Assembly (NCBI GenBank): GCA_964016885.1
Contig: OZ024741.1
Location: forward strand, 147,808,001-147,872,000
Length of the DNA stretch: 64,000 nucleotides
DNA from: Eledone cirrhosa
Taxonomy: Eukaryota
Direction of reading: 5' to 3'
Positions 1 to 64,000 of the stretch are shown in pieces (the first letter of the stretch is position 1; each line of letters opens with the position of its first letter). The notes below the pieces were generated by a model. That model searched no databases. It worked only from the letters and a program-made list of their open reading frames with translations, and had not been told where the DNA came from. Both the position numbers and the translations under genes were made by a program.

Positions 1-120
1 CAAAAGGATGAAAGGCAAAGTTGAGATCGGCGGAATTTGAACTCAGAACGTAAAAACGGAAGAAGTACCGCTAAGCATTTCGCCAGATGTGCTAACGATT
101 CCACCAGCTCACCGCCATAT
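1..120 (-). mobile_element. tRNA-derived SINE, 5' part, cut by the window edge
   Basis: Minus strand has the B-box-like GAGTTCAAATTCCGCCG followed by ACTTTGCCTTTCATCC. The same family recurs at 7826, 14520, 20097, 22520 and 38030. Confidence 0.8.
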
Positions 121-129
121 TTTCACCAG

Positions 130-3100
130 TTATAATGGAATCTGAAATATTGGTTCTACCACGGGCCATAGAAAAGTAGTTCGCGGGCCGTATGTTTGAG
201 CCGTCTGTTGGAGAGAGAGATAGATATATTTAGCCACAAGGGCGCACAAGAAAAGGGGACAATACAAAGACATGCTGGGGATTTTACATACTGTCGTGTA
301 AAAAATATAAAAACAAACAATTACAACAATCGAAATCCCCAATAAGGGGGAAGCGCCACAAATGGGTTGTTTAATACCCCGTCGATAGAACAACCCTCAA
401 CTGCAGGAGCGTGTTGTGCAAGTGCTCCTTTCTTCCTTTTGCTCTCTTCTTCAACCTACAGGCTTATAAACAGAAAAGGCCCAATCACTCGGGCCATTTT
501 CGCTTCATTCACCCACCTTTCAGTAAATTTACTGGGGTGCAGTGCCTCTCTCTCCACTCTGATTCTCCTTCTAAAGTGATACTTAAAGAAGAGAATCAAT
601 TGTTGTCCGGAGAGAAAGGTATCTGTCCTCAGTCCTCTCAATCTCGTCCACCATATAACTTCTTTCACCATAGCCACCGTACAGAGGAAAACCGCCTCTC
701 TTTCGTTTTTGAAAGAGGCTGGCGATTTGATCCTTACTATGGACTCGGCAGTCAACTGGATTTGTCCCATACGCGACAGCAGTTGTTCTGCATAGTTCCA
801 TAGGTTGGTTACGCCCGGGCAGTGTACAATTGCGTGCAGGACTGTTTCAATGTCTTGCGCGCATCTTGGACACGTCCTCTTGGAAGGATCCCTGCCTGTA
901 GATCTTGTCACGAACCAGTAGAGCTCCTCGGTAGCACTGCCAGGCCAGCGACCTCTGGAAGTTGTCCATAGGTCCCGGGCGGAAAGTCCTACCAAACAGA
1001 CTAGTGAGCTCATCGTCTTCGGCACCCAGAGTCTCTCCGAGCACATCGTCGCCCTTGTAACGTACAATCACTCTATAGAATGTCGAAGTGGAGTCTCCAC
1101 TGATTGCTGCGCCCGCTTGCCAGAGGACTGTGAGCGCCTGAGCGCATTCAATGTGCCAGGCGCCCATCGTTTTCGGTCTTTCCTTCACCCAGTACTGCAG
1201 CTCCGTCAGCGAGACGAGCTGTGGAAAAGCCTGTCTCACAAACGGTACCCACACCGGTTGGGGGTCGGTGAGGAATACCTGGAGATGCCGCAGTCTCAGC
1301 GCATGTTTGCGCATCATCAGCCACGGCATTCCCAACCCTCCGTTGGAATGGTGCTCACAGCAGACGGATCTCCTCACCAGCGGAGCCTGCTTCTTCCACA
1401 GAAACTGGAAGAGCATGCGTTCCATCCTGGCGAGGTGTTCACGGGGACAAGGCACGACAGTCAAGCGGTAGTAGATGACGGACGCTATGAAAGTGTTCGC
1501 CACCTCCGCTCGACCTTTCAAGGACAGTTTGCACTCTGCCCACTTCTGGGCAGAGTGCAAACACCTTGGCCGTGACCTCGTTCCAGTTTTTCTCCACCTG
1601 GAGGTCTGGACCGAACCAGACCCCGAGCAATTTCACCGGTCCGTCCGTCCAGCGTCCAACGACGCTGTCGGACGTCATCGGTTTGCCTCTCCACGTACCG
1701 AGTTGCAAACCGACAGACTTGTCCGGGTTTAGTTTTGCTCCCGTCAGCGTTTCGTATTCTTTCAGTAAGTTGCTGATCACCCCGATTTCCGAGGTGCTCG
1801 ACACCATTACCGTCACGTCGTCGGCATAAGCCGACGCCGCTTTGCGCAGTCCCGGTTCTAGAGGGATGCCCTGCAACAGCTCCAATTTCCGCAGTAGTGG
1901 CTCTAGAGTCAATAAATACAGAATGGAGGAGAGAGGGCTCCCCTGTCGAATCGAACGCATGATTGCGAACGGCTCCGATAGGTAGCCGTTCACCTTGACC
2001 CTCGAGCAGATGCTGGTGTGCATCACCTCGATCCATCCTCTGAAAACGGGACCGAAACCGGCCGCCTTGAGAACCGCTTCCAAGTATCGATGGTCGACCC
2101 TATCGAATGCCTTAGACTGATCCAAGTTGATCAGAGCCCCACCGAGGCCGGGTTTACTACCCACCCTCTCTATGATGTATCGCATGAGGTGGAGGTTGTC
2201 GTGTATGGACCTGGTCGGGATTGCACACGTTTGCGCTTTCCCTACCAGGTTCTCGACGGCAAGCGCCAACCTCGTCGCTACCACCTTGGCCAAAATCTTT
2301 AACTCTGTGTTGAGCAGAGTTATGGGCCAGAAGTTGTTAATTTTGTCCCCCTTGTTCTCGTCTTTCCTGATCAGCGTTACTACGCCCTTGCCTGCAGAAC
2401 TGGGAATTCTCCCGTTCTGCTGCCAATTGCAGTAGATGGCTTCGAGGACGCCAGAGAACAAGGCCGGCATGTCTATGTAAAATTCGTAGGGTATACCATC
2501 TAGACCGGGTGACTTGCGTTTCCCGCAGCGGCCCAGAGCGTCCCGTATCTCAGTGTCCGTGATCGGTCTTTCGCAGAACTCGGCGTCCGTGTTCGAGAGA
2601 CGCGGCAGGCCGTCGAGGTATGAACTAAAGTCCATTGCCCCGTTCAGCTCACCGTCGTTCTGCTCAAACAGTCGCGCAAAGTTCCGCTGAAATGCCGCGC
2701 ACATTTGCTTGGGGTCAAGTAGCACGCGTCCGTTTTGGTCTTTCAAAGACCGAATCGTGGACTTGTTGCCACTTTTTGCCTCCGCCACTCGGGCCAGCTG
2801 ACAGCTTTCGCTCCTTCGTTTCCTAGAGCACCTATTTTGCTTCTGACCACGCAGCCTTCGTGTTTCGCATCGAAGAACTGGTCCAGTGCCGTTCTCGACG
2901 CTAACACTCTAGCCGCGTTGCCACTTCTAAGTGCCTCCTCTACCTTGGCTACTAGTTCTCTTTCTATTTTGTTTTTCTCTAAGGCTAACTCTCTGCTATA
3001 CCCTATCGATTCTATTCTAATTGCTTTCTTGAGAGAGTACCACCATCTATTGTTGACGATGGCTCCCGTTAACTGTTGCTTGATTAGTCTACTTATCCGT

Positions 3101-5150
3101 TCACTGTAAGCTTTACGTGCCGGCAACGACACGTTCAGCTTCCAGTATCCGGGACCCTGTCTATGTATTCTATCACGGTTGACTAAGCAGACGACTAACT
3201 TGTGATCTGAATAGGCAACCATGTGCATTCGTGGACAGCTTAACATCTCCTTGTCCTTTTCTCTAATGAAGAACCTATCTAAATACGATCTAGATGTCCC
3301 ACTGCGGTTTGCCCACGTCCACTGTGGTGCAGTCGGGAAATCCAGTCGATACCTATCGGCCAGTTGGAATTGGCCATTGGCCGATTAAAGTTTTGAGGCT
3401 ATTGCACCCCGCTCTACTGGGACATGCTCCCACATAGTCCCATCGTGCATCTAGGATACCATTCCAGTCCCCCCACTAAAAGTAAGGAGCGAGACGTTCC
3501 CAGAAAAGACTCTAGACGCTTAAAGAAGTTTGACCGTGGTTGCGATTGCCCGGTCGGGGCATAAACGGCCACCAGTCTGAAGGCTCCACCTCCGATACTG
3601 TTCACGTCTAGGACTACCAGTCTACCCTCCGGATCCAAGTGTACTTGCTGTACTCCGACGTCCAGCTTCTTCCGAAACATGACAGCCACTCCACCTCCAC
3701 ATCCTGGCTGACAGAGAGATGCGTAGATCTCAAAGTCGTCGAAGATGGGAGGTTAGTTGCTGCCTGTTGTGGATCCTGGATTCGGTGATGGCTATCACAT
3801 CCATACTGTGTGACCTAAGGTCATTTGAATGTTGGCCCTGTTTCCAGGGCATCCCTAGGCCACGCACATTCACGGTTCCAACTCGTAAACTAGCCATGTT
3901 GGTGGAGAAGAGTTGGAGAAAAAGGACGAAAGGTGCACTTACCTTTTCGTTTCCTGGAGATCGGGTTGTTCAATCTCCATGTGGGTGCTGGATGGGGTGT
4001 TGGGTGGGGTGGGGAAACATTTTAACAGGACGCGGTTGATGGGTTTGTGGCAGGGGTTGCCCACATCCTGTGAGAATTTATTTTTTAGGTCATTATAGGT
4101 TTCCATAGAAACCCTTATAAGTTTAAGGTGTGGAGACGATTCTGCCTTGACGAAAGTTTTGCCCTCCGTCTCCACCTTGGGGTTTTGGAAGATGACCTCC
4201 ATCAAACTCTTGTTGTTTGTGTTGATGTATGCGTATTGTTGTTTGTGTTTTTGTTGTGTTGTTTTAGTTGGTTGTTCGTCCGGGAGTTTTCTTTTTATGG
4301 TGGGTGCTTGTGTTTGGGGTAGTGTTGGTGCTGGTTTTGCTGATAGGGGGATGTTTGACTGTGGTGTTGTTTGTGTCTGTGGTTGTGTGTTGGTGTTGGT
4401 GATTGGAGTTTTGGGGGTTTTGTGGTGTCTCTTTTTTTGTTTTTTAGATTTCCGCGGTTCTCCCTCTTCTTCACTTAAAGAAGGAGAAGCAGCTTCATCC
4501 GTCGATGAATAATCATCGTCAGGTGTGTGGGGTAAGGGTATGTTGTGTGGTGGTGGTGTTTCGGTATGTGTGTTTGTGGTAGTGTTTGATGGAGTGGGAT
4601 GGAGTGGGGCTGTATTCTTCAGGGGTGTTGTCTCTGCTTTTTCTGTTGTTGTTGGTTGAGTGTCTGTTTGTTTTGGTGTGGTTGCTCGTTTCGTCTGTCG
4701 TTGTACTTGTGGTGGTGGTGGTTGTTTTGGTGTTGGTGTTTGTAATAGCGGTTTTTTTATGATGTTGTTTTTGTTCGTTTGTGAGCTGTGCTACCACAGC
4801 GAAAGCAATGAAATTTTCGTCATTCTACCGAAATGTTTATTTTGTTGTTATTATCAATAACGACTCTTTCGGGTATTTTGGAGATTCTCTCCGGTTTCAT
4901 TTGCAACAGAATCTCCAAATCTGTGCCCGCCCACCTTTGTCGAATAGATTTTCGTATTGAAAGTATCATATCAGTTTCTGGCTCTACGAAGCCAGCCAAG
5001 ATCCACCAGATGTTAATGTTTGGAGGTATGTTTTTTATTTTTATTTTTTGTGTCCTTTTCCCCATGTATGTAGGGAAAAAGGTGTATGCTTTTGACACCA
5101 TTGGTGTCACAGAGTTTTTGGGGGCGAGTGCCTAGCTTTTAAACAGTACG
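130..5150 (-). mobile_element. Tx1/L1-clade non-LTR retrotransposon, nearly full length, frameshifted
   Basis: ORF2 starts MASLRVGTVNVRGL at 3897 and has APE endonuclease motifs (VAVYAP, GPGYWKLN), RT (SPGLDG, LDQSKAFDRV, QGSPLS, YADD), GGLG and a C-terminal CPRC...ETVLH zinc knuckle ending at 456. ORF1-like low-complexity pieces lie at 3939-5135. Confidence 0.9.
456..3897 (-). pseudogene. Tx1/L1 ORF2 (APE endonuclease, RT, zinc knuckle) broken by frameshifts
   Basis: Split across ORF-track pieces 3414-3689, 2743-3246, 1439-2788, 847-1560 and 456-1067. Confidence 0.88.
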
Positions 5151-5156
5151 GAAACA

Positions 5157-6125
5157 TTTCGTATAAATTACATTTTTTTAAATCATAGTAAAAGCAAATT
5201 TCACCTTCAAAATTCTAACAAAACCTATCAACATGACAAGTGTTAAAATAACATTGTACCGAACCAATTTTTTCTTCATTAGAAAAATAAATCAAAACTT
5301 CTTTATTGCTTCATCATATTAGATACATATTTTTAATAGAATTTACTACAACCCGTAGTAAATTTCTGGCTATGTATGTGATGAGAAGTAGCTCTCATTC
5401 CTACAGAAGAGACTACTTCTCATTGTTGATTTCATTTTCTAGTATCTTAGCATATGTTGCATTGTCTCCTTCTTCCGAGTGTTCGTCGAGATAGATGTGT
5501 GAAAAACCTGAGATTTTACGGGTATATATTTACGTTTTGTTTGTTTGTGACAAGTTTACTGCCTTTTGTTTGATGTTATTCTGCTCATGTTAGATATAGC
5601 GTATCCTGGGAATTAGCCAGTATAGACTTTGTACAAATGCAGAAAGCAAGCAACCATCCATAGGGTATTTGCCATTGGGTAATGTGGTTAGAAAGTTTAA
5701 GGACATAATCATAGGAGAAATTTACGGGTAAAGCAGGGTGGTAGGATAACATCCGTAACCTCCGGTAGTCTTGCATCCATACACACGAATAAAACACAAG
5801 CACATCGCATCCATACACACAAACAAAACACACGCACATCGCATTCATACACACGAACAAAACACGCACATCGCATTCATACACAACTCTTTCTTTCTAT
5901 AATTTTTCCGAAGACTATCCTTACATAAATCCCTTGTAATTCATACATTCTCTCATATAACCAACAACCTTTTTTGCTTACTTTTGTTAAATTACATTCT
6001 AACTAAGTGTCGTTTACAAACGATATCTTTACATATTGCTTGCAAACATCTCGGTTAAAGAACCAACAAAGTTTACTACTTTATTCAATGTACGAGCTAG
6101 ATATTCTATAATCGTCAAATATACT
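5157..6125. repeat. Left arm of the inverted repeat around GPCR1 (reverse complement of the gene's 3' flank)
   Basis: ...GCTAGATATTCTATAATCGTCAAATATACT (ends 6125) is the reverse complement of AGTATATTTGACGATTATAGAATATCTAGC (starts 8484). Similarity continues outward to about 9187, with indels. Confidence 0.92.
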
Positions 6126-7020
6126 CTCGTCTCTCGCTACAGAAGCAAGGGGCCCGATTGCTCCAGTACCTAACAGCCCTCACCAACTGTCTCGTCCGCG
6201 CCAACCTGCCCTGCCATGCTCACGATCTTGTCTTCTCGGCCAGTCTGTCCGCCGTAAGGAAGAATGACGGAGGTGTCCGAACGCATGGCGATGGGCAACG
6301 TCTTCCGACGACTTGCAAGTCAGTCAAAGAGGACCTGAGCGAGGTGCTAAACCCTGTCCAGCTCAGAGTGGGAATCAAGTGCGGATATGAGGCTGCAGTA
6401 TTCCATAGGGCACGCGCCTCCTTCGTCATCCCACCTCCTTATGAAGCTGGACACGACATACGCTTTCAACAGCGTTCCTCCTCTTGAAGAACTGCTTTAC
6501 CCTCCCCAAATTTATGTTCCCGCCGCGCGGTGCATCTTGTCACCCCCATGCAGATCTTCTCGGTGAACTCTACGCCCCATCCGATGCTGTGCAGAACTCA
6601 TGTGCAATGTGAGTTTCGACAGTGCCGGCTGGCAACAGGCGAAGCTACCAGCGAGGTTCGGTGGCCTCGGCCTCAGACCCGCTTCGGATCTGGCTCTAGC
6701 GGCCTACCTTTCCTCAATCTTCTCCAGTAGCGTTCTCGTCAGCGATGTCCTCAGCATGACGGTCGAACATGACGTTGCCCGTCTGAGGAAAGAGTCCCGT
6801 GAGATGGGGTGGCTGTTGCAGCGTGTATCGCTGGCAATTGTCTGTGGAAAAGGTCATGCGGTCTTTTCCGTTGGGCGCAGCTCCAACACCGCCACGCCCT
6901 AGACCCAGAGCCCATCCTCCTCCACTTACCTCTCCCATTTTCTTTGACCCTAGAGCCCTTGCTCTTCCCTTCCTTTTCCGTTTTTAAATATTGATAAAGT
7001 TATTTTCACTGAAAAAAAAA
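6126..7020 (+). mobile_element. CRE-clade-like non-LTR retroelement remnant, 5'-truncated and internally deleted, with A-tail
   Basis: Peptides LQYLTALTN...VRKNDGGVR, QLRVGIKCG, QAKLPARFGGLG and GWLLQRVSLAI, then a pyrimidine-rich 3' UTR and an A run at about 7012-7020. Confidence 0.75.
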
Positions 7021-7194
7021 GTAAAGATAATAATGTGTTAACTATATTGACGTAATCTGCGAGAGTATTGCGTAAGATTTCAAATAGATTATTTCACTAA
7101 AAAGTTGATACACAGCGTTCTCTATTTGTGATTCAACCAAATATTTTCGAATCTGCAAGAACTAATAAAAACATTTGGAAGAAACAAAAAGATA

Positions 7195-8416
7195 ATGGAT
7201 AACAAACATTATTCCAAAGACTGTAATGACACTTTAGAGGAGTTAAATACTGAAATGGTGAATGTTGTGTTTCCAGTAATGCTGTATCTGACAATGATTA
7301 TGGGGTTTGGATCAGTCGGAAATATGTTAGTATCTTATATATACTATTATAAATTTGAGAATACAGCCACAAATTTGTTCATTGTAGCGCTTTCGATGAG
7401 CGATTTTCTTACTTGTATAATAAGCATACCAATTGAACTTATCATTCTAAATTTTCCATACACCTTTTACAGTGCTACTGCTTGCCGCATCATGCGTTTT
7501 ACTACTGTTATAACCATAGTCACTTCATCATTGATTGTATTCATTATAGCAGTTGATAGATACTCACTTATCTGTCGACCTCTTCAAGTTCGATTTTCTC
7601 GTAAGAAGTCATAGTAACTTTAATAATCATCTCCGCCATATTAGGCCTGCCAACAGTTTATATATACAACGCAGAACATCTCAACGTAAAAGACTGTGGA
7701 GATATTGGAAGAGAGTGTTCATTTTCTTCGAAATTGGGTGGTACAATCTATCCTATAATCTATTATGGTGTATTGCTTATTGTTTCTGGTTCTCTGTTTG
7801 TTTTTCTGATGGTAGTTTATATAATTGTTTCTACTTTAGGCACAAGGCCAGCAATTACCCAGTGCATTACTGGTACTTTATTTTATCGACCCCGTAAGGA
7901 TGAAAGGAAAAGTCAACCTCGGCGGGATTTGAACTCAGATCGTAAAGGGACGTAACTATGCTGGAAAGCATGGCGTCCGATGGTAGTTTATATAATGGTT
8001 GCAATACATATTTGGAGATTTTCCGCAAGAAAAGGGCATAGACGCCAAGAGGGAGAGCCAGTCAAATATGCGTCCCATATGCCAAAAGAACCTTCTAGTG
8101 GTACTTCTGGAGCTAATGTTGGTAAGAGACGATTAACGGCTCATCCAAAAAAAATTAAGACTCCTAGAACCAATATACTTTTGTTCACCATCACTTTCCT
8201 TTGGATTCTGACTTATGTACCTCATCTATTCGGCCTAGGATACTGGAGGTTAAAAGAACAGAGCACTTGTTCACCAGAGCACCAAATGGAATTGTAATTT
8301 ATAGGTTCATGCTGTATTCTATTTACTTTAATTCTGCTGTAAACCCATTCATTTATGGAGCTTTTAATACGAGGTTTCGATTTGAATTACAGAATTTGTT
8401 TCATCGATATCATTAA
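7195..8416 (+). pseudogene. GPCR1: class A GPCR pseudogene, close paralog of GPCR2
   Basis: GSVGN, LSMSDFL, AVDRY and NSAVNPFIY motifs. It has a 10-bp deletion frameshift at about 7610 relative to GPCR2, a SINE inserted in TM5 and a second frameshift near 8290. Confidence 0.93.
7826..7978 (-). mobile_element. 5'-truncated SINE inserted in GPCR1 with an 18-bp target-site duplication
   Basis: TSD GATGGTAGTTTATATAAT at 7808-7825 and 7979-7996. B-box GAGTTCAAATCCCGCC on the minus strand. Confidence 0.93.
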
Positions 8417-8483
8417 TAAAATATTGAGTTTCTTGAAAATAGATACAAAAGTACGGAATTCTTAACTCTATAGATCTCACCAA

Positions 8484-9187
8484 AGTATATTTGACGATTA
8501 TAGAATATCTAGCTCATATATTGAATAAAGTAGTAAACTTGGTTGGTTCTTTAACCGAGATGTTTGCAAGCAATATGTAAAGATATCGTTAGAATGTAAT
8601 TTAACAAAAGTAAGCAAAAAAGGTTGTTGGTTATATGAGAGAATGTATGAATTACAAGTGAATTATGTAAGGATAGTCTTTGGAAAAATTATAGAAAGAA
8701 ATAGTTGTGTATGAATGCGACGTGCGTGTTTTTTTGCTCGATTGGCTTTACCTGTAAAATCTCTCCTGTGATTATTTCCTTAAACTTTCTAACCACATTA
8801 CCCAAATGGCAAATATCTTTTGGGTGGTTGCTTGCTTTCTGCATTTGTAGAAAGTCTGCATTGGGTAATTCCCAGGATACGCTATATCTAACATGAGCAG
8901 GATAACATCAAACAAAAGGGGAGTAAACTTGCCACAAACAAACAAAACGTAAATATATACCCGTAAAATCGCACATTTTACACATATCTATCTTGACGAA
9001 CACTCGGAATAAGGAGACAATGCAACATATGCTTAGATACTAGAAAATGAAATCAACATTGTAAAGTAATCTCTTCTGTATGACAGAGTGAAATTTGCTT
9101 TTACTATGATTAAAAAAAAATGTAGTTTACCGTCGCAAATTATTCGTTTTTTGTTGTTTCAATCGAAGAATTCCATCTTAGACAGTT
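8484..9187. repeat. Right arm of the inverted repeat around GPCR1 (native 3' flank)
   Basis: Reverse complement of 5157-6125 and a direct copy of 29421-30135. Confidence 0.9.
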
Positions 9188-9517
9188 GGGCGATTTACGC
9201 CAAACTTGTTTTATTATTTTCTCAGTATTTTCTCATTATGCAATGTTTTGGCTATTTACGAAGTTTTGCGGGTTATGTTAATTTCGAGGTATTTTCCTAG
9301 TATGCACCGCTGTGGCTATTTACGAAGGTACCCCCAAAACCCGCGAATCTCGGGAACCCGGGGTCAGATTTTTGCGAAACTTGTTTTATTCAATTTGTAT
9401 TCCCATTTCAGAGTCAACTTGCTTTCAAAGTATTTACCCATTATGCGCCCTTTTGGCTGTATTACATAACAGACAAGCAAGCAAGCACGCAAGTTCAGAG
9501 TTTTAATAGTATATAGA
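9188..9517 (-). mobile_element. Helitron-like non-autonomous element, 5' fragment
   Basis: Minus strand starts A|TCTATATACTATTAAAA followed by (GCTT)n/(GTCT) tetramers, the same 5' layout as the Helitron at 50227. Confidence 0.55.
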
Positions 9518-9538
9518 TAGATAGATCGATAGATAGAT

Positions 9539-9546
<8 letters not shown>

Positions 9547-9624
<78 letters not shown>

Positions 9625-9675
9625 TAGCGAGAATCGTAATTCGGCTTAGGAATAAACGAAAAACAACTTCCGAGA

Positions 9676-9724
<49 letters not shown>
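9547..9724. repeat. Two (TA)n microsatellites with a short spacer
   Basis: Read directly. Confidence 0.97.
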
Positions 9725-9728
<4 letters not shown>

Positions 9729-11000
9729 TTGCTTTGGGAGGGTCATATTGCCAATAAGAAACAGACGCACCAGTTGCTTTCACTTACTTTGCGCATGTGT
9801 TACATCCGGGTGTCTGTGTGTGTTTATATTTGTTTATTTATTTGTTTATTTACATGTTACTGGTTGGTTGTTTGTTCTATGTGTGTGTGTGTTTTCATTT
9901 TGTCCTTAATTGTAAGTTGTGATGTTGCTGTTCCATTCATGTTTTCTATTTAATTTGGGTTGGAGTTCATTTATGTTTATTGCCTCTGTGATTTGTCTAA
10001 ACATTGCGTCTTTTCTATGTGTAGATTCTATTTTTATTTCTATGTTCTCTAATTTACCCTTATGTTCTATTTTAGCATGTTGGCGGAGTACAGATGATTC
10101 TTTACTATCTTGAAGCTCTCGCCAGTTTTCATTTATCCGTTCCCCTATACTATGAGCTGTCTCACCTATGTACACTATATTCTTATCTCTACTTTGTCCT
10201 TCAGTACATCTTATGCTATATACTACATTTCTAGTTTTACAATCTATACAGGGAGGTCTTTGAAAAGGGTATGTATTGCTAATAAGTGTTTTTATGGAGG
10301 TACCTGGTCTTTCTACTATCTTAATATTGAGTTTATGTTTATCTAGGGCCCTTCTAAATTTGTAAGCTAATTCACCTCTAGGGGTTGTATCTATGAACAT
10401 TACACTCTGGTATTTATTGCTATCATACCATGAGTTTATTTTATTAACCTTATTCCTAGTTCTTTCTATTCTATTCCAAAATTTGCTCCTATACAAGGGG
10501 CAGGTCCCATTTGTATCATTATTTACCATTTTTTCCCATTTGGTTCTGGCTCCTCTATATACTCTGATTTTATCTCTCTGATTGTAACCAGAGAACTGCA
10601 TACGGTGGATGAAGTGTTGTATGTGTCTCTCTAGTTCTTTGGGGTTGCACACGTTTCTCATCACCCGTACCAAATCTGCAATCAGTATGTTGATTTTGGT
10701 ATGGTCCGAAACAGGTGAGTTTCGGTGGATCAGATATTTGGAAGTCATGGGTTTGGCATAATGGGAATGGAGGATTTGTTTTTTGTTATTAATGGTATCT
10801 AACCAGAGCTCTGTGTCTAGTACAGGTAATCGATGGTTGGGGTGTTTGCTTGGGTAGTCTATAGTAACTCTAATACTCTGGTGGATGGAGTTAGCTATTT
10901 GCTGGATGCTTTCCATGGTGTTTTTCTTTAATTCCTGACTGTTCTCTAGTGGGGGTGTTTTTACTACGATGTTTATATCATCAACGTAGCAGGAGTTAAG
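9725..11000 (-). mobile_element. Penelope-like element, 3' part (RT C-terminus and GIY-YIG endonuclease)
   Basis: CYVDDINI at about 10970-10990, LPVLD and VVYSIRC...VYIGET in ORF 9906-10916. Bounded by (TA)n on both sides. Confidence 0.9.
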
Positions 11001-11036
11001 AGGTTAAGAGGTTGCTGTCTTCTAATTGTTTTTTAA

Positions 11037-11039
<3 letters not shown>

Positions 11040-11115
<76 letters not shown>
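11040..11115. repeat. (TA)n microsatellite
   Basis: Read directly. Confidence 0.97.
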
Positions 11116-11118
<3 letters not shown>

Positions 11119-11328
11119 TAAAAGGAAAAGAAAATGCTGACAAATTTTTCCCAGTGAAAAATAGTTTAATTAGGAATAAGTATAAATTAGAATAAGTATT
11201 GGTTAGTATTCAGTTTTAGTTTTAAGTTTTTACCGGTTGCGCATTTCTATGGCTTTTCAAAAATAATTTTGAGATGGAGCGCTCGTGATGTTTTCTTTTC
11301 CTTTTATTAATATATATATATATATATA

Positions 11329-11750
11329 TATAAAGAATTAATATCTAGTAACATATATATACATACAGATGCATATCAATGCTAGCAAATATATAGGTTT
11401 TGTCTTAGTAACTTTGTGGTTCAATGCATGGGGTTGCAGAACAATAATATGAGAGACGTAAAATAAGAAAATTATAAAATTAACTTACTTACTAAAATAT
11501 CACTTCCAACTAATTAGTTTCTGGAATGGAATAAATATATTTTCCGAAGAAGATACAGAAACTAATTAGTTGGAAGTGATATTTTAGTAAGTAAGTTAAT
11601 TTTATAATTTTCTTATTTTACGTCTCTCATTTTATTGTTCTGCAACCCCATGCATTGAACCACAAAGTTACTAAGACAAAACCTATATATTTGCTAGCAT
11701 TGATATGCATCTGTATGTATATATATGTTACTAGATATTAATTCTTTATA
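11329..11750. repeat. Near-perfect DNA palindrome, ~195-bp arms and 32-nt spacer
   Basis: Arms 11329-11523 and 11556-11750 are reverse complements. One mismatch seen. Confidence 0.93.
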
Positions 11751-12102
11751 ATTATCTCCAAATTATTTGTCGAGCAATATTGGCCATGACTGCTGCTATG
11801 GTAGCAGGCCGCTGTCTTATTAGCAAACCACTTTCCACTGATTGACCTCGATGTCACGTGATTGATTCTTTTTGAATTTGCCACCGACGCAGAGGCAGTG
11901 ATTTTCTCAATGGCTAGGAATTCAGTCCACGCTTTGCTATTTCCTATCCACTGAATTATTTTTTAATAAGTTTCCAGTGTCCACGCTTTGTCTGGATACT
12001 TAGATGAGAATAGACCTCCCTGACGACGGAATGCTTCTCTGTATCTTCTTCGGAAAATATATTTTAGTAAGTAAGTTAATTTTATAATTTTCTTATTTTA
12101 CG

Positions 12103-12151
<49 letters not shown>

Positions 12152-12379
12152 TATAATATACATGTATATTGTGAATGTATACAAAACAGGGCAATAAAAA
12201 GTACCAGTATATTTAGGCAGGTTAACTATTCCCTTGTTTCATTGTTTTTGTTAATTTTAAATATATCTGTTGTTTGTTTTTTTCCTTTTAGTTGTTTTAA
12301 AATTAGAAATTTCTATGATGCCAAATAATTTTAAAAGTCATCATGACATATATTTCTTCTATTTCTTAAGTTATTATTC

Positions 12380-13835
12380 ACCAACACAACCACCTCCACT
12401 ATCATCCTCACCACAACTAGCATTATTACCACGATTATCGCCATCGCCACCACCATTATCACCATCACCACCTTCATTACCACTACCATCATCACCATCA
12501 CCACCTTCATCACCACCACCATTATCACCATCACCACCACCATTATCACCATCACCACCACCTTCATCACCACCACTATCATCCTCACCACCACTACCAT
12601 TATTACCATCACCACCACCATCACCATTATCACTATCACCATCTTCATCACCACCACCATTATCCCGCTACCACCTCCATCACCACCACCACCATTATCA
12701 TCATCACCACCTTCATCACCACCACCACTACCATTATCACCATCACCACCTTCATCAGCACCACCATTATCACCATCACCACGACCTTCATCACCCCCAC
12801 CACTACCCTCATCACCACCTTCATCACCCCCACCACTACCCTCATCACCACCTTCATCGCCACCACCATTATCACCATCACCACCACCTACATCAATCCC
12901 CACCACTACCCTCATCACCACCTCCATCACCCCCACCATTATCACCATCACCACCACCTACATCAATCCCCACCACTACCCTCATCACCACATCCATCAC
13001 CCCCACCATTATCACCATCACCACCTCCATCACCCCCACCATTATCACCATCACCACCACCTACACCACCCCCACCACTACCCTCATCACCACCTCCATC
13101 ACCCCCACCATTATCACCATCACCACCACATTCATCACCATCATCACCATCACCACCCCCATCACCACCTTCATCACCACCACCACTACCCTCATCACCA
13201 CCTCCATCACCGCCACCACTACCCTCATCACCACCTCCATCACCGCCACCATTATCACTATCACCACCTCCATCACCATCACCACTACCCTCATCACCAT
13301 CACCACCACCATTATCACCATCACCACCTCCATCACTACCACCTTTATCATCACCATTGTCACTATCACCACCTTAATCACCACCACTACCTCCACTACC
13401 TCCACCACCTTCGTCAACAACAACACCACTATCATCACAGCCATCAGGCCATCATAATCAGTAACACCACCATCATCATCACCACAACCACTACCATCAC
13501 CACCATCACCACTATTATTGCCCTCACTACCATCACCATCACTACCACCACTGCCACCATCACCATCACCTCAAACCATTAGCACCACCAGCACCACCAT
13601 CATTATCATCACCACCATCACATGCACCACCACCACATGCATCGCCATCATCACCTCCATCACATGCACTACCACCAGATGCACCACCTTCACATGCACC
13701 ACCACCACTACCACATGAACCACCACCACCACCACGTGCACCACCTTCACATGCACCACCACCACATGCACCACCATAACATGCACCACCACCACCACAT
13801 GCAACACCACAACCACCATAAGCGACATCATAGTT
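12380..13835. repeat. Degenerate (CAC/CAT)n low-complexity and minisatellite tract
   Basis: Repeated ACC/ATC triplets with higher-order units such as CCTCCATCACCCCCACCATTATCACCATCA. Confidence 0.93.
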
Positions 13836-13959
13836 ATCTCCCATTACTCTCTTTCAGTAACTCTGAAACCTAAGAATATACCTAACAAAACTGATATATA
13901 TCATACTAGTTGAGGTACACTCGAGTGAACAGTTGATAAGAGAAGACAGGTAGAAGAGA

Positions 13960-14399
13960 AAACGACTGCATTGGATATTCTGCCTTGAAGAGTCCTTTGT
14001 GCTCATCATGTTTGCATCGCAACTCTCATTGCCTCTCGGTGATTTTCATATTCAACTTCCGTTTGTTGGGATCATCTTTCTTCTTGCCTTAGTCTTTCTG
14101 TTTCCTGTCTCAGGTTCTGTTCACTTTCAGAAAGTTGCACTCGTCTTTCTTCTTGCCTTAATCTTTGTGTTTCCTGTCTCAGGTTCTGTTCACTCTCAGA
14201 AAGTTGCGATCGTCTTTCTTGTTGTCTTAACCTTTCTGTTTCCCGTCTTATATTCTACTGAATATCAAAATGTTGACTTTTCCCTTTATTCCCAAGTTTG
14301 TTTTTTTATATTGTTTGTGGGTTTCTCTTTCACTTGAAGATTTCAACCGTTTGGCGGATATTGTAACTCCCTGATAGATTAGCAGTGTTTTGGTGGCAT
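13960..14399 (-). pseudogene. Decayed ORF with 69-bp (23-aa) E/R/Q-rich repeats, STPR-like, possibly a Helitron N-terminus
   Basis: TTTCCTGTCTCAGG recurs at 14101 and 14170. The minus strand reads RQEERRVQLSESEQNLRQETERL per unit, preceded by MPPK and SAKRLKSSSERET. Stops and frameshifts present. Confidence 0.55.
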
Positions 14400-14519
14400 C
14401 ATCAAATTAACTTTCTTGGAAAATAGCAGGAAAAAAAAAACAATACAAAGCAATATTATGTTTAAATGCAAATAGCAGCCTTAGAGAATAGGTTGACACT
14501 ATCATCTGAATTAGGATAA

Positions 14520-14640
14520 TAATTGTTTCTACTTTTGGCACAAGGCCAGCAATTATCTCAGTACATTACTGGTACTTTATTTCATCGACCCCGTAAGGAT
14601 GAAAGGCAAAGTTAACCTCAGAAGTATTTGAACTCAGAAT
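14520..14640 (-). mobile_element. SINE fragment
   Basis: TTTCTACTTTTGGCACAAGGCCAGC...TTTGAACTCAG, same family as 7826. Confidence 0.85.
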
Positions 14641-15739
14641 TAGGATAATAATAACATGACACTATCCTCAAAAAGCTAAATTAATATACACTATAGATTA
14701 ATTTCAAATAGTATCTATTTTTTCTGTGTTCTGTAAAATCAAAGATTGATATAAAGCGACTTTATAAAAGCTAATGCAATATTGTTAAACCTTCAACTGA
14801 TACTTTGATCTAAAGACGATTCTAGACTTTTGTGGAATTACATCCCCCCCCCCCCCACAGACACACACACACATACATACACATCTTCGTTGACGCACAC
14901 ACACATGCACACAGAAATAAATATATAACATCTCTCTTTCACTTTCTCTTTTAATAGTTTAATAGTTAGTAGAGATGCGGGTGAGATGGATAGTAATGAT
15001 GATGATGATGATGATAAAGAGTGAATAAGATAATGGGTGATTGAATAGAAAACAGATGCCCTCCCTAGAGCTGGGCATAATAAGTGGGTGTATATCACAA
15101 AGGATAGAAAGAGGTGATTTAATTGGGAGTGTAGTGAGCAAGAAGCCCAATACAGCCTGTTACTATCATTACCACCTTAACAACCATTCCACTCTGCTTG
15201 CACCAAGAAATGGGTTTTCTTACACACAACACATTGTCAGCCATCTCCTTCATGAGGGTCGGCTTTTTGAGGTCTGTCTTCACCACTTCTTACCATGTCT
15301 TCCTTGGCCTCCATCTTTGACAAGCTCCTTTTACTTAAAACTCCCAACACTTCTTAATACAACTAGCATCCTTCATGTCAACACCGGCACAGTTTTCACT
15401 GATGTATACTACATTATATTCCTCTTATAGATAGCTTTTATTTTAATTTCTTTGTGCTGTCATTCATGTACACTAATGTTACACACAGACACTGCAATAT
15501 GCACACTTCATTGTTTTCCAATCATTTCAGATTGTTTATATTCAAGACCCATGTTTTGCTTCTATGCAATATTGCAGTCTGTACACATGTGTCAATTATA
15601 CATACTATGTACACAGTATAGAGTTTCTGCCTACTCCGTGCATATGGAACAGAGGCCTTATATTCCATCAAGGCAAGAAATATATTGAATTAAATTTATT
15701 AACTGGTAAATATTGTAAGTGTTTCAATATATATATAAA

Positions 15740-18700
15740 TCATCATCATTTTACGTCCGTTCTTCCCTGCTTGCAAGAGTGGGACGGGTCTTATTCAGCA
15801 CAGCATCTCTCTATTTGTCACGGTCCTTCGTCATCTCCACCGTGAGCTTCAGTGATCTGAGGTCTGTTCTCACCACCTCCGCCCATGTTTTTCCTGGTCT
15901 ACCTCTACCACGCCTTCCTTCAACTGGCATTTCCTCACCCATCGGTCATCTTCCATGCGCATCACATCTCCATGCCACTTCAGTCTCCTCTCCCGTACCC
16001 TACATTCTATCCCTCTCAGACACAGTTTCTCTCTCAACACATTCATGCTGGGCCGTTCACGCACATTGACATTGCACATCCAACAGAGCATGCTTGCCTC
16101 ATTTCCCTCCAGCCGTCGCATATCCTCTGCAGTTGCTGCCCATGTCTCACTACCATGCAACATCGCGCTCCTCACACAGGCATCATATAACCGGCCTTTC
16201 GTACGCAGGGAGAAACCCTTCTTCTTCAGCAGAGGAAGCAGCTCCCTAAACTTCTTCCAACCCGTCCTTATTCTAGATACTATGGCCTCGGAACACCCCC
16301 CTCCCATGCTAATCTGATCTCCTAGGTACCGGAAGCTATCCATCACTTCTATAGCACCCGCCTGCATTTGAAAAATGTGTCTATCAATGTGACTTCTACT
16401 GTCTAATTTCCCTGTACAACTACTGCATACATATTTCTCCCTACCTGTTAGTTTGCCTGCTATCCCGCTACATCTCTTTTATACCTAGGATATGCATTGT
16501 GTGCATTTTATAGAATTTATCCCAGTTCCTTTTCTGCATATCGAACATGGCCATTTCCATGACAGAATCAGAGTTTTGTCCTCTTTTCTACTCATCAACA
16601 CTTTTGTCTTAGCTAGGTTCACTCTCAGTCCTCTTGCTTCCAACTGCTGTTTCCATAGCCAGAATTTATTCTCTAGCTCCTCTACTGATTCTGCTATAAG
16701 AACCAGATCGTCAGCATAGAGAAGTTCCCATGGACAGCCAGTCTTAAACTCCTCTGTTATGGCTTGGAGGACTATAATGAACAAGAGCGGGCTGAGGACC
16801 GAACCTTGATGTACTTCTACTTGTATCTGGAATTCCTCACTAAACTCCATTCCTACCCTGACTTTACTGACAGTACCTCTGTACAAAGTTTGCATTGTCC
16901 TCACAAGCCATTCCTCAACACCTAGTTTCCTTAGGGACCACCAGATGACAGATCGGGGTACCCTATCAAAGGCCTTCTCTAGGTCAACAAAGATTAAGTA
17001 TAGTGGCTTATTTTTCTCTAAAAACCTCTCTTGAAATTGTCTCACCAAGAAGAGGGCATCTGTTGTACTCTTCCCAGGCACAAAACTAAACTGCATCTCA
17101 TCTAGTTTGATCCTTTCTCTAATTAGTTGTGCTAATATCCTTTCTGCCACTTTCATAACCTGATCCATCAGTTTTATACCCCTATAATTGCTCCTCTCCA
17201 GAGCATCCCCTTTACCTTTGTAGCAATTTATGAGAATACTGCTGCACCAGTCTTTGGGTATGACACCACCATATATAGCCTGATTAATGATGCGTGAAAC
17301 CAGTTTAGTGCCTACGTCCCCTGATGCCTTCAGCATCTCAGCAACTATTCCCGATGGTCCAGCAGCCTTACCATTTTTCATTTCCTTAATCGCCTCTTGG
17401 ATCCTATATCCGTCAATCTCAATAGCTGGTCCATCTGTCGGATCTACTGGCGGTAATTTCACTCTCTCCCATTCGTTCTCCAGATTCATCAGTCTCTCAT
17501 AATGACATTTCCAGGCCTCCTTTTTCTGATCATTCGTGACACTAAGTATACCGGCATCGTTCCGGACACATTTATCTCCAACAACATCCTGATTTGCATT
17601 GACACACTGCCTTGTAATGTGGAACACCGAACGCCTCTGATCTTCCCGTCGCAGAACATTGGCAAACTTCCTACTCTCAGCCTCCCTGCGTGCTAAGTAC
17701 ACCTAACATCTAGCTTCTCTCTTAGCGGCTGTATATTCTTCCCTACTCCCACCCTTTTTCCAAGCCTTCCATGCTAGTCTTTTGTCTCTAATGGCCTTAT
17801 CTACTGGGCGGGCTGTTCCACCACCAGGTCACTCTCTGTATGGTTGGAGCTCTGCTCCAGCCACAAGTTTCATCAGTAGCCTGCAGTAAGTTGTCATGTA
17901 AAAAATTCCAGTTATCATCTATGTCATACGTCTATAAATCGTCTTCTTTTTCGTCATACACATCTTGAAGGGCTTTCCTAAATTTGTCTTTTAGTGAAAG
18001 GTCTTTTAGCTTCCAGACCTTTCTTTTCCACACATTCCTGTATGTCTCATTCCATCTCTTGCTTACTGAGATGTCACTAACGACTAACCTATGCTGTTGA
18101 GTACCTTCTTCCCCGGGGTATGCCTGAGTATTTGACACTATCTGTCTGTCTCGCTGCCTAACTAGTAAGAAGTCAATCTGGCTTATGTGCTCGCCAGATT
18201 TGTAGGTTATTAGGTGGTTGGTAGGTTTCTGGAAGTTAGTGTTGCAAATGGTTAGCGCACTTGCATCACAAAATTCAAGACGCTTCACTCCTTCTTCATT
18301 TCTTGAGCTGTAACCGTGCCCACCATGTACCTCAGTGTATCCATCCTGGAACTGTGCAACATGACCATTGAAGTCCCCTGCTAGCATAACGACGTCTCCG
18401 TCCTCTGTCATTCAGGCTGTTTGTAAAAGTTGCTCGTAAAAGCATACTTTCTCTTCTTTACCTAGGCTTGCCTGGGGAACATAGGCAGAGATGATTGTCA
18501 GTAGTCTCTTGCCTACAACTAATCTAAGCTTAATTATTCTATTACTAACTCTAACTACCTTTATTATCTTATCGATCCATCTCTCAGCCAGTAATATGCC
18601 TACCCCACCTAACCCATCATCATTACCTACCCAGAAAAGCTTATAACTAAGATGTTTGCTTGCGATAAGTCTTGCAGAGGCACCTCTCCATCTCACCTCT

Positions 18701-18910
18701 TGCAGGCAGCACACATCCACATGCCTTCTCTCCAGCATCTCCACTATCGCACCAGATCTTCCTGTTAGAGTGCCAACATTAAGTGTGGCAAATCTGAGAT
18801 GTGACGTCTTCATATCCTTGTTCTTTTTCCTTTTGTGCGATTGCTTGATCACAGGGGTTCTCGCACATGGCCTCACCAGCCACCCCACTACCGTGCGCAT
18901 CCCTAACATG
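15740..18910 (-). mobile_element. RTE-clade LINE, near full length, with stops and frameshifts
   Basis: APE motifs (ATLNVGTL, CCLQEVRW, AGDFNGHV, SQIDFLL), RT (NYRGIKL, VDLEKAFDRV, QGSVLSP, YADD), a Cys-rich WPCSIC insert, MLHGSETW and an (ATG)n 3' tail near 15740. Confidence 0.93.
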
Positions 18911-18928
18911 GTTAGTGTTATTGCTGTT

Positions 18929-19989
18929 TACACAAAAAAATGTTTATATATCAAGCTTCTTTCTGTCCTGATGCCTCTATATGAATGCTCGAGTATTGGT
19001 GTTCAGATAAATGGTGCTAAATTGAAACCATTCAATGTGAGATCAGACTCTGCCAAGGGTGCATGCTGTCTCTTCTCCTGTTTATTGGATTGACATGTGC
19101 AGCCGGGTTGGAAGTGGCAGGTGTAAAATCAGTCGGCTAGAATTTGCAGACAACAAGGTGTTACTCAACAGAAGGTGATCTCTGACTTGCACTTGATAGG
19201 TTTGAAACTGAGTGCTTCATGACTGGAAAGAAAATTAGTGCTGCAAAAACTGAGACACTCGTCTTCTCAAAGAAGCCTGCAGAGTGCACTCTGCATGTGA
19301 ATGAAGTTCCATTGAAGCAGATGGAGAAGTTCAAGTATCTCAGAGCCATATTCATGAGTGATGGAAGGCAGGAGACTGAGTTAAGTGCAAGAATTGCATG
19401 AGCTGGTGCAGTAATACGCCAACTTTGTCAATCAGTAACCAGAGAAGGGAGGTAGATGTAAAAGCTAAACTCGTTATCTTCAATTTGGTATTCATGTCAA
19501 CCCTTAGCTATGGTCATAAATCTTAGCTAATGACCGAAAGAATATGATCGCGAATACAAGCGGCCAAAATGGGATGCCTCCATATCTATATATTATCATT
19601 AAGTCCAGCTCTACAATGAAAACATAACAGGAACATGCATTTCGTTGGCTTAACCAACTTTTCAACCTGTGCTGGGGGAAAAAGAACTGGAAATAATTTA
19701 TATAAGGGAGGGAGATCAACTTGTGCTAGGGAAAAAAGAACCAGAAATAGCTTAGGAATAATATAAAGGAAGGAAGAAAATTATAGAAAGAAATGTTAAG
19801 AAACCAGCATGGGGGACCCTTGCAGTTAGAATGAATGAGTATAGAGTTACATGCTACGTAGGCCGTAGGCCAAACCCAAAAGATTCGAAAGAAGGATAAC
19901 GTAGGGATAAAGTAAGGTATAGGAGCAAATATGTTTTTAGAGTTAACTGCAGCGAAATAAATTAAAAAAGCCCATTTAGGCTACTGACA
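18929..19989. repeat. Outer left arm of the large palindrome, containing an RTE RT fragment (about 19100-19580, +)
   Basis: Reverse complement of 45937-47004. The ORF track gives an identical 60-aa peptide at 19219-19401 (+) and 46526-46708 (-). Confidence 0.92.
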
Positions 19990-20096
19990 CATTTTCATAA
20001 CTAGATCGAAGACTGTATTAACTGGAAACTCACCATTTTCAAGATGATATTTGTCATTACTGAGATTACGTGTTGGAAACTGAACCAAATCATATA

Positions 20097-20280
20097 ATTG
20101 TTTCTACTTTAGGCACAAGGCCAGCAAATACCCAGTGCATTACTGGTACTTTATTTTATCGACCCCGTAAGGATGAAAGGCAAAGTCAACCTCGGAGGGA
20201 TTTGAACTCAGATCGTAAAGGGACGTAACTATGCTGGAAAGCATGGCGTGCGACCCTCTACCGATACTGCCAATCCACCG
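20097..20280 (-). mobile_element. SINE, present in the left arm only
   Basis: Long copy of the SINE family. The mirrored site at about 37755-37775 lacks it. Confidence 0.85.
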
Positions 20281-21019
20281 TTTATGCAGTCTTTATATAT
20301 TAAATTACCATATTTCCCGGCGTCGAAGGCGCTACTTTTTTTTCATAAAATAAGTCTGGAGGCCGACGGTTGTTTATTATTTTTTTTTTTCAAATTTTTG
20401 CCGCCGGGAAATACAGTAAAATGTGTTCGCCTGGCTATAATCGACTAGAAACAGCAATGAAAAAAACATAGTTGGTAATTGTTTATCATAGAAATGTGAG
20501 CAAAGTTCATATGTCTGAAACCTAAAGTAACACAGAAAAAAGCCTACTTAACCTTACCCGGACGAAAGCTAGGAAATTTCGCAATTTATCATTCATCTTA
20601 ATGTTATCTCCATAATTATGCAGTTGGTGCCAGTACATCTCCCAACAAGATATGATTTCTGCTCTGTTAACCTGGCTTTCACACACTGAAGCATTAACAC
20701 TGCAGTAACTCAACCACTCTTACAACACGCGGGTTTCATTTACAAACAAAAGAAAAAGAAAAGAAAACACAGAAAAATTAATTCAAAAACAAACAAAAAA
20801 AGATCTATCGCCTTGCTTCTCCAAATTTTTATCGGTGAAGATTCTCATCAAGCATCTGCTAACGAAATGTGTTAGTTTTTGAAGCCCCAACTTGTTCGTG
20901 CAGCAATTCGGCAATCTTGGAAAAGTTAATTCTACATAAGTGGATATAATTCAGACTAAGAGTCAGACCTGTAGTGATTGAATGAATTTCTCCACAATTT
21001 AGCTGCCCATATTATAGAT

Positions 21020-22430
21020 CATCTTGCCCGTGTTGATCTACCAAAACTACCATAGGAGCTGTATCGGCATCACCGAGGCTCAAGCCGAAATGCTTCAATA
21101 CTGGACCTGTAATCAGTTCCACTCTGATGTACTCCGCTGGTTCAGGCGTGGGACTGACGGCCTTCGACCTCAGCACCTCAAGGATGGTATCTCCATATCG
21201 GCCGGTGACGACGGACTCGAGCTCTTGGAGAGTCTGACTCAGTTTGTGAATCGGTTCTCTTCAGTGAACATTCTGCCCTATATCCGCCCACTGTTCTTCC
21301 GTGCGAAATTATTCGGTTTCGCTAAACCCAACGGAGACCTGCGCCCCATTGCGGTTGGTTGCACCCTTCGTCGTCTCACTACAAATATGTGTTTTCTATC
21401 GGTCTCTGACTCACTGTCGCAGGAATTTTCCACCATCCAGCTGGGGGTGGGTACCAAGCTGGGACGTGAGACTGCATAAATTCTAAGGCCTCCTTCGACT
21501 CACTCTTCGACCAGTCGGATCAGTTTTCAAGGTGTCGCTTACTGTCTGCCAGCGCCAAATACCTAGGCCACTGGGTTGATGTCCTACTCGTGGCTAACGG
21601 GTAGGGCATCAACTTCGTGTATCCATTGCCCTCAGAGTGGGAGCTGACGTCTGTACGGGTCGGAGGTGTCGATGTGACAAACTCCTCAACTCCACAGGCC
21701 TCCCCCGTCGTTCTTGCCGCCTGAATGCCGGTCACTTCGCGCATCACACAGAACTAAACTTCATTTTCAAGAGAGCTTTGGCCCGAGCATAAATCCTCTC
21801 AATTTTGGAACCGTGGATTGTCTAGAATTGATGAGAAAAATCTGAGGGCCTTGCCTTGTGTCCCTAGTCGAGAGGCAGGTGCCTTGTCTGGGACGTCACA
21901 GTTAGTGACTCTTTTGTTTCTTCCCACATCCTGGATGTTGCGGTTAGGGCGAGAACCACAGCTCCCGCAGCCGAACGGAACAAAATCCTAAAATACCGTG
22001 ATCTCTCGGCGAACGACATCTTCGAAACGTTTGGGAAAGTCGGGCTACTGACTGTGAGATTCTTATATTCACTGGCGGCCCGCCTAACAGAGGTAACTGG
22101 TGAAGCTCGTGGGGGCGCTTGGTTGTTTTAGCGCATCAGCTTCACCATCACCCGAGGTAACGCCGCGGGCGTACTGGATTGCCTAAAAGATCATTAGAGA
22201 TGTTTCCCAGTGCTCCTCGTGATTCTGTTATCTTTTTCTCCTGGTAGCGGCTCGGTTGTCCACCCCTTTCGCCTGCCTATTATTGTAAGTGGTCCCTGGT
22301 GTGTGTGCTAACCGCTTCTGTGATTTTGCTTGTTTTTTTTTCTTTTTTTTCTTTTCTCTTTCTTTTCCTCTTTCTTTTTTTCTTTTCCCTTTCCCTTTCC
22401 TTTATATCATATTTGTTTGTGCTTTCGTTC
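21020..22430 (+). mobile_element. CRE-clade-like retroelement, heavily deleted
   Basis: HRSCIG...WTCNQ, GTDGLRPQHL, LRPIAVG, QLGVG and QRISFTITRGNAA. Mirror of 34400-36960. Confidence 0.8.
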
Positions 22431-22455
22431 TGTAGGCTTTGTATTATTATATTTC

Positions 22456-22802
22456 TTTAAATATATACATAAATAACATTACAAATACGTAAATAACATA
22501 AATAAAAAGAAATATAATAATTATTTCTACTTTTGGCACAAGACCAGCAATTATCCCAATGCATTACTGGTACTCTATTTCATCGACCCCGTAAGGATGA
22601 TAGGCAAAACTCGGCGGGTCTAAGTTCAAATCCCGCCGAGGTTAACTTTGCCTTTCATCCTTACGAGGTCGATGAAATAAAGTGCCAGTAATGCACTGGG
22701 ATAATTGCTGGCCTTGTGACAAAAGTAGAAATAATTATCATATTTCTTTTTATTTATAATGTTATTTACGTATTTGTAATGGTATTTATGTATATATTTA
22801 AA
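22456..22802. repeat. Fold-back palindrome centred in a SINE
   Basis: Two head-to-head SINE halves plus about 65 bp of mirrored AT-rich flank on each side. Confidence 0.88.
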
Positions 22803-22844
22803 ACATATTTGTAATATTATTCAACACTAAATAAAAAGTGGAAA

Positions 22845-25640
22845 ATCAGACTGCAATCCCAGGAAAATTATTCGTTCTACTGTCTTATCATCATCTGGCG
22901 GCCTCAGCCGAAATAGACGCCACAATTGATCTCTACGTGAGTCAGTCGTTCACTGCTTTTGCTAAGTCCTGGATTGCAATAGCAGAATCTCTGGAGATGA
23001 CATCGGGATAGGAGAGCTTGCGCCTCCTGTTATTAGTGACTGCTTGTGGTATCCAAAGTACTAATAGGGACACAGCCTCAGATGTGACATGATGGAAGTG
23101 GCCAGCAAATCTTACTCTCCTTTTACATACAACAATATTTCTTTCAAAGGCAGATGTCGCCAGCTTATGTCTGAATGCGTGGATGAAAGCGTCCATGTTT
23201 CACTTCCATATAGTAAAATTGGTTGAATTGTTACTTGGAAGAGTTTGATTTTGGTGTGGTTGGAAAGATTTCAGCACCAAACTCGATCATTCTTGTTGCA
23301 AGCTGACCATGCTTGGGCCTTTCTGGTGGCAAAACCGTTCACAGAGTCCATGATCTCCGACCCAAGATATTTAAAATCCTCGACTTGCTTTATATCACTG
23401 CTTTTGATTGCTTTGATGTTGTTGCCTGTACAGTTTGATATGCACTCTGTTTTATCCTCGTCTAGATGAAGGTCAACGAGGGCGGCTGCTTTCTGGGGAG
23501 ATGTCAAAAGTTGTTGCGCATTTTCTAGGCAATCTGCGAGAATCGCAATGTCATCCGCAAAGTCAAGGTCAGTGAGATGTTCAGAGGGGTGCATCGAGCT
23601 CATGCGGGATTTGATGGTTATACCTTTGTTATTAATTTTGTCAATTGAGAGTCTCAGAGCGTAGTCAAGTGCAATGATAAAGAGGAATGGAGCATTCCTG
23701 CTTTTAGCCAAATTGTTGGAGAAGTTTGGTTGCAGATTGATAATAGCACTGAAAGGAGGTTTGGATCTTTCCAAATTACACTGGGTATGTTGTCGAGACC
23801 GGGTGATTCTTTGTTTTCAGGTGTTTCGATCATCTTGTTGATCTCACTCAAGGTGAAAAGTCCAGTGGAGATGTCGAGTTCAGGGGATACCACAGACTTT
23901 GAGAGAACGCTTTCTACAGATGATGGTTCGCCCAGTAGACCCTTGACGTGGTCATTCCAGCTCCTTTTGCTAGCTCCTGAGAGCCTCCTTTGATGATGGG
24001 TGAAGGCTTCTCTTTTCTGCCAGTTATTTCGTTGACTAGAGCCCATGTGACTGCGTGCTGTTTTTTTATATGAATGATCTTAAGTTTGTTTATTTTTCCT
24101 TCGACATACTCAGCTAAGCAGTTGTGTACGCCTCATCAAGGTCTTTTTGCATTAGGTCATTTAACTTTTCAGTAAACTAGTTGGATTTGGGATGTACTGA
24201 GAAGAAAGACTTTGCAATTTGTTGCGCACTGAGGATACTAAGATATGTGAGCTCAATTTCGTGAGCTTCCTTTTGATCCATTTGTGCAAGCTGGAAAGAA
24301 CAACTTCCTCATTTGCAGCAATTAGATTGGAGTGTTTAGTCTCAATGGAATCATCAGTAAAGGGTAGTTCAGAGAACCTATTGTAGACACTAATTGCATA
24401 CCAACTGAAGAGCTCCTTATTTGATGACACTAACCTCCAGTCAATTTGTCTCATAGGACAAATTTCTTAGGAGCGCGAAGGCTAAAAGTAACTTTGGAAG
24501 AGACAATCCTGAGATCAAATCCCACGTGGAAGAAGGGGGAATAGGTTTCAGAGTTGCGTACAATGTTTCGCCATTTTTTCCGATATAGGATATAATCCAA
24601 TTCAGCTCTACTACCGTTAGGGTAGGTGAATGACCAGAGCTTGCATTGTTTTTTCATGAAGCTATTTGTAGACGAGATGAGTTCAAATCCGTCAAGGAAT
24701 TGGAGAAGTATTTCACCATTTCAGTTTGTTTCAGTGTTGAAGGTGAACTTTACATCGTCAGGGCCTAGTTTGGTATTGAAGTCGCCTGCAATAGTAAGGA
24801 AGTTATGGACAGGGACTTTTTTCAATGACCGATCTCAGAGACTGACAGAAACTGGTTGCAGTTTTTTCTCATCACTGCTATTTGTTGGGTATAAATGTGA
24901 GTTTGGGATTTGAGTTGAACTTGGCAACCATTATTCTATCGTCTCTTTTCAATGTTGTTAAGGTTCTCACGTGCCTTTGATGAGAGAAGCATACCGACTC
25001 CACAAATGGTGACGTTATTGGAGTTTTTGAATGCAGAGGTTGTGAGAAGCTGGAAATTGTCAGATTTGTAAACTTTAGGTCTACATCAGGATGGAAATGT
25101 CTATTCACTTGAAGACTGACGATGTAATAACGTTGCGTTTAGCGCTCGTTACTAGCTCATCAAGTCTGCCAAGAGGACCGAGGGATTTGACACTGAATGT
25201 GTTAAAGCGAGCAGGATGTTTACACTTTAGGAGAGGTTTTTATCTGCCTTCTGCTCTATCGAGAACAGTCTGCCTAGATAAGTCCAGGCTGAAGACTGAT
25301 CTGTCATTATTCTCAGAAGAGGGGATGTGAGTTTCAGGAAAATCAGCTAAGGCAGTGACTTGAACACTGGTGTAAATCAATGAATAGTCCATTTTTTCAA
25401 TATCTGAATACAAGAGCGCATTTCCAGGACTGCACAGGCAATTTTTAAGCTACATACAGCTCCTATTTAGCCCATAGGTGAAGGCATTATTGATATGACT
25501 TCCAAGCGTCCTCTAGTTGGTTTTTCCATGTTTCTGGGATGTTTTCCTTCCTGGTATCTTTCATTGGCACTCCATCTCCAGACTGATGGCTTGGAAGCGC
25601 CCGCGTAATCTAACTTTGCTCAGGCTCTAAATGGTATTTG
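22845..25640 (-). mobile_element. Decayed RTE-like LINE with internal RT deletion
   Basis: IAGDFN, ELDYIL, SPGLDNIP, APFLFII, LDFADDI, FKYLGS and RFAGH motifs. Confidence 0.85.
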
Positions 25641-27290
25641 TGGAAATCAGTCCCATACACACCCACACTCATACACAATATACACATTTAAACACTATTA
25701 GATGGCCGTTGACTTTTATCAATTCTTCCGCCCTTTGTCAGGCTTTGTTTTTCGTCACGCTCCTCAATAAGAAAGCTTCGTGGGGTTGCCGGTTTAGTCA
25801 CAGACGATCCGACCATGCGACAGGTTGTACTAGATTACGTGTAACCGGTAACACTCAAGAGCGATCTGACTAATGTTTCATAAAGTAATTTGCAATCAGA
25901 ACAATAAAAATTAGAATCAGAACAAAAAACATCTTACCCAAGAAATAAGATGTGTAGATATAATGAGATAAATCTCATTCAAAGTGTCTAGAAGATTGTT
26001 AAAATCTCATTTGAAGAACTATGTTTGACGACCTTTGTCATAAATTGTTTTCATTCTTTCAAAATGATTTCTCGCCTTCAGAAACGTAATCATTTACAGT
26101 TTTGCAAAACACTTGTTGTATTCATAATTTGAGAAATAATTGAAGATTTGATTTAAACATATTAACAATGACAACACAATGGCTAAAAAGCACGTCACTC
26201 TTCAGGACACATTTAGACATTTGAGAAATTCCTATCTTCATTATTACACCGTCTCTAAGATGGAATTCTTCGATTTGAAACCACAGGAAACGAATAATTT
26301 ACGCCGGTTTTCAAGTCCATATTCGTATAAATTACATTTTTTTAAATCATAGTAAAAGCAAATTTCACCTTCAAAATTCTAACAAAACCTATCAACATGA
26401 CAAGTGTGAAAATAACATTGTACCGAACCAATTTTTTCTTCTTTAGAAAATTAAATCAAAACTTCTTTATTGCTTCATCATATTAGATACATATTTTTAA
26501 TAGAATTTACTACAACCCGTAGTAAATTTCTGGCTATGTATGTGATGAGAAGTAGCTCTCATTCCTACAGAAGAGACTACTTCTCATTGTTGATTTCATT
26601 TTCTAGTATCTTAGCATATGTTGCATTGGCTCCTTATTCCGAGTGTTTGTCGAGATAGATGTGTGAAAAGACTGAGATTTTACGGGTATATATTTACGTT
26701 TTGTTTGTTTGTGGCAAGTTTACTGCCTTTTGTTTGATGTTATTCTGCTCATGTTAGATATAGCGTATCCTGGGAATTAGCCAGTGCAGACTTTGTACAA
26801 ATGCAGAAAACAAGCAACCATCCATGGGGTGTTTGCCATTTGGGTAATGTGGTTAGAAAGTTTAAGGACATAATCACAGGAGAAATGTACGAGTAAAGCA
26901 GGGTGGTAGGATAACATCCGTAACCTCCGGTAGTCTTGCATCCATACACACGAATAAAGCACACGCATATCGCATCCATACACATAAGCAAAACACACGC
27001 ACATCGCATTCATACACACGAACAAAACACGCACATCGCATTCATACACAACTCTTTCTTTCTATAATTTTTCCTAAGACTATCCTTACATAAGTCCCTT
27101 GTAATTCATACATTCTCTCATATAACCAACAACCTTTTTTACTTACTTTTGTTAAATTACATTCTAACCAAGTGTCGTTTACAAACGATATCTTTACATA
27201 TTGCTTGCAAACATCTCGGTTAAAGAACCAACAAAGTTTACTACTTTATTCAATGTACGAGCTAGATATTCTATAATCGTCAAATATACT

Positions 27291-28183
27291 CTCGTCTCTC
27301 GCTACAGAAGCAAGGGGCCCGATTGCTCCAGTACCTAACAGCCCTCACCAACTGTCTCGTCCGCGCCAACCTGCCCTGCCATGCCCACGATCTTGTCTTC
27401 TCAGCCAGTCTGTTCGCCGTAAGGAAGTATGACGGAGGTGTCCGAACGGATGGCGATGGGCAACGTCTTCCGACGACTTGCAAGTCAGTCAAAGAGGACC
27501 TGAGCGAGGTGCTAAACCCGGTCCAACTCAGAGTGGGAATCAAGTGCGGATGTGAGGCTGCAGTATTCCTTAGGGCACGCGCCTCCTTCGTCATCCCACC
27601 TCCTTATGAAGCTGGACACGACATACGCTTTCAACAGCGTTCTTCCTCTTGAAGAACTTCTTCACCCTCCCCAAATTTATGTTCCTGTCGCGCGGTGCAC
27701 CTTGTCACCCCCATGCAGATCTTCTCGGTGAACTCTACGCCCCATCCGACGCTGTGCAGAACTCATGTGCAATGTCAGTTTCGACAGTGCCGGCTGGCAA
27801 CAGGCGAAGCTACCAGCGAGGTTCAGTGGCCTCGGCCTCAGACCCGCTTCGGATCTGGCTCTAGCGGCCTACCTTTCCTCAATCTGCTCCAGTAGCGTTC
27901 TCGTCAGCGATGTCCTCAGCATGACGGTCGAACATGACGTTGCCCGTCTGAGGAAGGAGCTCCGTGAGATGGGGTGGCTGTTGCAGCGGGTATCGCTGGC
28001 AATTGTCTGGAAAAGGTCATGCGGTCTTTTCCGTTGGGCGCAGCTCCAACACCGCCACGCCCTAGACCCAGAGCCCATCCTCCTCCACTTCCCTCTCCCA
28101 TTTTCTTTGACCTTAGAGCCCTTGCTTTTCCCTTCCTTTTCCGTTTTTAAATATTGATAAAGTTATTTTCACTGAAAAAAAAA
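27291..28183 (+). mobile_element. CRE-like remnant with A-tail, duplicate of 6126-7020
   Basis: Nearly identical sequence with the same junctions. Confidence 0.8.
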
Positions 28184-28357
28184 GTAAAAATAGTAATGTG
28201 TTAACTATATTGACGTAATCTGCGAGAGTAATGCGTAAGATTTCAAACAGATTCTTTCACTAAAAAGTTGATACACAGCGTTCTCTATTTGTGATTCAAT
28301 CAGATATTTTCGAAGCTGCAAGAACTAATTAAAACATTTGGAAGAAAGAAAAAGATA

Positions 28358-29356
28358 ATGGATAACAAACATTATCCCATAGACTGTAATGACACTTTAG
28401 AGGAGTTAAATACTGAAATGGTGGATGTTATGTTTCCAGTAATAATGTATCTGACAATAGTTTTGGGGTTTGGATCAGTCGGAAATATGTTAGTATCTTA
28501 TATATACTATTGTAAATTTTCTAATACAGCTACAAATTATTTCGTTGTAGCGCTTTCGATGTGCGATTTTCTTACTTGTATAATAAGCATACCAATTGAA
28601 ATTATCATTCTAAATTTTCCATACACCTTTTACAGTGATGCTGCTTGCCGCATCATGCGTTTTATTACTGGTACAACCGTAGTCACTTCATCATTGATTG
28701 TATTAATTATAGCAATTGATAGATACTCACTTGTCTGTCGACCTCTTCAAGTTCAATTTTCTCGTCAGAAGTCGAGGGAAATCATAGTAACTTTAACAAT
28801 GATCGCCGCCATATTAAGCCTACCAACAGTTTATGTATACAACGCAGAACTTTTGAACGTAAAAAACTGTGGAAATATTGGAAGTAACTGTACATTTTCT
28901 TCGAAATTGAGTGGTACAATCTATCCTATAATCTATTATATCATAGTGCTTATTATTTTTGGTCTTCTGTTTGTTTTTCTGATGATAATTTATATATTGG
29001 TTGCAATACATGTTTGGAGATTTTCCGTAAGAAATAGGCATAGACAACAAAATGTAATGCCCCAGATGTCAAAAGAACATTCTAGTGGTACGTCTCATCA
29101 TAAAAAAGTGAAGACTTCTAGAACCAATGTACTTTTGTTCACCGTCACTTTCTTCTGGATTCTGAGTTATGTACCTCATCTAATCGGCCTAGCACACTGG
29201 AGGGCATTCAACACAGATTCAATAACAGGAAATGAACTTGTACTTTATAAGTTAACGATGTATTCTATTTACTTTAATTCTGCTGTAAACCCATTCATTT
29301 ATGGAGTTTTTAATACGAAGTTTCGTGTTGAATTACAGAAGTTGATTCATCAATAA
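28358..29356 (+). CDS. GPCR2: intronless class A GPCR, 332 aa, peptide-receptor-like orphan
   Basis: Seven hydrophobic segments. TM1 GSVGN, TM2 LSMCD, Cys at the top of TM3, AIDRY, TM6 SYVP and TM7 NSAVNPFIY. N-terminal NDT sequon. Confidence 0.95.
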   Translation: MDNKHYPIDCNDTLEELNTEMVDVMFPVIMYLTIVLGFGSVGNMLVSYIYYCKFSNTATNYFVVALSMCDFLTCIISIPIEIIILNFPYTFYSDAACRIMRFITGTTVVTSSLIVLIIAIDRYSLVCRPLQVQFSRQKSREIIVTLTMIAAILSLPTVYVYNAELLNVKNCGNIGSNCTFSSKLSGTIYPIIYYIIVLIIFGLLFVFLMIIYILVAIHVWRFSVRNRHRQQNVMPQMSKEHSSGTSHHKKVKTSRTNVLLFTVTFFWILSYVPHLIGLAHWRAFNTDSITGNELVLYKLTMYSIYFNSAVNPFIYGVFNTKFRVELQKLIHQ

Positions 29357-30879
29357 AATATTGAGTTTCTTGAAAATAGATACAAAAGTACGTAATTCTT
29401 AATTCTACAGATCTCACCAAAGTATATTTGACGATTATAGAATATCTAGCTCGTACTTTGAATGAAATACTAAACTTTGTTGGTTCTTTAACCGAGATAT
29501 TTGCAAGCAATATGTAAAGGTATCGTTGGCAAACGACACTTGGTTAGAATGAACTTTAACAAAAGTAAGCAAAAGAGGTTGTTGGTTTTATGAGAGAATG
29601 TATGAGTGAATTATGTAAGGATAGTCTTTGGAAAAATTATAGAAAGAAATAGTTGTGTATGAATGCGACGTGCGTGTTTTTTTGCTCGATTGGTTTTACC
29701 TGTAAAATCTCTCCTGTGATTATTTCCTTAAACTTTCTAACCACATTACCCAAATGGCAAATATCTTTTGGGTGGTTGCTTGCTTTCTGCATTTGTACAA
29801 AGTCTGCATTGGGTAATTCCCAGGATACGCTATATCTAACACGAGCAGGATAACATCAAACAAAAGGGGAGTAAACTTGCCACAAACAAACAAAACTTAA
29901 ATATATACCCGTAAAATGGCACATTTTACACATATCTATCTTGACGAACACTCGGAATAAGGAGACAATGCAACATATGCTAAGATACTAGAAAATGAAA
30001 TCAACATTGTAAAGTAATCTCTTCTGTATGACAGAGTGAAATTTGCTTTTACTATGATTTTAAAAAAATTTAATTTACCGTCGCAAATTATTCGTTTTCT
30101 GTTGTTTCACATCGAAGAATTCAATCTTAGAGACAGTTTAATAATAACGATTTGCCTAAAATCTTTGATTCCATTTGACAATTTTTGCAATGAATTGCCA
30201 AAAGGTCTAAATGTGTTCTGAAGAGTGACGCCATTGTGTTGACATTGTTACTATGTCTACATCAAATCTTTCTCAAATTATTTCTCAAATTATCAAATCT
30301 TACATCAAATCTTACATCAAATTATTTCTGAAATTATGAATACAACAAGCCTTTTGCAAAACTGTAAGCGATTACTTTTCTGAAGGCGAGAAATCATTTT
30401 GAAAGAATGAATTTATGACAATTTATGACAAAGGTCGTCGAACATAATTCTTCAAATGAAATTTTAACAATCTTCTAGACACTTTGAATGAGATTTATCT
30501 CATTATATCTACACATTATATTTCTCAGGTAAGATGTTTTTTGTTCTAATTCTAATTTTTATTGTTCTTATTGCAAATTACTTTATGAAATATAAGTCAG
30601 GTCGCTCTTGAGCGCTACCGGTTACACGTACCCCAGTACAACCTGTCGCATTGTCGGTCGTCGGTGACTAAACCGGCAACCCCACCAAGCTTGCTTATTG
30701 AATAGGGTGATTTGGGACACCCTGCGGGACGAAAAACGAAGCCTGACAAAGGGAGGAAGAATCCATAAAAGTCAACGGCCATCCAATAGTGTGTAAATAT
30801 GTATATTCTGTATGAGTGTGGGTGTGTATGGGACTGATTTCCACACGAGTCTGCGTATGCGTATATGTGAAGGCTCAAA

Positions 30880-33800
30880 TACCATTTAGAGCCTGAGAAA
30901 AGTTAGATAATGCAGGCGCTTCCAAGCCATCAGCCTGGAGATGGAGTCCCAATGAAAAATACCAGGAAGGAAAACATCCCAGAAACATGGAAAACCCAAC
31001 TAGAGGACGCTTGGAAGTCATATCAATAATACCTTTACCTATAGGCTAAGTAGATGTCTGTAGCTTTAAAATGGCCTGTGCAGTCCTGGCAATGCGCTCT
31101 TGTATCCAGATATCGAAAAAATGGACTATTCGTTGATTTACCCCAGGGTCAAGTCCCTGCCTTAGCTGATTTTCCTGAAACTCAAAATCTGACAATTTCC
31201 AGCTACTGACCACCTCTGTATACAAAAACTCCAATAACGTCACCATTGGCAGAGTCGGTATGCTTCTCTCATCAAAGGTACGTGAGAACCTCAACAACAT
31301 TGAAAAGAGACGATAAAATAATGGTTGCGGAGTTTAAATCAAATCCTAAACTCTGATTTATATCTTGCTATAGCGCAACAAATAGCAGTGATAAAGAAAC
31401 TGCAGCCAGTTTCTATCAGTCTCTCAGATCGGTAATTGAAAATGTCCCTGTCCATAAATTCCTTACTATTGCAGGCGACTTCAATGCCAAACTAGGCCCT
31501 GGCGATGTAAAATTCACCTTCAACACTGAAACAAACCGAAATGGTGAAATGCTTCACCAATTCCTTGACGGATTTGAACTCATCTCGTCTACAAATAGCT
31601 TCATGAAAAAACAATGGTAGTGGTAGTAGAGCTGAATTGGATTATATCCTATTTCGGAAAAAATGGCGAAACAGTGTACGCAACTCTGAAACCTATTCCT
31701 CCTTCTTCCACGTGGGATCTGATGACAGGATTGTCTATTCCAAAGTTACTTTTAGCCATCGTGCTCCTAAGAAAGTCTCCGCTGAGCCTATGAGACAAAT
31801 TGACTGGTGGTCAGTGTCATCAAATAAGGAGCCCTCCAGCCGGTATGCAATTAGTGTCTACAATAGGTTCTCTGAACTACCCTTAACTGATGATTCCATT
31901 GAGACTAAACACTCCAATCTAATTGCTGCAAATGAGGAAGTTGTTCTTTCCAGCTACCCCAAAAACATCAAAAGGAAGCTCACGAAATTAAGCTCACATA
32001 TCTTAGTATCCTCAGTGCGCACAAATTGCAAAGTCTTTCTTCTCAGTACAACCCAAATCCAACTAGTTTACTGAAAAGTTAAATGACCCAATGCAAAAAA
32101 GACATTGACGGGGTGTACACAACTGCTCTTGCTGAGTATGTCGAAGGAAAAATAAACAAACTTAAGATCATTCATATAAACAAACAGCACGCTGTCGCAT
32201 GGGCTCTAGTCAACGAAATAACTGGCAGAAAAGAGAAGCCTTTACCCATCATCAAAGGAGGCTCTCAAGAAGCTATGAAAAAGAGCTGGATTGACCACTT
32301 CAAGGGTCTAGTGGGCGAACCATCATCTGTAAAAGGCGATCTCCCAAAGTCTGTGGTATCACCTGAACTCGACATCGCCACTGGACTTTTCACCTTGAGT
32401 GAGATCAACAAGATGATCGAAACACCTGAAAACAAAGAATCACCCGGTCTCGACAACATACCCAGTGTAATTTGGAAAGATTCAGACTTTCATATCAGTG
32501 TTATTATCAATCTGCAACCAAACTTCTCGAACAAGTTGGCTAAAAGCAGGAATGCTCCATTCCTCTTTATCATCCCTGAAATATGGAAAACCCAACTAGA
32601 GGACGCTTGGAAGTCATATGAATAATACCTTCACCTATGGGCTAAATAGGAGCTATCTGTAGCTTAAGAATGGCCTGTGCAGTCCTGGCAACGCGCTCTT
32701 GTATCCAGATATCGAAAATATGGACTATTCAGTGATTAACACCAGGGTTCAAGTCCCTGCCTTAGCTGATTTTCCTGAAACTCACATCCCATCAACTAAG
32801 ACTAATGACAGATTAGCCTTCAACCTGGACTTATCAAGGCAGACTGTTCTCGATAGAATAGAAGGCAGATAAAAACCTCCCCTAAAATGTAAACATCCTG
32901 CTCGCTTTAACACATTCAGTGTCAATACCCTCGGTCCTCTTGGCAGACTTGATGAGCTAGTAACGAGCGCCAAATCCAACGTTATTGACATCATCAGTCT
33001 TCAAGTGCATAGACATTTCCATCCTGATGTAGACCTAAAGTTTACAAAATCTGACAATTTCCAGCTTCTCACTACATCTGCATCAAAACTCCAAGAAAAG
33101 AGAAGCCTTTATCCATCATCAAAGGTGGCTCTTAAGAAGCTAGGAAAAAGAGCTGGAATGACCACTTCACGAGTCTACTGGGCAAATCATAATCTGTAGA
33201 AGGCGATCTCCCAAAGTCTGTGGTATCACCTGAACTCGACATCTCCACTGGACTTTGAGATCAACAAGATGACAGTGAAATCAACAAGATGATCAAAACA
33301 CCTGAAAACAAAGAATCATCCGGTCTCGACAACATACCCAGTGTAATTTGGAAAGATTCAAACTTTCTTTCAGTGCTATTATCAATCTGCAACCAAACTT
33401 CTCCAACAAGTTGGCTAAAAGCAGGAATGCTCCATTCCTCTTTATCATTGCACTAGACTACACTCTGAGACTCTCAATTGAAAAAATCAATAACAAAGGT
33501 ATAACCATCAAACACCGCATGAGGTCGACGCACCCCCCTGAACATCTCACTGACCTTGACTTTGCGGATGACATTGTGATTCTTGCAGATTGCCTAGAAA
33601 ATGCGCAACAACTTTTGACATCTCTCAAGAAAGCAGCCGTCCTCGTTCGCCTTCATCTCGACGAGGGTAAAACAGATTGCATATCAAACTGTACAGGCAA
33701 CATCAAAGCAATCAAAAGCAGTGATATAAAGCAAGTCGAGGATTTTAAATATTTGGGGTCGTAGATCATGGACTCTGTGAAGGATTTTGCCACCAGAAAG

Positions 33801-34340
33801 GACCAAGCATGGTCAGATGGATCGAGTTTGGTGCTGAAATCTTTCCAACCAAACCAAAAATCAGACTCTTCCAAGTAACAATTCAATCAATTTACTATAT
33901 GGAAGTGAAACATGGACGCTTTCATCCAAACAACAAAAGCGCCTTGATGGCACCTACACTGTCCTACTTCGACACATTCAGAACATAAGCTGGCGACATC
34001 TGACTTTGAGAGAGATATATGTCGGCCTCCCCCGCATATCTGTCGTTGTACGTAAAATGAGAGTAAGATTTGCTGGCCACTGCCACCCTTCCTCCTCTAA
34101 GGCTGTGTCCCTGTTAGTGCTTTGGATATCAGAAGCAGTCACTAATAACAGGGGGCGCAAGCACTCCTATCCCGGTGTCATCTTCAGTGATTCTAATATT
34201 GAAACCCAGGACTTAGCAACAGCAGTGAACGACAGACTCACGTAGAGATCAATTGTGGCGTCTATTTCGGCCGAGGCCGCCAGATGATGATAAGACAGTA
34301 GACAAATAATATTCCTGGGATTGCAGTCTGATTTCCTACT
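30880..34340 (+). mobile_element. Decayed RTE-like LINE, mirror of 22845-25640, with internal partial tandem duplication
   Basis: ORFs 31637-32074, 32083-32625 and 33348-33764 (LDFADD, FKYLGS). The 5' region restarts at about 32573. Confidence 0.85.
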
Positions 34341-34399
34341 TTTCAGGAACACAATCCCAACTCACTCTACCATTGGAGAACTTTATCCAACTCCCTGTT

Positions 34400-36960
34400 G
34401 GAGCTAGTCCATGTTGAAGTGGGGAGGATGTTGCTTGCCAGCGTGGAGCAAGCGTGGGTGGAGGAAAGGAAGCAAAGGGAGACAGAGAGTATCACTTACG
34501 AAGACCAAGTCCCGCAAATCACTTGGGCAAAGCAGCCTGATCACAGGACTCTGGAGAGAGTCTGACATTGACCAACCACTCGAGTCCCTCGAAGATTAGG
34601 TCGTCGAAGCGTTGGCGGCCTGACGGAAATGTGTGACAAGAGCTGACCCAGAGCATATATAGAAGCTTAGGAATCGAAAGGTAACTTCTGAGTATGAAAA
34701 AACCTTGATGGGGTTCGATTGCCTCAATATTCTTCTACAATTGCTCAAGGCCAACCATCTTCAATTAGAAGGCAAGATCTGTAATTGGGGCTCCTAAGGA
34801 GCACCAAACCGACGGGGAGGGACCACAATGGAAGGGAAGGCCTCTGTAAACAGATCAATTTTCTGTTGATGTTGAGAAGCCGGGTGATTGAGTATCCAGA
34901 GCTGACATTTAGAGCTATTGACCTGGAGACCCCGACGACCAAGCTCCTCAATCATTTTGTTAGTAGTGGCGAGAACCTTATCCGTCGTTGAGATACCAGA
35001 CGTTGATGTTCAACTCAACCCCCATCTTGGAGATGTTATCAATGCCCAGTGCAAACAGAGCGGGCCCGAGTGGGTCGCCCTTTTGGACTCCCGAGGCAGA
35101 GATGATGATTTGGTCACCAAAAGAGAGGTAGGAAGGCTCCAAATAAGCCTGACAAGCAAAGTAGTAGAGTTGTGGGATCTTCTCTCTTACTGAGCTGAGG
35201 ACAACATCACGGCTGACAGAGTTGGACGCGTTCTTGAGGTCAAGTTTGGGGATGACCCTGGGGTAAGGAGAGCAAGTTGGTAAAAGCTCTGGTAGCGTGA
35301 GCAGCAGCCTCACATCCCAGCTTGGTACCCATCCCCAGCTGGATGGTGGAAAATTCCTCCGACAGTGAGTCAGAGACCGATAGCAAACACACCTTTGCAG
35401 TGAGATGACGAAGGGTGCAACCCAACGCAAAGGGGGGCAGTTCTGCGTTGGGTTTAATGAAAACGAACAATTTCGCACCGAAGAACAGTGGAAGGATATA
35501 GGGGAGAACATTCACTGAAGAGAACCGATTCACAGACTGAGTCAGACTCTCCAAGAGCTCGAGTCCGGCGTCACCGGCCGATAAGGTGCTGAGGTCGAAG
35601 GCCGTCAATCCCCGCGCCTGAACCAGCGAGGAAGGATGTAACCGCCTTTCTGATGTTATCAGTGGTATAGACCGGCATCTAGTATTCTGGGGTTCGGGCC
35701 AGTGTAACTGATCGTCTGGGGGTGCCGATGGGTGTTTGTCTTTCAGTCGCTCAAGAGAATCAGAGTTACACGGAGCAAGGGAGGACAGAGAAGAGAGGAG
35801 ACAGACATTTCCTTTAATGTCAAATTCGCTGAATATGGCATTAACTGCACGCTTGAGGTTTACGGTTACCTGTTGGTAGGCACTGAGTTAGATTTCAAAC
35901 TGAGGTGAGAAGTGGTTGGGGTGGACTCAAACAGCTGGAACCTTTGCTTGAGAGAGGACGTGAGGGAGCCCGATTTCGCATTGTGCACATGAAGAGAGAT
36001 GAGAGGGAACAAACACAGTTTCTGGCAGTGAAACGTATTGTTGGATAAGCAAACGTTTTTCAATGGATTGGAGAGGGCTTGTGCAAAGCTATTCCGAGCT
36101 CCCTTAGGGATCCGGTTGACGAGCTTCGATTTTGGATAAACTCTGGAGGGCTGCGGCAAAGTCCTCGGTAGAGAGCTGGTCGTCGAAGCGTGGGACGTCT
36201 CCACGGAGTACGTCAGAGCTAAAGTGGCACTGATTACAGGTCCAGTATTGAAGCCTTTCGGCTTGAGCCTTGCTGTTGCCGACACAGCTCCTGTGGTAGT
36301 TTTGGTAGCACATTTAATTGTCTTCAGGTACTGGCCAGTGCGGGCACAGAGAGCACAATTAGAGGGTGAGCTGGTAGCGACCGACGGTCGAGGGCTGGCG
36401 TTGGAATTCGATCGAAGGAGCGAAGTAGTAAAAGAGGCAGTGTAAGCAGCATTGATTCTAATGTTGGGACTAGAACAGAGGTTGGGGGTGCTGGAGGTGG
36501 GCTAACAGTTGTAGAAGTGCTGGGGTTGGCAGGGTTAACTCCGTTTAGAACCTGCGGTGAAGATAAGTGGGGATAGGTGGAGACAAGTTAGCCCCTTTCC
36601 TACGTGCCGAAGTTGTTGGAGAATGAGAAGGCTGACCTGTTGTCACATAGTCGTTCCACCAAGCAGGTCTCTTGGTCGTTTGACATATGCCTCCGCCAGC
36701 TAAAGTGGATTAGGTTAAAGTGGTGGCAACTTTATTAATCGGCAATCGCCGGTGATAGATCGATCAAAACATCGGGTCACTAACGGAACCAGTGAAGACA
36801 TAGGTGGGCTGTGCGAGAGGACGAAGTTAGGGGTAAGCGGATGGAAGAATAGAAAGTGGAGAAGAGGGAGAGGATTGTGAGTGCGTGGAGATGGGTGTGG
36901 TCGTGTGAAAGGCAGGTAAATACAGTGGAAGAGAAAGAGCAATGAACATGCAAAGAGAAT
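34400..36960 (-). mobile_element. CRE-clade-like retroelement with PHD-like finger and RT, frameshifted
   Basis: CYQNYHRSCVG...WTCNQC, LVNRIPKGAR, KLDLKNASNSV, GVQKGDPLGPALFAL and WYLNDG (degenerate YLDD). Confidence 0.82.
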
Positions 36961-38024
36961 GAAAATACATTAGAAGTAAAAATTCAAAGGCTTGAATTTG
37001 AGTAAATCCGTAGTAAAATCAAAACTGTGAGTTTGTGTAAGATTCCACATGGGCAAGACCGCAGTAAAATCAAAAACTGGGGGTGTATGTGAGATTCCAC
37101 GTGTGAATCCGCACTAAATTAAAAAATTGAAAAAAAAATAGCACAGATAGCAAATATAGCAAAGATGATGAGAATCATCACCGATAAAAATTTGGAGAAG
37201 CAAGGCGATAGATCTTTTTTTTTTTGTTTATTTTCGAATTAATTTTTCTGTGTTTTCTTTGCTTTTTCTTTTGTTTGTAAATGAAACCCGCGTGTTGTAA
37301 GAGTGGTTGAGTTACTGCAGTGCTAATGCTTCAGTGTGTGAAAGCCAGGTTAACAGAGCAGAAATCATATCTTGTTGGAAGATGTACTGGCACCAACTGC
37401 ATAATTATGGAGATAACATTAAGATGAATGATAAATTGCGAAATTTCCTAGCTTTCGTCCAGGTAAGGCTAAGTAGGCTTTTTGCTGTGTTACCTTAGGT
37501 TTCAGACATATGAACTTTGCTCCCATTTCTATCATGAATAATTACCAACTATGTTTTTTTTCATTGCTGTTTCTAGTCGATTATAGCCAGACGAACACAT
37601 TTTACTGTATTTCCCGGCGGCATAAATTTGAAAAAAAATAATAAACAACCTTCGGCCTCCAGGACGCATGGTAGATTTTTGAGATTTATTTTAGAAAAAA
37701 AGTAGCGTCTTCGACGCCGGGAAATATGGTAATTTTTAATATAAAAACTGCATAAACGGTATTATATGATTTGGTCCAGTTTCCAACACGCGATCTCGGT
37801 AGAGACAAGTATCATCTTGAAAATGGTGAGTTTCCAGTTAATACAGTCTGCGATCTAGTTATGATTCCCGATTGTAGTTTTTCACTTATACCGCCAATGT
37901 TTTGTAGAACAGAAAGAACTCTGAAACCTTAAATCCCCTACCATAAATGTGAAAAAAGGTCATCACACACTTATGGATATTGTGATTAGGAAATGTGAAT
38001 CAATCTATTTTTTTTTACGTTTGT

Positions 38025-38210
38025 ACATGGCAAGATTGGCAGAATCGTTAAAGTATCGCACAAACTGTTTCGAAGGATATAGTTACGGCCCTTTACGTTC
38101 TGAGTTCAAATCCCACTAAGGGCAAATTTGCCTTTTATGCTTATAGGATCGATATAATCGACCGTCCTCACCCAACAAATTGCTGGCCTTGTGTATAAAT
38201 GAGAAATCAT
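38025..38210 (+). mobile_element. Diverged SINE copy
   Basis: GATTGGCAGAATCGTTA...TGAGTTCAAATCCC...GCTGGCCTTGTG. Confidence 0.7.
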
Positions 38211-38658
38211 TACTTTAGTGCATGGCGGGAATAACATTTTATCCATATTTAAAACTTTACTGGTAAACGATGGCCATAAGATAGAAATATATACAGAAGT
38301 CCAATAGTATATGGAAAGAGATATTAGAATCTTGTTGAAACACAGTATAACTACATTTGGCGGTCAATTTGGTAGAGTCTTCTCAGAAGTGTCTATATTG
38401 TTCAGGCAATCAAAACTGAGAAGTCCAAGTTCACTCAAGTGGTTCACACGTCACTGTGTTGCAGCAATACAGACAAATTGTCACCGTTTCATTACTCTTG
38501 AACATTGTAACGAAGATCTATCTAAAATTCTTTAACCAAAATATTGATACACCAACGTTCTCTATTTTTCCAGAAACTACAAAAGACATCTTTGTGAACC
38601 AAAAGTTGCCTTCAAAGTTGCACAAACTATTTTCTAAAAATTGGAGGAAAGAAAGAAC

Positions 38659-39738
38659 ATGGATGAAAAAAATAATATTAGCGACTGTGATCGTACTTTA
38701 GAGGAGTTAAATAGTGAAATGGTGAATGCTTATTTTCCAGTTATAATGTATCTGGCAATTGCTATGACGTTTGGATCAGACGGAAATGTCTTTGTATCTT
38801 ATATATACTATTATAAATTAGAGAATACGGCCACATCTATGTTCGTTGTAGCGCTTTCTGCGTGCGACATTCTTATTTCTACTATATGCATACCAATGGA
38901 ACTTGTGGTTCTACATTTTTCATACACCTTTTACAATGATGTTGCTTGCCGCTTGATACGTTTTATTGTTGCAGTAGCAATAATGAATTCAGCCTTGATT
39001 GTATTCATTATAGCAGTTGATAGATACTTACTTGTATGTCAACCTCTTAAAAAACAAATTTCCCGTAAGAAGTCAAAGATAATCCTAGCATATTTAACAA
39101 TCATCGCCGCCATCTTGGGTCTGCCAGCAGTTCTTATATACAGCAGACAAAATTTAATGGTAAAACAATGTGGAAATATTGGAAAAGTGTGTTCATTTTC
39201 TGAGAATTTGGGTGGTTTAGTCTATCCTTTACTCTATTATTGTATATTGTTGCTTATTTCTACTTCTCTTTTTATTTTTCTCGTGATAATTTATTTATTA
39301 ATTGGAATACGTATTTGGAAAATTTCCAAAAGAAAGCAAAGTAGAAACTTCGAATTAGAAATATCGATAATTACGATGCAGCATCACAGCACACCCCAAT
39401 CTGAAACTACTGTTGCTACCGGAGATACTTTAAGTAATAAACAACCTGCGATTTGTGCAAAAAAATCAAGTAAAACATCTAGAACTAATATACTTTTGTT
39501 CACCATCACTTTGATCTGGATTATAAATTATTTACCACATCTATTTACCGCAATATTCCGGAGGATATTCGAAACTAATTTCTATGACACCAACACAATT
39601 GAAGATATTGTACTTTATAGGTTCTTAATGTATTCTTTTTACCTTAATTGTGCTGTAAACCCATTTATTTATGGAATTTTTAATAATAAGTTTCGTATTG
39701 AAATACTAAGTTTATTTCGTAGACTGTTTCATCAATAA
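38659..39738 (+). CDS. GPCR3: intronless class A GPCR, 359 aa, more distant paralog
   Basis: ATG at 38659 aligns with the GPCR2 start (the ORF track starts earlier at a TTG). GSDGN, LSACD, AVDRY, NYLP and NCAVNPFIY motifs. Confidence 0.93.
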   Translation: MDEKNNISDCDRTLEELNSEMVNAYFPVIMYLAIAMTFGSDGNVFVSYIYYYKLENTATSMFVVALSACDILISTICIPMELVVLHFSYTFYNDVACRLIRFIVAVAIMNSALIVFIIAVDRYLLVCQPLKKQISRKKSKIILAYLTIIAAILGLPAVLIYSRQNLMVKQCGNIGKVCSFSENLGGLVYPLLYYCILLLISTSLFIFLVIIYLLIGIRIWKISKRKQSRNFELEISIITMQHHSTPQSETTVATGDTLSNKQPAICAKKSSKTSRTNILLFTITLIWIINYLPHLFTAIFRRIFETNFYDTNTIEDIVLYRFLMYSFYLNCAVNPFIYGIFNNKFRIEILSLFRRLFHQ

Positions 39739-40944
39739 TATATTGAATTTATGAAAATAAATACAAATGTTCAGAATTCTTAACTATACAGATCTAACCA
39801 AAGTATATTTGACGATTACGAAAGATCTGCTTCGTACAAAAGGAGCCATAAGCACGAACCGTGATTTTGGGCAGAAAAATGCAGTTGCAGTACATTTCAC
39901 TACCGCAGCCATCCACTTTCTAGATTGCTGGAAGAACAGTAATCGATTCAACAGGTAGCAAATGATACAGTATGAATCACCTGAAGAACTGAAATAAACA
40001 CTCTTGTTGCCTTCTCCCAGCTAGGAAATTAACTGATGTTTTTGATAGTGTAGTTAATACCAATAAACAAGGGAAAGAAAGAGGAAAAAACTACCACTGA
40101 AATCACTGTATAAAAATTACTATTAAATTAATGGTATAAATTATGATTGTGATGAAATAAAAAAATATATATCAGAGTAATTATTGCGCTTTAGTTTTCA
40201 ACAACCGTGGAATTTCCAAGGGACCAGCTAGTTTTTATGAATGCTTTAGAATGCGCATTAAATGCCCTACATCCCATAATGTTGCTATAGTTTGGTTCAT
40301 TAATTGACCTACGGCATCCGACACGGTGGGAGATGTTTCTGTAAATGCGGTACATCCCTCTGGGGAGCAGCCTTAAAGTCTAAGCCATGGATCGTGTGTT
40401 AAGCGACCGGTATAACTATTGTTTTGTCCCTCAACTGAGACTTGGTTTACTCATAATTTTCTTAACGCATTTTTTAAAATAAAATTTTACAGGTATTTTT
40501 TTCACGATGAAAATTATGATTATGGTGATAACAAAAATAAAAGAAAGGTAAATTAAATTATTTTTAATACTTTGATTATTGTATATAACCCCATTTATTA
40601 ATGCTTTCATTTACTAAATAATTTCGATTTGTGTTTGTTGGAGGCTAAAACGTAAATTTTTGTTTATCATGCCTTCCAATTTCATATTGATAATCCTGAT
40701 GTTTTTTTGATAAACAATTTATATAAAGAATTATCTATATATATAAATGGAAGTGTTCTCCGTGTTTGACTAAACTCATCTCATCTCAACTCAATTGCAT
40801 AATCCCGATGAGATCCTTGCACTCTATCCATAAAACCTTCCTCTTCTTCCTGTCCAGAACGATCTTTTTCAGTATGAGCAGCGATATACCTATGTCCTCG
40901 CAAATTTGTACCTTCTATCGCTTGAGAAAATTACCCTATATATA

Positions 40945-42068
40945 TAAAGTGAGAGTAGGAATGGAGTTTAGTGAGGAATTCCAGATACAAGTAGGTGTAC
41001 ATCAGGGTTCGGTCCCCAGCCCGCTGTTGTTCATTATAGTCCTCCAAGCCATAACAGAGGAGTTTAAGACTGGATGCCCATGGGAACTTCTCTATGCTGA
41101 TGATCTAGTTCTTATAGCAGTATCAGTAGAGGAGCTAGAGAATAAATTCTGGCTATGGAAACAGCAGTTGGAATCAAGAGGACTGAGAGTGAACATAGAC
41201 AAAAGTGTTGGTAAGTAGAAGAGAGGACAAAACTCCGATTCCACCAGGGAAATGGCCATGTTCGATATGTAGAAAAGGAAGTGGCATAAATTCCATAAAA
41301 TGTACGCAATACAGATCTTGGGTACACAAGAGATGTAGTGGGATAGCAGGCAAACTAACAGGTAGGGAAAACTACGTATGCAGTAGATGTACAGGGAAAG
41401 TTGGCAGTAGTAATCGCAGTAATAGACACATTTTTCTAATGCAGGTGGGTTCTATAGCTTCCGGTACCAGGATGATCAGATTAGCATGGGAGGGGGGGGG
41501 TTGTTCCGAGGCCATAATATCTAGAATAAGGACGGGTTGGAAGAAGTTTAGGGAGCTGCTTCTTCTGTTGACAAAGAAGGGTTTCTCCCTGCGTACGAAA
41601 GGACGGTTATATGAGGCCTGTGTGAGATGTGCGATGCTGCATGGTAGTGAGACATGGGCAGCAACTGCAGAGGATATGCGACTGCTGGATAGAAATGAAG
41701 CAAGTATGCTCCGTTGGATGTGCAATGTCAATGTGCGTGAACAACCAAGCATAGATGAGTTGAGAGAGAAACTGGGTATAAGAGGGATAAGTTGTGGTGT
41801 GCAGGAGAGAAGGCTGAGCAGGTATGGCCATGTGATGCGCATGGAGGATTACCGCTGGGTAAAGAAGTGCCAAGAAATCCCATTAGAAGGAAGACGCAGT
41901 AGAGGTAAACCACGAAAAACATGGACGGAGGTGGTGAGAGCAGACCTCAGATCGCTGAAACTCACGGAGGAGATGGCGTGGGACCGTGACAAGTGGAGAG
42001 ATGCTGTGCTGAATAGGACCCGTCCAACCCTTGCAAGCAGGGAAAAGCGGACGTAAAATGATGATGGT
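40945..42068 (+). mobile_element. 5'-truncated RTE LINE, same family as 15740-18910
   Basis: QGSVPSP, YADD, WPCSIC, MLHGSETW and an (ATG)n tail. Confidence 0.9.
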
Positions 42069-42076
42069 GAATAAGG

Positions 42077-42122
<46 letters not shown>

Positions 42123-42126
<4 letters not shown>

Positions 42127-43190
42127 CCTTATTCCACCTGAAGACCAAACATGCTGATCTGACGAGAACGACGGAGAGATTGCGCTTCATTGACCCACAT
42201 CCGGCGCTCTTCCTTCTGAGGAACCTTCATCTCTCCTAAACCCTCTTCACGCTGTGCGGAGCACCTTGTTACCCTCACGCGGACCAGTACGTCCAACTCC
42301 ACGCCGCCATCTGATGTTGTGCTGAATTCATCTGCAAAGTTAATTTCGACAGCGCTGGCGATACTGCCCGTGAATTTTGGTAGCCTCAGCCTCCGAGCTA
42401 CTTCTGACATGGCTCTGCTGGCCAACTAGAATCAGATCTGGCTGAATTGGATATACGAACGCCTCACCTCCCCCTAGAATGCAGATGTCCAACGCAACTG
42501 GAATGATATCAAGTGCAGATCAACCTTCAAACGGATGGGATCTTCCTTGGACCATAAACTTTTGGCCTACCTCCGTTCTTCCTCGCAGCCAAACAGCGGC
42601 ACGTGGTATAATTCCGTGCTCTCCTCATCAACTGGTGCCCTCCGTGAAGATGAATGCATTCGAATGGGAGTGGCCTTGGCCTCCACGTATGTGAGCTGTT
42701 GTTTACAAGCTTGATCTGTACCCCACCCCCACCCCCCATCATGCAGTTATAGCGCATGTCGGTTCTCTCGATATGCCACTCTGAACGATAATCAGGAGCT
42801 TCGACGCAGTCGGCTTCCCGTCACAACTGGAGCCAGCTGGCCTCGACTGTGGTGATTATAAGTGCCCAGACGGGAGAACTCTCTTCCCATTCGAAGGAGG
42901 TAAATCCTTAATTTGAGACGCCACGTGCTGCAACCCATTCTTCGCATCCAGTCTTATCACTTTGGCCGCAAACTTGGCATATGTTACCTGTAATGCATAG
43001 GAGAGGGAGAAAACCAAATACCAGGGCTTGAATGACCGCTTTCTTTTCGATTGGTCACCGCCGAGATCTCAGGTATCCTTGTCCCTGAACTGCTGCTTTT
43101 TCCCGCGAAATCGAGGAGACTGCAGCATGTCTGAGGAAGCAATCCTCTGAGATAGGGTGGCAAAGAGTGTCGTTGGTTATTCTCCACGCA
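42123..43190 (+). mobile_element. Decayed CRE-like 3' fragment (restriction-like endonuclease region)
   Basis: Reads ...CPDGRTLFPFEGGKSLI*DATCCN, similar to 44733-45263. Confidence 0.65.
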
Positions 43191-43199
43191 ATACAAGGT

Positions 43200-43750
43200 A
43201 GGATGATGCTCCGAGGCCATAGTATCTAGAATAAGGACAGCTGCTTCCTCTGTTGACAACGAAGAGTTTCTCCCTACGAACGAAAAGTCGTTTATATGAT
43301 GCCTGTGCTAGGTGTGTGATGCTGCATGGTAGTGAGACATAAGCAGCAACTGCGGAGGATATGCGATGACTGGAGAGAAATGAAGCAAGCATGCTCTGAT
43401 GGATGTGCAATGTCAATGTGCGTGAACGACCAAGCATAGACGAGTTGAGAAAGAAACTGTGTATAAGAGGGATAAACTGTAGTGTGCAGGAGAGAAGACT
43501 TCATTGGTATGGACATGTGATGCGCATGGAGGATGACCGCTGGGTAAAGAAGTGCCAAGAAGTCCCAGTGGAAGAAAAATGCAGTAGAGGAAGACCGCGA
43601 AAATTATGGGCGGAGGTGGTGAGAGCTGACCTCAGATTGCTGAAGCTCACAGAGGAGATGGCGAAGGACCGTGACGAATGGAAAGATGCTGTGCTGAAAA
43701 GGATCCGTTCCACCCTTGTGGATGTAAAACGATGATGAGGAGGAGGAGGA
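43200..43750 (+). mobile_element. RTE LINE 3' fragment
   Basis: RRLHWYGHVMRM and RGRPRKLW motifs. Confidence 0.88.
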
Positions 43751-44269
43751 TGCCTTTAAATATTGTTGTCCTAAATATACAAAGCCAAAAAGGACAGGAT
43801 AGCCATGGATGGAATGTTATCATCATTAACTAAGCTGTAGAGTAACATATATAATGTTATACAATTTAAAGAAGTAGCTATAATTTGTAAATATGTAGAC
43901 TTCACAAAGGGTTGTATGATGTCATTTTTATAACAAATTAAACAGTAAAGTTCAGTTGTTCAGTTAAAAGTTTATATCAACAGTTTATTGATATAGAAAT
44001 ATAGTAAAATTTTCACTGTTGAATCTCTACTTTTTAGGTATCCTGTATATTTTATACTGTTTCTTTATTATTTTAGAATATCAGATGACATTGGCATAAA
44101 ATAGTGTTATGTATCAGATGTATCATCAATATTTCTCATGTAGAAATAGGATGCATGTATAGCTTATAAATATTCTGGATCATAAATGAATTCTTTCATA
44201 TATACATAGCCAGAAATGCATTGGCAGTTATCTCCTGCTGCTTCATTAGGTCCACAAAATTCACGTACT

Positions 44270-44373
<104 letters not shown>

Positions 44374-44689
44374 CTCCATCATTCTCATTCCAATTTTTCT
44401 CTTCTTTACTTCTCTCTTTCTCTCTATAATCCTCTCATTTTCATCTTTAAACTCTCTCTCTTCCATTCTCTCCCTCTCTCCGTTTTTCTACCCAATATGG
44501 GGTTACATCTTAACCCGAATGTTTGCTATGCACATAGTAATCAGCTGTTTATAGCTACTTCCGCATTGAGATTCCAACAATTTTATGAAAGTTAATTTTT
44601 TTTTTTTTTAAATCTTTATTTTACTTATATTTTATCGATGACGTAGAAAATATATACAAACTGATCTACTTTCAGCTCTGGAACATAAG

Positions 44690-45550
44690 AGTATAACTTA
44701 ACAAATACTCTTTGTGTTTCGGGTGTGCAAAATCAGATCAATTTTACGGTCAAAGGAGAAGTAATGTGTCTTAATCCGTATCGTGAGCAAATGGGATCCC
44801 ACGTGGGCCTCCCCACAGCCCTGACGGACAGAATGGAGAAGGCGTTTCCCCGGAGGATGGTAAGGGAGATGCGTTGGAAGAGCCATCCCAACTCTCGAGG
44901 CTCACACCTGCGGCTGACCAGCTCAGCGCCTATGGTAGTGAATAGGGAGGTAGCCTTAGGGCCAAGGACACCAGAAGTCTCCACTTCCAAGGGCACGACT
45001 GCGAACCTGTCGGAGAGCGACCGGCACTTGGAGAGTTTGGTCTCCTCAGCCCGACGAGCAGCACAACATGGGTTAGTCGCAGACTGTACCTGGTTGCGGC
45101 TGCAGAAAGTGTTGCTGCAACTGGCATCCCAGACAAGGGGTTTGCCACCACGGAACGGGAAGATGGTCATACCGTCTGGAAAGCGGCCGGCACTGTAGCA
45201 AAAGGAAAGCGGGTGGAGGCCGAAATAGTCCACGGTGGGATTCACAGCGACATTTATGTCCAAGCCTCAAGGAAACGTTGATGCGCAAGCTATCGTTTTC
45301 CAGCTGCGTGCCAGGGGAGAAAGAGGGCAAGGCATGGAGCCAGACACCACTGTAGGGTTTGGAGGCCGTGCGAAAACAGGCAAGGCGGTACTGGTCGAGC
45401 TGGCGCGTGAGCCAGTCTGAGGCCAGGCTGTACTGGATGGCAACCCAAATACAGCAAGGGGAGAGGGAGGAGGGACGTCTACTGGGCTAAATCCCAGCCG
45501 GTCCCACGTCTCACAGGTGGCCTCACGTTCCCTGATCACAGAGGGTTCCA
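44690..45550 (-). mobile_element. CRE-like 3' fragment encoding a restriction-like endonuclease
   Basis: RFPDGMTIFPFRGGKPLVWDASC...PLEVETSG...QRISLTILRGNA, a PD..D RLE signature. Confidence 0.85.
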
Positions 45551-45619
45551 TTGTTATACACTCATTGCTTCAATCCTTTTTCAATTAATGTTTACACACA
45601 CACACACACACACACACAT

Positions 45620-45677
<58 letters not shown>

Positions 45678-45936
45678 GATTGGTGTCTGATCATGCAGTT
45701 AGCCCACCAGGAGTGAGTGATCTCTGGTCCTTGTTAGGCCATCATTTTAGGAGAAGGAAAACTCTGATGTAAAATCTGCGACTCAATGGCAACCAATGAT
45801 GGTGACCTCTTCTTCTTTTTGGATACCTGTCACTGAGAGAGAGTTTGGTCCAGTAAAAGACCTTTCTTCAATTAAAGCTTCAAGCACAAGCATTACTTGC
45901 TCTAAATGGCTTACACATGTGTTACATGAGCATGGC

Positions 45937-47004
45937 TGTCAGTAGCCTAAATGGGCTTTTTTTTTTATTTCGCTGCAGTTAACTCTAAGAACATATTTCC
46001 TCCTATACCTTACTTTATCCCTAAGTTATCCTTCTTTCTAATTGTTTGCGTTTTACCTATGGCCTACGTAGCATGTAACTCTATACTCATTCATTCTAAC
46101 TGCAAGGGTCCCCCATGCTGGTTTCTTAAAATTACTTTCTATAATTTTCTTCCTTCCTTTATATTATTCCTAAGCTATTTCTGGCTCTTTTTTCCCTAGC
46201 ACAAGTTGATCTTCCTCCCTTATATAAGTTATTTCCAGTTCTTTTTTCCCCCAGCACAGGTTGAAAAGGTGGTTAAGCCAACGAAATGCATGTTCCTATT
46301 ATGTTTTCATTGTAGAGCTGAACTTAATGATAATATATATATATGGAGGAATCCCATTTTGGACGCTTGTATTCGCGATCATATTCTTTCGGTCATTAGC
46401 TAAGATTTATGACCATAGCTAAGGGTTGACATGAATACCAAATTGAAGATAACGAGTTTAGCTTTTACATCTACCTCCCTTCTTCTGGTTACTGATTGAC
46501 AAAGTTGGCGTATTACTGCACCAGCTCATGCAATTCTTGCACTTAACTCAGTCTCCTGCCTTCCATCACTCATGAATATGGCTCTGAGATACTTGAACTT
46601 CTCCATCTGCTTCAATGGAACTTCATTCACATGCAGAGTGCACTCTGCAGGCTTCTTTGAGAAGACGAGTGTCTCAGTTTTTGCAGCACTAATTTTCTTT
46701 CCAGTCATGAAGCACTCAGTTTCAAACCTATCAAGTGCAAGTCAGAGATCACCTTCTGTTGAGTAACACCTTGTTGTCTGCAAATTCTAGCCGACTGATT
46801 TTACACCTGCCACTTCCAACCCGGCTGCACATGTCAATCCAATAAACAGGAGAGGAGACAGCATGCACCATTGGCAGAGTCTGATCCCACATTGAATGGT
46901 TTCAATTTAGCACCATTTATCTGAACACCTATACTCGAGCATTCATATAGAGGCATCAAAACAGAAAGAAGCTTGATATATAAACATGTTGGTTTTTTTT
47001 GTGT
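45937..47004. repeat. Outer right arm of the large palindrome
   Basis: Reverse complement of 18929-19989. Confidence 0.92.
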
Positions 47005-47509
47005 ATCGATTAGATTTTATAATTTATGCTCTGAGCTTAATGTTCATTGAGCTTTTTTGTTGAGAAACATAATCGATATATATTTTATATATATAATTTA
47101 AACCTAATTATAGTACATAACCTAATTATAGTACATAACTTCTCTAAATTTCTTTTAATCTGTAGAGCTGCCATAATGGGACTTGTCCAGGTCTATCTTT
47201 AACACACATTATGATCTGTCCTGTAATATCTGCCTTTCTGTTAGACATTATTTTGACACCATCTAGAGTTTATTCATGTGTCTTCCTTGGACAGGTAACT
47301 AGTAAGTATGCAGGATGAGATATATATAGAAAATCCATGGTCTTATTACCAAAATCGATAATTTTAATCATTAAAATCAATTGTATGCATCATTTTCTGA
47401 GATTCACGTAACAGTCCATATAAGTTTATTTTAAGCTATTTTGGCTTGATTCTATCTTTAAGTGAGTATATTTATTATTTGTTTCTATATATCGACAGTC
47501 GATCAACTT

Positions 47510-47710
47510 TCGTCAAATCGGACCGAGGGAACAATGTTTCCAATAGTCTTTCCTACTGCTAATATTATCTAACGGTCGTAACTCCATGTAGGAGCAACGT
47601 GAAATAAATTGTCTTGCCCAAGGACATAATACATCGCCCAGTCCGGGAATCGAACTCACAACCTCACGATTGCGAATCCAATTCTCTAACCGTTCATCCA
47701 CGCACCTTCA
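47510..47710 (-). mobile_element. Second tRNA-derived SINE family
   Basis: A-box-like TGGATGAACGG, B-box GTTCGATTCCC, then GTCCTTGGGCAAGAC. Confidence 0.7.
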
Positions 47711-49871
47711 CAAAATATATATATGTACAAAATATATATATACATATGTACAAAATATATATAAGTACATAATGCTAGTTTCTCAACTTGATATATGAAA
47801 AAGATTTTTTTATATATCATTTAAATATGTATATATATAGCTATTATTTCATATATGGTATGTATATTCTTGTGTCAACAAATAAAACATTTTAATTTAG
47901 CGGTTTTCATGGTTTTGTTCATCTCTAAACTTCATATCAGTGTGATTTTCCTCACAACAATATCACATTAGGCAGGCAACTACAACTACAGGTTTCATCA
48001 GCCACGGCAAGACATTTTCGCTACAATTGCCCCGATTCATTGAGAACTGCTTGACTCGCTGAGATACACACGCATCACTTGGACTCAACCAACGACACTT
48101 TCCAACTTCACACATCCTCACAACTCTCCCTACAATTAACTAGTGAGCCTTGTTACTCTGAAATTTCACCTGAAGATCCTGTGAGTGTGCATGTGAAACT
48201 CCTGGATAACAAGGCTTCTTAATTAGCCATATTAAATGAATGCGTAGCAGTAATTTAAACTCTTGTTCTGATTTTAGAGAAGTAGATCAGTGTGACCACA
48301 TATGCTGACCTCTGGGTAATACGTTGCTCATTTTGTTTTGTTTCAAAATCTGGTGTCACCCAGTCTGGAGAAGGGAGTCATTTGCAGTTTATCAAAGATT
48401 AACTAGCTTCTACACACATTCTGCTCTCATCCCTCAAACCAAAATCAGTTTGTTCCAGCAAGCAGAGACATGTAGTTGTTAACCAAACATGCTGTCTCTC
48501 CCTTGACAAGGGCCCACTAGCTTTATTCCCATTGACACTTCAATAAAGGTTAGGCCACACACAACTGTAAATATCATCTTTCAAACTCTTGCATACATGC
48601 ATACACAACAACAATACAGCTTTGTTTTCTATATTGTGAACAATTGCCTCGTAGCAGGTTATTAAATTAATAAATATATTTAAGTAGGGATTTGGTTTTT
48701 ATTTCATTACCTATATGATTTAGGTACATCACTTACCCAAGGAGTCATTACATCATCATCATCATAATAATAAACATTGTTGCTCACTTGCACACCCGCA
48801 ACCTTTGGTCATATATGCAAAGGCAGATCTATCTTCCTTCACCTATATGCTACACAATGGTGACCACATCACAAAACGAACCACAATAACAACTAACATC
48901 ACCAACTCTTCCCCTCACTACAATCAAATAACTTCTATTGCTACAAATGTATGTGTATGGTAAATAACATCAGAGGAATCATCTTTGGGTAAGTTCCAAT
49001 AGAGTATAGAGTACAAAATACTTTTATATCTGTCAGTATCCGAGTGTTAGCCAAAACCATAGACAGCATGGTGTGAGAACGTTTTAACTGTGGTGACAGA
49101 TAGAAATAGGACTGGGCGTCATATCCGCTAGAAAGATGTGCGAAGTACTAGTCACAGACTGCATCTCCACCGCAAAGTTGGAGCTAATGTCTGTGTGTAT
49201 GGGAAGAGCCATTTAATGACTTTGTGGCGGGTCCCTTGACTACAGGTTTTCATGGGCTGTTTTGTTGGCTGAATGCAGGTTGCTTCGCTTACCATACCAA
49301 ACTAAACCTAATTATCAAGAAGGCCTCTGACTCGAGTCAATATCACCTCGATTGTGGAGCCAGCAAGATTGTTCAGAGTTGATGGGAAATGACCAGGTGG
49401 TCTTATCTTGTGCCTCTGTGTAAGAGGTTGTTGCTACATTTGGGACTCTTTTGTTCCTTCTCGCATCCCGGATGCTGCGGTGAAGGTAAGGGTCACTGCA
49501 CACCTAACCAAACAATGAAATTCTGAAATACCAGGAATTATGAACAAATTATTTTTCCAGTTGGCGGCTCGCCTTACCAATGTATCAGGTAGTGTCCGCA
49601 ATGATGCTTGGTCATTCCAGCGCTTTAGCCTAGCTACCATCCACGACAATGCTATGAGTACGTTGGCTTACCTAAAGCATTTTAAAAACTCCAGTTCCTC
49701 TTATTATGGCGTGTAATTTAGTGTGCATGTCTGCTATAATTTTTTTCCTCTTTTATTCTTATATTAACAGTAGTACCTGATTTGTTCGGGAAAATGATGA
49801 CTCAGTCAGTGACCAATTTCCTGGAACATAATAATGGTAACTCTGCATAAATATATTATTTGAAACACATA

Positions 49872-50170
<299 letters not shown>

Positions 50171-50226
50171 CACGTTTTCTTGCTTTTGTCCTACAATGTA
50201 GAACTTCAGGAAATAGAGTTCTATAA

Positions 50227-51224
50227 TCTATATATATAAAACTGTGGTTGTCTGTCTGTCTATCGATTTTTGGCACACATCTCCTCTTAGAATCTCTCAC
50301 GGAATTGCACCGAAATTGCTATACTTGTACATTGAGCCCTAGCGAAGACATCGGAAAAAAAAAATTTCAAATTGACCCACCCTATCTGACGAAATCGAAT
50401 ATAATGTATCGATTTTTGAGCGTAAGTTATCAGTTATTTCCCTTTGTTCTGTTTACATTGAGCGTCTTACGTAAAAAATTACGCTGGCTTTCTCAGCGTT
50501 TAAAATGACATTAACACAATACACGAACAGTTCGAACACTAAGCTTCCGTTTAGCTTCATTTCCATTTAAAAGCATTTTAAAACAATATTTTTACTTGAA
50601 AACAAGTCTATTTAAAGACTACGTAAAACAAGCAAATATTTCGTCGTTAGGCGTGCAGACAGACAGTCGTGCAGACAGACAGTCGTGCAGAGAGGTGATA
50701 TACGCGTGCAGACAGATAGTCGTGCAGAGAGGTGATATAGGCGTGCAGACAGACAGTCGTGCAGAGAGGTGATATAGGCGTGCAGACAGACAGTCGTGCA
50801 GACAGACAGTCGTGCAGAGAGGTGATATACGCGTGCAGACAGATAGTCGTGCAGAGAGGTGATATAGGCGTGCAGACAGACAGTCGTGCAGAGAGGTGAT
50901 ATAGGCGTGCAGACAGACATAACTGATAATTTGGTTACGCTAATGTTTTTCTCTGCGTTGCAGTGTTTACATTTTCGATCTTTGTTAATAAATAACCAGT
51001 GCAGTTTCTATCCCCAGCATCCTCTTTTGTTATAACATTCGGGTTATCGTTATGTTTTCTTAACTTCATAAGGCATATTGTTGGTTGAGGGAATATTAAT
51101 CAAAAACACCACATGCAAGTCTGCACAGTAGACACTACAGTTTTTAAGCCAAGAAAGAAACTTAACATTGTAACTTTAACACAGCTACTGAGCGACCCCG
51201 AGCAACGCCGGGCTTTACTGCTAG
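50227..51224 (+). mobile_element. Complete non-autonomous Helitron with internal minisatellite
   Basis: 5' A|TCTATATATATAAAA plus (GTCT)n. 3' hairpin CCCGAGCAACGCCGGG, then CTAG|T. Internal 16- and 21-bp units at about 50650-50918. Confidence 0.88.
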
Positions 51225-51705
51225 TCTGACATAAACATGAACAGCACGCAACTAGAGCCATGTCAGTTACTAACAGACACACTCCAGTCTACTGCAATAG
51301 CATATACTTTTCGGGGCTGGCTGACCTCATGCGACCTTCAGGCACTCCTTCCTCACTCGTCTCTCCGCTTCTCATCATACATATTTTTCCATCTCCTCGG
51401 ACCCTGTAATAACCACTACACACACACCATCCTCCCAGAATTCGTCTCCGGAATTCTTTCCCAGCACGTCTTTCGTGTAGGAGTCGACTCAGACGTCATG
51501 CAAAAATCATAGACAGAGACCCTTCCTCTAGACCTAGCAAATAATAATTAAAAAAACATCATACACAACCACTCACTACCACACCAACACATAACGAACC
51601 ACATACAATCATCACTACCATCACACAATACTCCTCCACTGCCGTTACAACATCGACAGAATCAATCTCATTTGTCATACACATTGTCTTTCTTTTCAAA
51701 GTAAT

Positions 51706-51722
51706 AGAGAGAAGAGAGAGAG

Positions 51723-51812
<90 letters not shown>
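51706..51812. repeat. (AG)n microsatellite
   Basis: Read directly. Confidence 0.97.
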
Positions 51813-51813
<1 letters not shown>

Positions 51814-51999
51814 AAATAATAAATGAAATTGACTAAGTAATAAGTGGATAAGTAGTAAGGTGTAGGTAGCAACACAAATATACACACATACGCACACTTA
51901 CATATGTAGCGTTGCAAAAGTTATGACCTAAGAACGCTGTCACCCTCACTCTCTGTAACAACGTTTTACCTTTTTTGTCACTTATGATTATTTTATTGA

Positions 52000-52450
52000 A
52001 ACAATAAAATTGAATAAGGAAACAAAACAAAGACAAATTAAGCTACGAAAGAAAGGGTTATGGAAATGGAGTGACAGGCTCTGCTGCACGCCGTGGGCAA
52101 ATGGCGAAAACATTGCGCGGAGAATAGCCAACGACACCCGCTGCAAAAGCCATCCTACCTCACAGGGTTCTTTCCTCATACATGATGCATTCTTCTCGAT
52201 TTTGCAGGACGAGGACAGCGCTGTCGAAATTAACTTTGCATATGAATTCAGCACAACATCAGATGGTGGCGTCGAGTTGGACGTAGTGGTCCGCGTGAGG
52301 TTAACAAGGTGCTCCGCACAACGTGAAGGGGTGTTGGAAGGGATGAAGGTTCCTCAGAAGGAAGAGCGCCGGATGTGCGTCAATGAACCGCAATATCTCC
52401 GTCGTTCTCGTCAGATTAGCATGTTTGGTCTTCAGGTGAAATAAGGAATT
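52000..52450 (-). mobile_element. CRE-like remnant; 52215-52450 is an inverted copy of 42123-42358
   Basis: GWLLQRVSLAILR motif and near-identical peptides in ORFs 42129-42425 (-) and 52010-52444 (+). Confidence 0.75.
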
Positions 52451-52535
52451 ATATATATATATATATAATCAAGGTTTAGCAAATAAGAAAAATTTTTTAA
52501 ATAAATTTTAAAAAGTTCACTGTACTCACATGGTT

Positions 52536-52622
52536 ACCTTTACCGAATCGGTTTCGAGTCTCAAAAATAAATGGACAGTCCTTGCGGCCTTCCATTGAAA
52601 AGATAAACTCTCGTCAGAAGGT
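52536..52622 (-). ncRNA. Type I hammerhead ribozyme with intact core
   Basis: Minus strand: ACCTT CTGACGA GAGT...ACTC GAAA CCG ATT CGG TA AAGGT. Stem I ACCTT/AAGGT, stem II GAGT/ACTC, stem III CCG/CGG, GUA cleavage triplet. Confidence 0.85.
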
Positions 52623-52795
52623 TCTTTTCACTCGGAGAATATAAAATTCCCGAGTTCAAATTACGAACTGGCGCTATTCAAAATTGTTCCCGAGATGAGA
52701 ATGAATGATGTGGAAGCAATTATGTCCGGTGCCGTGTGTAAAGATAGAAGCAGAGGTGTCCCTAGACGCTTTTTGCGTGTAGGGATATATACTTT

Positions 52796-52827
<32 letters not shown>

Positions 52828-53015
52828 TTAGGTATAGGATTACCCAAGATGTAGTAATGGTTAATTACTACACTGGATATGGTTGACGTACGGTGAGAGG
52901 TTACTCTACGAGTTATGGAAGAATTGTTGAAGAAACTTAGTTCCTGATCCTTCTGTATTCCGGAGTGTATATAAAGAATGAATAATAACAGGTAGACATC
53001 ATAAAAAGGTAATTT

Positions 53016-53139
53016 ATTCCGTGTGCTTACAAATGTTTCCACGGTGGTACTACAGCCTAGTTATGCTATGTGCAAATTTACAAGAATTTGCAGAACTCAA
53101 ATATCCAATGCTGTGACCACTGTATCCTCAAAGCAGAAT
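53016..53139 (-). ncRNA. Hammerhead copy in the inverted pLTR, core mutated to TTGAGGA
   Basis: Reverse complement of 59117-59240 with C3 changed to U. Confidence 0.6.
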
Positions 53140-53507
53140 GGTAAAATGTACAATGTAAATACCCTTAAGTGGGGTTGTTGGGGAAGATAGAGTAGAAAAG
53201 GAAGAGAGAAAAGTAGGGGAGAGGGAGAGAGAGAGAAAGATATGCAGGGGTTGGAGAAGTAGAAGAGAGTGGTTTGTAGATATCTTAATCAAAATGTTAT
53301 GGTAGGGGTTTTATTATACTGGTTACTTTTGGAGAGATGCGTTGATAGTTAAGGTCGGAATTATTTATTGCCCCAGAGGGCAAGTTCATAGATGTGGAGA
53401 GGGAGGTAGGCCAAAGGCGAGAGAGAGAGAGTGTAATGGATGTAGAGAGAGAGGTAGAGAGGGGACAGGGAACGACCATGAACATTAAGTTCAACAAACA
53501 TAGAAAT

Positions 53508-56500
53508 TATAGCGAGGATACTGGGTTGTATGAATGTAACAAAACGAGACATGGTTTGTGTATATAATATTTAATTAACGGTAGATAGAATACTTGACAT
53601 GTCAAAGATAGATGTTAGAATGAAACAAAGTTAGTAGTTACCGTTTTGATTGCCAGGCAAACGCGGCTGGCAGAGGACGCCTGGCTAAGGCCAGGCGCCT
53701 GTTGGCCAAATTAATGGCGGAGCCCAATGAGAAGCTCTTGACCAGGTGCCGAAAAGGCAATGTGAGAAAGGAAGCTTAAAGTTGTTAGTTTTATAGGGCT
53801 CTGACCGGAAGTTGCAGAAAGGGTTCCACTTCCCGTCTAGATCCTAATCAAAACAAGAGAGACAACCGCTACATAACCTCCCGCCAGAATTTTAGTGTAT
53901 AAAAATCGAAATGAAAATATGTAGCAAGTTGGCGAGAATGTTGTAACAGTCATGAAAATTACGACAAAAGAATGTTTGGAAAAATCAATGATAGATATCA
54001 AGGTAGCCAACCGCTCTTGGCCAGAGAACGACTGGACATCCATCTATCCATCACCCAAAGATACAATATAATAAAGTAAAAGTAATAGAAGAGCTCAAAG
54101 TTCAAAATATAGTTCACAGGTGTGCAATCACATGACAGCAGGAAAGAAAGTGTGTTCCAGAGAATGAATGCAGGTGGTTTCTGTTCTGTGGTATATCGTG
54201 AAATTTCCAACCTCCGAATGGATTTTCTCACAGGAAGAGTGCTGCAAAAATGAATTCTCTGGCTTTGGTGAAGCTGTATTGATGTATTGCTGTTGCTGCT
54301 GCTGTTGTCTCGCTGAGTGAGCGTATTCGGTGTTTAAATTCACAGTAAAAAAAATTTTTTTAGAAAAAATGAGTTGCGCAAAGTGCTAGAAATAGCAGCC
54401 GAAGTTGATGGTCGATGTTGAGAATGCGTTGACCTGGAAGGGTCAAGAGGCCAGCGACCAGAGAAATAAGCATTCTTAATAAATGCGCGGTTATCAACGG
54501 TAAATTTACATTGTAAATTTATAAACCGGCAAATAGAAGAATATAGCTTAAGGCTGAAGAATCCCTGGTGAGAAATGATATCTCTGGCGTGCGGCTGTCT
54601 GTGAGTAGAGACATCTCAGTGAATCGAGAATTTATGCTGCCTACACGTGCCAATACAAGGTTGAAAAAAAATATTTCTAACGCGCGAGAAAATGATAGTG
54701 CAATTTTGAAAGTGACAATGATGAAAAAGAAAGGCTTCAATCAGCATAATTATTGGTGTAAACTTTTGGAAAAAAAAAAAAAAAAAAAAAAAAAATTGAA
54801 CGATGAAGAAAACGATGAACAAAAAGACAATGGTTCATCGAAAATAAATGTTCCTGTTGAAATGTTATTTAAAGAATATCAAATTTCTTTTTTTTTTTTT
54901 TTTTTTTGAAAGAGTTCGTTGTAAGAAACGAGAAACATATATATATATCGTGAAATGTTTTTGTTTTTTTTTGTTTTGAAAGTGTTCGTTGTAAGAAACG
55001 AGAAACATATATATATATTGGTGAAATGCGACAGTTAATTGATGCGTGAGAGAAAAAGTCTGTCTGTGCGAATTCCACATGTGCGTGTGTGCGTGTCCTT
55101 GAGTATTTTCATAGTTTGTCGCTAAATTTGCTGTGTATTCGTAATGTTACTCACAAAACCAGATGTGCTATTTTTTTATTTTTTTTGGGGGGGGACCACT
55201 TATAGCGATGAACGGCTGCGTGTTCGTATCACGTCGGGGTCACCAATATAGCGAGGATACTGGGTTGTATGAATGTAACAAAACGAGACATGGTTTGTGT
55301 ATATAATATTTAATTAACGGTAGATAGAATACTTGACATGTCAAAGATAGATGTTAGAATGAAACAAAGTTAGTAGTTACCGTTTTGATTGCCAGGCAAA
55401 CGCGGCTGGCAGAGGACGCCTGGCTAAAGCCAGGGCGCCGGAAGGGCAATGAGAGAAAGTTAGCTTAAAGTTGTTAATTTTATAGGGTTCTGACCGGAAG
55501 TTGCAGAAAGGGTTCTACTTCCCGTCTAGATCCCAACCAAAACAAGGGAGACAACCGCTACATAACTTCCCGCCAGAATTTTAGTGTATAAAAATCGAAA
55601 TGAAAATATGTAGCAAGTTGGCGAGAATGTTGTAACAGGCATGAAAATTACGACAAAAGAATGTTTGGAAAAATCAATGCTAGATATCAAGGTAGTAAAG
55701 TAAGGGAAGGGCTCAAAGTTCAAATGTACAAAATATAGTTCACTGGTGTGCAATCACATGACCGCAGGAAAGAAAGTGTGTTCCAGAGAATGAATGCAGG
55801 TGGTCTCTGTTCTGTGGTATATCGTGAATTTCCAACCTCCGAATGGATTTTCTCACAGGAAGAGTGCTGCAAAAATAAATTCTCTGGCTTTGGTTGCTGT
55901 TGCTGTTGCTGTTGCTGCTGTATTGCTGTTGCTGTTGCTTCTGTATTGCTGTTGCTGCTGCTGTTGCTGCTGTATTGCTGTTGCTGTTGCTGCTGCGTTG
56001 CTGTTGCTGCTGCTGTCTCGCTGAGTGAGCGTATTCGGTGTTTAAATTCACAGTAAAAAAAATTTTTTTCAGAAAAAATGAGTTGCGCAAGGGGCTAGAA
56101 ATAGCAGCCGAAGTTGATGGTCGATGTTGAGAATGCGTTGACCTGGAAGGGTCAAGAGGCCAGCAACCAGAGAAATAAGCATTCTTAATAAATGCGCGGT
56201 TATCAACTGTAAATTTACATTGTAAATTTATAAACCGGCAAATAGAAGAATATAGCTTAAGGCTGAAGAATCCCTGGTGATAAATGATATCTCTGGCGTG
56301 CGGCTGTCTGTGAGTAGAGACATCTCTGTGAATCGAGAATTTGTGCTGCCTACACGTGCCAATACAAGGTTGAAAAAAAATAATATTTCTAACGCGCGAG
56401 AAAATGATAGTGCAATGTTGAAAGTGACAATGATGAAAAAGAAAGGCTTCACTCAGCATAATTATTGGTGTGAACTTTGGAAAAAAAAAAAAAAAACTTG

Positions 56501-56699
56501 AACTATGAAGAAAACGATGAACAAAAAGGCAATGGTTCATCGAAAATAAATGTTCCTGTTGTCTTGACCAGGTGCCGAAAAGGCAATGAGAGAAAGGAAG
56601 CTTAAAGTTGTTAGTTTTATAGGGCTCTGACCGGAAGTTGCAGAAAGGGTTCCACTTCCCGTCTAGATCCTAATCAAAACAAGGGAGACAACCGCTACA
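53508..56699 (-). mobile_element. Tandem three-LTR non-autonomous LTR retroelement (TRIM-like), probably Gypsy-dependent
   Basis: LTRs at 53508-53873, 55247-55562 and (partial) about 56563-56699, with termini TATAGCG...CGCTACA. TSD AAAT at 53504-53507 and 56700-56703. tRNA-Trp PBS ends at 55245. PPT-like GGCGGGAGGTTA precedes the LTR on the minus strand. Confidence 0.85.
55214..55245 (-). promoter_or_regulatory. Extended primer-binding site complementary to mature tRNA-Trp
   Basis: Plus strand GGCTGCGTGTTCGTATCACGTCGGGGTCACCA matches the 3' end of animal tRNA-Trp(CCA) including the CCA tail, 1 nt from the LTR. Confidence 0.88.
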
Positions 56700-59116
56700 A
56701 AATAATGAGCTGCAGAGCAACATGAAAGCACTACTCCGAAGATTGAAAAATACCAATGGAATTGTTGTGAAAACTGACAAGACCTCTAACGTGTATACCA
56801 TGGATATCGATACGTACAATAACTTCATACGCAACGAACTACACAAAAAATATAGAAAAACAAATGAAACTACGCTAGCAAATATTAACAACGAGGCATA
56901 TAAAGTGGTGAAGAATCTCAAGATAGACGATAGAACCGAGCCGATTATACCCGCTACCCCCACCTTCAACCTGAAGGACCATAAGGTAAATTTTGACTCT
57001 AACCCTAAGATTAGACTTATATGCCCTTCTAAATCAGACATAGGAAAAATTAGCAAACATATACTTGACAGAGTAATAACTCAAGTTAAAAAGAAAATTG
57101 AAATTAAATTATGGGGCAACACTAGCGAAGCAATTCGCTGGTTTAATAACGTTAAGAATAAGAATAAATCTAAGTTTATACAATTTGACATAGACGAATA
57201 CTACTCTTCCATCTCACCAAGCACTTTACGTAAGGCCCTATTGTTTGCTAGGGTCAATTCCGACCTAACGGAGGACGAAATTAATATTATTCTCGAGGCT
57301 AGAAAAACCATTATTAAGTTTGATAACTGCTACTGGGAACGTAAGGACAGACCAACAAACTTCGACATTACCATGGGTTCCAACGACTCAGCGGAGGTCA
57401 CGGATCTCGTGGGAATTTACATAGCCCCCATATTACATAGTAAATTTAGTAATCTACAGGGGGGGGGGATATACAGAGATGACGGGCTCTTATTAGTTAA
57501 TAACTTGAATAACCAAAATCGTGAAAGGCTACGGAAAATATTAGAAAATCTTTTAGTGAACTGGGTCTAAAAATAACATACGAATACAATCTTAAAGTAG
57601 TAAACTTTCTGGACGTAACTCTTAATTTAAATACCGGACAGATACGACCCTTCAACAAGATAAATGAGAACCTTACGTATATTAACTTTAACTCAAACCA
57701 CCCACTCTCCATGATCAAATCAGTTTCCCGGAGTATTTCTCTTAGAATCTCTCGCCTATCGTCTAACTCTGATATTTTCAGTGAACACGCTGAATACTAC
57801 AATAATGCATTAAGGAAGGTCGACCACCGGGATACAATAGAATACATTGATAGGAATTTCCATAACACACATAGCTCTACACGAAATCAAGGAATACGTA
57901 ACCGGGGTGCTAAAATACAAGCGCGCACACACAGTACTACCAGACATACTAATAATAGAAAATCACCACTAAATAAATCACGTTGTAGAAAGTATATCTG
58001 GTACAATCCTATTTTTAATGCCTCGATTAGTACAAAACTATCTCTTTCATTCTTTAAGTTAATCAACAAACATTTCCCTAGTTCCCATAAATACAGCAAA
58101 ATTCTGAACTCTAAAACTATTAGACTATCATACTCCACGGCACCAAACCTTGAAGCATACATAAAAAAACTTAACTTAAGGCAATTAAACAACTCTACAA
58201 AACAAAACATTTTAGTAACAGATGGGCAGAACGTAATATCTGCCTCCCAACCAATACATGGGAGACGGGTATTACACAATCCACCTGTACCGCTATCACA
58301 ACCTATCCATGGTATACCCGCTACCCACAACAAAGAATGTAACTACCATCTACCTGAAAGATGTCCATTGAAGAATAAATGCCTAAAGTCCAACATTGTT
58401 TACCAATGCACGACTCAATCGAACGACCAGAAATGGTATTATATCGGATCTACCACCACCTCGTTTAAATCTCGGTGGTACCGTCATCGATTCTCAATCA
58501 AACATCCTAATCACAGTTTTGTGACCACGCTCGCCAACAAGACCTGGCAACTCCGTGAACGCAACCAACAGTTCACCTTAAAATGGGATATACTTTTCAG
58601 CGCAAGTGCATATCGGAGTGGATTGAAATACTGCAGTAACTATAACATCGCTTTCTAGCTAACCACCCTCTCTTCCCCCACACTACAAGACAATACACTG
58701 CTTATCACTATAAATGGTAACTCAGTGCAATTCACAGATTACTACTACAAACCCAAAGTTCACTCACCACATAAACTTCGTCTGTCCCCTCTCTACCTCT
58801 CTCTCTACATCCATTACACTCTCTCTCTCTCTCGCATTTGGCCTACCTCCTTCTCCACATCTATGAACCTGCCCTCTGGGGCAATAAATAATTCCGACCT
58901 TAACTATCAACGCATCTCTCCAAAAGTATCCAGTATAATAAAACCCCTACCATAACATTTTGATTAAGATATCTACAAACCACTCTCTCCTACTTCTCCA
59001 ACCCCTGCATATCTTTCTCTCTCTCTCTCTCCCTCTCCCCTACTTTTCTCTCTTCCTTTTCTACTCTATCTTCCCCAACAACCCCACTTAAGGGTATTTA
59101 CATTGTACATTTTACC

Positions 59117-59240
59117 ATTCTGCTCTGAGGATACAGTGGTCACAGCATTGGATATTTGAGTTCTGCAAATTCTTGTAAATTTGCACGTAGCATAACTAGG
59201 CTGTAGTACCACCGTGGAAACATTTGTAAGCACACGGAAT
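59117..59240 (+). ncRNA. Type I hammerhead ribozyme in the Penelope pLTR, with long stem II
   Basis: TGCT CTGAGGA TACAGTGGT...ACCACCGTG GAAA C ATTT G TA AGCA, with inner hairpin TGCAAATT/AATTTGCA. Confidence 0.75.
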
Positions 59241-59875
59241 AAATTACCTTTTTATGATGTCTACCTGTTATTATTCATTCTTTATATACACTCCGGAATA
59301 CAGAAGAATCAGGAACTAAGTTTCTTCAACAATTCTTCCATAACTCGTAGAGTAACCTCTCACCGTACGTCAACCATATCCAGTGTAGTAATTAACCATT
59401 ACTACATCTTGGGTAATCCTATACCTAATAATCGCCTCCTACACAGTTGAGCAACCACACCGACACACGGCATTAATATGGAAAGGCATCATATAGGTAT
59501 GTCACTTAAAAACATACCTATACCTAACAAAAGGGAATATATTCTTAGTATGATTCAACGCAATAACGACTTCATTCGGCGTGTACGATGGAAAGCTTTC
59601 CATTTCGATAAAGGACGCGCCAGTCACTCGTCTGAATCATGTGGTTTTAAATCATGTAAAAACCCACCCACAAACCCTCATCTAGATGCTTTTGAACAAG
59701 ATTTAATGAAAACGACCATGAACATTAAGTTCAACAAACATAGAAATAATGAGCTGCAGAGCAACATGAAAGCACTACTCCGAAGATTGAAAAATACCAA
59801 TGGAATTGTTGTGAAAGCTGACAAGACTTCTAACGTGTATACCTTTTTATGATGTCTACCTGTTATTATTCATTC

Positions 59876-59904
<29 letters not shown>

Positions 59905-59906
<2 letters not shown>

Positions 59907-61055
59907 GTGGTTACACAACAGTTAGTTCACCATACCGAGAACAATTGTTTCACCTTAGTGGATCTTCAGCTCGGAATGGGCATGGTTATAGGAACAGGAA
60001 GGACAACCGTACGAACGCGCATGCGCAGAAACCCGGTCACTTCACACAGGCAATACTAGACTGCGTGCGAGAGGTGTAAGGGAGATAACTGCGAAAGTCC
60101 TAAAAGTTTCGAAAAAGTTTTGAAAAGTTTTGAAAATAAAATTACAAAGAATCAGTCCGGAGCCTGTGTTTGGCGACGTGTGAAAAATTCACTTTTCGTG
60201 TTTAGGCAATCACTATTGCGTAATCTCTTTAGAATAGTTATTCGTTCGTCAATATATAAGCCACACGTCGGATTTCCCCTTGCGTATGGCTTGACTTTGT
60301 GATGGCTTCCCATTGAATGGAGTAGTCTATACTTGAGTCCTTGAGGGACCATACGTGGCTCGCGAGTTTCGTGGATGAACATCTGTGCTGGTATCTGAAG
60401 GTAGACTGGTAGTTCAGGAAACGTTCCTTGAATCGACCCTCCGCCATGCCCACATAGGATTTGACCTACTGTGGTTCGTTTGGTCGGTTGGAAGTGACCA
60501 CAGCTTCATAGATTACAGCTGGTGTGTTGCATTGCTGTTGAAGGGGGAAAGCTTCAGCCTTACGGCAAGAGCACCCTGGTGAGGTGTTGGACTGAGTGCT
60601 CTACCACTACGGATATTACCTTCCAGTGTTCCACCTCTATATATATATATATATATATATATAGTAATAATAATAAATTTGAAGACTAAAATCCAAAGAG
60701 GGCTCGATAAGGATAAATATATATCAAATATATAAGAAGCGTAGAGCAAATATTTATTAAAATAACAGATTAAAGTTTAAGCAAAGAATCGCTGCTTTCA
60801 TCCTGAACGGGATCTTCTGAAACTAGTTTCGTCAATATATAAGCCACACGTCGGATTTCCCCTTGCGTATGGCTTGGACTTAGTGATGGCTTTCCATTGA
60901 ATGGAGTAGTCTATACTTGAGTCCTTGAGGGACCATTCGTGGATGAACGTCTGTGCTGGTATCTGAAGGTTGACTGGTGAAACTAGTTTCAGAAGATCCC
61001 GTTAAGGGTGAAAGCAGCGATTCTTTGCTTAAACCTTAATCTGTTATTTTAATAA
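59905..61055 (-). mobile_element. Fragments of another Penelope-like family (GIY-YIG C-terminus, rearranged)
   Basis: YVGMAEGRFKERFLNYQSTFR...LASHVWSLK. Inverted repeat of about 60755-60830 against 60980-61055 encloses a duplicated GIY-YIG piece. Confidence 0.75.
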
Positions 61056-61623
61056 CATTATGAAGAGAGAAGAAACATTAGATATATTTAGTAATAAGAT
61101 ATATCATACCTAGCTGCTTCTATAGTCCCCGACTACGTAGTTTCGTGGCATATTATGCAAAATATATATACAATATATAGAGAGAAACACACATATACAT
61201 GCGGACACATACATACACATGAATATATCCACATATATCCCTGAGTTAGTGGTACCAACCTCAACCGATGTTGTTCTATGAATAACTGGGACAAACCAAT
61301 CCGAATGGATCAGACTGATTCAGTATCAGGGGCTAAATAATACATTATGAAGAGAGAAGAAACATTAGATATAATTAGTAATAAGATATATCATACCTAG
61401 CTGCTTCTATAGTCCCCGACTACGTAGTTTCGTGGCATATTATGAAAAAACACTAGATCATAGAGATATGTGGTTCTGCCGACTTATCAAGGGGATACCT
61501 CATTAAGTGTTTCAAAACACGTCTGTGATGCGCGAGATAGAATCTCGAAAAGGCGGAGGGAGAGTCAATCACGTGATACAGCGGTCAAGTGTGTTTCTCT
61601 CTCTCTCTATATATATATATATA

Positions 61624-61672
<49 letters not shown>

Positions 61673-61680
61673 TATATATA

Positions 61681-62018
61681 TACACAAATGAATATATGAG
61701 AGGGATGCACATGTGTCACAGCGTCTAACCCGTCCCATACTCGTGCCGCTAAAAATAGCAGCCGGTTTTATGGGACTAAGCACAGGAATAGTGACATTCA
61801 CTTAATAATTGTTGCGAAACAAATTTAGAATTTGTCCGGGTATCACGGCCATTGCCAATATAGGTTTGTTATTTTTATTGATTTATTATTTTAAATCGAG
61901 ACAGGCAAACCATATTATTTTAAATTAGTATTCTTCAACCTAGCTAACTTGGTCATTTGCAATTGGAACACATGTATACTTGTATCAGTGTACATCCCTC
62001 TCATATATTCATTTGTAT
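61681..62018. mobile_element. MITE with ~25-bp terminal inverted repeats, plus an inverted half copy at about 62365-62527
   Basis: CAAATGAATATATGAGAGGGATG...CATCCCTCTCATATATTCATTTG, adjoining (TA)n. Confidence 0.65.
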
Positions 62019-62088
62019 TACACGGCTCGGAAATATTCCCTTCTTTGAGCTATTTAATTGTAAAAGACTATTTCGAGTTTATAACTCA

Positions 62089-62235
<147 letters not shown>

Positions 62236-62521
62236 TAAGTATGTATACGTACATATATGTATACAGACGTACAGTAGTATGTATATATATATACATACAT
62301 GCACACATATATATATGTACGTATGGATTCACCGAACATTTATTATAATGTTCGGGATGTTTGCGATACCCGAACAAATTCTAAATTTGTTTCGCAACAA
62401 TTATTAAGTGAATGTCACTATTCCTGTGCTTAGTCCCATAAAACCGGCTGCTATTTTAGCGGCACGAGTATGGGACGGGTTAGACGCTGTGACACATGTG
62501 CATCCCTCTCATATATTCATT

Positions 62522-62602
<81 letters not shown>

Positions 62603-62604
<2 letters not shown>

Positions 62605-64000
62605 GTAGACCTCTCAAGAGATAGAAGGTACAAATTCGAGAGGACACAGGTATACCGCTGCTCATACTGAAAAAGATCGTTCTGGACAGGAAGAAGAGGA
62701 AGGTTTTATGGATCTCATCGGGATTATGCAATTGAGTTGAGATGAGATGAGTTTAGTCAAACACGGAGAACACTTCCATTTATATATATAGATAATTCTT
62801 CATATAAATTGTTTATCAAAAAAACATCAGGATTATCAATATGAAATTAGAAGGCATGATAAACAAAAATTCAGAATTTAAGTTTTAGCCTCAAATGGGG
62901 TTGTATACAATAATCAAAGTATTAAAAATAATTTAATTTACCTTTCTTTTATTTTTGTTATCAACATAATCATAATTTACATCGTGAAAAATATACCTGT
63001 AAAATTTTATTTTAAAAAATGCGTTAACAAAATTATGAGTAAACCAAGTCTCAGTTGAGGGACAAAACAATAGTTATACCGGTCGCTTAACACACGATCC
63101 ATGGCTTAGACTTTAAGGCTGCTCCCCAGAGGGATGTACCGCATTTACAGAAACATCTCCCACCGTGTCGGATGGCGTAGGTCAATTAATGAACCAAACT
63201 ATAGCAACATTATGGGATGTAAGGCATTTAATGCGCATTCTAAAGCATTCATAAAAACTAGCTGGTCCCTTGGAAATTCCACGGTTGTTGAAAACTAGAG
63301 CGCAATAATTACTGATATATATTTTTTTATTTCATCACAATCATAATTTATACCATTAATTTAATAGTAATTTTTATACAGTGATTTCAGTGGTAGTTTT
63401 TTCCTCTTTCTTTCCCTTGTTTATTGGTATTAACTACACTATCAAAAACATCAGTTAATTTCCTAGCTGGGAGAAGGCAACAAGAGTGTTTATTTCAGTT
63501 CTTCAGGTGATTCATACTGTATCATTTGCTACCTGTTGAATCGATTACTGTTCTTCCAGCAATCTAGAAAGTGGATGGCTGCGGTAGTGAAATGTACTGC
63601 AACTGCATTTTTCTGCCCAAAATCATGGCGTCGTGCTTATGGCTCCTTCTGTACGAAGCATATCTTTCGTAATCGCCAAATATACTTTAGTTAGATCAGC
63701 ATAGTTAAGAATTATGAACATTTGTATTTATTTTCATTAATTCGATATATTATTGATCACATAGGCGTACAGTCTACGAAATATACTCAGAACTTCAATA
63801 CGAAACTTATAATTAAAAATTCCATAAATAAATGGGTTTACAGCACAATTAAGGTAAAAAGAATACATTAAGAACCTATGAAGTACAATATCTTCAATTG
63901 TGTTGGTGTCATAGAAATTAGTTTCGAACATCCTCCAATATATTGCGGTAAATAGATGTGGTAAATAATTTATAATCCAGATCAAAGTGATGGAGAAGAA
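62603..64000. repeat. Inverted duplicate of the GPCR3 3' end and flank (about 39495-40937)
   Basis: Collinear reverse-complement match, e.g. ORF 62480-62731 (-) against 40766-41218 (+). Confidence 0.93.
63737..64000 (-). CDS. GPCR4: 3' end (TM6-TM7) of a GPCR3 paralog, runs off the window
   Basis: WIINYLPHLFTAI...NCAVNPFIYGIFN. Whether the 5' part is intact cannot be seen. Confidence 0.85.
   Translation of the reverse strand, partial: FFSITLIWIINYLPHLFTAIYWRMFETNFYDTNTIEDIVLHRFLMYSFYLNCAVNPFIYGIFNYKFRIEVLSIFRRLYAYVINNISN

Follow-up and report, generated by a model that had tools for sequence, protein, structure and literature searches.

The inverted-flank cassette at positions 5157–9187 of the window (the whole analysed stretch of 64,000 nucleotides of Eledone cirrhosa DNA) is best explained as the scar of a rearrangement within a tandem class A GPCR gene cluster, left by a deletion within a head-to-head gene pair and then multiplied by segmental duplication; we put the probability of this reading at roughly 0.7. 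The sequence-only reading had come close to it. Its preference for a head-to-head pair that lost the left gene and was later duplicated, over a TIR element, agrees with the data, while its assumptions that the arm is the gene's own flank, that there are two copies, and that the gene is intact had to be given up. The scar represents ordinary gene-cluster turnover and mainly illustrates the reshuffling of the cluster. The stronger lead is the cluster itself, a small testable set of receptors suitable for expression mapping and ligand screens.

Layout of the cassette and its borders

The inverted-arm layout at 5157–9187 is real, and its arms are about 90% alike. The left arm (5158–6125, minus strand) is the 3' flank of a missing paralogue, beginning 64 nt past its stop codon, close to the earlier estimate of about 65 nt. 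The gene's own 3' flank lies at 8420–9187 (plus strand), with the right arm at 8484–9187. Positions 5399–5734 pair with 9083–8745 (90.6% over 339 nt, E 1e-129), 5856–6125 with 8735–8484 (90.0% over 270 nt, E 1e-104), and 5164–5204 with 9129–9088 (E 7e-9). Segment 8520–8599 of the own flank appears to have been converted from the left arm. As described previously, a retroelement remnant with an A-tail and a leader of about 175 bp precede the receptor sequence: the remnant (6126–7020, plus strand) is of the non-LTR type, carries internal deletions, ends in a run of nine A and is cut on its 5' side by the junction with the arm, and the leader (7018–7194, plus strand) measures 177 nt and likely contains the promoter/5' UTR.

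The block occurs again, with the same inner junctions, at 26322–30138 (95% over 5158–7829), as had been noticed from the letters. In this copy 2, sequence comparison placed the remnant and leader at 27291–28357, followed by the gene and by its own 3' flank and spacer at 29357–37864 (all on the plus strand). Its left arm is far longer, extending over 19995–27290 (minus strand) against a right arm at 29421–37864, and comprises most of the intergenic spacer of the missing minus-strand cluster unit. The arm thus measures 0.97 kb in copy 1 and 7.3 kb in copy 2, and positions 5157 and 9187 cannot be the borders of a unit, as they had been taken to be. A further dispersed repeat sits inside the spacer. 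Counterparts of the copy 2 leader, 90–96% identical, were found in eight paralogues; in two others tested it was unalignable. The Rfam scan of 4500–31000 gave no matches.

Copy 1 is bounded on both sides by the ends of unrelated repeats, not by those of a duplicated unit. The left border is defined by the terminal part of a young high-copy dispersed repeat (4850–5160, minus strand), for which, of 40 scored matches, 38 come from other places in the genome, with 96–98% identity and ends at 5160–5164. This repeat is likely the 5' end of a minus-strand LINE, whose reverse transcriptase frame (1439–2704) contains an RVT_1 domain at 1442–2704. The right border is defined by an unrelated high-copy dispersed repeat (9190–9500), with 38 of 40 scored matches elsewhere at 92–95%, nearly all starting from 9190 (2377 candidates). 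It is common to copy 1 and to a further copy, A, and absent from copy 2.

The inner junction and the copies that carry it

A 27-mer spanning the inner junction has exactly four matches genome-wide, all within 90 kb (C2:147746156-147835298), whereas the reversed control 27-mer has none. The cassette described as present twice does have a second copy where it was reported, but the junction exists in four: copies A and 2 with an intact frame, and copies 1 and B, which are broken. The arms of copies A, 1, and 2 are 96.6–97.6% alike (97.6% over 6911 aligned nt between the long left arm of copy 2 and that of copy A), and the junction is common to all three.

Remnant, leader, and gene all recur in the paralogue at C2:147907141-147908196, but here the remnant extends 376 nt beyond the junction point, in register with all three dispersed copies compared. 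The junction therefore does not mark the original 5' terminus of an inserted retroelement; it cuts older sequence, and the arm begins inside the common flank. A fuller copy of the remnant element contains RVT_1, and the best solved matches of a homologue are R2 proteins, through the reverse transcriptase part only; the homologues returned included no named reference element. The element likely belongs to a family with a reverse transcriptase plus a REL endonuclease; the REL endonuclease and the CRE-like assignment are presumed from its motifs.

Contigs from three runs of one sample, possibly the assembled one, cross the junction with no mismatches over 84 nt, with 22 nt lying to its left (below the 31-nt rule). 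Two RAD-seq runs had almost no reads at the junction. Contigs of two runs also contained an opposite-strand joint (26188/30230), one half of which is identical to a paralogue; it may represent a flipped allele or a paralogue's flank.

Origin of the left arm

The left arm had been regarded as an inverted copy of the cassette's own 3' flank, but it belongs to a paralogue. It is 94–96% identical to the flanks of six paralogues and 92.6% to that of a seventh, as against 90–93% to the own flanks of the cassette genes. Two blocks kept in the left arms are missing in all three own flanks. A single clade of left arms and own flanks was rejected (p-AU 0.0022; 336 columns, 15 rows), and this tree test rules out an own-flank origin. 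The two arms were thus never copies of one gene's flank, and each left arm resembles the right arms of other copies at least as closely as the one in its own copy.

No extant paralogue is a clear donor. The long arm is 93.4% and 92.4% identical to two paralogous spacers and 92.0% to its own spacer (3169 shared columns); the margin among candidates is small, and the tree leaves the donor side unsettled, flank trees in this cluster being blurred by gene conversion.

That the arm might be a dispersed repeat independent of GPCR genes, a possibility raised at the outset, was not borne out: among the best 40 of 521 candidates scored, all long matches fall in the GPCR cluster, and those outside it are 55–75 nt long and confined to one part of the arm. 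In paralogues without an upstream arm, the same sequence is the ordinary 3' flank. Neither arm nor leader sequence was found at three distant GPCR loci.

The receptor cluster and selection on its genes

The cluster holds 13 long intronless class A GPCR frames, three broken copies, and three fragments in 464 kb. Its units stand in both orientations and include local paralogues with common flanks, some of them broken. A second head-to-head pair (63.7–70.9 kb minus, 74.6–84.2 kb plus, window-relative) has 3' fragments as its inner genes. The fragment at window-relative -114 kb was considered as a processed copy marking a poly(A) site and was rejected, being without an A tail.

The copy 1 sequence at 7195–8419 (plus strand), previously called a GPCR, is a pseudogene with no intact ORF (139 aa, then a stop). 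Relative to the intact sister copy A, it has a 10-nt deletion after 7608, a 171-nt insertion, and a 1-nt deletion after 8249; a SINE-like dispersed repeat (7808–7996) lies in it, flanked on either side by an 18-nt target sequence (7808–7825 and 7979–7996). The copy 2 gene (28358–29356, plus strand) is an intact single-exon frame of 332 aa (7tm_1, E 1.9e-28). The paralogue at 38659–39738 (plus strand) is also intact, with 359 aa, a different leader, and a 3' flank that is alike over about 80–100 nt only. Both frames score 100 bits for 7tm_1 (curated cut-off 30.5). Sequence comparison revealed the 3' end of a further, broken paralogue at 63670–64000 (minus strand). Positions 1–19652 belong to one arm of a recent inverted duplication of 20 kb (99.4–99.7%), the other arm of which (C2:147781541-147801689) contains copy B. 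Compared with copy 1, copy B has 116 nt inserted and about 840 nt deleted, and most of its right arm is lost.

Flank modules of the cassette copies are 94–98% alike and the coding parts 87–89%. The coding sequences of the cluster are under strong diversifying selection: whole-gene dN/dS is 2.1–2.2 across the receptors, a class with dN/dS near 4 takes in about 44% of codons, and the selected sites are concentrated in ECL2 and in the outer half of TM5. For the two intact cassette genes pairwise dN/dS is 3.5 (p 0.001 against 1), which indicates that both were translated after the junction arose. Among seven pairs, one (the 38659 gene and a close sister) had a ratio of 0.9 and another was borderline (p 0.03–0.10). 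Recombination was rejected as the source of the signal, which persists in pairwise tests and in three thirds with their own trees. A-to-G hyper-editing found no support as the cause of coding divergence: A/C and A/T transversions are numerous among the first-position differences.

One cysteine at the top of TM3 and two within ECL2 are retained in these receptors. Their nearest named homologues, both at 40%, are annotated as 'orexin receptor type 2-like' in Octopus vulgaris and 'CCK receptor type A-like' in O. sinensis. Whole-gene dN/dS above 2, together with the sites in ECL2 and TM5, suggests receptors for variable outside ligands, with chemosensory, reproductive, or immune roles.

Proposed mechanism and alternative explanations

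In the proposed mechanism, the precursor would be two cluster units standing head-to-head. A single deletion would have taken out the left gene, its breakpoints lying 64 nt beyond that gene's stop codon and within the remnant upstream of the right gene; the junction could have been sealed in one end-joining event with 1 nt of microhomology. It is now present in four copies, likely through segmental duplication. The promoter probably lies within the 1.07 kb that remains upstream of the ATG, and its retention would leave the gene expressed and diverging under positive selection. The promoter would thus be bounded by the rearrangement, genes with only 1.07 kb of upstream DNA having kept evolving under selection. 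Apart from occasional gene conversion, the arms themselves would serve no function.

A deletion and an inversion that lost its second product are indistinguishable here. With breakpoints in the remnant upstream of one gene and 64 nt past the stop of another, an inversion would yield the identical junction, and the cluster units do alternate in orientation. We nevertheless consider it improbable. Its reciprocal junction was not found: the 376 nt cut off from the remnant have no second close copy among the best 40 of 1600 candidates, and of the 13 gene ends inspected (one too short to reach +64) none departs from the common flank at +64.

Less probable still, the arms could be kept because a read-through hairpin or antisense RNA, diced or edited, damps paralogues through their 3' flanks. 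The predicted duplex has 636 bp at -900 kcal/mol (non-complementary control, -222), with the longest perfect pairing of the arms at 71 nt in copy 1 and 104 nt in copy 2. In 10 of the 11 genes tested, 87 to 363 perfect 21-mers recur in the flank, the junction has multiplied to four copies, and soybean GmIRCHS offers a plant precedent (PMC3406792). Yet the arms are non-coding, with their start 64 nt beyond the stop codon. An AATAAA hexamer overlaps the stop codon in six gene ends, copies 1, 2, and A among them, so the right arm is probably excluded from the mature mRNA; in copies 2 and A no further poly(A) hexamer occurs within 400 nt. Nor are the arms kept matched within a copy, as the comparison with other copies' right arms showed; the long ones are broken by repeats, and copy B lacks most of one. 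The enclosed intact genes diverged under selection and hence were not silenced throughout. It is doubtful that this could be an animal counterpart of plant inverted-repeat silencing, in which transcription running into the left arm would produce hairpin or antisense RNA to the common 3' flank of about 10 fast-evolving paralogues, would tune or restrict receptor expression against a background of heavy A-to-I editing, and would be the reason for the four copies.

An assembly artefact of the repetitive cluster is very unlikely. Copy B could suggest one, given its near-identity to copy 1 across the 20-kb inverted duplication; its insertion and deletion relative to copy 1 speak against this. Copies A, 1, and 2 differ by 2–6% in flanks and 11–13% in coding sequence, yet have a common junction, which the contigs also cross. 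Some doubt about independence remains for copy B only.

A DNA transposon or foldback element with long TIRs that captured and moved the receptor gene is suggested by the near-symmetrical arm ends of copy 1 and by the four copies, but is ruled out, in line with the earlier view of a merely superficial resemblance, by the lack of fixed ends (see the arm lengths above), by borders formed by other repeats, by the absence of a target-site duplication at either outer border pair (copy 1; the long arms of copy 2), by the confinement of all junction copies to 90 kb, and by the occurrence of the arm as an ordinary flank of genes without an upstream arm.

Comparison with known systems

TIR and foldback elements such as Pack-MULEs can carry host genes. 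The cassette resembles them in placing a host gene between long inverted repeats, and differs in having no fixed termini, target-site duplication, or dispersal, and in arms that are host gene flank. A literature search for such inverted-flank loci, with subscription papers mostly outside its scope, returned nothing specific. The inverted repeat of rice Lgc1 reportedly arose by a deletion mechanism. Like Lgc1 and soybean GmIRCHS (PMC3406792), the Eledone cassette has an inverted repeat formed through rearrangement within a multigene cluster. The GmIRCHS repeat, as described in PMC3406792, is perfect and 1087 bp long; it consists of gene sequence, its copies are separated by 78 bp and follow a captured promoter, and both dsRNA and siRNAs were demonstrated. 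The arms of the Eledone locus are non-coding, about 90% alike, 2.1–2.4 kb apart, and without a known upstream promoter.

Cephalopod-specific expansions of class A GPCRs (groups 1 and 2) were reported by Ritschard et al. 2019 (PMC6408891). Judged by the annotations of homologues at 38–40% identity, the Eledone receptors resemble these groups as class A receptors of a molluscan clade whose annotations are those of neuropeptide receptors (orexin, CCK, and others), and the two further share tandem co-localisation and branch-level positive selection. That study found no sites passing its site test, and the passages compared describe no inverted flanks, whereas the Eledone cluster has both inverted flanks and a large class of selected codons. 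Lineage-specific class A expansions in lophotrochozoans, proposed to be chemoreceptors, similarly form tandem arrays with species-specific copies, pseudogenes, and variable ligand pockets; according to the passages considered, those sets are without the TM3–ECL2 disulfide, the cysteines of which are kept in Eledone, and cephalopods have few such expansions, with a mean of 29 (PMC11886862). The inverted-flank cassette is best read as ordinary rearrangement within a gene cluster, while the receptors themselves are unusually fast in amino-acid change, and the cluster is notable within a group reported to have few such expansions.

Cluster setting and layout of the cassette

The region examined around the window comprised 464 kb of contig C2 (OZ024741.1; C2:147658001-148122000, with one 200-N gap) in an assembly of 3.0 Gb. 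It contained one GPCR family represented by 13 frames longer than 300 aa (one with a frameshifted tail), three broken copies and three fragments, the cluster units lying in both orientations. Both intact window genes (28358-29356 and 38659-39738) matched Pfam 7tm_1, and six homologues were returned at 28%–41% identity, those named being from Octopus vulgaris, Argonauta hians, O. sinensis and Mya arenaria, so an octopod host is probable.

Recent 8-15 kb tandem duplications (99%–100% identity) at C2:147.947-148.017 Mb bear near-identical receptor copies, and five genes there have NRY in place of DRY. A tail-to-tail inverted pair in the window (39496-40946 and 62592-64000, 92%) comprises the end of the 38659-39738 gene and a broken paralogue. 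Another inverted repeat (52826-53468 and 58782-59430) is 649 nt long and 97.8% identical, and a simple-repeat array rich in CAC/CAT at 12315-13830 produces spurious long ORFs.

The cassette follows the order of inverted left arm, retroelement remnant, leader, GPCR and 3' flank, as the sequence-only reading described. Self-comparison of the window revealed the inverted arms of copy 1 (5399-5734/8745-9083 at 90.6%, 5856-6125/8484-8735 at 90.0%, and a third pair, 5164-5204/9088-9129), as well as a second block in direct orientation at 26322-30138. The left arm starts 64 nt 3' of the stop codon of the missing gene; in copy 1 it is followed by the remnant at 6126-7017 and by a 177-nt leader (7018-7194) directly 5' of the GPCR. 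Copy 2 (around 26322-30138) lies inside a much longer inverted repeat, 19995-27290 versus 29421-37864, with pieces 78%–92% identical. The main proposal, a head-to-head gene pair that lost its left gene and was then duplicated, holds but needs corrections concerning arm origin, copy number and borders.

Copies and outer borders

The cassette had been taken to be present twice; a genome-wide search for the 27-nt arm/remnant junction found four occurrences, all inside 90 kb. Copy A (C2:147.745-147.749 Mb, plus strand) and copy 2 carry intact GPCRs of 353 and 332 aa. Reading stops at 139 aa in copy B (C2:147.792-147.795 Mb, minus strand) and in copy 1 (5157-9187). The copy 1 gene has lost 10 nt after 7608 and 1 nt after 8249, and a 171-nt insert, accompanied by a target duplication of 18 nt, interrupts it. 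A recent 20-kb inverted duplication (C2:147781541-147801689 and C2:147806788-147827652, the latter reaching window position 19652; spacer about 5 kb) carries copy B in the first arm and copy 1 in the second. Its arms are 99.4%–99.7% identical and differ by one insertion (116 nt) and one deletion (about 840 nt).

The left border of copy 1 coincides with the terminus of a repeat that is present on many contigs in 97%–98% identical copies, and the right border is the start of a different high-copy repeat, common to copy A. Since both borders are ends of other repeats, and no target-site duplication was found around 5157-9187, this block has no ends of its own as a unit, contrary to its initial delimitation. 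An orphan 186-nt fragment at C2:147694043-147694228 is made up of the final 27 codons plus 94 nt of flank; it sits immediately after the first ~20 bases of the repeat found at the 9190 border of copy 1.

Origin of the left arm and the junction

The left arm was first seen as an inverted copy of the gene's own 3' flank. In pairwise alignment, the copy 1 arm was 94%–96% identical to six flanks of other cluster genes, 92.6% to a seventh, and 90%–93% to three own flanks. It retains two blocks absent from every own flank; one of these two gaps also occurs in the minus-strand paralogue at C2:147.907 Mb. In a tree of a 336-column block covered by all 15 rows, the own flanks and this paralogue formed a group (support 98/95), and the best tree uniting left arms with own flanks was rejected (p-AU 0.0022). 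Over 3,169 columns, the long arm was 93.4% and 92.4% identical to two paralogous spacers and 92.0% to the own spacer, a small margin, and no extant paralogue stood out as donor. The donor was likely the deleted gene itself.

The remnant is a member of a dispersed RT family, possibly CRE to judge by its motifs. It lies upstream of at least seven paralogues without an inverted arm and is therefore old. In the 147.907 Mb paralogue it extends 376 nt beyond the junction point, in register with dispersed copies; the junction thus cuts both partners. Junction microhomology is 1 nt, and a search for the reciprocal rearrangement product did not find it. Given a second head-to-head pair at window-relative 63.7-84.2 kb, in which both inner genes are 3' fragments only, a head-to-head pair followed by deletion is the simplest path to the junction.

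Regarding an assembly artefact, three runs of one sample, possibly the assembled one, yielded contigs that span the junction without a mismatch over 84 nt, of which 22 nt lie on the left, below the tool's 31-nt rule. More weight against an artefact comes from the presence of the same junction in three copies that have diverged from one another. The cassette is real, but as a cluster rearrangement it is ordinary. Window positions 26188 and 30230 are also connected, on opposite strands, in contigs of runs X1 and X2, the alternatives being the flank of a paralogue and an allele that has flipped between the arms.

Possible arm contact and hairpin potential

The copy 1 arms are predicted to form a 636-bp duplex of -900 kcal/mol, versus -222 for the control. 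For a hairpin to arise, transcription would have to begin over 1 kb upstream of the ATG and continue beyond +64. AATAAA overlaps the stop codon in copies 1, 2 and A and at three other gene ends. Within 400 nt, copies 2 and A contain no second poly(A) hexamer; copy 1 has a further one at about +108.

Left and right arms do not stay matched within individual copies, and copy B has lost most of its right arm. At eight sites within 8520-8599, copy 1 has in its right arm the base of the left arm where copies 2 and A share a different one; two of these eight bases are absent from all other paralogues covering them. No fixed difference occurs before 8659. The same test gave 0 sites for copy 2 and four scattered sites for copy A. 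Judged from these alignments, 8520-8599 reads as a short gene conversion from left to right arm in the copy 1 lineage, in cis or between copies, and would be one trace of contact between arms. The apparent tract introduces AATAAA.

Leader module and selection on the receptors

The leader at 7018-7194 and eight others are 90%–96% identical, with proteins about 50%–70% identical; even gene pairs with about 50% protein similarity have leaders that are 94%–96% alike. Such near-identical leaders on divergent proteins suggest a promoter module that is conserved or has been shuffled. The leader contains TGACGTAA and TGCGTAA, which we take to be bZIP-like motifs. The gene at C2:148096362 combines a coding sequence near the 38659-39738 type with flanks of the genes carrying this leader and is likely a chimera. 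DRY is replaced by ARY in the 148.096 Mb gene.

Comparison of copies 1, 2 and A gave 94%–98% similarity for the arm, the remnant, the leader and the 3' flank, versus only 87%–89% for the coding parts. Codon models were fitted to 11 of the 13 long frames, leaving out the frame with the frameshifted tail and one identical duplicate, over 277 codons after removal of gapped columns, ICL3, ECL3 and the ends. We used an in-house script whose M0 likelihood was identical to that of IQ-TREE, with branch lengths scaled from M0 and naive empirical Bayes. Whole-gene dN/dS was 2.18 (F3x4) or 2.13 (F61), with p about 1e-10 against 1. M2a fitted better than M1a (2dL 124 and 114, respectively), placing 44% of sites near 4, and every alignment third with its own tree retained the signal (2dL 38-52). 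Sites above 0.95 were concentrated in TM3, helix 8 and residues 163-196, the last probably corresponding, by motif position, to ECL2 and outer TM5. Pairwise maximum-likelihood dN/dS was 3.5 between copies A and 2 (p 0.001); among seven pairs, four gave 3-5 (p <=0.001), two 1.6-1.8 and one 0.9. The selected cluster spans window genes 28358-29356 and 38659-39738 and paralogues in C2:147.747-148.097 Mb. The locus is of note mostly for how strong this diversifying selection is on the receptors it encloses.

Comparison with known systems

Our literature search returned no description of this inverted-flank arrangement in a cephalopod. Two papers report tandem, positively selected expansions of class A GPCRs in cephalopods (PMC6408891) and lophotrochozoans (PMC11886862), and their supplements may list orthologues of this cluster. 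In soybean, inverted repeats of a gene cluster silence paralogues (PMC3406792); the present locus would resemble them only if read-through occurs.
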